In this document: one piece after another, positions 1-64,000 of the stretch
Layout: every line of letters begins with the position of its first letter
Position numbering within the stretch: the stretch's first letter is position 1
DNA from: Minutocellus sp. GHC0000111
Taxonomy: Eukaryota
Assembly: GCA_977018835.1 (NCBI GenBank)
Contig: OZ361261.1
Span: forward strand, 496,001 to 560,000
Reading direction: 5' to 3'
Length of the DNA: 64,000 nt
Position numbers and translations under genes: made by a program
Notes under the pieces: generated by a model
Databases searched by the model: none
What the model saw: only the letters and a program-made list of their open reading frames with translations
What the model was told of the DNA's origin: nothing

Positions 1-2148
1 ACGGGTCATTATCTGGCGGAGAGGAAGAAGAAGGCGATGATGACGAAGAAGATGAATCGTGGAGCCGATGAGAAGCATTTGGAGATGTCCAAGAAGCGAG
101 GCAGGAACGTCAGGGACGAACGTCACCTTTCCACTGCCGCAATCATCCAGGCGTCTTGTAGCGTCCCGGATCGAAGCTGGCTCGGTGATGGCGAATGCGA
201 TGGCGGTGTCTACAACGTCGAGGAGTGTGGTTGGGATGGAGGCGATTGCATCATTGATGAACTTCCAGATTGTCATGTTGATGACCCATCCATGATTGGA
301 GATGGTACATGTGATGGGGCAGAGTACAATATTTTTGCTTGTGATTGGGATGGTTCTGACTGCATCCACAATGATTACCCCGATTGCCATGTGAGCGACC
401 CTACTTACTTGGCCGACGACCACTGCGATGGTGGTGAATATGCGACAGAAGCTTGCGGGTGGGATGCAGGAGACTGTGATTCGGGCCCAGATGGCACCTG
501 CGATGTTTCCATGCAATCCTGGCTCTCAGATGGGCGCTGTGATTTGCTTCTAGAAGAGCACAACACTTTGCAGTGTGACTGGGTAAGTGTTCGTATAATC
601 TTTCTGCTCTTCTTCACAATTCGCATGCTCTTCATTTCGGCTCTTTACTACTTTTTATCTGATGTCGCTTGATTTGCTCTCTTTCTTCGCATCCCACAAA
701 AGGACGGTGGCGATTGTATCGTCCCTGAATATCCTGATTGTCATGTTCAGGTCCCCGATTTTCTAGGCGACGGGGAATGCGATGGCGGTGCATATTCGAC
801 GCCAGAGTGTGGCTTCGATCTAGGGGACTGCCCTGCCTATCAAAGTGGTCGTAACGACGATACAGGGGGTGGTGAAAACGCCGGTGTCCCTATGCAACGT
901 CTCCTCTACCTAAATGACTTCGAGGACCCCAATCGTCGTGTTTTCTCTAGTTGTGGAGGCGGTGCCGACATTAGAGATGATGTCATCAACATTCTTTTCT
1001 CTAAATCAGGCTTCAAGTTTCACCAGCAAGAGACCGTCGAGGTCGTCCATCTCGATGGCCTCCAGAGAAATCTCGATCACTCTGAAGGAGACCCGATTTT
1101 CGAAAACCCTCAAGGCGTCGGTGGGAACTTTGCCATCGGCATGTTTTCCGATCAAGAAGAAGACAAGCTTTCGCTCACACTAGACACTCACGACTTTTCA
1201 TTCCTCAACATCGGCATGAGTCTCGCCGCTGCAAATCTTCCTGGATGCGGCGGTCCATTCACCTACGAGAACCGTTTGTACAAACCAAAAGTCCACGTGT
1301 CTGTTTTGGACAGTCCCGAACTTGAAGGAGACTTCAACGGTTGGGGTGAGCCGCCCCTCGATGAAGGTGATCTCGAAGGAAGTGAAGTAAGTGGGTCAGA
1401 TCTCGCGGATCTACCATTCAAGCTGGATTGGGGCTACGATATGATTGGTCTGGATGTATCCTCATCTTCTGACGGGTACGTGACGATCGTCTTTGATCTT
1501 GAAAGCGTACCGTATGCCATCTTCGATGACCTCATTATCGTGGGATCCTCAACCAAATGGCCCTGTAATGAGGACGAACCATATGTTGAAGATCCTGAAT
1601 GCGATTGCTCCAAGGTCAGTTGCGCTGTTGGCAAAAAATGCGATCCTTACTCCTGCCTGTGCTTCGATGAGGATCTGCTTGCACCGTGTGTTGCAGTTAT
1701 CGATGAGGACGACGACTTCAACTGCAACAACTGGAACGGCAATACTCCATGCACGCAAGAAGATCTCTGGGATCTATTTAGGCAGGAATATCGCTATCGT
1801 CCGTTCTGCCTCCTGATTCCAGCTGATGAAGCCAACGATCCCCTCTCCCTTCCCGACAACTTCCTCAACGACGGCAACAAAGTTATTAAGTACGGCATCG
1901 ATCGTAACGGGGCTATCGAGGATTGGGCCTCATATTGTGAATTGGACGGTTACACCTCCAACAATGTCCAGTTCATTGGCCTGTTCGTTGATAACTCCGG
2001 AAGTATGTACAGGTCTACCGTCCAGAATTCCATCGATCAGCTCTACGATGACTGTGGAGACCAGGGCATGGAGGTTAAGGAAGTCTACAATGCTGATGAG
2101 AACTGGATTCTACCTTTCCTCACATCCCTGAAACCCGAGGAACAGTAG
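1..2148 (+). CDS. LNR (Lin-12/Notch) repeat protein with C-terminal VWA-like motif; 5' end probably outside window; intron 583-702
   Basis: Five Cys-rich repeats of the type C-V-x4-lGDG-CD-x-YN-x-C-WDGGDC. A GT(583)...AG(702) intron joins ORF 37..672 in frame to ORF 892..2148 (CDW|DGGDC). [10 protein letters not shown] is a DxSxS-type motif. The frame is open from base 1. Confidence 0.8.
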
Positions 2149-3507
2149 ATCTCTGCTAGAAAGAAGAAGAAGAAGAAGAAGTTCACCTGTACTGAATGAT
2201 TGAATTAGAGTATCTTGCTTGGCCGACAGAAGCATTTCCGTTAAATTTATGTCGGCAGCTGGTTTGTATTCTTGTTTGCATAAAATGTTTGGACATTGGC
2301 ATTGAATGAAAATTGACAGTAAAAGTTCGAAACCCCTCGACAACGAAATGAAAGCAGAAAAATAAAATACCACGAAAATGATTCACCGTGCACGGTAGAC
2401 TGTCTCTAGCTAGATCTAGATCTATCTAGCTAGTCGTCTACGAGATGTAGTCTACATGTACCGTTATTCTACATGTAGACCTCTAGCTAGCTCTAGATCT
2501 AATATCGGTACATGTACCGGTAGTAAAAAACGAAGAGGAGTTGAAAGGACTGCGTGCCGGTACCTGAGTAACTCCAGTACCAATTGGTAGATTATTCTAC
2601 AAATAGATCTACCGATCAATGCTCTCACTAATGCTACAGTAGCATCTGTAATAGCAACGGTCGAGGACGACACAGAAGTGACCGTGCCGAGAAGAACTGC
2701 CGGGAGCCAATCAGCCAGACTTAATCTGGCAACCACTTTCGAAGGCTTTGTACCGCCCAGTATTCCCAACGCTTGGAGAGATCGTGACCTCGACTAGATC
2801 TACATGTATACGTAGACCTACTGGTTCTTATCTCACCCGCACTCAATCTTACTACCCTGCAACCCTACTATGTTTACCATTGCGATTTTTCGTTTCTGTT
2901 GTTGACATTCGTTCTTACTGATGCAAATGAGGCTACCTATTCAATTGAATTTTTGGTTCTAACCTTTCATTACGATAGATAGATTTAAGCTAGGCTACAT
3001 GTACATATGTTAACTTAGCGGGAAGATGTTGAGTACATGACGCGACGTGTGAGCTCTTGAATCAGTCGAAAACCAAGACTTACTTTCGATTAAAGCCAGA
3101 AACAGACCAAGTTACAATCAGCCTTAAAGATGCATGGACACCACCACACACCACGGTAGGTCTCTAGCTACGTACCGGTAGATCTATGTCGGTAGATCTA
3201 GCTCATGTACCTAGCTAGCTACGTACGAGTAGTAGACACATGCGTTATAACGGCAATGAGTTCCAATCCATGTGGATCTATGATCTTCTTCTAGTCTATG
3301 ATCCGCATGGAATGGATTGAAAGATGACTTGGACTTCGCCAGCAGACGAACGCGTCGGGTGGACGGACGGACCAGAGGATTGCCATCATTCTATTCTGCT
3401 TGCAATTAAGAGGATTCCCACGATCAATCCGATAAAATCCGGTCTCCGGTCAGCACTGACTTGCCAAGAGCAGAGGGACATATATTCGTCACGCTTGTAG
3501 AACAACC

Positions 3508-4395
3508 ATGGGAGTCCAAGAAGAGCTCGAGTCACTTCGGCAGCAGGGCGTGACGAAGACGCATGCGTCTGCCTTGGCTCAAAAGGGCGGCCGAGCCCTC
3601 TCCACGCCCCAGGCGGAAGAAGAGGCCCTCAAGGCCGAGCAGGAGCGACTGAGGAAGACCAACTACGGCAAGGACGCCGACGAAAACTTGAAGTCGTTCA
3701 ACGATACCAAGGCTTTGAAGGGCGGGAAGAGTGGGACCAAGGTGACGGCCGAGAGTTTGCTCGGTGCTGCCGCGGGGGCGGCTGGTGCTGATGCGGGTGA
3801 GGAAAAGGATGAGGCCAATGACGATGCAGCTACCGAGGCGGCCATCAAGATGAAGGCCAAGACTCTGGAGGAGGACTCTGACGATGACGATGATGTTCCA
3901 GATCTCGAAGAACAAGATGGTATCGGTGCTACCGTGGAAGGCGCAGATCCGTCTGCTCGGCAGCTCAACCGCGCCGAGAAGAAGGCCCGGAAGATGATGC
4001 AGCGCCTCAACATGCGTCCCGTATCGGACATTTCGCGCGTCACCTTCAAGCCCAGGGGTGGAGGGTACTTTGCCATCGACTCTCCAGACGTGTATGAGAA
4101 GAATGGATCCTATGTTATCTTTGGCGAGGCGTACCACGGCGGACAGCAGGCCGCCATGCAACAAGCCGCTATGCAGCAGGCCAAGGCCGCTGCCGCCCTC
4201 CAGGACAAGGATGGCAGCGGTGATGTGCCTACCTTGGATGACGACGCCGACGAGGCCGTCGATGACAGCGGCGTTGAGGCCAAGGACATCGAGCTCGTCA
4301 TGTCCCAGGCCTCCTGCTCCCGGGCCAAGGCTGTTGCCGCTCTAAAGGAGAACGACGGCGATCTGGTCAATGCCATCATGTCTCTAACGACATGA
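3508..4395 (+). CDS. NACA: Nascent polypeptide-associated complex alpha subunit, with N-terminal extension
   Basis: NAC domain (NRAEKKARKMMQRL...RVTFK...IDSPDVY...YVIFGEA) and C-terminal UBA-like domain (DIELVMSQASCSRAKAVAALKENDGDLVNAIMSLT). Confidence 0.93.
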   Translation: MGVQEELESLRQQGVTKTHASALAQKGGRALSTPQAEEEALKAEQERLRKTNYGKDADENLKSFNDTKALKGGKSGTKVTAESLLGAAAGAAGADAGEEKDEANDDAATEAAIKMKAKTLEEDSDDDDDVPDLEEQDGIGATVEGADPSARQLNRAEKKARKMMQRLNMRPVSDISRVTFKPRGGGYFAIDSPDVYEKNGSYVIFGEAYHGGQQAAMQQAAMQQAKAAAALQDKDGSGDVPTLDDDADEAVDDSGVEAKDIELVMSQASCSRAKAVAALKENDGDLVNAIMSLTT

Positions 4396-4542
4396 GACAC
4401 CGATATCGGTACTGTAGTACACGTAGCTTAGAAGCATTGGAGAAAATGGCGATGCACACTGCATCGCAAATTTCAATATAATACTAGCGATTTCTACTAT
4501 GACAAATTGAATCTATTTCATGTCGCTACAGTGGCAGCCATT

Positions 4543-6357
4543 TTAGAAGCCAAGTAGATTGGTGATTGGCTTGCCACTCAGCAATTCAATGAGAAGTGTG
4601 GTGAGGACTCCGAATATTGCCACTCGGCCGTTGAATCGCTCACCCATCCTCATCCGCAGTTCAGAGTCACCTCCGACGCCACCAACTCCCGCGCTTTGGA
4701 TCTCGGCTTGACCATCGACGCTCTGAAGGTCCAAGTTGCCAACATTGTTCGCCACGCAGGCTTCGGTCACCGTCTGGCTGGGCTCGCTAAGAGCTTCCAC
4801 TACCATGTCGGCCATGTCGTCAATAAAGGCAGACTCCGTGTTGAGAGCGGGACATCTCCTCCAGTTGGTAATGCCAGATTCTTCCGCAAGCTCGCGATAT
4901 TCGATATCAATTTCTTCCAATGTTTCAATGTGTTCGCTAACGAAGCTGATGGGAACCACAACCGGATTCTTCACACCGGCCTCGCCAAGCTCTGGAAGGA
5001 CATCGTCGGTATAGGGTCGGAGCCATTCGATCGGTCCTACTCTGGATTGGTACGAGAGATGAATCTTGACGCCGTCCTCTTCTCCCGGGAGGGCATCCGA
5101 TATCAAACGGACGCACTCTTGAATTTGCTTCTGGTACGGATCTCCAGCTTCGATATACGATTGCGGCACCCCGTGAGCCGAAAACAGCACGTGTCGCGCG
5201 CAGTCCTGCTTTCCATCGGCAGTGCCCTGAGCAATCTGCTCGGGGGTGAACGCGTCCAGCTCCTTCTTGATCAGGTCCGCCATCGCCCCGACGTATCCCG
5301 GCCGGTCGTACCACGACGGAACGACCGTGTGGACCAGCTTCTGCTCTCCCTACTCCTCCTTGCTCCGTGCGAATTCCTCCTGCAGTACCCGCAGGCTGGA
5401 CCCCGACGTCGAGATGGAGAACTGCGGATACAGCGGGATGATGACCAGAGCATTGATCCCGTCCTCCTTGACCTTTTCCAGTGCCTCCTCCGTGAAGGGA
5501 TACCAGTATCGCATCCCCACGTATGTCTTGGCGTCAATGTCATACCGCTCCTTGAGCGACTTGGCAACGAGGTCGGCCTGCGCGTTGGAGTATTTGAGGA
5601 TCGGACTCCCGCCGCCGATGGACTCGTACGCCGCGCGGGACTTTGGTGCTCTTCGCTTCGAAATAAATTTGGCAATCACGCTCTGTAGCGGTGCCAGTGG
5701 CTTCGGCAGCCGGATGATATCCGGATCGGCAAATAGATTGAACAGGAATCCTGCGAAAGGAGTCGAGTCGAGTCATATGAATGAGAAGCCGAAGCCGGAG
5801 TTAGTTATTGAGACATACTATATCGTGCAATTAAATTCAGCGCAAGCAAATTCTCATCGCAAAAAGACTCCTATAAGCTTACCTTCCACGTCCTCTCCGG
5901 TCTCGGGACCTCCCAGGTTGAGCAGAAGGACGCCCACCTTGGTCGTTTCGTCGGCATCATCGATCGCATCGGCTTCCGGTTGCGACAAGGCCGCGACATC
6001 CTCAAAAGTTGCCGTCGTTGCCGCCCCTAAGGCAGTGGCTGCAACATCATGACTTTTTAATAAGGAGCCTTCTTCTGATAAGATGCTTGAAAGTCTATTG
6101 CTGGCATAACTGCTCCTACTTCTGGCAGCAGTTGATGCGGTGCCAACGGTGCCGAAGGCGGAACAAAGGTCCGGAACCGCCGAGAGGCAGCAGCCCAAAA
6201 GGCAGCATGCGGTGAGCGTCCAGACAGCGCCAAGCTGGGATGGTGGGGAACCGCGCGCCTTCCCGTCACTGCTGTCCCTTCTCCGTGATCTCTGGTGCAT
6301 TTTTTCTTCTGGGTAGGGCCGCGAATGACCCGTCTTTGCCTCTCGGGCCCTCATCAT
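4543..6357 (-). CDS. hemH: Plastid ferrochelatase with C-terminal CAB/LHC motif; intron 5751-5882; in-frame TAG at 5350-5352
   Basis: [76 protein letters not shown]-terminal [14 protein letters not shown] leader. The frame continues unshifted through the TAG ([21 protein letters not shown]). Start may be 6300. Confidence 0.92.
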
Positions 6358-6640
6358 GGTGGCGAAGGCGAAGGCGCTGACCGACCACGCACGAAGCAGG
6401 GACGACTCGACTCGATCGACTCAGGTCTGCAGATCGACCCAAAAATGCTCCTCTTCGCCCACGATATTCTTCTTGGCTTGCATGGCGATGACTGGAAATA
6501 TGCGATGCATTCGTCTTGCTTGTCCGAGCAATCTAAAAGCCCCCTTTCCTTCTTTTACACCAGCGCATGCCATTTCCATTTTGTCATCATCATGATCGCA
6601 GCACCTTCAACAGCAGTGCTCTTGCTGCCACGCATCTTTC

Positions 6641-7075
6641 TTGGATTGCAACACATGCAATCTCACTACTGTTCTGGCGAACTATGCGTCAATTCTCTCC
6701 GTCATTTGGTTCATCCTCGCCATGTCTTTGTACTTCTCAACGCGATTTTTGGAGGTGCGATGGCATGAAAGTGAGGGGATAATCTGGCCTGAATGTCCAT
6801 GGATGACGTGCCCACATGAAGAAGTTGCAGCAGGAGATTGCGATGAAGCAGGTTGTTATCGAGATCTTCTCACCGTGGATGCATCGAGTAATGTGGCGAT
6901 AGATGATGTATGTTGTTTTTGCCTCTGTGGTTATCAGCAGCCAGAAAATTCCGGGAGAATAGTTCAAGGCAAATGTTGTGGGAATATTTATCATCGAAAT
7001 TGCGTCACGCTTTGGCTTCTGCAAAACCGAGATGATTGTCCCATGTGCCGTGCAAAGATTGTAACCACAAAATGA
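6641..7075 (+). CDS. Small transmembrane RING-finger protein; start uncertain (possible frameshift from ATG 6592)
   Basis: Hydrophobic segment ILSVIWFILAMSLYF followed by CCFCL...CCGNIYHRNCVTLWL...CPMCR. No ATG in frame upstream of the TTG at 6641 before the in-frame TGA at 6593. Confidence 0.6.
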   Translation: MDCNTCNLTTVLANYASILSVIWFILAMSLYFSTRFLEVRWHESEGIIWPECPWMTCPHEEVAAGDCDEAGCYRDLLTVDASSNVAIDDVCCFCLCGYQQPENSGRIVQGKCCGNIYHRNCVTLWLLQNRDDCPMCRAKIVTTK

Positions 7076-7122
7076 TCGTCAAAATTGTTCAGCACTACAA
7101 TAGATTATAAGTTATGTAGATA

Positions 7123-8163
7123 TCATCTTACAAAAGGACCATCGCCGTATGGACCAAAGCATTCGCTCAAATAGCCAGATCCAAATTCAATTCGAGCTGC
7201 ATCATCGCATTGAGCTGAAATCGTGCCTGTCCCACCTACAATCTCTGGAGCAACGAAGTACTGAAAGGAAAGGGCAAGAGTTTTCGAACAAAAGGCGCCA
7301 AATATTAGCAGCGCTGCGGCACCCTCTCCATCATCCTCGTTGGGGTCAACATCAAGCGATCCCGCCCCTGGAACGCCCAACAATATTCGCTCGCGGACCA
7401 TGCCTGCCCACTCGTCTTCGTTAATCCCACATTCGTCTGGTCGGCGAGACACATCCAACCAGGATGCAAACTCTTGAGCAACGCGCCTATTCAGTAAGCG
7501 CCCAGCATCCGCTTCCTTGACCAAGTCAATTGATTCAGTCACTGCTATCGCACCATCATCTCGTATTGCAACGACCGTATTGCCTTCCGCTTCCGCTATT
7601 GGCAAAGTAATATTTCCAGTCGCAAGAGCATTGGCAAACATGGAATAGACAGGCTTCCAAGAGAAAGCGGAGACTTTGCAGGGATCTGCCGAACGACTCT
7701 CGATAGTCCACCCACAAGAATTGGCCAAATTGTACAACCAGCTGGACCCAGCTGGGATCCACGTTGCCCTCCACCTAACGTTGAGTGTGTTGTCGTCGAT
7801 CGCCTGGCATCGCTTGACTTCTGAAGAGTACCCGTCAAACAGACTTATGCAATCGTTGTGCCGACTGATTCTTCCCACATTGTACTTGGACAAGCTAATT
7901 TCTCTTCGAGGGACAAAGTCAGACGAGAACAATATGGTGGAACCTTCTTGTTGTTCGACTATTGCATGGAAAGATACTGACGTGGCGTCCTTGTTGCGAC
8001 TGGGTGTAAGGATGGCCGTTTTCAGAGTGACGAGATCAGCTGATGTTTGGATTGCGAAGCTTTGAACCAGGGAAGTGGTTGTGAGTAGCAAGAAAACCAG
8101 CCGGTGCAAAGCTCGTAACATCGACCACTTCATTCCCTGCCTCTCCTTCATCACATGGAGCAT
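7123..8163 (-). CDS. Hypothetical, probably plastid-targeted protein with C-terminal membrane segment
   Basis: 346-aa ORF with signal-peptide-like LVFLLLTTTSLVQSFA and a hydrophobic C-terminal stretch. No family recognised. Confidence 0.65.
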   Translation of the reverse strand: MLHVMKERQGMKWSMLRALHRLVFLLLTTTSLVQSFAIQTSADLVTLKTAILTPSRNKDATSVSFHAIVEQQEGSTILFSSDFVPRREISLSKYNVGRISRHNDCISLFDGYSSEVKRCQAIDDNTLNVRWRATWIPAGSSWLYNLANSCGWTIESRSADPCKVSAFSWKPVYSMFANALATGNITLPIAEAEGNTVVAIRDDGAIAVTESIDLVKEADAGRLLNRRVAQEFASWLDVSRRPDECGINEDEWAGMVRERILLGVPGAGSLDVDPNEDDGEGAAALLIFGAFCSKTLALSFQYFVAPEIVGGTGTISAQCDDAARIEFGSGYLSECFGPYGDGPFVR

Positions 8164-8287
8164 GGTGGTGTCTGGGATCGATTTCGGGATTTCCTCTTGG
8201 CGGGACCAGCAATAATCTCGAGTGCCCCCCGCCGCCCGCCGCGCCCCTCATTCCCTCATATCGATATCATCTCCGCACAGCACGACC

Positions 8288-9052
8288 ATGACCGACAAGG
8301 AGGAACGAGTGGACGCTGGGCGGTGGTTCCCCCTCGAATCGAATCCCCCTCTGCTCAATTCATACATCAGCAAGCTCGGTCTCGACACCAACCAGTTGGA
8401 GTTCGTCGATGTCTTCTCTACTGAGGATTGGGCGCTGGAAATGGTGCCGCAACCGGTGGCGGCTGTTATTATGCTCTACCCCATCTCTCCGCCGCAAGAG
8501 GCGCACAGGGCGGCCGAGAACACGGATGTGATACCCAAGCAGCAGGTGTCCGATAAGGTTTGGTACATGAAGCAGCGGATTGGCAACGCTTGTGGCACCA
8601 TCGGAATCCTCCATGCACTTGGCAACCTCTCCACGGCTGTACCGGGAGGTGGGAAGGACGGCCTCATCCAACAGGGCTCTTGGATGGACCGCTTCTACTC
8701 GAAGTGTCCTCACACCCTTAGCCCAACCGAGAAGGCTTCGATTCTGGAATCAGATCAAGAAATTGAGACCATGCACGATGCCGCGACTTCTGATGATGCC
8801 AATCAGACTGGCCGTGGTAGCCTGGAGGATGCTGTCAATACCCATTTCGTCGCACTGGTCAACGTCGACGGAGGACTTTACGAGCTAGATGGACGAAAGG
8901 AAGCGCCGATTCATCATGGACCTACAGAGGAGGCATCATTTCTCAGAGATGCCTGCGGCGTCGTTGATAAATTTATGCAGAGAGATCCGGGAGAACTGCG
9001 ATTTACTATTGTTGCCTTGGCAACCAAGAACGCAGAGAATCACGGTGTGTAA
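8288..9052 (+). CDS. UCHL3: Ubiquitin carboxyl-terminal hydrolase (peptidase C12, UCH-L3-like)
   Basis: WFPLESNP, QRIGNACGTIGILHAL (catalytic Cys), THFVALV (His), LYELDGRK (Asp). Confidence 0.95.
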   Translation: MTDKEERVDAGRWFPLESNPPLLNSYISKLGLDTNQLEFVDVFSTEDWALEMVPQPVAAVIMLYPISPPQEAHRAAENTDVIPKQQVSDKVWYMKQRIGNACGTIGILHALGNLSTAVPGGGKDGLIQQGSWMDRFYSKCPHTLSPTEKASILESDQEIETMHDAATSDDANQTGRGSLEDAVNTHFVALVNVDGGLYELDGRKEAPIHHGPTEEASFLRDACGVVDKFMQRDPGELRFTIVALATKNAENHGV

Positions 9053-9528
9053 CTAAATTCTATTATAGATTTCCAACTATCTTGAAGTCGCATAAGGCAT
9101 AAAGACAATAGGTCACAAAGTCAAAACATCAATGATTCGCCTGTTCTACTCGTAGTGAATTCTGGGCCACTTCTCATAACCTCGGAATTGCTCATGACCA
9201 TGTCCTTTGTTGGAGTGACGAGCCGAGAAGCCACCTCCCTCAGAGCATCGGCCAGTCTCAAAGTGAGACTTGCACATGAAGATCAGCGCCTGCCTAATCA
9301 ATGGCCCGTATCATATGTAGCATAGTGTGGTGTAAGAGTCGAGGTTTTATCAATATATTTTAGGATTTATAAATATCGAGTGCTATCTATATTTTGTGCA
9401 TGATGTGGACTTGCTGAATATGTACATGTAGATCTAACAGCCAGGCTTCCGGTGTATATATACATTTTATATAATAATATACAGGCGTCGTCTGTATGAA
9501 TTCAAGTTGTTTTCTCTTTTTTTTGGAA

Positions 9529-10473
9529 TTAGATTGTCCCACCAACACTATCCTCCTCGTAGTCAAGGCCCTGTAAGAGGTCGTCGCCAAGGGAGAGATG
9601 CCCTCGCTCGTACGACACACAGTATCGATGGCTACTTCTGCTGCTTTCTTGGCGATCTTCTACTCCAGGGCTGCCTTGATGATCGTCGTTGAGAGATATT
9701 CGAAATACCTCGCCTTCGGCAAGAGATGACTCTTCATCTTCGCCGAGAGAGGAGACGGTGGCGCCGGTCGAGTCGTCGTCCTCCATGTCAATGGAGAGAC
9801 TTGAAGCAAAGGACAGATGTCCAATTTCGTGGGACAGGCGATAGGTATCGGTGCTATTGCGTTGGATGGAGATCCTACCTTCATGCTCGTTTTCGTCCAG
9901 AAGGTGAAGGAGGTGATCTCCGGCGTACTTGGTGAAGCATATTTCGTGGGATATCCGGTAGGTACTCGGGGTGCCATCGACGTCGTTGAGGCTTCCAGAG
10001 AAACATGAAAGTCCATCAGTTTCACTGATGTCTTGAGTCATGCAGCATGTAGCGGAGTTTGCTGAATCTTCTCTCTTTGGTATGTGTGGGGTCTGTTGGC
10101 CTTCGTCTTGTTGTCCTGCTACCGGTACTTTCTTCTCTGGCTTGGTCACGGGGGTGGGGACGAGGTCAACGATCGAGATTGAGAAATCTTCTGGTTGCTG
10201 GGAGGAGGGCGCGATCTTCTTGTTGGCATCGTGCTTTGTTTCATCGAGATGTGACGATGAGCACTGCTTTTGTGAGGTATGGGTTGTAGACATTTCCTTT
10301 CTTTGGCCCGTCTGACGCGGTGACGAACATGGATGAGAAGGAAAGTTTCCGAGGGAGTTTTGCCCAATTTCTGATGGTGCTGATGCCAGTGGAGCGATGC
10401 GATCTGATGCACCAAACGATGCTAAGCGAGGAGTCGCACTTGTAGATCTAAATTCGTTGCGATTGGCGTTCAT
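9529..10473 (-). CDS. Hypothetical Ser/Asp-rich protein
   Basis: Long ORF, ATG at 10473; internal repeat TYRISHEI/TYRLSHEI. No family recognised. Confidence 0.5.
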   Translation of the reverse strand: MNANRNEFRSTSATPRLASFGASDRIAPLASAPSEIGQNSLGNFPSHPCSSPRQTGQRKEMSTTHTSQKQCSSSHLDETKHDANKKIAPSSQQPEDFSISIVDLVPTPVTKPEKKVPVAGQQDEGQQTPHIPKREDSANSATCCMTQDISETDGLSCFSGSLNDVDGTPSTYRISHEICFTKYAGDHLLHLLDENEHEGRISIQRNSTDTYRLSHEIGHLSFASSLSIDMEDDDSTGATVSSLGEDEESSLAEGEVFRISLNDDHQGSPGVEDRQESSRSSHRYCVSYERGHLSLGDDLLQGLDYEEDSVGGTI

Positions 10474-11101
10474 GGCTTGTAGTGAAAGGTGTAGATTTTG
10501 AGAGGAATAGAACGTGGTACTAGAGACTAGTAGGTGGAATACAATCAGTCTGTTAATGTTTTCAGGAAAGTGAGGCCGAGGCCGAGTTTGCATTGCGCCT
10601 GTGTGTCTGCCGACGCGTTGATGAGTCATGCTTCCGGTAGGAGCGGTAACGAAAAAAGGAAAGTGTGTACTTTTTGTGTTCAGCAAAAGGTGGCGGGCGG
10701 GGGCTATTTTATGTGGATGGTGACAATTTCGGGAATGTTCCCGCGGTGACGAAATCACAATCCAGAACACTGTTCCAGAAAGCCGAGATTTCTTTTGTGT
10801 ACCTGGTATGCGCTCTGCTCAATGCTGCTACGTAGGAATTCCTACGCGGAACAGTGCAACATGTCAAAATGAAAAATAGGAATTCAAATGATGAAGCGAC
10901 GGGGAACAATAAGAAAAAAGGAATTCAAATGAAGCGACGGGGAACAAAATGACGGGGAAATTTCCCCGATTACGGACCCGATTACAGACCCGAGGAAAGC
11001 GCCCACAATAGCCCATTTGCATCGGACAAACCTATCGGACATCAAGCGACGTGGCGATTTTTGACATTACAACGTAGCTAGTAATTTTCCGTCATCATTG
11101 C

Positions 11102-11971
11102 ATGGCTATTATTAGAAAGATGAATACTAACGACGCCAACTCTTCTTCTTCATCGTCAGTCTTCGCCAACTTTCTTGTCCGGCCTTTGTCGTCATCGGGT
11201 CGCATCATCACTTCGAGCAGCAGGCCAAAACGAAGGTTGAGCCTGATAATTGCCCTGAAGAAGGATAATACTAATAACGAGCACGACGACCACGCAACGA
11301 CCACCAAGGAAAGCGATGTGCTGGTAGGCATAGTCGACAGCAAAGTAGACAACAAGCTCTCCCAAGACTTGTTCACAAGCGATGACGACAACCATGTACT
11401 AGTATCATGTCGTCGCTCTTCTATCAATGTTGCCCGAGAGCTCTGGGGAGACATGGGTGCAGACGACGGTGGTCTTTCCCCTGAGGCACTCGCAGCTTTG
11501 AGTGGCTCTCGGCGACAGAGCCAACAAAATCAAAGTTTCTCTTGGGCCATATCTTCAGCAACAAGAAATATCGGCGATGCCAATGCCATCGCTGCTCATC
11601 AAGGTGATATCAAAACACAAACGTTGCGTATGGTATCAGACGACGACGATGAAGAAGAAGAAGTTGCCACCAGGATCAACATCGATTCAACGAAAATGTC
11701 CACCGAATTCCACTTGCCATCACTTACTTCGAATAAGGCGATCCTACGAGCCAAGATTGACGAGATGTCCTGGAAATTGGTGCAGACCCGGCAACGGACA
11801 GGAGAAAGCCGCATTCTGGTTCATAATCACGTTCCGACGAAACCCTCCTTCCCCACAGATCACGACCAATCATGCTCTCCTGCCAAGAAGAGACGTCGCG
11901 ATGCCGAGCTCACCGATGCTCCCGAAGGACTATGGCGTCATTTCGCATCTGATTTCTTTTCCAAAGACTAA
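11102..11971 (+). CDS. Hypothetical low-complexity protein
   Basis: 289-aa ATG-initiated ORF with a basic C-terminal NLS-like PAKKRRR. Confidence 0.5.
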   Translation: MAIIRKMNTNDANSSSSSSVFANFLVRPLSSSGRIITSSSRPKRRLSLIIALKKDNTNNEHDDHATTTKESDVLVGIVDSKVDNKLSQDLFTSDDDNHVLVSCRRSSINVARELWGDMGADDGGLSPEALAALSGSRRQSQQNQSFSWAISSATRNIGDANAIAAHQGDIKTQTLRMVSDDDDEEEEVATRINIDSTKMSTEFHLPSLTSNKAILRAKIDEMSWKLVQTRQRTGESRILVHNHVPTKPSFPTDHDQSCSPAKKRRRDAELTDAPEGLWRHFASDFFSKD

Positions 11972-12312
11972 AAGTCACGTTCTCAAAGCAGGGCAAATTC
12001 CTACATTTGCGTGGTGGACGTTTACATGTACTTCGCACTCAGGCATTCATTATTGGTCTTTTTCTTATTGGCGCTGAGCAACTCATTTACTTACTTGTAC
12101 ATGATAACTGCATGCTAGATCTACATATTACAAAACAGCAAAAAATGCCGCTAATCTACATACAATACCCACGCGCTCCTGGGCTGTGCATCATTTGAGA
12201 GGCATCCTATAACGTTACTACATCTAATAAGATAATAATGGACCAAAGAAGCACAATACAGTATTATATTGAAGAAGTCAACCCATATATATGTGGACAC
12301 ACACTCGCGATC

Positions 12313-13347
12313 CTATTTTTTTTTACCAACACTTTTTCCACTTTCGGTTTCCTCAAATGGGGGTAGGTCAGAGTAGTCGTTTGCGCTTGTTCCTGGGGTG
12401 GAGCTCATAGCACTGCCGCCGCTTGTAGCCTGCCCTGACATGAAAGATGACACTTGTGGCATTAGTTGACTCGCCACGGTTGACGCAGCTCCGAGAGCTG
12501 CCGGCTGGGCCAGACTCACCAGAGCACCGCCAAGAGAAGTAGCAACCGACGTCGCCGCGACGGCCATTTCAGGACTGAGAATGCCGGGCCCGCCCGATCC
12601 CATGCTCGAGGCGGCGCCAGCCATTGTTTCCAACTCTCTCACTCTCTGTTCGAGGAAGATGGCAGTCTGCTCAAAGGCTGGGCTCTCGTCGGCAAGCATG
12701 TGCAACTCGGTAGTTGCATAGACACCTCCAATTGCGGCCTTCTCAATAACTCCCACGGAAGGCAGTCCGACGGCCGCAATGATGGTATCGACGAGGGTTG
12801 AAAGCTGCCCCGCCGTGGTGAGGGTGTTGTTCGGAGGCATGGCACCCAAAGCCATCCCATCCTGCCACCGACCGCTCCGTATGTAGGGACCGACCATTTC
12901 CAATCGGAACCAAATTGTTTGGTGTATCCGCTCCGGGATGGGCGTCCTCTGCTCCTGCCACGAGGGGATGAAGCGCTCCTTCAGTTCTTGTTCCAGCCTG
13001 GCGTTGCACTGATCCATGAAGAATGCCACGAGTTCCGACGGTCCTCCAGTGACAAGTCCTATGGTCGAGGGTGGGAGGTTGAGAGCAACAACGCCGGCTG
13101 CAATGGCATCGTCAGTCCATCCAAATTCGTGAACCTTCTCCAGCGAGGCGGACAGAATTTTCGTCCGCTGACTATCGAATGAACTGCCACCATCTGCACT
13201 GCTACTGTTAGTACGGGTAGCGCCAAATGACCGTGCACTGATCCTGAGCGGGGTTGACGCCTTTCGCGCAGCAGATCTAATGCATAGTCCATAACGGTAA
13301 AAGAAAAGGGGGTTGGTGAGCAAAGCATGGTGCGGCATAGACGCCAT
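12313..13347 (-). CDS. COQ9: Ubiquinone biosynthesis protein COQ9, mitochondrial
   Basis: ILSASLEKVHEFGWTDDAI, IWFRLEMVGPY, GGVYATTELHMLADESPAFEQTAIFLEQRV; Arg/Ser-rich presequence. Confidence 0.88.
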   Translation of the reverse strand: MASMPHHALLTNPLFFYRYGLCIRSAARKASTPLRISARSFGATRTNSSSADGGSSFDSQRTKILSASLEKVHEFGWTDDAIAAGVVALNLPPSTIGLVTGGPSELVAFFMDQCNARLEQELKERFIPSWQEQRTPIPERIHQTIWFRLEMVGPYIRSGRWQDGMALGAMPPNNTLTTAGQLSTLVDTIIAAVGLPSVGVIEKAAIGGVYATTELHMLADESPAFEQTAIFLEQRVRELETMAGAASSMGSGGPGILSPEMAVAATSVATSLGGALVSLAQPAALGAASTVASQLMPQVSSFMSGQATSGGSAMSSTPGTSANDYSDLPPFEETESGKSVGKKK

Positions 13348-14036
13348 GCCAAGTAATGGCGAGCATCAAATGCAAGACATGTCATTATTATGGCATGTTA
13401 GCGCGAAAAAAGACGGCTACCCTGGGGACAATATTGGAGGTAGACATCGATCGTCGGTTCGCGGAAATATAATTGATCTATCCCGTACTTGTTCCGTGGC
13501 TTCCATTGTTGAATTGTGAAAGAGACGGCTGTGTGACGGGTGTGGTCGCGCGCACTCGAGTTCGTTACGATGCGAGGCGTATTTGTTGCGGCCGCGAATA
13601 AACCGCAAGGCACAACCACAAGCATCGGACCACGCATATCGACGAAAAAGCTTACCTTTTCGATACTACTGCCGCCGCCGCTGTTGCGCGGCTGGAAGCC
13701 AGCGTGAGGGGTCGTATGGTTCTACATTGCAGGAGAGAGTAGCGGAGAGGTGGGCGATAAGAAGGTGAGTCTGTTGGTCCGCTGGTGACACTTGTGGGAT
13801 GATTCGATTCGATTCGGCAAGTAAATGAAGACAAGAAAAGAACCAGCCACCGATAGGGGGCTAATTCACAATGAAGCACCGAAACATTAGAACTACATGT
13901 GGACTTACCGCTGCATGGTGGCCAATGGACTCCTCGCTCGGTCGGGTGGTGGTTGTGGTCTTGTGGTCAGTGGTCCTGCGTCCTGCGATGACATGGTCCC
14001 GGCGAGCCGGCCGTGATTGCATGATGTGATCCCGCG

Positions 14037-15002
14037 ATGAGTCAGTGCAAGCAAATTTATTCAAAATTCAAGGAGGCAATGCTATTGGAGGAAAGCAAGA
14101 TGAACGGGTCGTCTGTATCGCAAATTGCCCCCCTCCTCTTGCTACTGCTGCTTTGCTGCGGTTCCTGCCCAGCATTGGCCTTTAGTCCTGGAACCATCCT
14201 CTCCCGGCTGACCGGAGGTGCCATCGACGCCGCCAATTCGAATGCCAAAAAGAACAAGAGGGAATGGCCAGAGAATGGTCGAGATGCCGAGTATCCGTGG
14301 TGCTTCACGGGCCGGCTTTGGTTTCGACCGGCGTTGGTTAGGGTAACATCCTCCGAGGATGCTTCAGATCCCAAACCTCCGCCATCCGTATCGATTGTCA
14401 ATCTCTTCGGTTGGACGATTGGAGGGACTGTGAGCCTCGAATACGACACGTCACCGGTGGGACCGTATCGAGAATACGTAACCATGGGTGCCGTGGTGAG
14501 CAAGCGGGGTGCACTGGGTCAGTGGGGAAGTCGACTCTACGTGTCAACGCAGACAGCTGAAGATGTATGCGTGGATGTATGGGGAGTACCAGCTCAGGTG
14601 GCAGACATTGACTTTGTAGAGGGAGATGCATCGTCTCTGCGAGTGGAAACTGCACCCAGCAAGCTAATTACGGGTGTGAAGCAAAGGATAGAAGTTGCGG
14701 GTTGGTCCAAGACGCGGGTGTTGACAGAGGAAGAACTGAGCGAAGCAAAGCCACAGGGTGGACTGCCAGTGCTATGGACGCCCACAATCAAGGCTCTTTG
14801 GGCACCACTGGTACCACTGCCGGGATCTGAGGACGATGGGGAGAATGCTCTGCCGCTCCACAAGTTGAGATTATCTGCGAATGCATTGCGACTTCGGTTT
14901 TGCCCACAGAGCCCATCGGATTCCTTGGGAATTCCCATACCAATTGGTTTGGTTGTTGATAATGTCTTGATTGAAATAGGGAGACAGGAAGGGGAGTTGT
15001 AA
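14037..15002 (+). CDS. Acetoacetate decarboxylase-like / NXD1-like plastid-targeted protein
   Basis: YPWCFTG, GGTVSLEYDTSPVGPYREY, RLYVS...VWGVPAQVADIDF; signal peptide plus ALAF leader. Start may be 14100. Confidence 0.7.
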   Translation: MSQCKQIYSKFKEAMLLEESKMNGSSVSQIAPLLLLLLLCCGSCPALAFSPGTILSRLTGGAIDAANSNAKKNKREWPENGRDAEYPWCFTGRLWFRPALVRVTSSEDASDPKPPPSVSIVNLFGWTIGGTVSLEYDTSPVGPYREYVTMGAVVSKRGALGQWGSRLYVSTQTAEDVCVDVWGVPAQVADIDFVEGDASSLRVETAPSKLITGVKQRIEVAGWSKTRVLTEEELSEAKPQGGLPVLWTPTIKALWAPLVPLPGSEDDGENALPLHKLRLSANALRLRFCPQSPSDSLGIPIPIGLVVDNVLIEIGRQEGEL

Positions 15003-15217
15003 CTTACTTGACATTTAGCATACGGCAGAAAGGTATGAAAGAAGCTAACTCTATTTACTAAAAATAGGTCTACCAATTGTCATATGTACAAAAGCATGCC
15101 ACTACGCAATATTCACGCGGATGTAGTGCCACAAAGCTTAACCAACTGTGGATATATAATATGTCGAGTCGATGTTCGAGTCCACTCGAGTCAAAAAGAA
15201 ATGTTTCGGGGATTCTC

Positions 15218-16688
15218 TCATTCGGCACGTAATGCCTTCTTCAATTGTTCGCGTTTTTCCGGTCCAAAGCCGATAAAGTCCAAATATCCTTCCACGTCGC
15301 CGTAACTTTCTCTTATCGTCACGAGAGTATCCCTCATAACTTGCGGCGGTGCTCCCAGGAATGTCTTGGGATCGAGATTCCTTTGAGAGAGAGCTCCAAC
15401 CATCGCCTTGTGATCGTTCATCTCGGCATAGACGTTTGCCGAGAGGCTGTAGTCCTCTACGATGGCCTCATCAGGCACGCCCAGCAGAGATAAGATAATG
15501 GCGGCAATCATCCCCGTTCGATCCTTTCCGGCCGTGCAGTAGAAGGCGATGGGATGCCGAGATTCATCCGCGCACAATTCCAACACATACTTGATGCCGG
15601 GAGCTCCAAATCGGAGAAGGAATTCGTTCAAGAGGGGCAGTCCACCGTCATTGATTTCCTCCAGAAATACGTCCTTGACGCGATCGCGCCCTCTTGGAAA
15701 CGATGGCGGTCGGGCTGCGGAGGAGGACGTTGGCAATGTCCCGCTTCCGCAGTTTGCTCAGCGTGCCACGGACGTATTTGAATTCGTTCATGAGGGATAC
15801 GAAGTGCCTCTCCTTGCGATTGAGGCAGTCGTCGTCGATGCCGCACAGATCGCACCGATCATCGAAGGCCTCGGCATCGTCGGGAATGTTGTCCTCGTAT
15901 CCCTCCTCCTCGAGCTCCTGCTGCTCCTCCATGTTGGAGACCTGAACGATAATTTCGGCAGTCGAATTCTCCACCCCTCGGAAGGGATGCGTCGCGGCGG
16001 CGATGCCACTCTTCAAGCCACTCACGGCCTCCTTCATCCGCGCTCCGCGATCCTTCTTCTTGTCGCCCTTCTTCTTGATGCGGGGCTCCCCGGGCGGCAG
16101 CTCCCGTACGAGCCCATCCTTCCCCCCACCCCGCTCGGTCCAAACGATGGAGCAAAAGTCGCCAAAGACCTCCTCCCTCTCCAACGTCGGGTCGTCCTTG
16201 AGCTCCGTCGGACTGCGCAGATCGACCAGCGTGTTGATCCCGATCTCGTCCATGAGAATGGCCAGATCGGCCTCGGTGGCGTCGGAAACCCGTCCCATCC
16301 GGTAGATGGTGTTGGGCTTGACGGGACTTCCGGCCACGCTGGCCAGATCGCGGGCGTTCTTCACCTTCTCGAAGGGGAGGTTGCGCTCCTCGCAGAGGGT
16401 TTTCGTCCGGGAGAAGAAGTCCTGCTCCTCCTGTGTGAATTCGACGTCCTCGATTTGCGATACATCAATGTCGTCATGAGCTGCCGCCGATGCGGACACG
16501 AGCGGTCTGGTACTGGTACTACTGGGAACATGTGTGAGAGGACGGCAGCTACTGCTGGTACCAGTACTACTCCTTGCTGAGCAGAGATTGCCAGCACCGG
16601 GATTGAATGCCGATACGAAAGTGCCGCTGCCGACCGCAGCCGCCGATGCGGCGGCCACGTATATTGTTGTTGAGATTCGCTTCATCAT
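15218..16688 (-). CDS. Protein-tyrosine phosphatase family (Y_phosphatase3-type), plastid-targeted; frameshift near 15687
   Basis: KNARDL, IYRMGRV, LVDLRSPTE, P-loop FYCTAGKDRTG, IVEDYSLS; SAF leader. The two ORFs join if a CG is restored in GCGCG[CG]AT, giving KRARDRVKD. Confidence 0.85.
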
Positions 16689-17133
16689 GAGAATCTTGCC
16701 CCTACTGGCCTGACGTGATGACGACGTCGTTGCGATATTTAGGGGTGAGATACCGCGGACTGAAAATGGAGCACAAGAGATGCGGTAAACCTGAAACCTC
16801 GAGACCTTGACGACAAATTTATTTGACACTGAACTTGTTGGAGATCTTCCCTTTTGAAGCAAGAGGAAGAGCAAGAGAGGCCACGGATACAGCACGTTAT
16901 GCATGGAACGGCAATCGACCGCACCAGGCCCAAATTTGGCACCACGTCGATCGCCGCGCGTCGCCGCTGGCGTGAAAGCTGTTGAAAATGACTCACTTGA
17001 CTCAACCATGAGCATGTACCGGTACGACATCACCCCAGGCAGCAGCAGCAGCATGGATGCGAGGATACGAAGATCTGAGGCTACGCGCTGCCCAGTCGGT
17101 TTGCACTGAGCCATATTAAGTACGCTTCAGACC

Positions 17134-17837
17134 ATGATCTCGATCAAATACTGGCCGATTCTTGCTAGATCATCAGGCTTGTTCCGAATGTGCGCCGAAT
17201 CCGGTGAGGTGGAATGGGAACACGTGACTACGTGACCGACGCATCAAAGTTCGGTGCCGCCCTGCTGGATTCCAACACGGATCCAGACGCCAAGAATCTT
17301 GCACCTCCCATCCTTTCCGATTCCGATACTGGCCTGATGCTGTCGCAGGCGGCGGCGTGTCATCAATATCTCGGAAATAAGCTCGGTTTCAACAAGGGCA
17401 TCAAGCATCCGGAGGTTGCGATCCAGTACATGAACGACTTATCGGATCTGCACTCGGACATGGCCGAGGCCGCCATCAAGGGCAAGGCAGCGAATGATGT
17501 CAAGGCTTTGAAGCAGTATCTGACAGGAGAGCGCTACAAGCGGCATTTGGGAGCCATTGACAGGTGCATAGTGGGACCGTACTACTTTGGAAATGAACCG
17601 ACCTACGTGGACTTTGCTGTTTGCAGCTATCTGGACATGTGTGAGGGCAAATGGCTGATGCCTGTGGAGGGCAAGAGTGGGGATACTATTGCCAGATACG
17701 CTCCAAAGCTGAGAGCCATCGCTCAAAAGATCCGTGCCCTACCATCTGCGTCAGATCCCAGGATTGCCAACACGAATCTCGTGCCACCTCCCTTTGTCAT
17801 CCCTCCTGAACGTGTCAAGACTTGGGATGATGATTAG
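17134..17837 (+). pseudogene. Glutathione S-transferase-like gene frameshifted by an 8-bp duplication at 17229-17236
   Basis: N-terminus MISIKYWPILARSSGLFRMCAE from ATG 17134; NLAPPIL...LSQAAACHQYLG; YYFGNEPTYVDF. Removing TACGTGAC restores EHVTDASKF. Confidence 0.8.
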
Positions 17838-18294
17838 AGTCTACATGTAGAGATCTCATTTATGGATGGATTCGATTCGTTTTTAAAGTTTTATGTAGGA
17901 ATACCAGTAGTACTGCCATACTTACATGTATAAAAGAAGATCTACCGTACACATCATACATGTACATGGAAGGCCGCTTTGAAGTCTGGCTCTGAAGTCT
18001 GGCTCTGCGTCGCCTCGACTCGATTCGACTCGACTCATTCGACTCCCAAGTGTAGCTCCATCCCTTCCTCCATGACGATCCTTGGCATTCCGGCGCCGCT
18101 ATTGGTCTCGCCGTACCCCCTGTACCGCCTCGCCATCGCTGTGTCTGCGCCCAGCAACCTCATCCCATTAACCCTCTGTTGTAGTTGGACGTATTGGTCA
18201 CAAAACGTTACGCGTATCTTACTCGAATCAGACTAATTTTGCACATCCCAGACCCACCAAAATTTTGTGCCAATAATACTAACTAATCACAACC

Positions 18295-19554
18295 ATGAGC
18301 ACGTTCACCGATCCGACGGCGGCGGCCCAGGAGCACTGCGAGGTGATGGCCAACCACGCCCCGGACCTGGCCGAGCAATACCAGTCCATAGCCATCCTCC
18401 TCCAAATGAAGCTGTACCATCAGCTCACCGTGGCGGTATTGGAGTTCGTCTCGTCGCCCGACAGGACCCTCCGGTCCACTCCCGACGGCACCTCGTCGTA
18501 CCTGGCCCTCTACGACAAGGTCGTCCTCAGCGTCGACAAGAGGCTCAATCAGCTCACGCTGGCCCGCATCGCCAGCGCGGTGGCCGACGCCACGGCCCCA
18601 ACCGACGGGGATTCGGCTCGGACGGTCTTGGAGAACCTGCTGGCCGACAAGCGGGAGCGGTTGGGACCGTCGGCGGCGCTCTACGTCGAGTCCAAGCTGG
18701 CGCTGCTGGGCCTCACCCTCCTCCAGCGCAGTGCGCCCAACGTCGACGGACCGAAGCATCTGGCCTTCACCAAGGAGCTGTTGCGGAAGAACGAGAAGAT
18801 TCTGACGGAGCAGGCCGTAGGGGGAGCCGGGGGGACGGGCGATGCCGCCGCATCCGACGGCGCCGTCGTCCACTCGGCCCACTACGAGTGCGCCATGGTG
18901 TACCGCAAGGCGGTGGGCCCGCCGGAGGCCTACTACCGCGAGGCCATCCAATATCTGCACTACACCCCCCTCGATGCCCTCCCGGCCGAGGAGCAGCTGG
19001 CCTTGGCCACCGATCTGAGCATGGCCGCCCTCACCGGGGACGGTGTCTACAACTTTGGTGAGGTGGTGCAGCATCCCATCCTCCAGTGTTTGGTCGGCAC
19101 TCCCAACGCCTGGCTCGTCGAGCTCATGGAGGCCAGCGCCGCCGGGGACGTCGCCGCCTTCAAGGCCGTGTCGACCAAGCACGCCGCCGAGGTTGCCGCC
19201 CAACCGGCCCTCACGGGACGGGCCCAGATGGTCCAGGAGAAGATCACCCTCCTGGCCATGGTCCACATGATCTTTGAGCGGCCGTCGTCCGAGCGGACCC
19301 TGCGCTTCGCCGACATTGCCCAGCGGATCGAGATGGCCGAGGATCAGGTCGAGCTGGTCATCATGCGCGCCCTCAGCCTTGGATTGATCCGCGGATCGAT
19401 GGACCAGGTCGACGGCACCGTCGAGGTTACCTGGGTGATGCCCCGCGTCCTCGACGCGGCCCAGCTGTCCGACCTCGCCGGACGGTTCGGTGAGTGGGCC
19501 GTCAAGGTCAGCCAGACCAAGGATTACATGTCCGAGCAGGCCTTTGCGGCATAG
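18295..19554 (+). CDS. RPN9: 26S proteasome regulatory subunit RPN9 / PSMD13
   Basis: KLYHQLT, GDGVYNFGEVVQHPIL, QEKITLLAM; PCI domain VELVIMRALSLGLIRGSMDQVDGTVEVTWVMPRVL. Confidence 0.95.
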   Translation: MSTFTDPTAAAQEHCEVMANHAPDLAEQYQSIAILLQMKLYHQLTVAVLEFVSSPDRTLRSTPDGTSSYLALYDKVVLSVDKRLNQLTLARIASAVADATAPTDGDSARTVLENLLADKRERLGPSAALYVESKLALLGLTLLQRSAPNVDGPKHLAFTKELLRKNEKILTEQAVGGAGGTGDAAASDGAVVHSAHYECAMVYRKAVGPPEAYYREAIQYLHYTPLDALPAEEQLALATDLSMAALTGDGVYNFGEVVQHPILQCLVGTPNAWLVELMEASAAGDVAAFKAVSTKHAAEVAAQPALTGRAQMVQEKITLLAMVHMIFERPSSERTLRFADIAQRIEMAEDQVELVIMRALSLGLIRGSMDQVDGTVEVTWVMPRVLDAAQLSDLAGRFGEWAVKVSQTKDYMSEQAFAA

Positions 19555-19753
19555 AAGATAGAGGGTTTTGAGATGATGAAAGGCATTGTTCTTTATCAGT
19601 TTAAAGAAGGCCCTCCTTGTGGGGGGGCTTCAAATTGATGGTATCTGCGTCTCTCTTGGATGATAGGCAAAATAACGATAATAAGGAATTATCTGAATGC
19701 GAGGGCACGGGCCCATTCTTCAACAGCTTCTAAGCTCTTCCTAAATATATGCC

Positions 19754-21527
19754 CTAGGATAACAGACGAATCAAGTGGCGGGCCGATTCGTTGCGCTGGA
19801 TGCGATCGTACTCCTCGTTGTTGATCTGCCGATTGGCGCTCGTCTTGGGGGTTGTTGGACGATGGTGAGCAGCAACATCAAACAATGATCTCCTTGCACC
19901 ATTCCTACTGCCATTGGCGCTGCCATCGTTGCTTGTCTCGAGCCTTGAGCCTCGAGCTTGCGGTGGTGACATGTGGTGATGGTAAGTGAAGTGTCCTCTT
20001 GGGTCATGGTAGGAGGAATACCGTGGCGCTAGACCATATGGGTGGCGATTCGCTGCAGAAGCTGCCGGTGCCCTACCTTTGGATCTATTTGAAGATGGAG
20101 ATGTGGCATCCTTCAATGATACCGGACTCTCTCCGGTAGCACCATCCCTCGCTACAGTCACCTCGGCGACGGGGGGCTTTGGGGAATGTGGTTTTGATCG
20201 AGGCTTCGTCGGCATCGGTGCTGGCAGAGCAGCCTTGGCCTTCCCGTCGTTGGTCTTGACGCGCTTTGATAGACGATCAATGATGACCTCATCGGCGACA
20301 TCTCGAAATTGCAACAATTGTTCGTCCGTCTGACAAGCAGAGCTGAACGTCAGGGCGATCTTGTCCTGCGGTGGGTCTCGTTTGGGAGAATCATCCTCAG
20401 CGGCTCCTTCTGCCGAGGTTGCTCCTGCCTGAATCCGTTCAAGCGCCTCGGTCTTGGCCTTGTGAATCTCGTACGGGAGAGTAGACCAGCGAGACCACTC
20501 CTCATCTTGCTGTTGGTTGTGAAGGGAGAAATGATTCATTCATAGGTAAGTGACTGCATTAGATCCATGGATACCTAAGTATTTGCATTGGGATTCGTCT
20601 TACCTCCTTCCGAGTCATTCTTCTCCACACAGCCATCTGGGACTTGCTACCCCTCCAGTGGATAGGTGGGACACGACCACCAAAGCCTTTCTTCACTGGG
20701 AAGTGCTTATTGATGGAGAGGCGGCAGAACCAATTCAGTGAAAGGGGAGATGAGGGTGACGTCGTTACCTGCTGCTCTGCGGGTGAGGATTTGGTGGCAT
20801 TGGGCGATGGTATGGTTGCTGCCCACGATGTAGCGGACGGAGGGGACTCCTCCTCCGGTACCACCGCCGCCGCCGCTGGGGAAAGCGCTGGCTTCTGCTG
20901 ATAGGGATGAGGGATTCCGACAGCGTAGCCGGACATTGCGTAGTACGAGGGGACTGTTAGTGTTTCTCCGTTTGAACCGATGGCATATACGTCCCCGTCA
21001 CCAGGAAATGGTCCACTTGTCAACCTTGTTCGGATGGGTGGAAAATATCTCCCACGACGTCTCTTGTTCGATGGGCGTGGACGCAGGGGATTTGTTGTCA
21101 TCGTGGAAGTAGTTGTGGACTCCGAGAAAGTGTCGCGATCGCTGCCGTGGAAGGTTAATTATGTCTATCGATGGAATTTTGTCGAGTGTGTGTGAGAGAG
21201 AGAGAGAATGGGAGAGGTGCGTCTGAATGCGAGCGAGGTTCACGTCTGGCAAAGGCCGACGAGCCAAATTCTTTCGACACTTACCGATGTTGAGGTCTCA
21301 TCGCTGTCGCCACTGCTGCTGTCGCCACTGCTGCTGTCCTCCTCATCTGAGATTTCCTCATCTGGGGTCAAACAGTCGTTGATACTTCCATCGATCCTAC
21401 GACTGCTAGCATCATCGCGGGTACCACGATGATCATTGGCAGCGGCATCTTCCAATTCCAACGACATTAACGCAAACATACGACCCTTCAAGTCAACACG
21501 GACCAGGCCGGTATAGAGCGAAGGCAT
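19754..21527 (-). CDS. Hypothetical protein; introns 21142-21284 and 20510-20603; probable frameshift near 21000
   Basis: Canonical GTAAG...CAG introns join ORFs 21240..21749 to 20998..21267 and 20559..21101 to 19754..20539 in frame (RRMTRKE|QDEEWSRW). One frame change is needed at KWTISW/DGDVYA. Confidence 0.55.
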
Positions 21528-21647
21528 TTTACTATCGGCACAGAGGGAGGAATTGTGACTTCGAGATTGCGAATGCTGAGATTCAGATTTGATTTTTGAA
21601 AATGGACCGCCATTATTCTGCCTGTATATCCTGCGATCGACGCAACA

Positions 21648-23390
21648 ATGACTAGCAACAGTGACGAAAGTATCAAGGTCGTCTTTAGGGTCCGGCCCCT
21701 CAACTCCGAGGAAGAGGCCGATCGCCGCAGGATCGTCACCACCGCCCACGACGACAGAGGGGCCATTGAGATTCGCAATCCTGCATCGTTCTCTGACCCG
21801 CCCAAGGTATTCACCTTCGATTCAGTTTTTTGCCCCTCATCCTCTCAGCGTCAGATCTACGATGTCTGCGCTTCCCCCATTGTGCAGTCCGTACTCGAGG
21901 GGTACAACGGCTGCATCTTTGCCTACGGCCAGACCGGTGCAGGAAAAAGCCATACAATGGTTGGACAAGACGAGCCCGCAGAACTCCGGGGCATCATCCC
22001 CAACGCCTTTGAGCACATCTACGAGCATGTTGATATGGAATCTACCAATGAAACGCATTATTTGATCCGCGCCTCCTACTACGAGATTTATAATGAGAAT
22101 ATCATCGACCTTCTCGCCGCCAACAATGCTAATGCCAAGCAGGGCCTCGAGCTCAAGGAATCGCCCGACACTGGCGTCTACATCAAGGGCCTGACGCCCA
22201 AGGTGGTCAAATCCGTCGAGGAGATCAATGCTGTCCTCCGCCAGGGGAACAAGAATCGTTCGATAGGTGCAACTCTGATGAATCAGGGATCTAGTCGCTC
22301 CCATGCCGTTTTCTGTGTAGTCATTGAGAGTCAATCGGTGGACGAGGCCGGCGTGGAGCACATTCGCGTCGGCAAGCTCAATCTGGTGGATCTTGCCGGA
22401 TCTGAACGGCAGTCCAAGACGGGCGCTACCGGAGAGCGATTGAAGGAGGCCACCAAGATCAACCTGAGCCTCTCCGCTCTTGGCAACGTCATCAGTTCCC
22501 TGGTCGATGGCAAGTCGCAGCACATTCCCTACCGTGATAGCAAGCTGACTCGAATCCTCCAAGATTCCCTCGGTGGCAATACGCGCACGGTCATGTGCGC
22601 CAATGCCGGTCCGGCGGACACCAACGTAGAAGAGACAATGTCAACATTGCGATATGCCAACCGAGCGAAGCAGATTAAGAACAAGCCGGTGATCAATCAA
22701 GATCCCAAGGACGCCATGCTGCGGGAGTACAAGGACGAGATCACCTCCCTTCGCAAACAGCTGGAGGAGATGAGGGTGAAAGGTGATGGTGGTGCCAGTG
22801 CAGATGCCAATCTGCCCAACTCAACTTTGGTTGACCAATCCCTTCTGGATCAGTCGAGGGAGGAACGAGATGAGCTGAGGGCTCGTCTCGAGGATGAGGC
22901 CAAGGCAAGAGCTGATATGGAAACGCAGCGTGAGGCACTGCAGAAAAGACTCGCCGAGATGGAGAATCAAGTGGTCGTTGGTGGCTCAGAGCTGGAAAGA
23001 TATGCTTCGCTAGAGGATGAGGTCGAGGCCAAGACGAAGAAGCTGCAACGACTTTATCGCAAGTATCTTGATGCAAAAAAGAGACTCTCCGAGCTGACCA
23101 ATGATTTTGCAGCGGAACGGGGTGGTCTGCTCGAGAACATGGAGCAGCTTGAGACGAAATTGAGCGAGAAAAAGCAACGTCTTGCTCGCATTAGTTCCAT
23201 TTTGAGCGAGGATGTCGTCCAACTCAGTCTCGATATGCCGGATGAGAGCGCAAAGGGCTACACTCCAGGAGCGAAGGCCCTCCTGGAACTTTCTTCGTGT
23301 TACAAGACGCTACATAAAAAGAAAAAGTGCAGCGGCGATGAGACGAGGGTGGGATCAACGGCAGCAGTGGCGAGACCGCTCGTGCTTTGA
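21648..23390 (+). CDS. Kinesin-2 family motor (KIF3/FLA10/FLA8-like)
   Basis: VVFRVRPL, P-loop [58 protein letters not shown]; kinesin-2 neck [18 protein letters not shown]; coiled coil. Confidence 0.92.
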
Positions 23391-23519
23391 TTTTTTTTAG
23401 GTAAAGCACACCAATGGCAAGCAACAGTCTAAATTATGTCCCGAATTAGTAAAGATCTTATAATCCTATTGGTACATTCCTATTTCATGCATGCATACTT
23501 TGTAGATTAATTCAATTTT

Positions 23520-26367
23520 TCATTGTGATGTAGTAGGCGGTCGAAATCCAACGCTGATCCCCGTGATTTTTTGTGTTAAGCCCGTGGATGGATCCGGTAA
23601 CGCCTTTTGGCGGTACTTCGGTGATTGCAGTATACGTATTTCTTCATCTTGCTCCTGCTTCTGTAATGAGGTGGGTGATAGCGGACGAGTCTCGTTGATT
23701 GCCGTAGAGTATGCGCAATCGAAAGCCACATTCGATGGCCATTCGCAGACGGTGGTATCGCCCTTGTCTCCGTGAATGGTCAACGGCGAGGCCGGCGGTG
23801 TCAGTAATGGCACTGGTTCTGACTCCTCGCTGTCCGAGCCCTTTGCGTGAAGTTCTCCGTCTAGCTGTCTGTCCATCTCCACTTCGTACTCATCTTCCGA
23901 TGACGAAGCATCGCGTTCCATACCTCGCATCTGCGCGAATGACGGATGAGCCGGCTCTCCAAGGTCGAAGAGGGGAAGCTCTGGAAGGGTGATGTCTACT
24001 GGTCGCTGAGCCTCGCCCTTCTCAATATTTTGGTCCAATGTAGACAAAGACTCGCTAAACTTGATCCGCTGCCTCTTTGGAGAATCACCTTTCTCGCCCT
24101 TGAGCATGGCCGAAAGCATTTGAGAGGATAACATTCGCTTCGGGCACAGCGGCGACACCTTCTTCGACGACTTCGATGCAAGCTCGTGTGTCGCTTTGAG
24201 TAGAGCTAAGTCAATGTTGACAGATGTCCGTTGCTTGGTCTGCAATAAGCGGAGAGAAGAGTGACAAGCCAAACAAAAACAGGGGCTATGAGCATGCGCG
24301 GATGATATATGGGCGAGATGGAAAGAAATACCACTCGGCAGCTATAACAATAGAGCCAGCATTCACCAAAACAGCGTGGTCACGTACCATATACTCCATC
24401 GCAGTGTCCTCGTCGCACCCAAACGTTTGCATCAAGAACAAGGCACAGACTAATGGAGAGTACTCATCGCCCGTGGAGCAAGTTACGAGAACAGAGGAGT
24501 CTTCCCCAGACATGCTTTTGCGAGGGTCTTGCAGCGTTGAGGCAACTTGGCCAGCGGATTCCACCATGATGGAAGAGATGGCATCAGTGCCCTTGCTTTC
24601 GCAGCCGGGCAGAATGTTTGTTGAGTATCGCACCCCGTCGCCAATCCAGAGCTCATCCAGAGGATGACAAGATAGTTGAATGACGTGCGTCACATGAAGA
24701 GCAGCTAATGCAAGGCGCGATTCTGCAGCGGCAAATGAGCCCACGAAGAGATGACCTTTCAAGGTCACCGACGACTCTTGAGCATCATTGGTGGGGAAAC
24801 TAATGTGAGATATGTCGAGAGCCGATAACTGGGAGTGAAACATGTCATGGATCTTCTTCGAGGCGTATTCCCGACGTTCTTGTGATCCCGAAAGAATAGA
24901 CAAGGCAGGGGACTGCGGTGAGACTGTAGTGAGCATCTCGTCTACCCAGAACACTGCATTATCCTTGGAAGGCAAGCGAACTGGATACCTAGCATACGCG
25001 AGGTCGTCGCTGGTTTCTTGGGAAGTCGTAAGGAGCCTAACGGCGGCAGAGAGGACGTCTTGGCTCATGTAGTCGAATTCAAAGGCATCCGAAAGTAACT
25101 CATCGATCTCTTCGTCAGAAGTCATCTCAGCGATGGCTGTTACTAATTCCTCGGCATCCGAGAGTTCCTGGCGCATTTTGGGAAGTGGAGCCATGTGATA
25201 CGGCAAAAATGAAAGTGAGGTTAAAATCATCGCTCGACATTACATGCACGAGGAATAAGCTGCAGATGTGTAAGGCGCACGTCAACACTTACCATATCAG
25301 AACCCGCGTCAATGTTACGCTCACTTGGCGACGAAGGAGAAGACCCATTAATGATTTCCTCGAGTTCCTCGACGGAAATGGATTCTGTTTTCATTAGCTC
25401 ACGTGCCTCGATGGCTGCAGGGTCCTCGTCCTCGCTTTGGTCCTCATCCTCCTCTGCCTCTTCAATCTCTCGCTGCAATTCTGCATCAATACGAGCAGCT
25501 TCGTCGTCATCACTCTCAATCTCCTCTTCGTCCTCGTCCTCCAATTCAATGTTTTCGTCAGAATCTTCGTCAGCAGAGCCTTCGTCAATGATCTTTTTCT
25601 TGTGAATGAGAATCTTGTTACCATCCTCGACATCTGATTCGTCATCACTACTTTCCGACTCCGAGCTGTTGCTACTGCTGCTACTGTCTTCGCCATACGC
25701 ACTGGTACCGGTGCCTGCTCTCGCAATATCTCCCTCTCCTTCGATATCTTCATCGTCATCATCGCCGCCATCGCTGTCCATTTCGTCTTCGGAGGAAGAC
25801 GAAGACGATGATGATGACGACGACGACGAGCTGCTTGAGTCGTCATCGGCGACACTATTTTCCCTGGATCCTCCAACGGGAAGAGGCCTCTGAACATTAC
25901 GGCCCAGAGCCGCGACCGCTGCTACCTTCCCCGACACAATGTCCCAAGGACGGTGCTCAACACCATCGTCCGAATCATCGTCGTCACTATCCGTATCGTT
26001 GATACTATCGTCGTCATCGTCGTTACCACCCTCTTCATCGGTCGCGGGGGGACGTCCAGCATCGTTGACCTTGAGCTCGTCCTCACTATCACCGTCTGCA
26101 CTCACGTCCATGTTGTCGTCATCTTCTCCAGAAGCACCGAACGCCATCGGTTCCTTCCCGGCTAACTTGCGTGGCACCCCGGACGACAAGTGGGGCATAC
26201 CGTTCGCTGCCGACGGCGGTGGCAGTCCTCTCTTCACGACTCCATCGTCGGGCGGCGGAGGCTCTTCGTTGGGTTCGGAATTGCTAACTTTGTTGCGTCG
26301 AAGCATCTTCTTCTGGTGGGATTTTGGAATGGATTTCAATTGGCTGCTGCTTGGCTTGCGCGTCCAT
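23520..26367 (-). CDS. Acidic low-complexity protein with atypical dual-specificity phosphatase-like domain; introns 25168-25292 and 24240-24387; probable 1-bp insertion near 26291
   Basis: Phase-0 GT-AG introns join three ORFs (DAGSDM|ELSD and AMEYM|TKQRTSV). DSP-like HLFVGS...VTHVIQL...VLVTCSTGDEYSPLVCALFLM. The N-terminus MDAQAKQQ (ATG 26367) needs a frame change; the alternative start is 26306. Confidence 0.7.
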
Positions 26368-26966
26368 CGATCGAGTGCAATATCTTCTTTTGAGTATCTG
26401 TGTGGTAAAAGAGATTATGGATGGGGAGGTGCGAATGCGTGAAAAAGAACGGGAGATGGATGCATGATGAGTGTCATCGCATCGAAGCGAACCCAACGCG
26501 AAAGCAAGGCGAACCATCACGCAGATAAATGACTTGTTCGACTCAATAGAAGAATCCCTGACAACTTTCTCTTCGATGAGTTCTGTGGGAACGATGGACC
26601 TCTCGTCTCATCGCGGGTCATTCCATGATACGCCGCCGTTGGAAAATATGCCGAAAGCAGCACCATGTACAGTGACCACCGAAGCGCCATTGGTGAAAAA
26701 TCGGCACCGAACTACGCACACCGGCGGCCACAAACGCGTTGATTCCTCACCTCCTTCCGTTTCGCTTTTTATGCCGGCGTCTGGATTTTTTGGGCATGCG
26801 TTCGAGCGCCACCTGATTGTGAAAAATGCTCGCAAATCCAAGTCGCATGTGCAATGAGATTTTCCCTTATCTTCTAATCTCCTTTTCTCTTCTTTTTCAT
26901 CTATGACCAACCATCCATTTTTTTATTGATTGCAAGGCGCAAGGCCATCCAACCCACCAAGCCAAA

Positions 26967-27470
26967 ATGAGATCATCTTCCCAGACCCTGGCAATCGCTG
27001 CTGCCGGGAGTGTAACGGCTGCTTTTGTAACATATTATCTCTCCAAGGCAATATCAAAGTATGGCGCTAAAGGCTTTGTTCGTCTCGTATGGGAAGGGGA
27101 TCATCTCGAGCCGAACATTCGCGAGGCATGGGATGCATTGGACGGGCTGGAGGCGAACGCGGTGCCTCGAGAAATGAACAGATTGGAACAGGTGGAAATT
27201 TCCATTGAAACTGCTAGATTGAACTCCGTCGATGGATCTGACGACCAGATACTGGAGCAATATCCACAAATCAAGAAGGATCTGAGTATGGTGAGCTATC
27301 GGTTGGACAAAGTGGCGGCGGAGGTGGATTCTGTTCAATCGCATGGCAATGTAGAAGTGAAGAGGAGGAAGAAATGCTTGTCGAACAAATTGGTAGGTAT
27401 GACGGAACGTGCCGATTCGCTCATTGCATTATGTGGAGGTGGGATAAAGAAAAATATGGAGTATATTTGA
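26967..27470 (+). CDS. Membrane-anchored BAG-domain protein
   Basis: N-terminal hydrophobic anchor; BAG-like LDKVAAEVDSVQSHGNVEVKRRKKCLSNKL. Confidence 0.65.
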   Translation: MRSSSQTLAIAAAGSVTAAFVTYYLSKAISKYGAKGFVRLVWEGDHLEPNIREAWDALDGLEANAVPREMNRLEQVEISIETARLNSVDGSDDQILEQYPQIKKDLSMVSYRLDKVAAEVDSVQSHGNVEVKRRKKCLSNKLVGMTERADSLIALCGGGIKKNMEYI

Positions 27471-27598
27471 TGCAAACCAGCTATTGCATGTACCTACGTA
27501 AACAAAGCAACCTGAAAACTGAGTGCACAATTAATATTTTTACCAAGACCATGAATAGAATACATCAAATTTATTGATGCACGCCCACTCCTACTTTC

Positions 27599-28785
27599 TT
27601 AGGGCACCGAATCTCTGCGCTTCTTCTTGCCTGACTTCTTTGACTTCTTGACCTCGGTCTTGGCGCTTCGCTTCGATGCGCCCTTTTGCTTGGGAGTCTT
27701 GGTCTGGGGGATTTCCTCCTCTTCAACAATGGCATCCAACTCTTCGGCATCCGACGTCTTGCGCTTCTTCTTGCTGGACTTCTTCTTGGCAGACTTAGCC
27801 TTGGTACTGCTTTCTCCGTCGGTGCTTGCCTCGGATCCTTTCCTCTCTCTTCTCTTAGGCGTCTTTGGTGCATTCTCATCACCGCCATCTTCATTTCCTT
27901 CATCCTTGCTCGCCTTACGCTTGCGCTTGCCACCGGTGCTGCCGGCAGCTTCACCCTTCTCTACCCCAGCCGAATATCCAGGAAAGTCATACTCGATGCC
28001 CAAAGCCTCAAGCTTCTTACGCTTCGCGGCCTCCCTCTTGACGAGCCGTGCGGTGATCTTCTTCATCCCCTCTGCCGTTCGGGGCTTATTCACCTGCTCC
28101 CTGTTGAGGCCCTGCCAATCGATCTTGACGAACTTGCGATCGTGCCCGGCGAACAGTTCGGGGTGGCACTTATCGCGGGGCATGATGTGGCAAACCAGCC
28201 GCTTCTCCATGAGGAAGTAGCCAGACATGGTATCGGCCACGATGGCGGCAACTTCCGGATCGACGAACTGGACGAAGGCATAACCACGGGAGTTGCCGGA
28301 CTTTTTGGAACGAGACAGACGAAGCTTGCGGATACTGCCAAACTGGTTGAGGAAGCCGCGGATCTCAGCCTCCTCGAACCCGTGAGGAAGATGTCCGAGG
28401 TAGATAACAGACGATGGCTTCGAGGCCTTGGTGGCAGCCTTTTCTGCCTTGCTCTTCTTGGCCTTTGGCTGCTGCTGACCGTCGGCATTGCTCTTGCTAG
28501 ATTCACCCTTTTGTTTCTTCGCCTTCTTTCCCTTGTTACCGGCCTCCTGAGAAATCACCTGGACATTTTCTTCATCGTCACTGCTATCCCACTCGGGACC
28601 TTCATCATTGATGATTGTTGGAGAAAGTAGAGAATGAAAGAATGATGAGATATTGGATGCAGCAAGAGTAATCGACACAAGATGTGTTGGAACTTCAAAG
28701 AGCGACCAGAGCCATGGAGATGTATGTACCTACCATCAAGGGCGGCCAGTTTGGCCTCGAGGCTGCGGTGAAGCGTCTTGCTCAT
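27599..28785 (-). CDS. NOP15: Nucleolar RRM protein NOP15/NIFK; intron 28600-28733
   Basis: VIYLGHLPHGFEE...RLSRSKKSGNSRGYAFVQF...IVADTMSGYFL; KKLEALGIEYDFP; Lys-rich tail. Exon 1 encodes MSKTLHRSLEAKLAALD. Confidence 0.87.
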
Positions 28786-29074
28786 GATTTCCTTGCGTGT
28801 TGGCTTTGTAGTTGGATAAGTTTGGGCCGACTGGCTTGTTCTTTGGCGCGGGACGGAGGCAAAACTCGTGGTGAGCGCCAAGGGGCGAGCGACGGAAAGA
28901 CGAGAGATACGAATTCGCAGTTTCGCAGATTTGCAGCCAGATTACGCCGTACATTTTCGGCCGATACAAGATCCGAAGAACAGAATTGTAGAAGAGTTGC
29001 TTGCATCGTGCTGTGATCGCTCCCTTGAAGAGGTTCGCTGTAATATACCAACCTGATACACTCCTGACCTGAAC

Positions 29075-30315
29075 ATGTCATCCCAATTGCTCTTCCGCTC
29101 CCTCGTCGGGGCCTATTCCTTTCTAACGGCGACCAGCGTCATTGTTCTTGTTTCGATTTTGGCGAGGTTCGGATTCAACCAAGACAATGACAGGAATCGC
29201 AACAACAATGGACAAAACAACAACGGCGAGAGGGAGTGGTGGTGGGAAGGACTGGAGGCCGAAGAACGGGGTCAGCTCATGTTTGCGTGCGTTTGGTCCA
29301 TTATCGTTCTCGTTGCTCTGTCCATTGTTGGGTACAAAACGTTCCGTTACCCAACGACGTTCCGCCTTGGCATGCTCGGCGGATCGCTCGCGCTGTATGC
29401 CAATCTCTGCCTGTGCATTTGCTTTTACTTCATCAACTTTGAGAGGCGCGAAGAGAACAATGGAAGGTATCTGCAAAACAATTACCAGTACTACAACAAT
29501 AACAACAACAACAATTACAGAGAGGAAGATGAAGAGGGACGTGGTCAGAAGATGTTATCGGTATTCGGCTTGGTGACCACTTTGCTTTACGCCTCACTTT
29601 CGGCGTTCACGCTTTGGAGCAGCTCCAAAGCGGCAGGGGAGGAAGATCATGGCGTGGATGACCTTGCAGAATCGCAAACCAGCGGTCATGTTGATGTGTT
29701 GAGTGATGGCTTCAGGCACCTCTCAGCTTTTTCAGTCATTGGAGTTGGCATTTCGTTCCTGGTTGGAATAACATCGCTATTTGCTGAGGAAGGTGAGCGC
29801 ATGAGAGAAGAGGGCGAGGTTTATAACTTCCTCATGATCGCTGGCTGGATGTCTTTGGTTGTCGTCGGATTGGGATTCGCTGGATGGCGAGTATTCAAGC
29901 GAAGTCCTATCATCAGCCAGCTCGAGGTTGGCTTCTTCACAGGTTGTCTCTATTTCTTCTGCGCCTCAGCATTTGCGATGGCCGGTCTTTACGGTGGCTT
30001 CTCCCTGGAGGCTCTTGCAGATGGTCGCCGTGGGGGACCCGAGGGTCCTGCCGGTTCACTCTTCTTCTCCTTCGTATGCTTCACTTTCGGTCTTGCATAT
30101 CTGTTCTATGCTGTCCTACTGAACAAGTACCACCGTCTATCCTTCATGCGAATCGAGATAGCATTGAGAGCGACTATAATCGCATGACGGGAGATGATGG
30201 CGACGTGGCGGCCTCGGCTGTTGAGCTCGCCAGTGGTCTTTGGAAGGCTAATGTCAGTAGCAATAATGACGGCTCGCAAAGCCTCAAGAAAAGTGATGGC
30301 GCCGTTGAGGGGTAG
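29075..30315 (+). CDS. Multi-pass membrane protein with Asn/Gln-rich loops; probable 1-bp frameshift near 30135
   Basis: About 8 hydrophobic segments in two similar halves; loops NRNNNGQNNNG and RYLQNNYQYYNNNNNNN. The C-terminal SILHANRDSIESDYNRM lies in the adjacent frame. Confidence 0.65.
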
Positions 30316-30729
30316 ATGTCATGTGACTTAACATGCAATAGGCACAATTTCTCAGCGTCAAGCCCAAGCTCTTATTAGCAGCATAATGGTGCCATGGTAG
30401 ATCTAGATCTACCGTCTTTGCTCTCGGTAGATCTAATGATCCATGTAACAAATTTGCATTCTGGCCGTCCTCTTGCAAAGCAACCATGGGCTAATTAGCC
30501 CATAAAAGCAACGTCATGTCAACGATCAACGAGCCCCCTGACGACGGACAGAGCACAGAAACGAATTTCGAATTTTTCCGCCGTCGGCACTTTGCAGCAA
30601 CTTGCGTTGCAACCGTACCTAGGTACCTACTAGAGGTAACCTGCAATACTGTTTCGGTTTGGAACGACCGGACGGATTAGACCGGCCAGTTGGGACGGGA
30701 GACGACGGCGAGGGCCCGGCCGGTTCCGT

Positions 30730-33268
30730 GTGTGTTTGGCGCATCTTGGTGGCGCGGCGTGCAATAATATGACTGCTTCGCCCAGTCATCGTTGGTCGTT
30801 CGACCTACCGCATACAAACGGGAGAATAAGTTCAAGTGCACTTCTTCGGAAGAACAATGCCGTTGTGCCGTCAGGAGATGGTCGTCACCTCTACATTACG
30901 ACAACCGAGGGATCATTGAGCATCCTTTCGCTGAAGGGTGGGCCGAATCATGGCGCAATGATTGCGGATGGCAAGTGGCAGGATGAAACTGGGTTTGGTG
31001 GAGTGGCGGATATCGTCGCTTTTCAACCTACACCGATTGAGGGCAGGCGCATAGACTGTCGCTCTGGTGTGAGCCTGCACGAGACCGACGATGGAGACCA
31101 CTTCGCCGTTTATGCAGTCTCCGATGTGCCAATTGTACAAAATCAGCCAATGGCATATAATGACGAAACGTCAGAAATGATTTTCATAGCGTCGGGAATC
31201 GAAGAGGAAGATGTTGAGAGTCGCATTCTTGCAGTGAATTCAGATGGAAGCTTGCGTTGGGAAGTGTCTTTGTCTGGATATGTCGAAGATACTCCCCTCA
31301 TTGGCCAAGCAGATCCCACCAAAGTGTACGTATCCCTGAACGTTCCAGATGAAGCGGTGGGCAATGTGTACGATCCTGATGTTTATAGAGGAAGCGTAGT
31401 GGTCCTGAACGAAGCTGGAGCCGAGGCTGGGGGTGTCGAAGTGACGGCGTCCAAGCAAAGTCAGCCGGTACCGTTTGGTCCTCTCGCATTGCGCATGGTG
31501 GAAATTCGTGGACAGACAAGAGACACTATTTTTGCTACGGAAAACAGAGGGGGTGGCCATGTCCTTGCTGGTGGCATCTACGTCCTCAGTCCAACTGAAG
31601 AGTATGATTTGAGACTTGGCCGTGGAAATGGTGCATATGAACTGCGAACTTTGAGCAGATGGCTGCGAAGTTCCATTGCTCCGTGCGTGATCAGTGCGGA
31701 TGGGGATAAACTATACGCTGGAGGGGCTGGATCTAGCCTCGCCGCATTTGACCTGGGGACCTTCGTCACGAGCATCGGTGAAAAAGAAATGATTGAAGCC
31801 AAATGGGAGGGGACGATATCGGCCAGCATCCGAAATGATACCCAGCGTAAGTTTTTGAAGTGATAGGAATTCCTATTCGGGCATGCTTCTTCGATTTGTG
31901 AATGTATGGTTAGGAAAGAGTCTCAGTCCACATTCACACGCAAAATTGTCTACTCATATCTTCTTCCTCATTTCGCTTCTTCAACTCAAATGGTGCAGCA
32001 CTGGGAGCGGCAGGGGCTCTTTCAGATGATGGAACGAGTATATTCGTTGCGGGGGGTTCCACTACGTTCAACTCTGTCAATGCGATGACAGGCAATGTCC
32101 AGTGGACTGATAGCAACAGCGAAAGTTTATTCATTTCTGAGCCGAAGATTTCGAGGGGCATTCAAAGTACTGTCTACGCTATTGAGGTGAGATACTACGT
32201 AGCAATTGTTCCCCAATGCCCCCAATGATTCAACACCCCCCTTCTCTAAACTCAATTTTTCGACCATTTATTTTCACACCCATTCAGCATGCAAGTGGAA
32301 AGGTCATTGCATACAATGCTGCCACGGGAGAACGCCGATGGCAATTTGACTGTCGAGATTTATCACGCCTTGATGGCTGCCAGGATTCGGTGGAGGCACA
32401 CTTTGCCATTTCACCCAACAACAACCTTTTAATCTATGGCGACATCTTTGGGCGCATAAATGCCTTGCAAATTGGCACTCATACAACAGTGACGGGCCCA
32501 ATTGCTGTGCCGACACGTGATCCAAGCATTCCTGTCCCGACGATCCCGTCTCAACCTATGGGACCGAGACCAACTCAATCACCCACGATGCACACGGCAG
32601 AGAACCCAGCCGGTCATGAGGGATCGACGTCAATGCAGCCACAAAGCACCAGTCAAGATACCAACACTGCTGGGATTGCAGTAGGTATAGTTTTGGGGAT
32701 TGTGGCTGCTCTTGGGGCTGTGGCGTTTTGGTTTGCATCAAGGCGCCGGCGCAACGGAAAACTGACCGGAACAGAAGCTGAAAATCATGGAGCTCCAACC
32801 CCATTTGAAGAGATTAAGGCCGATACTTGTTACTTGAGAAGACACAGTGGAGATGCAAGCGCAGCGCACATTACCCCGGGAGCGCCAAATTCATCCTTCA
32901 ATAGCTCGGTGCATAAAAACGATTCCGATGTCGAGGCATCGATAAGGCAGCAAGGGGGCGGAGATAGAAGATCTCAAGTCTTGGCGGACATCTTGCAGCA
33001 GAGTGAAAAACAGAGAGAAGTAACAAGTACTGTGCCTCCCCAAGGAATGCCATCTGAAATGGCAGATGGAGAGGCTATCGACGACATGATCCGTTCTGCA
33101 ACCTCTGAACTGAGTTCAAAGATATCGTCAGGGCTGGAAACCATGACAAAGACTCTATCAGAAACGAATCTTGCGAGCTTAGAATCGAGTGTGATGCCAT
33201 TTTTGTCGCTTGGGGGTGGGTGTGCCGGAGATATTGACGAGCTATCGGACACCGAGAAAACGGGATAA
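30730..33268 (+). CDS. PQQ-like beta-propeller single-pass membrane protein; introns 31847-31998 and 32187-32287; start uncertain
   Basis: Propeller-type motifs AVNSDGSLRWE, NAMTGNVQWT, AYNAATGERRWQF; Pro/Thr linker; TM IAVGIVLGIVAALGAVAFWF followed by RRRR. Splice sites keep the frame. Confidence 0.7.
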
Positions 33269-33512
33269 CAAAGGGTTTAAAAGGCCACGTGAATTGTGAA
33301 TATGAGTTGTTTGCTACTACGTAGTACTATCGTCCTTTTCTACTTGATATTGGGGTGCCGCATGCACGGCACCCACATGCTACGTGGCTCCAGTTAGAGA
33401 TGGAGGTATGTACGAATTCCTACTTCCTACTATTCGGAGCCAGGTCGTGTGTTTATCCGCTCGGACCACACAAGACAAATACAAGATAGAACTCCCCGTT
33501 GCATTTTCTTTT

Positions 33513-36046
33513 TTAGACATGCACCTCTTCCTCATTGTCTTCACCCATGGCATCTGCCGCCGCCGCCGCAGCAGCAGGAGCGCCGTCTGCCGCATCGCCC
33601 GCATTGGCGTCATCATTTTCGTCTGCTGCAGACGAACCTGGCATAGTTCCGGCTGCAATGCGTGCGGCGATACTGTTCTGCACCCTTTCGACGAGATCAG
33701 CCTTCTTTCCAGAGACCTTTTCCCCCTGAGATGACAGATACTTCTTGAGCGTGGCAGCGTTGCAGCTCGCGATGCTGTCCGAGTCATACTTTTCTTTCCA
33801 ATCAACTCCAGAATCATCAGCTGTAGGTGCCTTGCGCTTCCGACTTGCGGTCACCTTCACCTCTTCCTCTGGTAAAACAAGTTTCAGGGCCTCAATCTGA
33901 GCACCGGCATGGGCCAAAATCGCATCAGCATTCATTTCAACCTGATTCTCAACCTCCTGCTCAGGAATATCAATCGCCACAGATTCAATGTAGTTCCAGA
34001 ATGCGGTGAGAGCTGGATTCTCAAAACTAGAGCCGAAGTCAACACCGACCAACGCTTGTCCCTTGATTAGATCAACAGCTTTATCAACCAGATCCGTATC
34101 GGCGACGTCCTCGGTGGGCTCCTCAATGGCCCGAATATCATCCTCAAAGGGCAAAGAATATAGAGTAATTCCCGGTGGCGTCACTTGCGTCCCATCCTCC
34201 TCATCTACAACCTCCTCCTGGGGTACCATAGCGACCAACCGACTTGACGCTTTCTTGGCACGGAGTAGAAGCTCTCCGACCCCCCACACCTGCTTCCGCA
34301 TCATTGCATCGTACAGAGCGGTATAAGCTGCCCTAGAGCCATGCACTTTCTCTTCGTTTGGGTACGTGAAGTACGTATTCTCAAAACTCTTCCAGGGCAA
34401 AGTGCTCATAGGTTTGAAGCCATTCAAAATCACGCAATGGACTTCTTCGTTCGCGTTAGCCTTCTGTTTGAGTAGGTCCACCTCAGCATGGGTGAAAGGA
34501 GCTCGAGCCCCACCGAATTCACTGAAGTGTCTCAAGCGACTCTTGTTCTTGATTTCGTCGCCCATGGTATCTCCGTCTTTCACCAAGAGGGTGGTAATTT
34601 TTTCGGTGCGTTTGTTCGTTTCTTGATTGATTATAACGGCCACAGGCTTGCGTTTAATTTGAACGGGACGAATAAGATCCATCACGATTCCAGGGTTGGC
34701 AGGACGGCTCTCCCACCCAGGCAGGAAGAGGGCCATAGTAGAGGCCTTGCGGACCTTCTTCCACGACTTGTCGATATCATGGAGCAAGTCGTCGAGATCA
34801 ATCTCTCCCTGAGCAAACTCTTCAGTTGTCTCCATGCCAGAGGGCTCCGAGTACACATCCTTGGTCGTAATATCAGCATAGAACTTGGAACGGTCGAACG
34901 ATGCATTCCGACGAGGAAGGGGCCATACGTTTATCTGGAGGCCGTTTTCAACGGCATCCTTGGCAACGGTGACTACCTGCTTCTTCTCATCCTCGTTCTC
35001 CCTGCAAGGACTGTCCTCGTTGGTAAATATCCACAAGGACTTCGAATCACCTGGATTCTTGGAGGTTGCGGCCTGCTTCTTGACGCATCTGTTGGTATGT
35101 TTTAATAAGGGATGGGGTATTAGAGAGCACAAGCAATGATATCAATCAATTGTCCAACATAAATAAATGCACTACGCATAAGTTTCCAAGGAAAGTCTAC
35201 TCACCTTGCCTCCAAAAACGCCTTCGATGCTTCATGAAGGGCGCTTCGGAGGGGACAAAACGAATCGATGCCATCATTTTCCGTGCTCGTTCCATCCCCT
35301 TTTTCGATATCGGCAAACTCCTCCACCAGATCCCGTCGATACTTCTGCTGCACACGGCTGCCGCTCCCGCCGAAGCCGGGGATACAGCCACGGATCTGGA
35401 GAGTCTGCTCCGTTCCAGGCGGTGCCAGTGGGATGAGGTGATAAAACGACGTGAGGTACGCGTCTCCACCAATACCATCCCCATCCTCATCCGAGTCGCT
35501 GTCATCTCCACTGGCATTGGGGCGGCCATTCTCATTGTAGTCTCCAGACTTCTTGAAGGCAGTGCCATCTCCATTCGTTTTCTCCCCATCGGCACCGTCG
35601 CGGAGCTTCTCATCGGGATTGAATTTCTTCGTTGCGAACAGCATAACACCTACACCATCCCTCGTCCCACCCCGGGACGTGGCCACGGAATTGACCTTTC
35701 CCCTGATCAGCTTCTCGGTGGCCCGCAGTGCCGCCTCGAATGGTGTTACCAGTTGCTGCTTTGGAGTAGCATTCTCATCATCATCGATGACCATGGCCGC
35801 GCCTTCGTCATCTCCGCCCTGCTGGTCACTATTGTCTTCTGCTTCCGCCTCGTCCCGACCTCCATCGTCATCGTCGGAGGTGAGACGAATACTGGGAACG
35901 AACATGCTGGGGTTGCAATCAATCATCACCAGGACATGCGACGCACCGATCGTAGGACCCTCGTCATCTTCGCCTTCATCGTCATCCTCACCTCCTCCAT
36001 CGCCTCTGGCCCAAGACGGCTCTTCTCCCCATGGATCGTCGTCCAT
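33513..36046 (-). CDS. KU70: Ku70 (NHEJ DNA end-binding protein) with C-terminal SAP domain; intron 35089-35204
   Basis: vWA start HVLVMIDCNPSMF, IFTNEDSP, GFKP, YPNEE, RLVAMVPQEE, LPFEDDIR, FENPAL; SAP domain TLKKYLSSQGEKVSGKKADLVERV. Confidence 0.93.
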
Positions 36047-37408
36047 GGTGAAATTGTCTGCTTTTAACTCTTATCACTCTGCGAGTGGTGCCATTGTGCT
36101 CGTGCTTGGGTTGTACAGGGTCTGCTGATGACTGAGCTTGCAGGATACGCCGAGGCGTTGCGATGCGATGTTGCGATCTTGGTAACACTACAGCAGAATC
36201 GTCCCGGCGATGCCGGCTCGGACCTCAAAATTCTTTTTGGTCCCGTTTATCTAAATCACTCTAAGTGTTGGTAAACCATGATTTTCACCGAACAACCTTG
36301 TAACTAGAGTTTCCTCGGTTACCGAATTTTTTGTTGGTTCTTCGATTTTTGATTGAAATGCTTTTTTGCAGCCAAAAAGTTGATTCTCGTGTACCGTTCG
36401 TAGAATTTTGGTACAAAACCACTTACACTACAAACGGAAATAGGTACAAAAGTACTCACACGAGTGACGGATTTTAGTTGGTCCCGTCGAATGCATTTGA
36501 AATCATTTGGTTGGGCACTGTCTTTGTGCGATTTTCTTTGTATGAGCAATTTATGCAGTGGTTTGAGGCAATCTGTTGTTGTGATTGAAATATGCCAGGA
36601 GCCGTCTGTACGTCGCCTTAGAGAGCGACAGGATCCATGAAAGATCCGACGAGCCATAAGTAATTGACTAGTGTCGAGTTAGTGTTGTTGCTACGATATC
36701 TTTGCTGTGTGCTGGTGATTGAATATATTGGAACGTATGCTCTTGCTTTGGCTGGTACATATCGACTGGTACGTCACTGGTTGGTCCCGGCTGATTCGAA
36801 TTAGTTCATCCGACCCATCGCATCTTGCATGAGCACATCTTTTGCGCATCATTTCGTTCCGATGTCGTTCATCGGCACTTTGTGACACCGTGTCGTTGAG
36901 ATGCCCATCAGGGAACTCCGACCGACCGCCACAGGGCGGGAGATAGGCCATGTCGATCACCGTGCTGGGGAGCACGTAAATCTACTCCTCGCGAGTTTGT
37001 AATGCGCTTTGGTGGCGCAACTCTGCGAGCAACAAGTGTCGAGTTTGACTGCGCCGCAGGGCGTGGGCTCGAGGCCGAGTAAGAGCAAGCCGATGGGTAT
37101 GCGCTCGAGCCACAAATGCAGGAAGGACCACTGCTCTTGATAGAGGTCGAGCTGACATGTGTCAGCGCTCTGGCAAGTGGACACTACTGCGACATGAGTG
37201 AGAGGGAGGAGTTGATCGCCCCCCTGGTGTCGTTCGGATCACATGCGTGATGCCGACGTGCCGAAGAGCTGTTGGAAGCTCAACACATTGCGGTGGAGCA
37301 TGTGTATCAGGAATGGCCGTTCCAGACGGATGTCGTTTATGTCTCACCCATGTTGCTTGTTCCTGTTGTGTTGTTTCATTTCACTGCACTAGGAGTTGAT
37401 CAGCAACA

Positions 37409-37996
37409 ATGGCTGAAACAATCATTGTCCAACGTGTTCTGAAGAAGTTTGGCTGCACCAACGAAAATGGTCAAGCACACACCGGCACCATTCGTTGGGC
37501 CACCATCACCATGGGGCTCAATAGCGCGTCCGTCTTCAACTCGATGGGCAAGACTGTCCTAGAAGGTCTCTTCAAGCGTCTCAGTAGGGATGCCGTCAAC
37601 GTTGAAGATGCGAACAATCGCCCGAACGATGACATCCGCACCATGAAGGCCACATCCAATGTTGTGTTGGGTGTGCGTTATTTCTCGGGTAGAGGTGCAC
37701 CCATGGATCAGGTGATGGCGAAGCTAGACCACGTCAACGCCGTGCGTTTCGTCGAACTGCACGAGATCCACCGTCAGAAGGATGTCGACAAGGATGACAA
37801 GCCAGAGCTGCCGTCGCTCAAGAGTGGAGTGCGTGTGAATTCTGCATGCTTCCTCGACTGGCTTGAACAGGTGAAGACCGACCTTCGTGGTGAGACATCC
37901 GTCGACGGTGTCGGGACGCTCGCGGCCAATCTCCGTTTGAATGACGGGATGCATGGGAGAGGGCCCTGCCTGATGACATGCAGCATCTTAAATTGA
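37409..37996 (+). mobile_element. Probable truncated Ty1/copia (diatom CoDi-like) gag relic
   Basis: PELPSLK...FLDWLEQVKTDLRG...GVGTLAANLR resembles the gag region of diatom copia elements (from recall, not searched). The ORF ends abruptly, is TpA-poor and lies in a gene-free 2.5-kb gap. Confidence 0.4.
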
Positions 37997-38665
37997 TCAG
38001 CATCTTAAAGCCATCTACTCTAATTCTGTTCTATTTTTTAACATCTATTTGCTTGTCGACAACTTTATTTAGAACTATTTTGTGTTCCATGTGTAAGCAC
38101 ATCCATCTAATTATGTTCTGTTTTGTAACATCTATTTTTGCTTTTGTCGAGAGTGGCGGCGGCGGTGGCTGCTACTACTAGCAGCAGTAGTGCCCGGCCC
38201 CGCCTACGAGTCGACCAAACACCTGTCGACATCTGTCACTGGTCGAAAAACGCCGGTGGCGAAAAGGAGTGAACGATCTGTCAGGGTGACCCATGGACAT
38301 CGACACATCGACTGCCGGTGTTTTTTCATTGATCCCGTTGAAATCAGCTGTGATCAGCTGATTTCCGGGTCCTCTCGCGGAAACTACCTAAGCTAGTAGT
38401 AGCTCTCTCGCCTGCCGTACTGTTGGTACCAATTGGTAGAAGAGGCATTCTACACGCATCGCTTCAATCCAAGTCTAAAAATGTGTCTACTATCTTACAA
38501 ATTGCTACCGGCACCTTGATCCGCTTATTCACAAGAAATAAAAGTTCTGTCGCTTCCTTTTATGATACCTGGACCGGTACCTACTAGCTAGTACACGAAG
38601 GTGTCCTAGCTAGCTCTTTTTGGTCTTCAGCTCCTACTTACCAATTGGTAGTAGCTAGAACATTC

Positions 38666-41600
38666 TTATACAACCATCTCCACATGTTCGGTACCATCGC
38701 TATTCTCGATCATTACCTCCTCCGCAAAGACGAGGCCTTCCTTCTCCAGAGCGTCAAGGCAAGGGTCATAAATATCCTTGGTCGTAGGAATCAGTATGCC
38801 CTTTCGATTTTCCAGATTACCGCTCAGCAAGAGATCGGCACCAACGGCGGCAGTATAACCGACCGTCTTGCACATGGCCGACATTTTGTCATCCCCGTAG
38901 AGCTGAAGGCTCGAAAGGTGGGTTTCCTTCTACCGTTATCGAAGGTGGCCTCAATGTTGTGGTGCATCAGCACCATATCGCGCTCATCATCTTCAAATCG
39001 CAACTTGGCTTCAAGCTGGTCGCAGAACGATTGGGCTACGCTAAGTGGATCTGAAATGGCAGCGTCTCCTGTCATGTCCAGCAACTTGAGGCAGGCGGCG
39101 GCCTTGGATGCAACGGCCTTGTCTCCGTCCGAGCACGAGATTAGGAAGCTCTTGAGGTCGGGAAATCCTTGCTGATCCTGGAGGACCGAAAGCGTCTCGC
39201 TCCAGGTCCGTCCTCCGGTGGCACCCTCCTGAAATAGGCCCATGTTCTTAAAGACGTGCATCAACTTCGAGAATCCGTTGAAACGGAGGGTTCCACGAAA
39301 GATGGTCTCGGTGCCTTGGATACCATATTTATCGGCATAGATGAGAGAGTTACGATTGGGTAGAACCTCAAGGTGGAGCTGTGGCCAGGCTTCAAAGGAT
39401 TGAGCGGAGGCCAGAAGATTGGCGCCATCAACGCTCACAACGTCACTATTCATCTTGTACAGGGCATCATTTTGACTTGCCCTGAGCACTCCCATGGGAC
39501 TCCAACTGAACTTGTACATGAGGGGATTGTTGTAGACCGCCACAGACACTTGAAAAGCCGGTGATGGTACCGCCCCGGTCTTTGATGCCATCGATGATCT
39601 TCATTGCCGACATGTGATCCATTCCTATTCACGATGGTAAGGTGAGGGGTACCAGATAGAATTAATTGATGGCAAGAAAGCAAAATAAATTATCGACTGG
39701 TATGGTTGAAGCGAAAAAAAGTACAAAGGAAACCAATGCGAACTCACCAGGATCAAGACCAACTTCGTTCAAAATGGAAATGCCAGCTTGCTCGCAGCTC
39801 TCTTGCAATTCACCAATATCAGGACTGACATAGGACGCAGTTACAAGATTTGTGCGATTGGTGATGCATTCGTTTGCAACCAGGGGGTGCATTGGGGCTG
39901 GCAGTAACGAAACGACCACATCTGCATTCTTCACAAGTTTCGATAGGCCCGATATGTCAGAGCCTACATCTAGAGTGACTGGCGTTCCTCGGAGAGCTTC
40001 GCCGGCGACTGATCGAGCCTCGTTCTCCAGTTGGGATGCTACGACGATATTGCGCCTCGTTGACCGTCCAAGGTATTCGGCGAGGCTAGCAGCAACTCGA
40101 CCCGCCCCAAGAACAAGAACGGTCTCTTCCTTCTCCTTCTTAACGATTGCCTTTCCTTTCTTTCTCCCCTTTTCGATAACAAGGTCGAATGTCTGCATCG
40201 AAGCTTCTGCCGCGACGATAAGATCCACCAAAGCCTTTACCTTCGAATTCACCTTGTCCACGACGCCTTTGTCCTTTGCTGATACCCTAAGCAACACATC
40301 AGACTTCTCTGGCATCCCCTCGACTTTGCGCTTCACATTACACTCTTGAAACTCAAAGTGACAATCCTCGTGCTCCATGACATCCAGCACTTGGTTGATC
40401 AAGCCTGAATCGAACAAGTGACCTTGAAGAGAAATCAACATATGAGGATCGTGCGTATCAACGCCTCCCGCATGATCTCGCTTCTTCAAAAACTCGGTGA
40501 TATACTCGAATGCAGGAGTCAAGTAGCCCTGAGTGGCTATGCAAGCATTGGCGAGCTCGGCCGGCATCCCTTCACCTACATCTTGTAGACTCTTGGCCTT
40601 GCTGGTGCCCTTGGCGACAATAAGACGTTCCATGAGCGGAATCAGAGCATCGCCAAAGTGTTTGCTGCTCTCCCTGGGAAGTTCGGTCGGTAGAATATCG
40701 ACCCCCATGACTGCAACGCCATCGCCGGAGATGTCGTCGGACACCTCACCCGTGATGGGGTCATACTCGAAGTATGGCTGCTCAACGGTAGTTGCCTTTT
40801 CAAGGAATTCTATGCTTCCCTCCACGTCGCAGCTAATATCAGCAACCGCGAAGAGGCGGCGGTTACTCTTCTCGTAGAGCTCTCGCATCTGGTCCTTGGT
40901 AAGGAGGCGAGGGAATCGTTCATCCCAGTAGATACCGTTGACAATGACATTGATATGAGGAGCAATCTCCTCAAAGAATGTGGACTCGTAGCACTGGGGA
41001 CTCGTTAGGTAGTGTTCCTTGTTGAACTTGGCCTCGGGAGATGGGTTGGATTTCCGGCGGACAAGATCCTCTGCATTGAGCTGGATTCCGTACACCACCT
41101 TTTGTGGTCCCTTGAGTTTGCGGATTTCCGAAATCTCGTCTTTCGTGATCATCTTGTGAGGTAGAAGCTTAAATATCTCGAGAGAGCCCTGGTTAACATT
41201 GCCCCGTCCTGTGTAGGCAAAGATGAGTGGTTCCAATCCCTCGGGAAGATCGCCAGAACGTTCCATCAGTTCACCGATACGGGCTATTCCTGCCTTGGCA
41301 TCGTCTAAATTGTCGTACATGTACGCAGGGGGACAATTTAGAAAGGGAGTGGAGTAGCCACTGGCAAGCAATCGGCGACCAAGTGCTTGAAGTCCATCAA
41401 TCATACCGGCAATACCAGCATATTTGCCAAATGCAACCAGACGTCGCTTCTTGTTGTCGTCGAGCTCTTCGTTGATGCATTCGTAGTCAAATAGCTGGAT
41501 GTTCTTGTCCAGGATGGACTTCATCAGCGGCATTGAGCTTGGTTGGCCCTTGATTACTGTGAGTTATAGAAAACGATTGCAGGGAAAGAATTGAATTAAT

Positions 41601-42181
41601 ATCTACAATATGCAAATACCAGAACTGCATGGTATCTACTACGTAGGTAGCTGTAGATAAGATAGACATCGATAATGGCCGATTCACTCACCATGAGAAA
41701 AGAACATGTACGACTTGTCAGGAATGAGATTATCTTCTTCGACCTGCTTTACACCAAGGATGAGGTCGGCAGGAGATAAGTCCTCTGAAATTGTTGCACC
41801 AGCTCTACGATACTCCTCATCCGAGAAGATTCTGTGGGAAGCTGGCTGAACAACGACTTTGGACAGCAGATCGCGACTTCCACCAAATTTGGTCAGGAGC
41901 TGCTCCACATGGGAGGGACAGAGTGGTGTCCTACGCTCCCACTTATCGTAGGTCTCACGGGCGATGCCAATGGTCAGTCCATCATTGCTGGGGCCATCAG
42001 AATTCTTTTCGGACGACGTCCCAAAGTAGCGAGCAGTGCGAAAGGCGTGTTGCACAGCAGGAATGGGTAGGCCTGAAGCCGCGACGGAGACAATCGAAGG
42101 CGCTCTATAAACAAAAAGTGACGTTGGCCGAACCATGCGCCTTGCAGCGGTGGTTGCGGCCATGGTAGTTGTGGACATCAT
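38666..42181 (-). pseudogene. AASS: Bifunctional lysine-ketoglutarate reductase/saccharopine dehydrogenase (AASS); introns 41557-41691 and 39625-39747; frameshifts near 39532 and 38930
   Basis: WERRTPLCP, FFSH|VIKGQ, AFGKYAGIAG, DISCD, VLVLGAGRV, EVGLDP|GMDHM, NNPLMYKFSWSP, RGTLRF, SAMCKTVG. The conserved CGGLPAPEAANNP is reduced to CGGL-c-NNP. Confidence 0.92.
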
Positions 42182-42578
42182 TCGAGAATTTCGTACGATT
42201 GTCAATCAATCAAGCGGAAGATTTTGTAGGAGCGAAGGGCGCGGGAGATGACAAGAAGATGTTGTTTCGTAGCTTTTGCGAAAGTTCGAACGAATACGAG
42301 GCAAATAGAGATGAGAATTGGACGATCGGCTAATGGAAGGACCAGGGGAGAAGGAGCGGCAAAGATCGTTGGCTACGACGGCCTCGACTGCAATTTCGTC
42401 ATGCTTCCTGCCTCAGCGCCTTGCCTTTACATCAGAACAATTTTTTGGCGCGTTCCGGATGAGAAGGCGTCAGCCTCCCAGTAAGTCGAATAAGTCTCCA
42501 AAGTGAGTCTCGACCAAAGCACGCACGCAAGCATGAACCCCATTTTCTGCCCTTCTTCGTGGAAGCAAACGACCAACC

Positions 42579-43516
42579 ATGGCGGCGATCGGCACCAGAG
42601 CGGCATATTCTGCTCTCGTTTGCCAGAGATGTCTTGTCCCTAGCCGTTTCGTCGGCGTTTCCTCCACGTCGGCAAAAACGGCCCAACTCACCAGACACAC
42701 AACATTGCGACACAAATCAAAAACACCCGCAAACTTCTGTGCGGCCCACCCGGAGGATCGTCTCAAGGCGGCAAGGAGGAAGGCGCGGGCTGATCTTGGT
42801 TTGCCGGATGATGGCGATGACAAAGATACCACTGATGATCTTTCCACAGCAGCAGCACGAGATGTGTCCGTATCAGCGAAGGCCCATCCCGAGGACCGTC
42901 TCAAAGCCGCACGACGAAAGATGCTGGAAGCATGGGGCTGACAGTCGATGGGGATGGCAATGTCGTTGAATCCCGGGCGAGTGCACCAACTTTAACATCC
43001 GTCGGAAATTCCAATTGCAAGGATACCGATGAATCTGCCCCTCTGCCGATCTGCGCTCAAAACAACCACCCAGATTATCGGCTGAAAGTAGCAAGGGAGA
43101 GGATGTTGGCCAAGGTGAAGGGAGATGCTGGGGTCGGCACTGATATTACTGCTGCTGGTGGCTCGAGCCTTTTGCTGAAGCCGCCACGGATCGACCTGGA
43201 AATGTCCCCCGATCGGAGGCTGCGTCTGGCCCGAACCGAACAGGCGGCAAAGCCAATCCAGACCTTCAAACCTATGAAAAGGAAAAAGAGACGTCTCAAG
43301 AAAGGCGCTCTCCTTTCGAGACTTACATGTAGCACGGAGCAGCCGCCCCTCCTGCGCAACGATGGGTATTCGTCTGGATCGGTAACTGCCATGAGATTGC
43401 GACAGGCAAGGCACGACGCCATTGAGCGTCTCTTGGTTTCTTCGTCGCCGGCTGATGCTTCCTTGTTGTCGTCGTCTGCATCGTCAAAAGAAAAAGACAA
43501 CACAGGATCGTACTAG
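42579..43516 (+). CDS. Hypothetical protein with repeated HPEDRLKAAR-type motif, copy 1; 1-bp frameshift near 42929
   Basis: ORFs 42579..42941 and 42932..43516 share the motif (HPEDRLKAARRK x2, HPDYRLKVARER, SPDRRLRLAR). Adding one A gives MLESMGLTVD. Confidence 0.55.
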
Positions 43517-44048
43517 CGCGAGGTGGTCTCTAGCTCTTTTAATTTACACATTTTAGACCCAATTGATGATTCAATGCAATCCACAAGCACAGTGCATGTA
43601 TAGTACCGGTACGGGTATCAGTACATCTCTAGCTAGGAACTTACCGGCAGAACAAAGCAAAGCAACGCTTGCTGCTTTTACTACGTAGGAGTATTGTTGT
43701 CCATACTGATAAAGTACAGAATGCCTACACGTAAGTGTACGAGCGAGCCGGCAATGCATTTCTGCCTCACAAAAATGTCGAGTTGGTTGATACATGATGG
43801 TCGAGGGAACATGCGCCGTCCATCGCGCTCCTCTTTGACCAAGTGATGACTAAAACTGGAGAGGTGCTCTCCTCGACCCATTCCACCAAGAAGAGGAAGA
43901 AATCGCATTGGGCGGAGACTGTATGCCTGTGCTGAGCGAGGAGGCCCACAATTTTCACTGTTGGCCGCAACTGTTCCTTCTTGCTACCGTTCGATCATTC
44001 AAAGATAAACCTGCTCCTGCCTCCATCCTGACTGACTGATCCTTCAAT

Positions 44049-45001
44049 ATGATACTTTTTCTTCCAAAGGAGTGGCGTTCCGGGCCGAGCCTTCGTCTTA
44101 TTTCTTTGCTTCTGATATCGACCAAATTACTGGCGGTCGTTGGTGCGGAAGGTGATGAAGTGACGACCGACTTTGTCCTTGCCCCCGATGAGGCCAGGCC
44201 CAACCAAAGTAATGTCGACATTACTCTTGATGAATTCCAAGGCCTGCTCTTCACTCACGTCAACAATGAAGTGAGCGAGGTAGATGACGAGACGGGTTCT
44301 ATCAACCGCGCCGCTGGGGCGGACAGCATCTGGTCAGGGCTCGTCCAACACGGATGGGACATGGCAGCATCAACAACTTCGAATGACGACGAAATTGTAG
44401 TCGACGGGGTCGGCGAGCGATCCAGCGCTCACACCGCGGCGGCAGAAGAAAGGCAATCTTCGTTCCTGGTTTGCGTCAGGGGCGGTGATATGTCTGGCTA
44501 CGAGCGCCTCCGGCCCGTCCTCGAAGGCTTTGGGGTGGACATATCGGCCACAATGGTGGTATCGAACTTGCCGGAGGAGACCTGCCGCTTCGTCACAACA
44601 GCTACCAGCAAGGCTCAGTCTCTGGCAGGTAAAGTAGTCGACGGCCTAGCATTTGCAATCATCCCCATTTTCGACATGATAAAAATCTCCCTCGGAACGA
44701 TCGACGAGGTATCCAACGAGAGATGGGCAATTCCTCCGTCTTTGAGCAACAACAACCGAGCTCTGGCCGTCCTTTCCAATGGCACTCGGCAAGACGATGA
44801 TAGCAATGACTGGGATCGTTCCATCATGGTCGGTCTTGCTCCTGGAGTCGGTGGCAAATCAGATCTCGAATGCGAAACTATTGCCGGTGCACTCATCGCC
44901 GATATCAAGGTGATGGCGGAATAAGGTCTTTTACGTCGTCGTCGCCAGTTGCAGGGTTCATCGTCTACTACCTCCTCCGTCAATCTACGTGGTGGCACCA
45001 A
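44049..45001 (+). pseudogene. 5'-only fragment of the subtilisin gene created by the tandem duplication
   Basis: Identical to 46722-47674 and cut at the duplication junction before the catalytic domain. Confidence 0.85.
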
Positions 45002-45251
45002 GCTAATGGAAGGACCAGGGGAGAAGGAGCGGCAAAGATCGTTGGCTACGACGGCCTCGACTGCAATTTCGTCATGCTTCCTGCCTCAGCGCCTTGCCTT
45101 TACATCAGAACAATTTTTTGGCGCGTTCCGGATGAGAAGGCGTCAGCCTCCCAGTAAGTCGAATAAGTCTCCAAAGTGAGTCTCGACCAAAGCACGCACG
45201 CAAGCATGAACCCCATTTTCTGCCCTTCTTCGTGGAAGCAAACGACCAACC

Positions 45252-46189
45252 ATGGCGGCGATCGGCACCAGAGCGGCATATTCTGCTCTCGTTTGCCAGA
45301 GATGTCTTGTCCCTAGCCGTTTCGTCGGCGTTTCCTCCACGTCGGCAAAAACAGCCCAACTCACCAGACACACAACATTGCGACACAAATCAAAAACACC
45401 CGCAAACTTCTGTGCGGCCCACCCGGAGGATCGTCTCAAGGCGGCAAGGAGGAAGGCGCGGGCTGATCTTGGTTTGCCGGATGATGGCGATGACAAAGAT
45501 ACCACTGATGATCTTTCCACAGCAGCAGCACGAGATGTGTCCGTATCAGCGAAGGCCCATCCCGAGGACCGTCTCAAAGCCGCACGACGAAAGATGCTGG
45601 AAGCATGGGGCTGACAGTCGATGGGGATGGCAATGTCGTTGAATCCCGGGCGAGTGCACCAACTTTAACATCCGTCGGAAATTCCAATTGCAAGGATACC
45701 GATGAATCTGCCCCTCTGCCGATCTGCGCTCAAAACAACCACCCAGATTATCGGCTGAAAGTAGCAAGGGAGAGGATGTTGGCCAAGGTGAAGGGAGATG
45801 CTGGGGTCGGCACTGATATTACTGCTGCTGGTGGCTCGAGCCTTTTGCTGAAGCCGCCACGGATCGACCTGGAAATGTCCCCCGATCGGAGGCTGCGTCT
45901 GGCCCGAACCGAACAGGCGGCAAAGCCAATCCAGACCTTCAAACCTATGAAAAGGAAAAAGAGACGTCTCAAGAAAGGCGCTCTCCTTTCGAGACTTACA
46001 TGTAGCACGGAGCAGCCGCCCCTCCTGCGCAACGATGGGTATTCGTCTGGATCGGTAACTGCCATGAGATTGCGACAGGCAAGGCACGACGCCATTGAGC
46101 GTCTCTTGGTTTCTTCGTCGCCGGCTGATGCTTCCTTGTTGTCGTCGTCTGCATCGTCAAAAGAAAAAGACAACACAGGATCGTACTAG
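45252..46189 (+). CDS. Hypothetical protein with repeated HPEDRLKAAR-type motif, copy 2; same frameshift near 45602
   Basis: Duplicate of 42579-43516. Confidence 0.55.
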
Positions 46190-46721
46190 CGCGAGGTGGT
46201 CTCTAGCTCTTTTAATTTACACATTTTAGACCCAATTGATGATTCAATGCAATCCACAAGCACAGTGCATGTATAGTACCGGTACGGGTATCAGTACATC
46301 TCTAGCTAGGAACTTACCGGCAGAACAAAGCAAAGCAACGCTTGCTGCTTTTACTACGTAGGAGTATTGTTGTCCATACTGATAAAGTACAGAATGCCTA
46401 CACGTAAGTGTACGAGCGAGCCGGCAATGCATTTCTGCCTCACAAAAATGTCGAGTTGGTTGATACATGATGGTCGAGGGAACATGCGCCGTCCATCGCG
46501 CTCCTCTTTGACCAAGTGATGACTAAAACTGGAGAGGTGCTCTCCTCGACCCATTCCACCAAGAAGAGGAAGAAATCGCATTGGGCGGAGACTGTATGCC
46601 TGTGCTGAGCGAGGAGGCCCACAATTTTCACTGTTGGCCGCAACTGTTCCTTCTTGCTACCGTTCGATCATTCAAAGATAAACCTGCTCCTGCCTCCATC
46701 CTGACTGACTGATCCTTCAAT

Positions 46722-49700
46722 ATGATACTTTTTCTTCCAAAGGAGTGGCGTTCCGGGCCGAGCCTTCGTCTTATTTCTTTGCTTCTGATATCGACCAAAT
46801 TACTGGCGGTCGTTGGTGCGGAAGGTGATGAAGTGACGACCGACTTTGTCCTTGCCCCCGATGAGGCCAGGCCCAACCAAAGTAATGTCGACATTACTCT
46901 TGATGAATTCCAAGGCCTGCTCTTCACTCACGTCAACAATGAAGTGAGCGAGGTAGATGACGAGACGGGTTCTATCAACCGCGCCGCTGGGGCGGACAGC
47001 ATCTGGTCAGGGCTCGTCCAACACGGATGGGACATGGCAGCATCAACAACTTCGAATGACGACGAAATTGTAGTCGACGGGGTCGGCGAGCGATCCAGCG
47101 CTCACACCGCGGCGGCAGAAGAAAGGCAATCTTCGTTCCTGGTTTGCGTCAGGGGCGGTGATATGTCTGGCTACGAGCGCCTCCGGCCCGTCCTCGAAGG
47201 CTTTGGGGTGGACATATCGGCCACAATGGTGGTATCGAACTTGCCGGAGGAGACCTGCCGCTTCGTCACAACAGCTACCAGCAAGGCTCAGTCTCTGGCA
47301 GGTAAAGTAGTCGACGGCCTAGCATTTGCAATCATCCCCATTTTCGACATGATAAAAATCTCCCTCGGAACGATCGACGAGGTATCCAACGAGAGATGGG
47401 CAATTCCTCCGTCTTTGAGCAACAACAACCGAGCTCTGGCCGTCCTTTCCAATGGCACTCGGCAAGACGATGATAGCAATGACTGGGATCGTTCCATCAT
47501 GGTCGGTCTTGCTCCTGGAGTCGGTGGCAAATCAGATCTCGAATGCGAAACTATTGCCGGTGCACTCATCGCCGATATCAAGGTGATGGCGGAATAAGGT
47601 CTTTTACGTCGTCGTCGCCAGTTGCAGGGTTCATCGTCTACTACCTCCTCCGTCAATCTACGTGGTGGCACCAAGCAAACCCCAACTTCAGGTTTGTCCG
47701 TGAGCGATGCTTTCTCGGCAACTTCAGCCCGATTTGACAACCCAAATCGCCGCCATCTCCTTGATTCTACCTCTAATGTTTGGTCTCGCGCACTCGAGCG
47801 CGGCCTTGAGTCTCACCACATGTGTGCCTCTATGTTCGACGACATCGACATTCGCCTGAGACATGGTAACAAGGGTTTTGAATACATCCTCAATCCCATG
47901 AATGCAATCACTGCTGACGACGAATCCTCCGCGTCCAATACCGACTGCGTCATCTCTTTCATCGCTGCCCTTTCAACACATCCTTATGTCGTCACTGTTG
48001 AATCCAACGGGGAAGTTACGTCTGACAGCAACACCAACGCTCAATGGATTACTCAAACGAGCGAGGAGGGCCATACTCCTTTCTTTGATGCTGGTATCAC
48101 CGGAGAGGGAGAAATTGTTTCCGTCTCTGATAGCGGAGTCGATCTGCATAGCTGATGGTTCAAAGACGAGAGAGGCAACGGCGATATTTTCAATGGAGTG
48201 AGTATAAATGCAGCCAGAATGTTCTGTTGTTATTTTTCTCTCAACCTCTCCTTGATTTTTCTCACTATTAATCCTCCCTGATCACTTTCTTTGTCGTCGC
48301 TCTTTCGCACTCCTTCCCTCGCCATGATTTTGCTTTCAGAACTGGGATTTCTCTCGACGCAAGGTTGTCCGCTACGACAACACCTACCGCGATGACATCG
48401 ACCAGATTGGTGGTCATGGCTCTCACGTCGCTGGAACAATGATGGGTAACCGACCTGACGGTAAGGCAGATAAAGGCCAGGGTATTGCCCCCGATGCCAA
48501 GCTTCATGTTTTTGATATGAAACCTGGAAACGGAGGTATGAGCGATCCCGGTGCCAAGCGATTATTTGCTTCTATTTACAACAATGGTAATGGTGCCAAG
48601 GTCCACAATGGTAGCTGGGGACGTTCCGGTCGTCCCTACTCTAGCCATTGTCAAGATTGGGATGGCTCTCTATCTGGAGAATACGAAGATCTTCTCTACG
48701 TTGTATCGGCCGGTAACACTGGAGGTGGAGCGAGAACAGTCAAGAACCCTGCCGACTGTAAAAACACCTTTACGGTTGGATGCAGTCAGAGCATCGAAGA
48801 AGATTTGGACAGCAGAAACGACATGGGATTGGGGTACAGGACGTCTTGGTCTTCTCGTGGTCCCACTTACGATGGTCGAACGAAGCCTGACATCGTAGCT
48901 CCTGGTTATAACATTCATTCCGCCAATGGCAGCGTCGGGAAGGACACCTGTAGTACTCTTGATATGGCGGGGACAAGCATGTCCGCGCCTGTGGTGGCAG
49001 GTAATGCTGCTCTGGTGAGGCAGTACTTTCGTGACGGATTTTACCCCTGCGGAGTCAAGGGATGTGGAGAGAGTATCACGCCGAGCGGATCGCTCGTAAA
49101 GGCAGTTTTGGTGAATGGCGCACAGAATCTCAAGGGCGTCCAGTTCGTTCCCGGTGGCTCTGTGCGAACCATTTCGGAATACGACAATACTCAGAATATG
49201 GGCGAAGTGAGATTGAATAGATCCATGCCGCTCCGGGGAGAGAACGATATCAACACATACATTGTTAACAACAAGGAGATTGCCGTGGGAGAGACCGACT
49301 TTGTCGACATTGAAATCAACACCAACGGTCGGTCAGTCAACGAAATCAGTGTTGCTTTGGTGTGGTACGACCCACCGACGGCAGCATATTGTTCCAACTG
49401 CATTCGGAATAATCTTGATCTGAAGGTAGAAAAGACTAGCGGCGAATCGGTTCTGAGTACCTTCTATCCCAATGGACTGTCGAGCCCAGATGTTAAAAAC
49501 ACCGTCGAGAGGATTCGTTTGAGCGACGTCTCTCATGGTGATACATATCGCGTTTCGGTGAGGGCGGCCAATTTCGACGATGCCAGTCAAAAATATTCAC
49601 TTGCCCTCACTGGAAGCTTTGAGCTTGCCGCCGATGTTCCAATCGAAACATCTGATCCAACGGCTTCGCCCACAGCCTTGCCGACGTCGAGTCCGAGCAA

Positions 49701-50412
49701 GTCACCGACGGCCTCACCGTCGTCGAGTCCGAGCAAGCTACCGACGCCTCTGCCTACAATTACATATTCATCAAATCCCTCGGCAAGACCAAGCAAATCA
49801 CCCACCCCGAAGCCATCGTCCTTCCCAACCCTGAGCCCCATTACCAGTACCGCAAGTCCTACGTCTTCACCCGAAAGCCAGGCACCCACTTCAAGGCTTA
49901 CTCAAGTTCCAACAACACAGTTGACGCAGTCACCAACAAATACTGGTGTCGAGGCAAGAACCGAGAGTGCAGAGACAGGAGCCCCTACTTCTAGCCCATC
50001 TGTGGCGGCAACCCTGAGTCCAGTGACAACTGCTCCGGCGACCAGTCCACCTACAAAGGTCCCGTCTTCATCTCCAGTGTCCAAGAGCCCGACTCTAAGC
50101 CCAAGCGATTCCCCGGCCACCAATCCACCGACGAAGAACCCATCTTCCTCTCCAGCAACCAACCCACCGACAAGAAGTCCCTCATCATCTCCAGTATCTC
50201 GTAGCCCAACTTCCAGCCCAACCATAACACCGGTTCAGTTGCCAGCCAATGGCGGTATAGAGACGAGGACCGAAGGTGGGGAGGCAGCAGGAGATAATGA
50301 CGAAGACGCAGAGTACCAGCAGTGGTGTCTACTAAATGAAAAGGAATGCAAGAAAGCAGAAAAGGAGAAACAGAAGCAAAAGGAGAAGGCCGAGAAGGAG
50401 GTGAGTGATTGA
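46722..50412 (+). pseudogene. Secreted subtilisin-like S8 protease (Kp43/Tag-like) with Pro/Thr/Ser-rich tail; intron 48198-48339; in-frame stops at 47595-47597 (TAA) and 48153-48155 (TGA)
   Basis: Signal peptide; catalytic D in VSVSDSGVD, H in HGSHVAGT, S in AGTSMSAP; SSRGPTYDGRTKPDIVAPG; SPT-type repeats at about 49650-50230. One frame throughout apart from the two stops. Confidence 0.9.
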
Positions 50413-50977
50413 ATCTCCCTTCTTACTAGATCTATGTCATAGCTAGACTCAACATTGCCGCTATCATGCTGCACGAGGAACGTACATTGTACTCAAATTT
50501 CATTTTATTGACTCATCGATGCTTATTTGTTTATCATTTCAATTCCATCAAATTTGCTTCTCCCCGCAATGATGCAAAACAAAAGGCTGCAAAGGCACAA
50601 AAGAGCGGCGGTAGCGGTCGGTAGTTTCTTCTTCATACGTACCGGTAGGCTAGAGTTCCCCTAGCACCGTAGGCCTCGTCTTATCAGAAGTGACAATGGA
50701 TGGACCTGACCTCTTCACAAGGAAGGAAAAAAAATACATGTAAAGAGATGTAATTTTAGAGAAGTGATTGCCGCCACAGTGTACAGATGCGCTGATGGGC
50801 ATGAGTTATCCACCATTTTGCCTTAGCAACAGTCTCATACCGGTAACGGTAGATCTAGATCTGCATCTATTTTGCTTGACTTGTTACCTGCAGGAGGTGG
50901 TGTTGGTTCCTGAGACTGACTCACTCGACTCGATGACTCGACTCGGCCTCATAACCCATTGCTATTTGCCGCTGGCC

Positions 50978-53554
50978 CACAGCACCATCTGCCAGCCGGA
51001 TGACTCGCATACTTTTGGTCGCACTTTCGGTGGCCGGCCGGCGCGCCCAACGCGAGCCACCATGGCGGCAAAAATTCAAATTGCCGCCGCTACGTGCAGA
51101 ACGAAGGCGATATCTCGCGCTGGTGTGGGAGAATTACGGCACGAGACCAACCAGGTGCTCCCGACATCCTGGTGATATTCCCGTTGGTCTCGATCCATGT
51201 GTAATTCTCCATGAGCAAAAAAAATAACGGCCGCAATCCCGCGGTCAACACCGCAGACAGAGTTGCGGTGCAGGACGCCCTGGCTGAACCACTCGTCCGT
51301 CTTCGCAGAAAGGAACTTCATTACTACAATTTCATCGGCAACAACAACGACTCCTTGATGAATGTGTTGGGATGCAGTCCCATCATGCACGGCGCCGTCA
51401 TGTGCACTGCGGGCATCTCTTGGGTTTGAAGAAGAAGAAACACGAAGAAGACTGCGATGTGTTTTTTGTGAGGACAGACAACCAGAATGGATGGGATGAA
51501 ATGGTATCAAGACACTGCCTTGCCGACGACGTTCAGCGAACCCCATGCAAAAAGAGCATGTTTGTTCGCCTCGGTTCTGCATCAATCCTCGTGCAGCCGA
51601 CGCTCTCCATGATGATGATGGATGGATGGCTTTCGACATGGTCTCACGGTCGAGCAACAATTTCGCCTCGAAATGCCGCCGCCGCGGCTCAATTTGACGA
51701 AGGCATGCAATGCACTCCTCAAGCCGGTCGCACAACACATGTCGGTGGGACATGCGGCGATGGACTGCGAAATCAACAGGCAGATGTTGCTCGAGGCCCA
51801 GAAGCTCCCTGCTGGTGGGCACAGTGGCCAGGACGATGGGTGGGACAATGACGACGATGTTGGGACGGTGGGCACCCTGACCACGACGGAGGCCGGCGAG
51901 ATCAGTGAGGACGATGACGACGAAGACGAGGACCATGTGCCCTGTTGTGAGGACGAAGCTGATGTTGCAAGAGAGGACGCTACACATGAAGCATGCATGC
52001 AGCAGTGCTTTGAGAAGAATCGTCAGAAGCACGGTGATGGCGAGCCAGAGATGGGAGCTGTCGATGATGCCGAGGATGACGATGCCCCTCACTTCCATTT
52101 CCTGAAAAAGGCCGGCATTGAGGCGGCCGACTCAGGTAAAATAAGGGCAGTGCTGGCAGAATGCTGGAGAGCTTTGTCTCTGTTAATGTTTCTGATGGCA
52201 ACAACAAGAAGAAACCAAGGACAATGGAGTTCATCCACCACAACACCTCCACCAAAGGAACTCTCCTAGAGCACAATCGCGAGGAAGATGGCATGACGGA
52301 TGACGACATCAAAGAGCTCTGCAAAGCTTGCTCTAATTTGCTCCACACTCTTGACGCAATGTGTTCCAGGTTTCTGAAATGGTGCATGAAATGGGATGAT
52401 GAGGCAAAGAAGGCTGTGAGAGAGCTTGAAGCATTGATTGCAAGTGCCCTCAAGCAAGCACGGGCAATCGGTGTTAGCACAACGCCCAAGTGGCACTTAC
52501 TCGAAGATCACATCTTGGACCAACACATTTGGCTAGTGAAGAATGGATGGGGCGGCATCTGTTGGCTCGACGAATCGTTTGTAGAGCGAGCCCACCAAGA
52601 GGGCGTTAAGGAAGATCGTCGGACTCAGGGCGTCAAGGGATGTGAAGCCCAACAGACGGCGCAGTTCAAGGCTGAGGAGAGGGCATCCAATCCAAAGGTC
52701 GAGGAGAGGCGGGAGCGAAACTCTCGGGTGGCAAGAACAAGGAAAAGGACAAGGACCGAAGCTGTTAAAGCAGAAACTGATGACAAGCGCCAACAAATGA
52801 TCATGATGGCCACCGATGGAGATGAGGATGTAGAGATGGGAGCAGGGCATGTGTAAAATTAGAAAATGAAATTACACTGCTGCTGCACAATGACAAATGA
52901 ATTGCATGGTCCAACTTTTACAAACAGCATCGCGATTGAGCAAACAAACACATCACGTCCTTCTTAACTCACCCATTTATCTCCCAGACCAAAAAGTCCC
53001 TTTGTCGGGTTGATTGTTGCATAAACTTATCCCAACACTATCTGTCTCTCCTCGGGCGCAAAAATGTTGTCGGAGTTCCGGGAGGTCGAGTGGGGATGCG
53101 ATCGGTCGGGATCAGCGAGAGTCGGTCATGCGGGGGGTGCGGCGCAATCCCGGCAGTTTATCATCAACAACAACGTGGGAAAGTACCAGAGGGTCTGGGG
53201 CATCACAACGGGAGCACGACGAGCACAAAGACGGAGCAATGGCACCACCCCGGAGAAACGAACGGCCGACAGATGGAGGAAAAGTAGGCCGATGGTTCGT
53301 GGCGTTGATACGCAGCGGAGGCCAATCTGAGGATACAGTAAGCTTCAACTATATCCAAACATGATAATGAATGCGTATTTGGTACGAAAATATAGTTATA
53401 CGCCGGCGCAACGCCGACGGACCACCATGGTGTTGGACGGTCAAAGAATGGGTGACGAACGAGATTGGGTTTTGGTGGGTTTCTTCGTGAAGTGTTCGCC
53501 TTCTGCCAAAAACCGCTTCATCCGACCGGCGAAACAAGACGAGATGGGGCTGTG
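50978..53554 (+). mobile_element. Internally deleted Chapaev/Transib(RAG1)-lineage DNA transposon
   Basis: Termini CACAGCACCATCT and AGATGGGGCTGTG (12/13 inverted match); GGCC direct repeat at 50974-50977 and 53555-53558; internal transposase relic. Confidence 0.88.
51211..52856 (+). pseudogene. Degenerate DDE transposase relic (frameshifted; only the C-terminal His-His/catalytic Glu segment recognisable)
   Basis: TPKWHLLEDH...GGICWLDESFVERAHQEG (about 52482-52604) parallels RAG1 YFHKTLAH...GSIGAWASEGNESGN and the corresponding Transib/Chapaev motif. Confidence 0.75.
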
Positions 53555-53607
53555 GGCCAGCCGCCGTTCGTGTCGTTGGGCGCTTGCTTGATGTTGCTGT
53601 GACCGAT

Positions 53608-55023
53608 ATGCCAGCCGCCATGGTGCCCAGGAGTTCCACCGCCGTTCTTCCCGGATACGAGGCACAGATATCAGACGGTGGTGTCGAACACTCAGAGGCG
53701 AAACTTAGTACAGCTGCCGCTGCTCTTCGAGAACAGCTTTGTGAATGCTCGGCGGGAAAGTCTGTCGACATCTGTGAGAGACCCTGTCGTCGAGACGACG
53801 AAACTCTGTCGTATCGATGCCGCGTAACATTTCAATTGCTCTGTAGTGGTGGTGACGGAGTTTGGGAGTACGCAATGCGGACCAACAAAAAAGCTGTCTC
53901 GATCAATTGTTCACGCTTTCCAATTGCTACGCTTCGAATTCAAGTGGCAATGGATGAGCTCATGCATTTGTTCAACGATGATACAAACGAATGCGCCACC
54001 CTCCTCTCGGCTCGACCGGCCTCGATTTCCTTTGCATCTTCTTGGGTGGATGACAAAGATCTCACAGTCACAATCAATTACACCGAGCAATTGCCAGCAC
54101 TATCAACTGATGAGGAATCTAAATGGTTGAGTGAAGCCGATGAAGTTCGAAGACAATGTAGGCTGACAAGTTTGACAGGCCGTTCTCGAAAACGCAAGCT
54201 AGTTTCGTATGACCAAAACAGCAACGACGGGGGCAATATTGTGATTAGGGACTCAATCACTATTTGTTACGATGTTGCACATGGAAACAAAATCGATGTT
54301 CTTGTTGGAGATTGCCAACCTCCTCACGAAGGGGATATATGCATCAAATATGAAAAGCCGGAGGATGCATTTGCTCATCCAAATGGCAATGCAATGAAAA
54401 TGGCATTAAGCTGGATCCTCACTCGCATGACCCTGATATCAAGTGAACTCCGCGACAACGACATTGGTCTCCTTGAGATGTACTGTGGTTGTGGCGCGCA
54501 CACGGTGCCCATAGCAAAAGTTTGTTCGAACATTTCATTTATCTCTTGCGTCGAACTGGATGAAAGGCTAATTATGGCTTGTCAGAAAAACTTGCGACTG
54601 AACCGAATTGATGCCGAATTCAAAAGACCAGGCAAAGGGTTGGAAAAAGAAAGGAAATCATCCGAGCCCGTTGTTCAACTATTCCGTGGTGATGCAGGGG
54701 AGTGGGCAAAGAAGTCAAGGCACAAACTGACCAGCAGGAAGAAAATTGAAGAAGTTTGCAACAGTAACACCACGTGGTATGGGCGAGATTATACCATTCT
54801 GTTGGTGGACCCTCCAAGAGCTGGTCTTTCATCAGATGTATGCCGGATGGCAATTGAGGGCAGCTTCCAGCACATAATTTACATTTCTTGCGGAAAGGAG
54901 GCATTGCTGAGGGATCTTACAATATTGAGTAGTGTGTTTGAGATTGCTGACTGCACGCTGATTGATTTATTTCCCCGAACAGATGCAGTGGAAAGTCTCG
55001 TGCATCTACGAAGACGCAAATAG
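53608..55023 (+). CDS. trmA: tRNA (uracil-5-)-methyltransferase, TrmA-like
   Basis: SYRCRVTF, AFAHPN, LLEMYCGCGAHT, LVDPPRAGL, IIYISCG, DLFPRTDAVE. Confidence 0.9.
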   Translation: MPAAMVPRSSTAVLPGYEAQISDGGVEHSEAKLSTAAAALREQLCECSAGKSVDICERPCRRDDETLSYRCRVTFQLLCSGGDGVWEYAMRTNKKAVSINCSRFPIATLRIQVAMDELMHLFNDDTNECATLLSARPASISFASSWVDDKDLTVTINYTEQLPALSTDEESKWLSEADEVRRQCRLTSLTGRSRKRKLVSYDQNSNDGGNIVIRDSITICYDVAHGNKIDVLVGDCQPPHEGDICIKYEKPEDAFAHPNGNAMKMALSWILTRMTLISSELRDNDIGLLEMYCGCGAHTVPIAKVCSNISFISCVELDERLIMACQKNLRLNRIDAEFKRPGKGLEKERKSSEPVVQLFRGDAGEWAKKSRHKLTSRKKIEEVCNSNTTWYGRDYTILLVDPPRAGLSSDVCRMAIEGSFQHIIYISCGKEALLRDLTILSSVFEIADCTLIDLFPRTDAVESLVHLRRRK

Positions 55024-55080
55024 GCGCATAATACATATGTCAGCAATCGCAGTTATGTAGTTATTGCCGCACCACTCTTC

Positions 55081-57648
55081 TCATGAACGAGTGGACGACG
55101 ATGTCCCGTCGTGATAATCAGTAGAATAATATTCGTTTTTTCCTCCGAACTTCGTGAGTGTTCCATCCGCAAGACGCAGTGTACCGACACAGCCGTCGCC
55201 GAAGGAAACATTCAGCCATGTACCCTCCCACCGAGCACCGTCATCAAAGGTGCAGGTCCCAGAGCCGTGCCTGATTCCCCTAACGAAGTTACCCTTGTAG
55301 CGATCTCCGTTGGCAAATCGCTTCTTGCCAAAGCCATTAGGGACTGGGAAAAGCTCTCTATCGTAAGTTTCATCGTCGTCATTGCAAACAGTCGCCCAAG
55401 TTGCTTTGCCCTCAAAGTGCGATCTATCTTTTCCCGTAATTGTCCATTCTCCATCAACCGGTTGATCGTTTACATAGGGGCCTTCAATCAAAACTCCTTC
55501 GGAGAAAATATGCCGACCATTCCCATGCCTTAGATTGCGTCGAAATTCACCCTCATAACGAGGGAAGGAAGTTCTGTCTTGCTTGGAAACGGCACCGTCA
55601 TTGGACAAGGATTGATGCAAATCATCAACATAGTAGCTAGTGCCTTTGCCATCTCTCATATCATCTGCCCAGTGTCCCTCATAAAGCGTGACGCCATCAA
55701 TTCCCTCCCTTTTTAGGATGCCAAAACCACAGCGTTTACCAAACTCCCATTGGCCAGAGTAGACGTGGCCATCGGGATAGGTCATTGTGCCTTCGCCGTG
55801 ATACTGACCGACGAAGAAATCCCCGACGAATACTGTCCCATCTCCCGCACAAAGCGTTCCTTTTCCATGGTATTTACCGGCCTTGAACATACCACTGTAT
55901 GATACCGATTCTGCGAGTAAAAGTGTCCCTTGTCCCTCTTTCTCATCATTAACGAAATGTCCTGAATATTTTGACATGGACGAGATAAGAATTCCAAAGC
56001 CATGTCTTAGATTGTTGACGTACATACCTTCGTATGTTGTGCCACACTTTCTTTCGATGTAGACACCGTGGCCTTGCCTTTGACCCCTGGCATCGAGAAA
56101 TCCATTGAAAGTGTCCCCATTTCCAAATTGATGGAGCTTCTTCTCCATATCTGCATGTTCATGCCCGATCTCTTCATCCAATGGTCCTTGGTATGAGTGG
56201 TTGGTATATTTATCGTCTTCTTTCTTTTCTGTCACAATTTCATCTTCCAAGGCAAAAAAATTTGAGCGTGATAATCTTCTTTGAAATGTTCTGAAGTGCC
56301 CTTCCGATTCCGCAGTTTCTCCTGAATCGCCACCAATAGAATTATCTGACTTGCTTGCAACAATGTGATCGATCTCTCCATATTCTTCTGCTAGCTTCTG
56401 ATGATGTTCCAATGTCAGTGCTGAAATAGCTGTATTCATATCGTCGTCATCATTGTCATCACCTTCGTCGTGGTCTGCTTCACATTCTTGTCTGAGTTTT
56501 GCCATAATTTCCACTACCCCTCCTTTATCTGACTTGGTTCTATTTGGCTCGTCATTGATCCAAAGGCCATCGAATTGCTCCCCATCGTTGTACACCAGCA
56601 AACCCATACCATGTCGCTTTCCTCGCTCAAATTCGCCATTGTATGCACCCTTGCGACCTGAATTGTACTTCATGGTCCCAATGCCATGGGGTTTCATATT
56701 TACTACGCAGCCAACATACTTGTCTCCATTTGCATAGGTGATTGTCCATCCGGGACCGTCACACGCTGCACCGTATCTGAAGATACCCTCCTTGGTGTTT
56801 CCATCCATATCTTTCAAAATACCGATACCGTGTGGTCTATTATTGGAAAAGTGGCCTTGATACACATCACCTGTTGGCAACTTCTCCGTGCCCTCCCCTT
56901 CTCGAAGATCATTTCGCCAATCACCCGAATATGATGGTCTGACATCCTTCTCTACTCCATCACCTTCATGGCTGGCTGCACCGAGCAGCAGCGTTCCAAC
57001 TCCATTACGCTTACCCTCGCGGAATTCACCGGTATAGACCGAAGAGTCTGGATAAGTCATCTTCCCACTTCCGTGATACAGGCTGTTTCGGAATTCTCCT
57101 TCGTAGGTTGAACCATTGGATTTGGCCAGCTTGCCTCTACTGCCATGAAACTTTCCACCAGGCGCAAAGGTTCCGGTGTATGTGAATTCTTGACAAATGA
57201 GTGTTCCCTCCGAGGGCTCGTCGTATCGATAGCTGCCAAGGAATTTCGACCCATCGGCAAATGTACAGACGACGCCATCGCCGTGTCGTTGCCCATTGAG
57301 GTACGGTCCGTCGTATGTTTCGCCCCTTGCGGCTAAGTCGGTCGTTTTCTGCTCTTCAACGAGCGATGCACCTAATGTCCGCGAGGATTCCCTTAAGAGC
57401 GAGCTGATCCCAGCGAGCCGACCTCGAGGTTTCCGACTGTCTGAAGTATCGGGCGTGAGGGGGATTGGCGAGGGATGTGGGTCAGGCGTAACTTTGTTCG
57501 ATGATTGAGAAGGTGCGTCACAGTCGCACTTATTGTGTGGCGTGGTGTGAGCAGCTCCGATCGCAGGCGTAGGCGTCTCCTCCGAAGACTGCGTAACGCT
57601 CGTCACCGACTGTTCGCGCACAAGCCCAGAGGCGATGGAAACGAGCAT
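55081..57648 (-). CDS. MORN-repeat protein
   Basis: Two arrays of YxGxF/W...HGxG MORN repeats separated by an acidic linker; first ATG at 57648. Confidence 0.9.
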   Translation of the reverse strand: MLVSIASGLVREQSVTSVTQSSEETPTPAIGAAHTTPHNKCDCDAPSQSSNKVTPDPHPSPIPLTPDTSDSRKPRGRLAGISSLLRESSRTLGASLVEEQKTTDLAARGETYDGPYLNGQRHGDGVVCTFADGSKFLGSYRYDEPSEGTLICQEFTYTGTFAPGGKFHGSRGKLAKSNGSTYEGEFRNSLYHGSGKMTYPDSSVYTGEFREGKRNGVGTLLLGAASHEGDGVEKDVRPSYSGDWRNDLREGEGTEKLPTGDVYQGHFSNNRPHGIGILKDMDGNTKEGIFRYGAACDGPGWTITYANGDKYVGCVVNMKPHGIGTMKYNSGRKGAYNGEFERGKRHGMGLLVYNDGEQFDGLWINDEPNRTKSDKGGVVEIMAKLRQECEADHDEGDDNDDDDMNTAISALTLEHHQKLAEEYGEIDHIVASKSDNSIGGDSGETAESEGHFRTFQRRLSRSNFFALEDEIVTEKKEDDKYTNHSYQGPLDEEIGHEHADMEKKLHQFGNGDTFNGFLDARGQRQGHGVYIERKCGTTYEGMYVNNLRHGFGILISSMSKYSGHFVNDEKEGQGTLLLAESVSYSGMFKAGKYHGKGTLCAGDGTVFVGDFFVGQYHGEGTMTYPDGHVYSGQWEFGKRCGFGILKREGIDGVTLYEGHWADDMRDGKGTSYYVDDLHQSLSNDGAVSKQDRTSFPRYEGEFRRNLRHGNGRHIFSEGVLIEGPYVNDQPVDGEWTITGKDRSHFEGKATWATVCNDDDETYDRELFPVPNGFGKKRFANGDRYKGNFVRGIRHGSGTCTFDDGARWEGTWLNVSFGDGCVGTLRLADGTLTKFGGKNEYYSTDYHDGTSSSTRS

Positions 57649-58245
57649 CGTCTTGAGTCTACTTAGTTTAGGTTTAGAGGTACGGCTCAATTCATCTTTC
57701 CAACTCGGGAATGGCAAATAAAATGATGCGAGATCGAGATCGAGAGTTAAGCCCGTACATACGTCGCGTGTGTACGTATCGTAGAGTCGAGTCGAGTGAG
57801 TCGAGTCGAGTCGAGTCGAGGAGTCAAACTTTCTCTCTAACGAATGGTGCGGTGGTCTGTGCAGGTCTGGACTCCTGACTCGACTTGACTTTCGACTCAC
57901 TCACTCGGTACGGCCGCCTCGATTTGATCGTACTGGCATTATGAATACACTACACACATGTGCCGGTAGGTAAATGGCATAGCGCGTGAATGATACGATA
58001 TTACTCTCCAGCACAGCTAGCAGCAAGCCAACCTCCCTCCCTTCCTGGACTTGGAAGGCGGTAGGCAGAGGCAACATGAAGAAAGCAAAAATTAAAACCG
58101 ACAAGACAAAATTAGCTCTTCTATTTATGTACTGATGTAATTCTCACAACAATTTTGGAATCTGCGCGGTGACTCGTTGCTCTTCACATTAATCAGCCTA
58201 TTCCTTTCATGCATTGGGCACGAAGAAGCGTGGTGATAAATGCAC

Positions 58246-59813
58246 TTAGTTGCCGCCGTTTTGCTTCTGCTTCTTGTATGCGGGCTCGACGGTAGTACTT
58301 CTAGCCTCGGCAGCACGAGCGTGGCCCTCGAGTCCCTCCAGCCGTGCCATGACGATACTGTCATTTACCATGGGTTGACTCGCCTCCTTGTCATCGATTC
58401 TCATCCAAGTTCTAATGCGGAGAAAGTTGAATACCGACAAACCTCCGGTGTAGCGACCAGTACCACCAGTGGGAAGGGTGTGGTTAGGACCAGCGCCGTA
58501 GTCACCCAAAACCTCGGCCGCGTGTTCCCCAACGAAGAGACCTCCGTAGTTCTTGCACTTCATGCCCACCTCCATGGCATCCTTGGTCTGAATTTCCAAG
58601 TGTTCGGGGGCGATGTCATCGCTGATGGCAATGCATGCATCGACCGAATCGCACAGAACGGCAAAGGACTGCTTGAAGGCCTCGCGCGCGGTGGACTGGT
58701 TGGGCTCAGGCAGGGACGTCAACTGCTCGGCCACGGCGGTATCAACATCATCAATCATCTTTTGGCTGTTGGAAAGGAGGATAGCCCTGGCCACCACATC
58801 GTGCTCGGCCTGGGCGATAAGGTCAGCAGCCACCACCTCGGCATTGGCAGTTTCATCGGCAATCACCAGCACCTCCGACGGACCGGCAAGCATGTCAATA
58901 CCACAGGGACCCGAAACGATCGACTTGGCCGCCGTCACCCACTTGTTTCCAGGTCCGACGATGACGTCGCACGAGGGGACCGCGACACCAGCGTCGGACG
59001 CGCCAACGCCGTAGGCCATGGCGGCGACGGCCTGGGCGCCACCGACGCAGAGAACGAGATCAGCGCCAGCAATGTGAGCGGCAGCCAGAGTGATGGGCGC
59101 CGGGCGGGGACTGGCGAGGACGACCGTATCGCACCCAGCCGCCCGTGCCGTAACGGCAGTCATAATCACAGAGGAGGGGAGGGGATAGCGACCTCCAGGT
59201 GCGTAGCACCCAGCAGCTACAAAACAAGAAAAGTAAGTAAGAATGAATGTGTGAGCATATCGTATCGTGCTTGTTGCTGGAGATGCAATGGGGAGCAGAC
59301 AAAATAGGCAGCCACAATACGAAACATACCTCTGCAGGGACTGACGGTGTGTCCAGCCTTGCCTCCGGGGATGTCGATCTCAATGTCCGTAACGCTCTTT
59401 CTCTGCGCATCGGCAAACGTCTTGACCCGCTGGTGGATGTTAACAAGGGCGCTGCGGTCGGCCTCGGCCAGAGCATCGAAGGCCTTCTTGCAGTCCTCAG
59501 CCGACACGGTGTAAGATCCGGCGTGGTCGGCGGGAATGTCCCCAAGGCGCTTGGCCACCTCCAGGAGCTTGGCAGCGTCGACGGCACCGTTTGGCGAAGG
59601 TCGCAGCTCGGCGATGATGTCCTTGGCCTGCCCGAGGGCGGTGGGATCGACTGGATCCTTGATCTCCATGGACACGTCGGCGGGAGACACGGGTGACAAC
59701 ATTCGAGTGGAGGACATGGCGGCGGTAAATGCAAATACTTGGGGTGACGAAACGAGGAGGACGAGCGGCAGAAGAAAAAGGATGTGTTGGGTCGTCCAAG
59801 AAGTGGCGGGCAT
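58246..59813 (-). CDS. hisD: Histidinol dehydrogenase with signal/plastid-type leader; intron 59217-59329
   Basis: [69 protein letters not shown]; leader ending in VFAF. Confidence 0.95.
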
Positions 59814-60211
59814 TGAAGTGGCGAAATCGAAATGATGATGATGAGCTGGGTTTTTGCTTCGCGCGCCACTCACGCCACTCGCCAGCCGTCCAAATTTTGT
59901 CTGTCCATCAACCGTTACCCTGTCTGTCCATCGACCGGCGAGTTCTTTTTTTTGTGCTGGAGACGTTTAGAGTAGGCCACACGCGTACGCACGCACAAAG
60001 ATGATTGCCGGTTGGCTGTGATGATGAATGACCCCTTCCAATCAGGCCTCGATGCAGGCCTGAATTCTAATTCGTGTGATTGCAAGTGGCTGGTCGTTGC
60101 AGAAAAAGAGCTAGAAAATGAATTGTTGCGGGTGCGGATCAGGCAGACTCAAGTTAGATTTCTATGTTTACATGTAAAAGTTACTTTCAATTAGCTTCGA
60201 GTCTCTCTCTA

Positions 60212-61702
60212 GAGTGATTCCACGAGACCGCCGACAAAATCGCCGTAAATAGTAAGGCACTAGGAATTTTTTTGTGCGATACTTTATGCAGCGCAAAAAT
60301 GAACCCACTAAATGGCCTCTCTCAACACGGCGAAAGCAAGGAGAATTCATCTCCACAAGAAGGCCACCAAATGATGGTATAACGATAAATAACTCCAAGC
60401 CAACCGATGTATACGCCAACTACATGCGTTAGGTGAGTATTGCATACTTGAAAGCAAACTCATTCGTACATGATGTGCTATTTTAGCAACATCTCCTCAT
60501 GCCCAGAAATTTTCAATATTTTTTTACCCTCAAAATGGCAAAGAATGATGGCTGATGCTTGTCTACATCCATTTCAATCCTCCCTGACCGGCATTACTTT
60601 CACTTGGGTAATATTGGGAGCAAGTTTGCGCCAGAGGGTCGATATTGGGCCCCATCTTTGTATCATTGTGGCCGTCACCATGGAAAGCAAAAACATCTGA
60701 AAGTAGCAAATCCCCAACTAAAACCCCCTTCAAGCCTCAACCACTGTTCCTTCACGCAATATCAGCACGCACGATGCTCATTCTATATTACATCCATCGA
60801 TCTCACGTGTTGGTTTGGCCGCTTTCTCCGGTTTCGTTCCTCTCGGGCGGCAGAAGCAATGAAGGTGAAATCTGGTGCCGACATCAGACACGGGACTTTG
60901 GGAATAGTTTTCTCTATGAATTGTCAAGAAATGCCACCACCCCCCACTCAAATGCGCTTGGTATATATATGGGTGAAGCGTCGACGGCTCAGTGCAACGG
61001 AAGTGGTGCATGGACCGCATAAAAGCATCCGGACCAACTTTCGGATGGGTGGTGTAATGGGGGTGGTAATGGCGCTGGGCCACATTTCGCGGTACAGGCA
61101 CGCACCGACGCACCGCTATCGCCCAAAAATCCCTTCCAGTAATATTCAGGAAGGCATCTAGGTGGTCAGAGTGTATGCGATGGCCGGGGTGGTGCTGTAC
61201 ATCGGGCGAACATGGTCGTGATGGAACGTCGGAAACTGTCGAAAAAATCGGGTCTAACGCGAACGAATTTTTCAAGGCTCAAAAAAGTAATTGCAAGTCT
61301 CCTGCTGCACCACAGTGTTGTGAAAGGCTATTACAAGGGTATGGTGCCCCGTAGTCTTGATTGTTCTCAATGGGAGGCACGTCGGCGACACATGTTGTGG
61401 CCCCATTCGTTGAACGAAATGGGTTTTGTTTCGATATAAAGTTTGATGTATTTTTTCTTTCTTGAAACAGCACAAGTGTATTCTACGACATAAAAATAAA
61501 TTTTCAAACAATAGTGTACCAAAAGAAACACTCTAATACCGTATCTATATCATGTGAGCACCAAGATCATTGTACCAACTTCCTTTTATTGTTGATTATG
61601 GTCTACAATACCCTTCTGAGTAAGGATCATCAATAAAAGGAAGTTGGTACAATGTTTACGAAACATCGCGGAGGGGGTGTCTGCTCTCTCGTGAAATCAC
61701 TC
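60212..61702. mobile_element. Non-autonomous TIR DNA transposon, Sola-like (GAG...CTC termini, 4-bp TSD)
   Basis: Left GAGTGATTCCACGAGACCGCCGACA versus right reverse complement GAGTGATTTCACGAGAGAGCAGACA; TCTA direct repeat at 60208-60211 and 61703-61706; no convincing ORF inside. Confidence 0.8.
61568..61654. repeat. Perfect 24-bp inverted repeat (28/29 when extended)
   Basis: CATTGTACCAACTTCCTTTTATTG ... CAATAAAAGGAAGTTGGTACAATG. Confidence 0.95.
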
Positions 61703-61994
61703 TCTAGCTAGGATTGTGATTCTCTATTAGCTTGTCTATCAATGACATATATGTGCAGTATTGGTAGCGAATGTGTTGTATGTGTTCAATGTGGCGTTGA
61801 TATGTGATTGCGGGCATGGCTTTACTATGTGCTACGTAGCTCTTGCCGTGATTTATTTACATGTCAAGGGTGAAGATACCCTCGTCTTCACCCTCCTCGT
61901 CGTCGTTATGAACATAGGACGGAATGGCCGTTGAATGAGGCCAACGGAAGCTGTGCCTGCTCTTGTCGCTGCTTGTCGTTGATAGCGGTAGCGC

Positions 61995-62567
61995 TTATAC
62001 TGCTGCTGTTGAAAGTCGTCGTCGTCGTCGTCTCAGTCCCGGTGAGGTCGCCAAGCTGAGATGCTCTATGGAGCATCTCAACCAGGTATGCTGATCGGTT
62101 GGAGTCTTCGATAAAGACGGGGGATTCTTGAGGAGTAAAGGGTGGGGGGTGGAATCTTGGGAATCTCCGTAGGCCGCACGCTGTTGATGGCACGATGTCA
62201 CGTGTTGATGTTGTGCTTGCTGACGCTCCTTCATCCCGTCGACGAGGCGCCGGAACATGCACATCTCGCGCCACTCGGCGACGGCCATGTCCTCCCGCAG
62301 CTGCAGCTCGGAGGCAGTGCGGGTTATGTGGGTGCGGGGGAGGGGGATGGGCCTTGATGGGTGGCTGCCAGCTGGCCTCGGAGTTGATGCAGTTGTTGGC
62401 GAGGACTGCTTGTGCTGACTATGACTGTTGTAGATACCACGACCATCGGCGGCGGCGCTGGCCAGGGACAGCTTCGGCAATCGTTCCGCGGGCATAGAGT
62501 CGCGTTGACGAAGCCTCAAGCCGGTAGAGGTCCGGGGTATTGCGGAGGTTTGGTTGATTGGGACCAT
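61995..62567 (-). CDS. Hypothetical protein
   Basis: ORF containing IPLPRTHITRTASELQLREDMAVAEWREMCMFRRLVDGM, which resembles a motif in diatom hypothetical proteins (recall only). The 3' end is uncertain. Confidence 0.5.
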   Translation of the reverse strand: MVPINQTSAIPRTSTGLRLRQRDSMPAERLPKLSLASAAADGRGIYNSHSQHKQSSPTTASTPRPAGSHPSRPIPLPRTHITRTASELQLREDMAVAEWREMCMFRRLVDGMKERQQAQHQHVTSCHQQRAAYGDSQDSTPHPLLLKNPPSLSKTPTDQHTWLRCSIEHLSLATSPGLRRRRRRLSTAAV

Positions 62568-63175
62568 TGCGTTGAAGGTTCGTTGGTTGAAAAGTGCCAG
62601 GAATTCATGGCGGAACGCTTTCAAGCCTGTTGTTTGTTCCGGCGACCGTCCGACCGTCCAGTCCAGCGGCAATAATAATAGGCGGGAAAAAAATCAATAA
62701 GTAAATCGGACACCGAAGAGCATGGCATCTGGCATTTGACGTCACATCAAAGCCTTTTCTTATCCGGGTGTTTACCGAGCGACGGACGAACTAAACGGGC
62801 GACAGAAAGACGATAGAAGAAGAGCGAGAGCGAGAGAGCATGAGAGCATGAGAGAGCAGAGCCGAGCGCGAGCCGTTGCAAGTTGAAAGAAAGCTGCAGA
62901 GGGAGGGGAGTGAGCCGAGTTGTCGAGTCTCACCGGAACTAGATCTACCGGTACATGTACCTGCACACTTGCATGTAACGTTACATTTCACGTTCGATGG
63001 ATCTCTCATTCTATGCAATAGGATTTCCTTAAATTTACAATTCGCATCACCGGCTACAATAGATCTAGATCTAATTGAAGAGAGATTTGGAGAGGGTTGC
63101 CGGCCTACATAGATCTACCGGTACCGTCGATCTGCATACAGAGCGTCCAGCACAAGTTCACAGCTGTAGATAGAT

Positions 63176-64000
63176 CTACTCCTTGGACTTCTTCTTCTTT
63201 TTCTTCTTTGGTGAATCGTCGCCATCCTCGGCCTTGCGCTTTTTGTCCTTCTTTTTCTTCTTGTCCTTCTTCTTCGGACTGCTGTCATCGCTGTTACCAT
63301 CGGCATCCAGAACCATATCGTTGGAATCATTGTAGCCTGATGCTGCTGCCGATTTCGCAGCCACGGGATTGTACTTGGAGGTCTTGCCGGAGGTGAGGGC
63401 ACCGTCCTTGTTGGCCGAAGCCGCGATGGCACCACTTCCACCCTCCAATTGTCGCAATCGGGCCTCAACCTTGGCACGGCCTTCGTAACCGATGGTTGTG
63501 TCAACAGTTTCGGAGGTTTCATCCGAAAGGGCATCAACTCTGGTGGCCAGAGCTGCCTTGGCGGCAAGGACACGGCTGATCTTGCCCTTATGCTTGGGTG
63601 CCGCCTGGCCAATAAGAGAGGCGTGGTAAATGAGACCATACTTGGGCGTGTCATGCTTGGTCTTGAGAGCTCGGAAGAGGGCCTTCTCGGCACCAAGAAT
63701 CTGCACGGTTGACGCAGGAGCCTTGGCGAGATTCATGAGCGAGCCGGCATGAGAAATCAATCTGGCACCAATTAGCTCCCCAACCAGAATGGTTAAGTTG
63801 GGCGCAATGGCATTCATCCGGTTCTTAAGATATTCGAAGAGCTGTGCGCGGTATTCGGTCATACTGAGAACCTGCTCGGCCAGGGACTGAATGTTAATTA
63901 CGTCAATGTCCGAGATCTCCGTTCCCATGGAAACCTCCGCCGCCTCCTTGAGGGCGGTTTCAACATTCTCATCTTCCAGAATTTGTGACATATCTGTGCC
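63176..64000 (-). CDS. NOP58: Nucleolar protein NOP58 (box C/D snoRNP), 5' partial
   Basis: [66 protein letters not shown]; Lys-rich tail. Confidence 0.95.

Follow-up and report, generated by a model that had tools for sequence, protein, structure and literature searches.

EnSpm, Mirage, Chapaev, Transib and RAG1 form the CMCT clade, whose elements carry 5'-CA..TG-3' termini and a target-site duplication (TSD) of 2-5 bp (PMC12730594). Ends resembling those of the 12/23 system are described for Transib5, Transib2_AG and TransibN1-N3_AG in the available part of PMC1131882, a precedent missed in the preliminary description of the present locus, and all Subgroup I Transibs have asymmetric terminal inverted repeats (TIRs) (PMC9435367). 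Among RAGL transposons, the end spacers are 4/13 in AanRAGL of Aureococcus and 27/31 in ProtoRAG, and PflRAGL-A shows a 10-bp asymmetry; ProtoRAG favours a 5'/3' pair of ends, according to the accessible portion of PMC8289069. The hallmarks of Chapaev given in the excerpt of PMC4079192 are a 3-4-bp TSD, CAC..GTG termini and the motifs C(2)C, LH and H(4)H. How the 12/23 rule arose is a matter of debate: in one view, as set out in the sections available of PMC8355894, the sensing of asymmetry needs RAG2 and the V(D)J RSSs came from Transib, and in the other, as far as the consulted text of PMC10629977 goes, the RSSs derive from RAGL-A ends.

The element described here occupies 50978-53554 (2,577 bp) of the window, which is the whole 64,000-nucleotide stretch of DNA analysed, and is a non-autonomous copy within a multi-copy DNA transposon family. 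In the reading that we prefer, with a probability of about 0.7, it is an internally deleted copy of an element whose intact transposase is predicted to have the RAG1/Transib fold and likely pairs a short left end with a long right end; the identity of the element as described is very likely. Like the 12/23-type Transibs, the lineage has one transposase gene with a predicted RAG1-core fold, CAC termini and two-part ends, short at 5' and long at 3'. In contrast to Transib, with its 5-bp TSD, it has a 4-bp TSD, lacks the A-rich nonamer and encodes a protein of about 1,030-1,200 aa whose N-terminus is novel and which contains a coiled coil of 120 residues. Certain Transibs had been known before to carry 12/23-like ends; what sets this lineage apart is its TSD, box sequence, long coiled-coil insert and N-terminus. 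With the V(D)J RSSs it shares the CAC start, the 11-bp difference and the placing of an inner box where the nonamer lies (20-28 and 31-39), whereas it has neither nonamer nor RAG2, is mobile and multi-copy, and conserves bases adjoining the heptamer in a TR2-like manner. Asymmetric two-part TIRs are also shared with the RAGL transposons, of which AanRAGL likewise comes from an ochrophyte; unlike RAGL, with a 5-bp TSD and offsets of 9, 10 and 4, the present lineage has a 4-bp TSD and an offset of 11, and a RAG2-like kelch gene within the TIRs was not found in its elements.

Both ends were re-read in the sequence and agree with the preliminary description. The left end comprises CACAGCA (50978-50984), 12 bp and CGGATGA (50997-51003), and the right end, on the minus strand, comprises CACAGCC (53554-53548), 23 bp and CGGATGA (53524-53518). 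One 11-bp gap aligned the two ends, as had been claimed, and GGCC flanked the element on either side (Table 1). The RSS nonamer was missing, as also stated earlier, with 3/9 and 2/9 matches at the two ends. The TTTTGG motif reported for both ends proved to be private to the window copy, since the family reads differed at 53508 and 53513, where other letters made up essentially all of the read depth in each of the four runs.

Table 1. Coordinates of the element and its parts in the window.
Feature	Position	Strand	Basis
Left target-site duplication GGCC	50974..50977	+	Sequence; single-GGCC empty allele, run X2
Left terminal inverted repeat, 13 bp, CAC start, 12/13 match with right end	50978..50990	+	End alignment
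Left inner box, positions 14-26 (CGGATGA 20-26), short '12-type' end	50991..51003	+	End alignment
Transposase gene 5' part (N-terminal domain, acidic linker; to P0164 residue 328), frameshifted	51211..52268	+	tblastn of P0164; frames
Internal deletion junction; P0164 residues 329-900 (about 1.7 kb) gone	52263..52268	+	tblastn of P0164; shared junction
Transposase gene 3' part (residues 901-1097), 95% identical to P0164	52263..52856	+	tblastn of P0164
3' region; no match to either second-gene family (relatives have a convergent small gene here)	52857..53517	.	
Right inner box, positions 25-37 (CGGATGA 31-37), long '23-type' end	53518..53530	-	End alignment
Extra 11 bp, right end only	53531..53541	-	End alignment
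Right terminal inverted repeat, 13 bp, CAC start	53542..53554	-	Sequence; joints at 53554/53555
Right target-site duplication GGCC	53555..53558	+	Sequence; sequencing-run contigs

An empty site with a single GGCC, expected from the preliminary description, was found in a contig of run X2 that joins 50973 to 53555 and skips 2,581 bp (2,577 + 4), the four letters fitting either side. This empty allele confirmed the 4-bp TSD, and the rebuilt target site, GCTGGCCAGC, is palindromic as first described. Contigs joining 50961 to 53558 were obtained from runs X1, X2 and X4, and neither joint was seen in run X6. Run X2 also showed a joint between a right end and a left end, which may represent either a tandem insertion or an excised circle. 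The window insertion is polymorphic. One RNA-run contig left the element exactly at 50978 into a different flank; contigs of the element from RNA runs do not constitute evidence of expression. Read depth over the element exceeded flank depth by a factor in the hundreds, a ratio that does not equal copy number.

The inner block of the window copy was of moderate significance by itself, its gapped score being reached by 103 of 2,000 shuffles; in a single-copy test, p was 0.02 when all offsets were allowed and 0.002 for an offset of 11. Among relatives, 79 loci were examined, of which 13 had paired CAC ends that agreed at 10/12 or more terminal positions. For the eight loci with at least 11/12 matches, the best offset was 11 in seven (each p<=0.006 at 11) and 21 in one, and the second pass added L011 at offset 11, so that a distal box 11 bp further out, in the 12/23 register, was found in the window and in eight related loci. 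The polarity was fixed in the offset-11 relatives, the 5' end being short and the 3' end long, and single ends in other loci mostly followed the same rule of short left and long right. In a pooled test with one element from each of eight lineages, offset 11 scored 75, the runner-up offset scored 48, and none of 2,000 shuffles reached the score of offset 11. In the eight elements listed, positions 20-28 of the short end and 31-39 of the long end were identical at 6-9 of 9 bases. Lineages with the 11-bp offset fell on both sides of the midpoint root of a FastTree tree, which comprises 24 chosen rows with long branches and no outgroup and serves only to show this spread.

Other values were also encountered. 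L014 has an offset of 8 and a GAT duplication in its left end, and its offset was presumably 11 (8 + 3) before that duplication. In L030 the offset is about 10, measured on a weak pair that was chosen by visual inspection, and for L043 the second-pass score favoured another pair, at offset -8, by one point. A significant inner block was absent in four of the five pairs with 10/12 matches. TSDs in the relatives were 4 bp in L017 and 3 bp in L035 and L043, with none in five of the eight clear pairs. Of the two features whose conservation the preliminary description proposed to check, the offset is conserved across the lineage and CGGATGA is not, the relatives using in its place a different box that contains (C)GTA(G). 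This inner box overlaps the position of the RSS nonamer and is distinct from it, all 24 ends tested matching the nonamer at 1-4 of 9 positions.

Given a p value of about 0.02-0.05 for the inner block alone, the 11 bp could be regarded as a private indel of the decayed window copy and the second block as chance. Against this, the same offset, polarity and position recur in at least four other lineages, and an 11-bp indel was absent among the best-supported indels listed for either end of the window copy, the read-level substitutions and indels listed being the basis on which conservation within the family was judged; such an origin is highly improbable. The block of the window copy is of moderate significance alone, and the relatives make the 11-bp offset firm as a feature of the sequences. 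The alignments support conservation of the offset across the lineage and speak against a chance feature. The transposases of the relatives are 20-26% identical to one another, and the retention of exactly 11 bp across such proteins with differing boxes argues for selection, which is quite likely to have acted lineage-wide.

Arrays of boxes for the transposase are used at other multi-site transposon ends in a similar fashion, and the ends could be arrays phased at about 10 bp, with different subsets on each side, in which case the offset would be a by-product and no RAG-like tilting or 12/23-type rule would be involved. Several phased GTA boxes per end were indeed found in the 11 relatives scanned: GT(A/T) lay at left 26/27 in 10 of the 11, at right 37/38 in 10 and at right 18 in seven, with further boxes near 36-39 and 44-49, and the two-turn offset of 21 in L042 fits this phasing. 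However, flanking identity marks out a single block, which in most lineages lies at exactly 11 rather than 10, and the window family is without GTA boxes and has the same 11 bp at the same position. The block also overlaps the RSS nonamer register and has the polarity of the Transibs in the available part of PMC1131882. Such a box array, free of any 12/23-type rule, is unlikely.

The transposase gene of the window copy is interrupted by a large deletion and carries small indels in its 5' part relative to other copies. The intact protein P0164 (1,097 aa) has D516, D615, C632xxC635, LH704, H978-x4-H983 and E1004/E1008. The segment deleted from the window copy includes D516, D615, C632/C635, H704 and the coiled coil, and H978, H983, E1004, E1008 and H1011 are kept. 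Two of the three catalytic residues are therefore lost, a point absent from the preliminary description; the HxxxxH...G...ExxH motif noted there was located as HLLEDH...G...ESFVERAH in the C-terminal part of the window ORF. The same junction occurs in six proteins of the collection (P0001, P0002, P0004, P0005, P0009 and P0010), the largest clusters among them having 57, 23 and 30 members, which indicates that the deleted form was amplified. Intact relatives are elements of 3.5-4.5 kb with a main ORF of about 1,030-1,200 aa and retain the DDE, C2C and H4H motifs. C632xxC635 and H978-x4-H983 of P0164 are conserved among the relatives and, together with the CAC..GTG termini and the 4-bp TSD established by the empty allele, agree with the CMCT clade.

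Neither RAG1 nor Transib emerged when PDB was searched by sequence. Pfam assigned nothing to the window ORFs, P0001-P0007, 24 longer matches and the 97 members of A6, the best relevant match being DUF1280 (E=0.0017) in one of those 97. P0091 and P0095, among the 150 matches listed, were false positives by Pfam content and were excluded from all alignments. No relatives were found in the viral contigs or prokaryote genomes searched; a scan of viral contigs for the end pattern gave four matches with no similarity to the element, which were treated as chance.

An AlphaFold2 model of the intact transposase was obtained from a 97-row alignment (pLDDT 77), a single-sequence fold being useless (pLDDT 37). 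Foldseek with this model retrieved RAG1 (E=9e-12), BbRAG1L (6.5e-9) and HzTransib (2e-5), with the next unrelated match at 0.03. The VIA comparisons gave Z 22.1, rmsd 4.4 A and 477 aligned residues for the RAG1 core (11-13% identity), Z 20.7, 4.0 A and 432 residues for HzTransib (about 10%), Z 20.0, 4.6 A and 481 residues for BbRAG1L, and Z 11.1, 7.1 A and 373 residues for the P element. RAG1 is thus the best structural match (Z about 22, about 480 residues), and sequence identity to the three closest structures is 10-13%; the values of 22.1, 20.7 and 20.0 are too close to place the transposase within Transib, RAG1 or RAGL. A wide structure search agreed (RAG1 Z 21.3, rmsd 5.5 A, 510 aligned), and nothing in the viral structure library matched at E<=0.001. 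The intact transposase is accordingly predicted to have a RAG1-core fold, in keeping with the RAG1/Transib lineage first proposed. Model residues 336-400 aligned with RAG1 404-460 (NBD region) in 4wwx_E, 6cil_A, 6oem_A and 6oen_C only, at a pLDDT of only about 57-70, and a GRPR/K-type motif occurred in none of the 30 proteins scanned. The coiled coil lies at model residues 733-850.

Alternatively, the lineage could be nothing more than a regular family of Chapaev or of the Subgroup I Transibs, possibly one already in Repbase, with the known asymmetric ends of Transib inherited without special function. The 4-bp TSD, CAC..GTG termini, C(2)C, LH and H(4)H match the Chapaev hallmarks cited above from PMC4079192, asymmetric TIRs are the rule in Subgroup I Transibs, and the top Atlas matches were cnidarian hypothetical clusters (0.96), above RAG1 (0.94), one of them having DUF1280 in 12% of its members. 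However, neither the Chapa zinc finger, whose pattern was taken from supplement 5 of PMC4411706, nor a RING was seen at the N-terminus: by a motif rather than a profile test, CxxC was absent from the first 400 residues of every full-length protein among the 30 scanned. The TSD is not the 5 bp of Transib, neither the motifs YHGG and GGDHG nor the diatom names looked for occur in the supplement text of Tao et al., and inheritance without function fits poorly with an exact 11 bp kept among such divergent transposases. One-turn asymmetric ends in Chapaev were not reported in the portions of the literature searched, and no description of this lineage was found in the mainly open-access article text that was searched. 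An ordinary family of this kind is improbable.

Two subclades of the lineage carry a convergent small second gene under purifying selection, which encodes 145-220 aa and lies in the position of RAG2L, a further likeness to the RAGL transposons. Its product matches no kelch or other Pfam/PDB family and is not RAG2; profile comparison showed no relation between its families A and B, and Atlas matches to HEAT repeats were weak and inconsistent. No second gene was found in L005 and L035, which have the offset of 11. The PLLRLCARR stretch in the 3' region of the window copy was considered as a second-gene homolog and rejected; the region matches neither family.

Under the preferred reading, a transposase dimer encoded by an intact copy, about 4.3 kb long and located elsewhere, would bind the CAC-terminal 12-14 bp of each end at its two active sites. 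The inner box would be bound by an N-terminal DNA-binding module, for which model residues of about 336-400 overlap the RAG1 NBD region in some alignments. The module may tilt as in RAG, so that one box sits one helical turn further out, and the tilt would favour left-right synapsis and excision of whole elements. Cutting would proceed via nick and hairpin, with insertion at a 4-nt stagger, and RAG2 would not be needed. A measurable preference for left-right pairing has slightly better than even odds. Many intact single-ORF elements with both ends exist (e.g., L009, L013, L017 and L035), so that a single protein and three pairs of substrates would suffice to address the question.

The host is a gene-dense eukaryote and probably a diatom. 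The signal peptide of its ferrochelatase ends in SVSA-FAF, which we take to fit an ochrophyte-type plastid signal. For this host, the window family is a high-copy, polymorphic mutagen. Since the 11-bp offset is kept at the RSS register while the box sequence is free to change and RAG2 is absent, it points to a geometric constraint that may lie within the enzyme itself. The small convergent genes would offer a parallel in nature to the way RAG2 was captured. A broader, tentative reading, less probable than not, is that of a deep-branching algal superfamily with the RAG1 fold and a true one-turn 12/23 rule, operated by a single subunit without RAG2 or nonamer. If this is true, the 12/23 geometry would be an ancient trait of RAG1-type synaptic complexes that predates the split of Transib and RAG, and a small convergent accessory gene would have been acquired twice independently at the place of RAG2, a repeat of the step from which RAG arose.

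The element at 50978-53554 is a real, mobile, multi-copy transposon. Part of the window was found in 20 of 23 listed runs, and depth and joints were analyzed in four runs. In run X1 the depth rose from about 19 in the flanks to 9,000-20,000, and in run X4 from about 270-320 to 60,000-120,000, each step lying exactly at the element limits; since depth is the sum of overlapping contigs, these values indicate many copies but give no copy number. Contigs of X1 and X4 spanned the insertion site at full flank depth, indicating that the insertion is polymorphic. GGCC was confirmed on each flank, and the reconstructed target is a palindrome, as the preliminary description had claimed. The search for an empty site that it proposed returned a contig of run X2 joining 50973 to 53555 (2,581 bases skipped, four letters ambiguous), an empty allele with a single GGCC, and the TSD is therefore 4 bp. 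An X2 contig in which 53554 was joined to 50978 with four letters in between represents either a head-to-tail tandem with a common 4-bp TSD or an excised circle.

The first ATG of the methyltransferase ORF to the right (53608) lies 50 bp beyond the right TSD, and an effect of the insertion on its expression could be conceived; other runs have an empty site here. Two 294-aa ORFs (44040-44921 and 46713-47594) with identical first 50 residues, 2,673 bp apart, constitute a local tandem duplication that lies upstream of the subtilase gene. The window is eukaryotic with high gene density, and its ferrochelatase N-terminus (SVSA-FAF) fits a complex-plastid targeting signal; the host is probably a diatom.

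Near-identical proteins include the full-length transposase P0164 (1,097 aa) and P0161. The window copy retains P0164 residues 1-328 (frameshifted) and 901-1097, and is inactive on its own because D516, D615, C632/C635, H704, and the coiled coil are lost. The deletion junction was common to six collection proteins, three of which head clusters with 57, 23, and 30 members, and thus the deleted form has been amplified in trans. Without the deletion, the element would measure about 4.3 kb. P0006 and P0007, from a sister family of 65-70% identity, are also internal deletion derivatives with other breakpoints. Differences between copies were mostly transitions, and several in the rows listed were TG/CA pairs, consistent with decay of the window family by CpG methylation and deamination.

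Table. Features of the window element, its neighbors, and the second genes of its relatives
Feature	Location	Strand	Remark
Subtilase gene	48328-50412		Left neighbor of element
tRNA (uracil-5-) methyltransferase ORF	53608-55023		Right neighbor of element
Left end			Short, 5'; sequence CACAGCA + 12 bp + CGGATGA
Right end			Long, 3'; sequence CACAGCC + 23 bp + CGGATGA
TG/CA swaps between copies	51820-51821, 52225-52226, 52360-52361, 52641-52642, 52891-52892, 53243-53244		Adjacent positions
Second gene	L009:4265-4825	Minus	Convergent
Second gene	L011:3739-4236	Minus	Convergent
Second gene	L013:3422-3961	Minus	Convergent
Second gene	L017:4158-4739	Minus	Convergent
Second gene	L014:3844-4503	Minus	Convergent
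Second gene	L043:3904-4401	Minus	Convergent
Second gene	L054:4115-4648	Minus	Convergent
Second gene	L042:3641-4306	Minus	Convergent

Both ends of the window element read as 12/23-spaced, as originally claimed, with a single 11-bp gap in their alignment (53531-53541), and no 11-bp indel at either end was found among the indel rows listed for copies in the four runs. The inner block of this copy alone is modest evidence, its gapped score being reached in 103 of 2,000 shuffles; over any offset, p was 0.02. The TTTTGG once assigned to both ends proved private to the window copy, because nearly all depth differs at 53508 and 53513 in all four runs.

The offset, i.e., the difference in inner-box distance between the two ends, was examined in metagenome loci. 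In a protein-pattern scan of metagenome contigs, 92 of 531 candidates were confirmed. The scan yielded 79 loci, in which end pairs were selected by the first 12 bases alone; 13 loci had a pair with at least 10 terminal matches. Among the eight pairs with at least 11 matches, the best inner block was at offset 11 in seven (L005, L009, L013, L017, L035, L043, and L054; p<=0.006 each at this offset, the value set beforehand by the preliminary description) and at offset 21, or two turns, in L042 (247-4388), whose right end recurs in L041. For the five 10/12 pairs, L014, with a GAT duplication in its left end, showed a strong block at offset 8, and the other four had no significant block. A second pass added L011 at offset 11 and preferred a different L043 pair by one point; the first pair was retained, as its ends are similar to the L054 ends and enclose a second gene. 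The elements belong to separate lineages: P0164 shares 22-26% identity with all of them, L009, L013, and L017 share 46-49% mutually, and L043 and L054 81%. The pooled profile of one element per lineage (eight lineages, three non-11 included) peaked at 11 (75 vs 48; 0 of 2,000 shuffles), with positions 16-32 picked after the blocks were seen. The 11 bp is thus kept across the lineage, both in seven of eight clear pairs and in the pooled peak. In all significant pairs, the 5' end had the short form and the 3' end the long one; single ends in other loci were mostly like known same-side ends, and those of L041, L019, and L075 were as well, or more closely, similar to the opposite side of another lineage.

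When positions 20-28 and 31-39 are compared in RSS register, 6-9 of 9 bases agree between the two ends, and only 1-4 of 9 match the nonamer, which had already been described as not present. CGGATGA, in turn, was not conserved: relatives have a GTA-containing box instead, at left positions 26/27 and at right positions 37/38 (10 of 11 each), with an additional one at right-end position 18 in 7 of 11, and the window family has none. Conservation thus applies to the spacing and not to the sequence. Among the eight clear-pair contigs, TSDs were 4 bp in L017 and 3 bp in L035 and L043; their lack in the other five would be explained if flanks from different copies are fused during assembly.

The main rival explanation is that these are phased multi-site ends, operating without a pairing rule. 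In the pairing mechanism that we propose, the transposase dimer likely comes from an intact copy and holds both CAC termini in its active sites. The inner boxes are likely bound by an N-terminal module that, by analogy with RAG, would sit tilted, placing one box one turn further out. Such a tilt would favor left-right pairing and hence excision of whole elements, which would insert with a 4-nt stagger.

Of 1.84 billion representatives searched, 177 matched the transposase, mostly at 22-44% identity among the 150 listed, and no relevant Pfam family was found in the 24 longer matches scanned. Full-length relatives comprise 1,030-1,200 aa with the common motifs DHG, GD, WCxxC, LH, YHGG, KxHxxxxH, and ExxxExxHQ. 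Two loci carry two diverged transposase genes of the lineage in tandem on one contig (L018, 2-3127 and 4133-7360; L006, 2793-4964 and 6640-7314). The AlphaFold2 model (97 alignment rows) had a pLDDT of 77 overall and >90 across most of the core. Foldseek ranked RAG1 best (E=9e-12), followed by BbRAG1L (6.5e-9) and HzTransib (2e-5), with the next unrelated match at 0.03. The VIA matches, at 8-13% identity, were RAG1 (Z 22.1, rmsd 4.4, 477 aligned), HzTransib (20.7, 4.0, 432), BbRAG1L (20.0, 4.6, 481), and the P element (11.1, 7.1, 373). A structure search over 48,161 chains concurred, and here the match reached into the NBD region, to RAG1 residue 423. The transposase is thus predicted to have the RAG1 fold. 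In the Atlas, cnidarian hypothetical clusters ranked first (0.96; RAG1, 0.94), and therefore animal relatives probably exist. A family-wide coiled-coil hairpin of about 120 residues (P0164 residues 733-850, between LH and YHGG) interrupts the zinc-binding region within the RAG1-like core; by motif order only, we take its site to match the RAG2-binding region alpha11-alpha12 of RAG1, as named by Tao et al.

In 8 of 11 elements with both ends, the interval from the transposase stop to the right end contains an opposite-strand ORF of 145-220 aa, a layout mirroring that of RAG1L/RAG2L. The ORF is too short to encode a RAG2 propeller, and it had no match in Pfam or PDB and no convincing one in the Atlas. 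Families A (the L009 clade and L010) and B (the L014/L020/L054 clade) are unrelated by profile, and the L042 gene is a third type. Of 12 pairs above 45% identity, dN/dS could be computed for 10 and was 0.15-0.36; both families are under purifying selection. No such gene was detected in L005, L030, or L035, and the 3' region of the window element matches neither family; the offset is therefore independent of the gene.

The element is a CMCT member (as defined in PMC12730594). It differs from Transib and RAGL in TSD, nonamer, and RAG2L, and from Chapaev (hallmarks in PMC4079192 and PMC4411706) in the Chapa domain; by analogy, it would work like RAG/Transib yet is filed in neither. Asymmetric ends occur in Subgroup I Transibs and in AanRAGL of the ochrophyte Aureococcus (4/13 spacers, 5-bp TSD; PMC9435367). 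Further sources describe 12/23-like ends of the same polarity in five Transib families (PMC1131882), a 10-bp asymmetry in PflRAGL-A (PMC10629977), and a preference of ProtoRAG for 5'/3' pairs (PMC8289069); related work includes PMC8355894, PMC7204232, and bioRxiv 10.1101/2021.09.26.461848. No description of this lineage was found in the literature searched, a scope that lay outside Repbase. The idea of asymmetric ends is already known. However, with their geometry alone strictly conserved, and this in a lineage that is very distant, lacks RAG2, and has intact members, a direct test of how the 12/23 rule originated becomes possible.

Follow-up and report, generated by a model that had tools for sequence, protein, structure and literature searches.

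The window analyzed here (i.e., 64,000 nucleotides of contig OZ361261.1 from Minutocellus sp. GHC0000111, a probable diatom) contains a 2,577-bp copy of a Chapaev-like cut-and-paste DNA transposon (50978 to 53554, plus strand). Its limits are fixed by two joints, both found in contigs of sequencing run X2 only: an empty-site joint (50973>53555, with four letters in common) and an end-to-end joint (53554>50978). The element so delimited begins with CAC (left terminal inverted repeat, 50978 to 50990, plus strand), ends with GTG (right terminal inverted repeat, 53542 to 53554, minus strand), and is bordered by a 4-bp target-site duplication, GGCC (50974 to 50977 and 53555 to 53558). Contig depth between the two limits is hundreds-fold higher than outside, although the summed depth is not taken as the copy number of the transposon. 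The hallmarks of Chapaev elements are CAC...GTG termini, a 3- to 4-bp target-site duplication, and a DDE transposase (PMC4079192); the duplication found here, known from a single site and one run, is within this range. The inverted repeat extends from 50968 to 50990 and from 53542 to 53564 (91% complementary) and takes in the flanking target site. Since the symmetry runs a few bases past the duplication (50968 to 50973 and 53559 to 53564), the insertion site itself is partly palindromic. The right end of the transposon lies approximately 50 bp upstream of the likely start (53608) of a TrmA-like tRNA uracil-5 methyltransferase gene (53491 to 55023; PF05958, E value of 8e-31), and a subtilase gene with a long Ser/Pro/Thr-rich repeat tail (48328 to 50412; PF00082) is located upstream of the element. 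The best-matching Atlas cluster of the TrmA-like protein is eukaryotic, with Bacillariophyta as its most frequent group, and it is this one protein that marks the source as a probable diatom. Elsewhere, AT-rich DNA (61568 to 61654) contains two nearly perfect inverted 29-bp arms around a spacer of 29 bp, and RNA runs contain 39 to 53% of the words of the 64-kb window.

The element is internally deleted and non-autonomous. It carries a frameshifted transposase remnant (51213 to 52856, plus strand), recognized from three-frame translation, from family proteins that are 96 to 97% identical, from conserved columns, and from the modeled fold of a full-length relative (P0017). Two open reading frames (ORFs; 216 and 238 amino acids, stop to stop) that had been described as separate units turned out to be pieces of this one transposase. 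The full-length relatives P0014 and P0017 are approximately 1,090 amino acids long; the remnant lacks approximately residues 329 to 900 of P0017, including two conserved Asp motifs. This deletion of the transposase middle (at approximately 52265 in the window) is common to most family records, which suggests one successful non-autonomous subfamily. The window copy also contains 2-bp and 3-bp insertions (51416, 51444, 51578, 51609, 51642, and 52177; three of them short TC/CT doublings), which are polymorphic among family copies and are the source of the frameshifts. Conserved columns of the transposase include D516, D615, E1004/E1008, a CxxC motif, and His, with putative catalytic roles. The structure model of P0017 (mean pLDDT of 76.8) matches RAG1 and HzTransib in Foldseek (E values of 2e-12 and 2e-5, respectively), so that the transposase is predicted to have a fold of the RAG1/Transib type. 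In its termini, 4-bp duplication, and RAG1/Transib-like fold, the element resembles the Chapaev (CMC) and Transib/RAG1 DDE transposons, and it was assigned by these features rather than by a tree with named Chapaev/CMC transposases. Pfam gave no transposase match for the window ORFs or P0017 (DUF1280 was matched in 3 of 18 distant relatives), and sequence searches against solved structures returned nothing relevant (one match with an E value of 2, otherwise coiled coils only).

The interior of the element is strongly depleted of the dinucleotide TpA. Dinucleotide counts gave 15 TpA between 51327 and 52856, with an observed/expected ratio (o/e) of 0.18. Within 51327 to 52136, limits that were picked post hoc, there are two TpA (51505 and 51981) versus 40.0 expected from base composition (o/e, 0.05), exactly as the preliminary description had counted them. 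This is the lowest value in the window: none of the 1,990 segments of 810 bp outside the element fell below 0.226, and none of the 1,942 segments of 1,530 bp fell below 0.372. At the coding-gene TpA rate of 0.43, the Poisson tail is 6e-6 for the 810-bp stretch and 1e-4 for the 1,530-bp stretch. The ratio is 0.59 for the whole window, 0.44 for the trmA ORF, and 0.82 for the intergenic DNA adjoining the element, in agreement with the earlier remark that these neighbors are richer in TpA. The dinucleotides TpG and CpA are elevated (o/e, 1.69 and 1.32, respectively), while CpG is near expectation (0.94). Neither ORF encodes any tyrosine, as had also been noted; the tyrosine share among 93 distant transposases ranges from 1.2 to 4.3% with none at zero, a range that says nothing clear about other genomes. 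Two tyrosine codons survive in the motif HYYNF (51319 to 51333, plus strand), which had been placed near the element edge but actually lies 341 bp in from the left end (50978). Most copies retain these codons (35 of 46 records for one and 39 of 40 for the other), and family columns and motif rates place them in contexts that rarely change. Position in the element, besides context, may be a factor in their survival: the non-coding ends retain TpA at an o/e of 0.55 to 0.56, though several sites there have changed too.

To describe the substitutions in the whole family, we gathered 302 proteins. After exclusion of 28 (relatives on short contigs, plus two short records that were unrelated or came from a different source), we compared the remaining 274 with the element by tblastn, retaining columns with gap-free, mostly identical flanks. 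The protein records were read back onto the window codons, so that only amino-acid-changing sites are visible, and rates were calculated from 486 plus-strand columns with at least 20 records, with only those single-base changes counted that are identified by one amino acid. One genomic copy can yield several records (the deepest column has 105), the records are a sample of the family from among the cluster members listed, a site that all copies have lost goes unseen, and a site's two strands compete. DNA copies of the family were not found in two scans of metagenome contigs. Five Ile/Met/Thr columns were tied between two centers and were set by hand to ATA because of the read shares at two columns and a relative's Ile at some of them; together with 52242 and 52006, seven columns were re-centered by hand, and 51709 and 51739 were dropped as ambiguous.

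In the final tabulation, A>G was found at 25.5% of the copy-sites where A follows T (1,153/4,529; 58 sites) and at 0.08 to 0.67% of those where it follows another base (A, 50/7,511; C, 32/9,884; G, 11/14,294). Thus, 1,153 of the 1,246 A>G observations are at TpA, which is the strong excess of TA>TG and TA>CA that the preliminary description had proposed to look for. With automatic centering only, the A>G rates by preceding base were 21.9% (T), 2.6% (C), 0.8% (A), and 0.09% (G), and the rate of C>T at CpG was 2.3%. After re-centering, C>T was found at 42 of 7,484 CpG copy-sites (0.56%) and at 55 of 23,728 others. Before the last re-centering, A>G stood at 3.27% overall versus 0.53% for C>T, each class of transversion at 0.09% or less (A>C, 0.01%; A>T, 0.03%), and the two strands were equal (24.8% versus 24.6%). 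The C>T rate before A, the context of fungal repeat-induced point mutation (RIP), is 0.39%; TpA is being lost and not gained.

The ancestral state, read from the protein columns, is TpA and not CpG. The 15 tyrosine columns contain 449 Y, 340 C, 311 H, 3 S, and 1 R (1,104 observations), and a relative keeps Tyr where a family copy has lost it. At 14 aligned columns with Tyr in the relative P0008 (63% identical), the copy P0036 shows 6 C, 6 H, 2 F, and no Y; Trp in the same comparison is kept at 8 of 8. At seven paired TG/CA sites in the run contigs, the TA-restoring share was equal to or greater than the partner share in 21 of 21 comparisons. As a counterpoint, the full-length P0017 has Tyr at three columns occupied by His in the relative P0009, and of the 12 Tyr of P0009 it retains 6. 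A misread direction, in which ancestral CpG decayed through TpG and CpA to TpA by 5-methylcytosine loss plus RIP, would yield the same TG and CA intermediates, and column 52006 contains C, H, and one R but no Y. That route would leave Arg as the third state, whereas the third state is Tyr, CGY Arg codons are stable (R in 564 of 572 observations at nine columns), relatives have Tyr at the columns concerned (52006 included), and the read shares favor TA. We therefore reject CpG decay on these columns as very improbable, in line with the preliminary argument that plentiful CpG speaks against ordinary methylcytosine decay.

The TpA bias is confined to mobile DNA, as observed for one family against a small, unpolarized control. 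Among the differences listed from the sequencing runs, 18 of 39 in the element are TA<>TG/CA (40 of 84 rows, with one outside the element dropped; four runs from two studies), compared with 3 of 39 in unique DNA (40 of 331 rows, with one inside a second repeat dropped; Fisher P value of 2e-4). In seven more rows from the element, the differing base is the partner in a site of this type. The control is drawn from 20 kb of mostly unique DNA, hardly covered by run X10; it is partly coding, and its 39 rows were chosen by the tool and come from 21085 to 28908 only. In run X1, transitions make up 60 of 66 differences in the element (6 transversions) and 140 of 218 in unique DNA (78 transversions). 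A tandem duplication (42329 to 47675; 2,673 bp), which may be recent or an assembly artifact, has an ordinary TpA o/e of 0.53 and a single, non-TpA mismatch; duplication alone would thus not have triggered hypermutation at that locus. With the excess at TpA, the equal strands, and a control lacking the bias, the claim of repeat-targeted A>G change in TpA on either strand is supported.

The change depends on a motif wider than TpA. With the changing base in brackets, the rates decrease in the order RT[A]Y (793/1,975, 40%; 26 sites), YT[A]Y (223/972, 23%; 12 sites), RT[A]R (137/1,092, 13%; 14 sites), and YT[A]R (0/490; six sites only). A second, weak context is a 5' A, mainly A[A]T (1.83% before the last re-centering). 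Few of the TpA surviving in 51327 to 52856 are RTAY (1 of 15, versus a host share of 33%; P = 0.02), while the shortfall over the whole element is not significant (12 of 47; P = 0.17). The load differs between copies. The lost fraction ranges from 0.40 to 1.0 with a median of 0.64 (45 records covering at least 10 of the 20 two-strand-readable sites), and load is overdispersed in all three site sets (P value of 0.004 or less). The preliminary description had asked whether the active element is equally depleted: the full-length copies are indeed changed (7 of 17 sites lost), but they are among the least changed, and the window copy has lost 18 of 20. The same changes recur in different copies. 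At seven C-terminal sites, 50 records comprise 43 haplotypes (shuffled mean, 46.7), and the four-gamete test was failed by 70 of 72 allele pairs (66 of 74 and 48 of 51 in the two other site sets). Strand coordination between changed neighbors did not exceed chance in any of four distance bins (e.g., 160 of 309 same-strand pairs versus 154.9 expected from shuffling, and 560 of 1,120 versus 553.2), one bin being slightly under expectation (271 of 580 versus 294; P value of approximately 0.016). The changed-or-unchanged state itself is common to neighbors, most strongly within 30 bp (407 of 569 versus 343). This pattern fits many separate post-insertion hits on copies with differing exposure, and gene conversion between copies could be a further source of the mosaic and of the four-gamete failures.

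We consider it highly probable (approximately 0.9) that a repeat-directed mutator specific to TpA acts on DNA. Cut-and-paste transposons move without an RNA-to-DNA step, so neither RNA editing nor reverse-transcriptase error can write these changes, which would therefore arise on chromosomal DNA after insertion. Because neighboring changes in one copy are not on a common strand, they probably build up by many separate hits. As for chemistry, the pure transitions, the preceding T, and the following pyrimidine, partly as in TadA editors, favor a deaminase of the TadA/ADAT type, to which we give slightly better than even odds. In chromosomal repeats, a candidate host enzyme of this type would act on the adenine of TpA, and the resulting deoxyinosine would be copied as G, turning TpA into TpG or CpA on both strands. 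Small RNA or the chromatin of repeats may guide the targeting. Transposases would be disabled by Tyr>Cys/His and Ile>Met/Thr/Val replacements, a degradation that would suit genome defence; yet the family is abundant, at at least approximately 100 records per column, and its spread has not been stopped.

The same targeting could instead act through a base mark at TpA, in which an oxidized thymine (such as 5-hydroxymethyluracil or 5-formyluracil, made by a TET/JBP-type enzyme), or N6-methyladenine that is subsequently deaminated or miscopied, would give T:A>C:G. Oxidized-thymine and N6-methyladenine marks and TET/JBP-type enzymes occur in protists. Since TpA reads identically on the two strands and RTAY is likewise symmetric, the attacked base cannot be told; adenine is the presumed one, and the same change could begin at thymine. 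We regard a base mark as unlikely, because the wider motif partly resembles the TadA preferences (PMC8989541) and because the only published proposal is a deaminase (bioRxiv 10.64898/2026.01.13.699255). More doubtful is an error-prone Pol eta-like polymerase that would misinsert G opposite T at WA during the filling of repair patches in repeats that are silenced or being excised. Pol eta makes more transversions and has a milder TA:AA ratio, whereas TA here exceeds AA approximately 38-fold and A>C and A>T are nearly absent. The second context, A[A]T, agrees with the WA hotspot named in PMC6423074, but the same-strand runs expected of long patches are absent.

A genome-wide mutation bias or GC-biased conversion against TpA, visible only in dead elements because selection holds genes, would accord with the TpA o/e of approximately 0.4 to 0.65 in host genes, and the unique-DNA control is small and partly coding. 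The scarcity of TpA-type differences and the many transversions in that control, together with the TpA retained in the adjoining intergenic DNA, make such a bias quite improbable; to our knowledge, GC-biased conversion has no TpA specificity. An assembly or sequencing artifact might be suspected because most of the protein records apparently derive from a single kind of long-contig assembly. Contigs from four separate runs in two studies vary at the same sites, however, and the change is context specific and absent from flanking unique DNA, so that an artifact is scarcely credible.

The TpA signature has a counterpart elsewhere. The preliminary description knew of no described mechanism, but TpA>TpG/CpA changes of the same kind were measured in mutation-accumulation lines of the rhizarian alga Bigelowiella natans (Mettrop et al., bioRxiv 10.64898/2026.01.13.699255). 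There, two viral insertions undergo an approximately 1,000-fold hypermutation, in which 230 of 231 changes are A>G/T>C, each of these 230 at TpA; it is active in only some lines, and a candidate ADAT2-like enzyme is proposed, with transposons as further targets (10.64898/2026.01.13.699255). TpA-poor coding sequences of B. natans are enriched for DDE and reverse-transcriptase domains (10.64898/2026.01.13.699255). Both cases consist almost only of A>G/T>C changes, restricted to TpA and found on both strands of foreign or mobile DNA. They differ in that B. natans provides de novo mutations with a single-copy virus insertion as the main target, while the changes described here are drawn from standing variation in a multi-copy cut-and-paste transposon of a probable diatom. 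The present case adds a DNA-transposon target, which does not pass through reverse transcription, a motif wider than TpA, and a pattern of many small hits; the main text of the preprint mentions neither diatoms, stramenopiles, trinucleotide, nor context, although its supplements may contain data on flanking bases. Our mainly open-access literature search found no report of TpA hypermutation in diatoms: the main text of a 2025 preprint on diatom transposable elements (10.1101/2025.10.24.684338) mentions none of TpA, dinucleotide, RIP, and hypermutation, and a Phaeodactylum mutation-rate paper (PMC6604790) does not mention TpA.

Two other systems invite comparison. Fungal RIP converts C to T, typically CpA to TpA, on repeated DNA in ascomycetes. 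Like RIP, the changes described here are transitions at a particular dinucleotide and cluster in DNA that is repeated or mobile, but the base change is the opposite, strand coordination is absent, and the local tandem duplication, which may be recent or an assembly artifact, has ordinary TpA. Editors derived from TadA work best with T before and C after the target, disfavor a following A, and are least active after A (PMC8989541), and ADAR prefers an upstream U (10.64898/2026.01.13.699255). The A>G outcome and the preceding T/U are shared with these deaminases, TadA editors likewise favoring a following C over A; in contrast, the need for a 5' T is far stricter here, and 5' A ranks second here but lowest for TadA editors. 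Tentatively, and at somewhat less than even odds, we suggest that diatoms possess a dedicated pathway in which an adenine deaminase that naturally acts on DNA is directed to transposons and alters RT[A]Y a few sites at a time on both strands, i.e., a RIP-like immunity of opposite chemistry. Rhizarian algae would have it in common with diatoms, and it may therefore date far back in the SAR lineage.

The signature has so far been measured in one alga only, on virus insertions. Its presence in a cut-and-paste family of a probable diatom adds a second major lineage, as well as elements without an RNA-to-DNA step. The contrast of RT[A]Y with YT[A]R offers a ready substrate pair for assays of candidate enzymes in diatoms amenable to genetics. 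A DNA adenine deaminase occurring in nature would be of interest for base editing, and in diatom genomes the process would also skew GC content and the dating of transposons.

A second insertion in the window (36149 to 38425) is missing from some contigs of runs X1, X2, and X4 (joint 36148>38426) and has raised depth; terminal inverted repeats were not found for it. Within it, the stretch from 37100 to 37990 has a TpA o/e of 0.26 with raised TpG and CpA, and a 195-amino-acid ORF (37409 to 37993) has two relatives. The four Tyr of a relative align to Y, H, F, and R in this ORF (three records only), and the insertion is possibly a second target of the same process.
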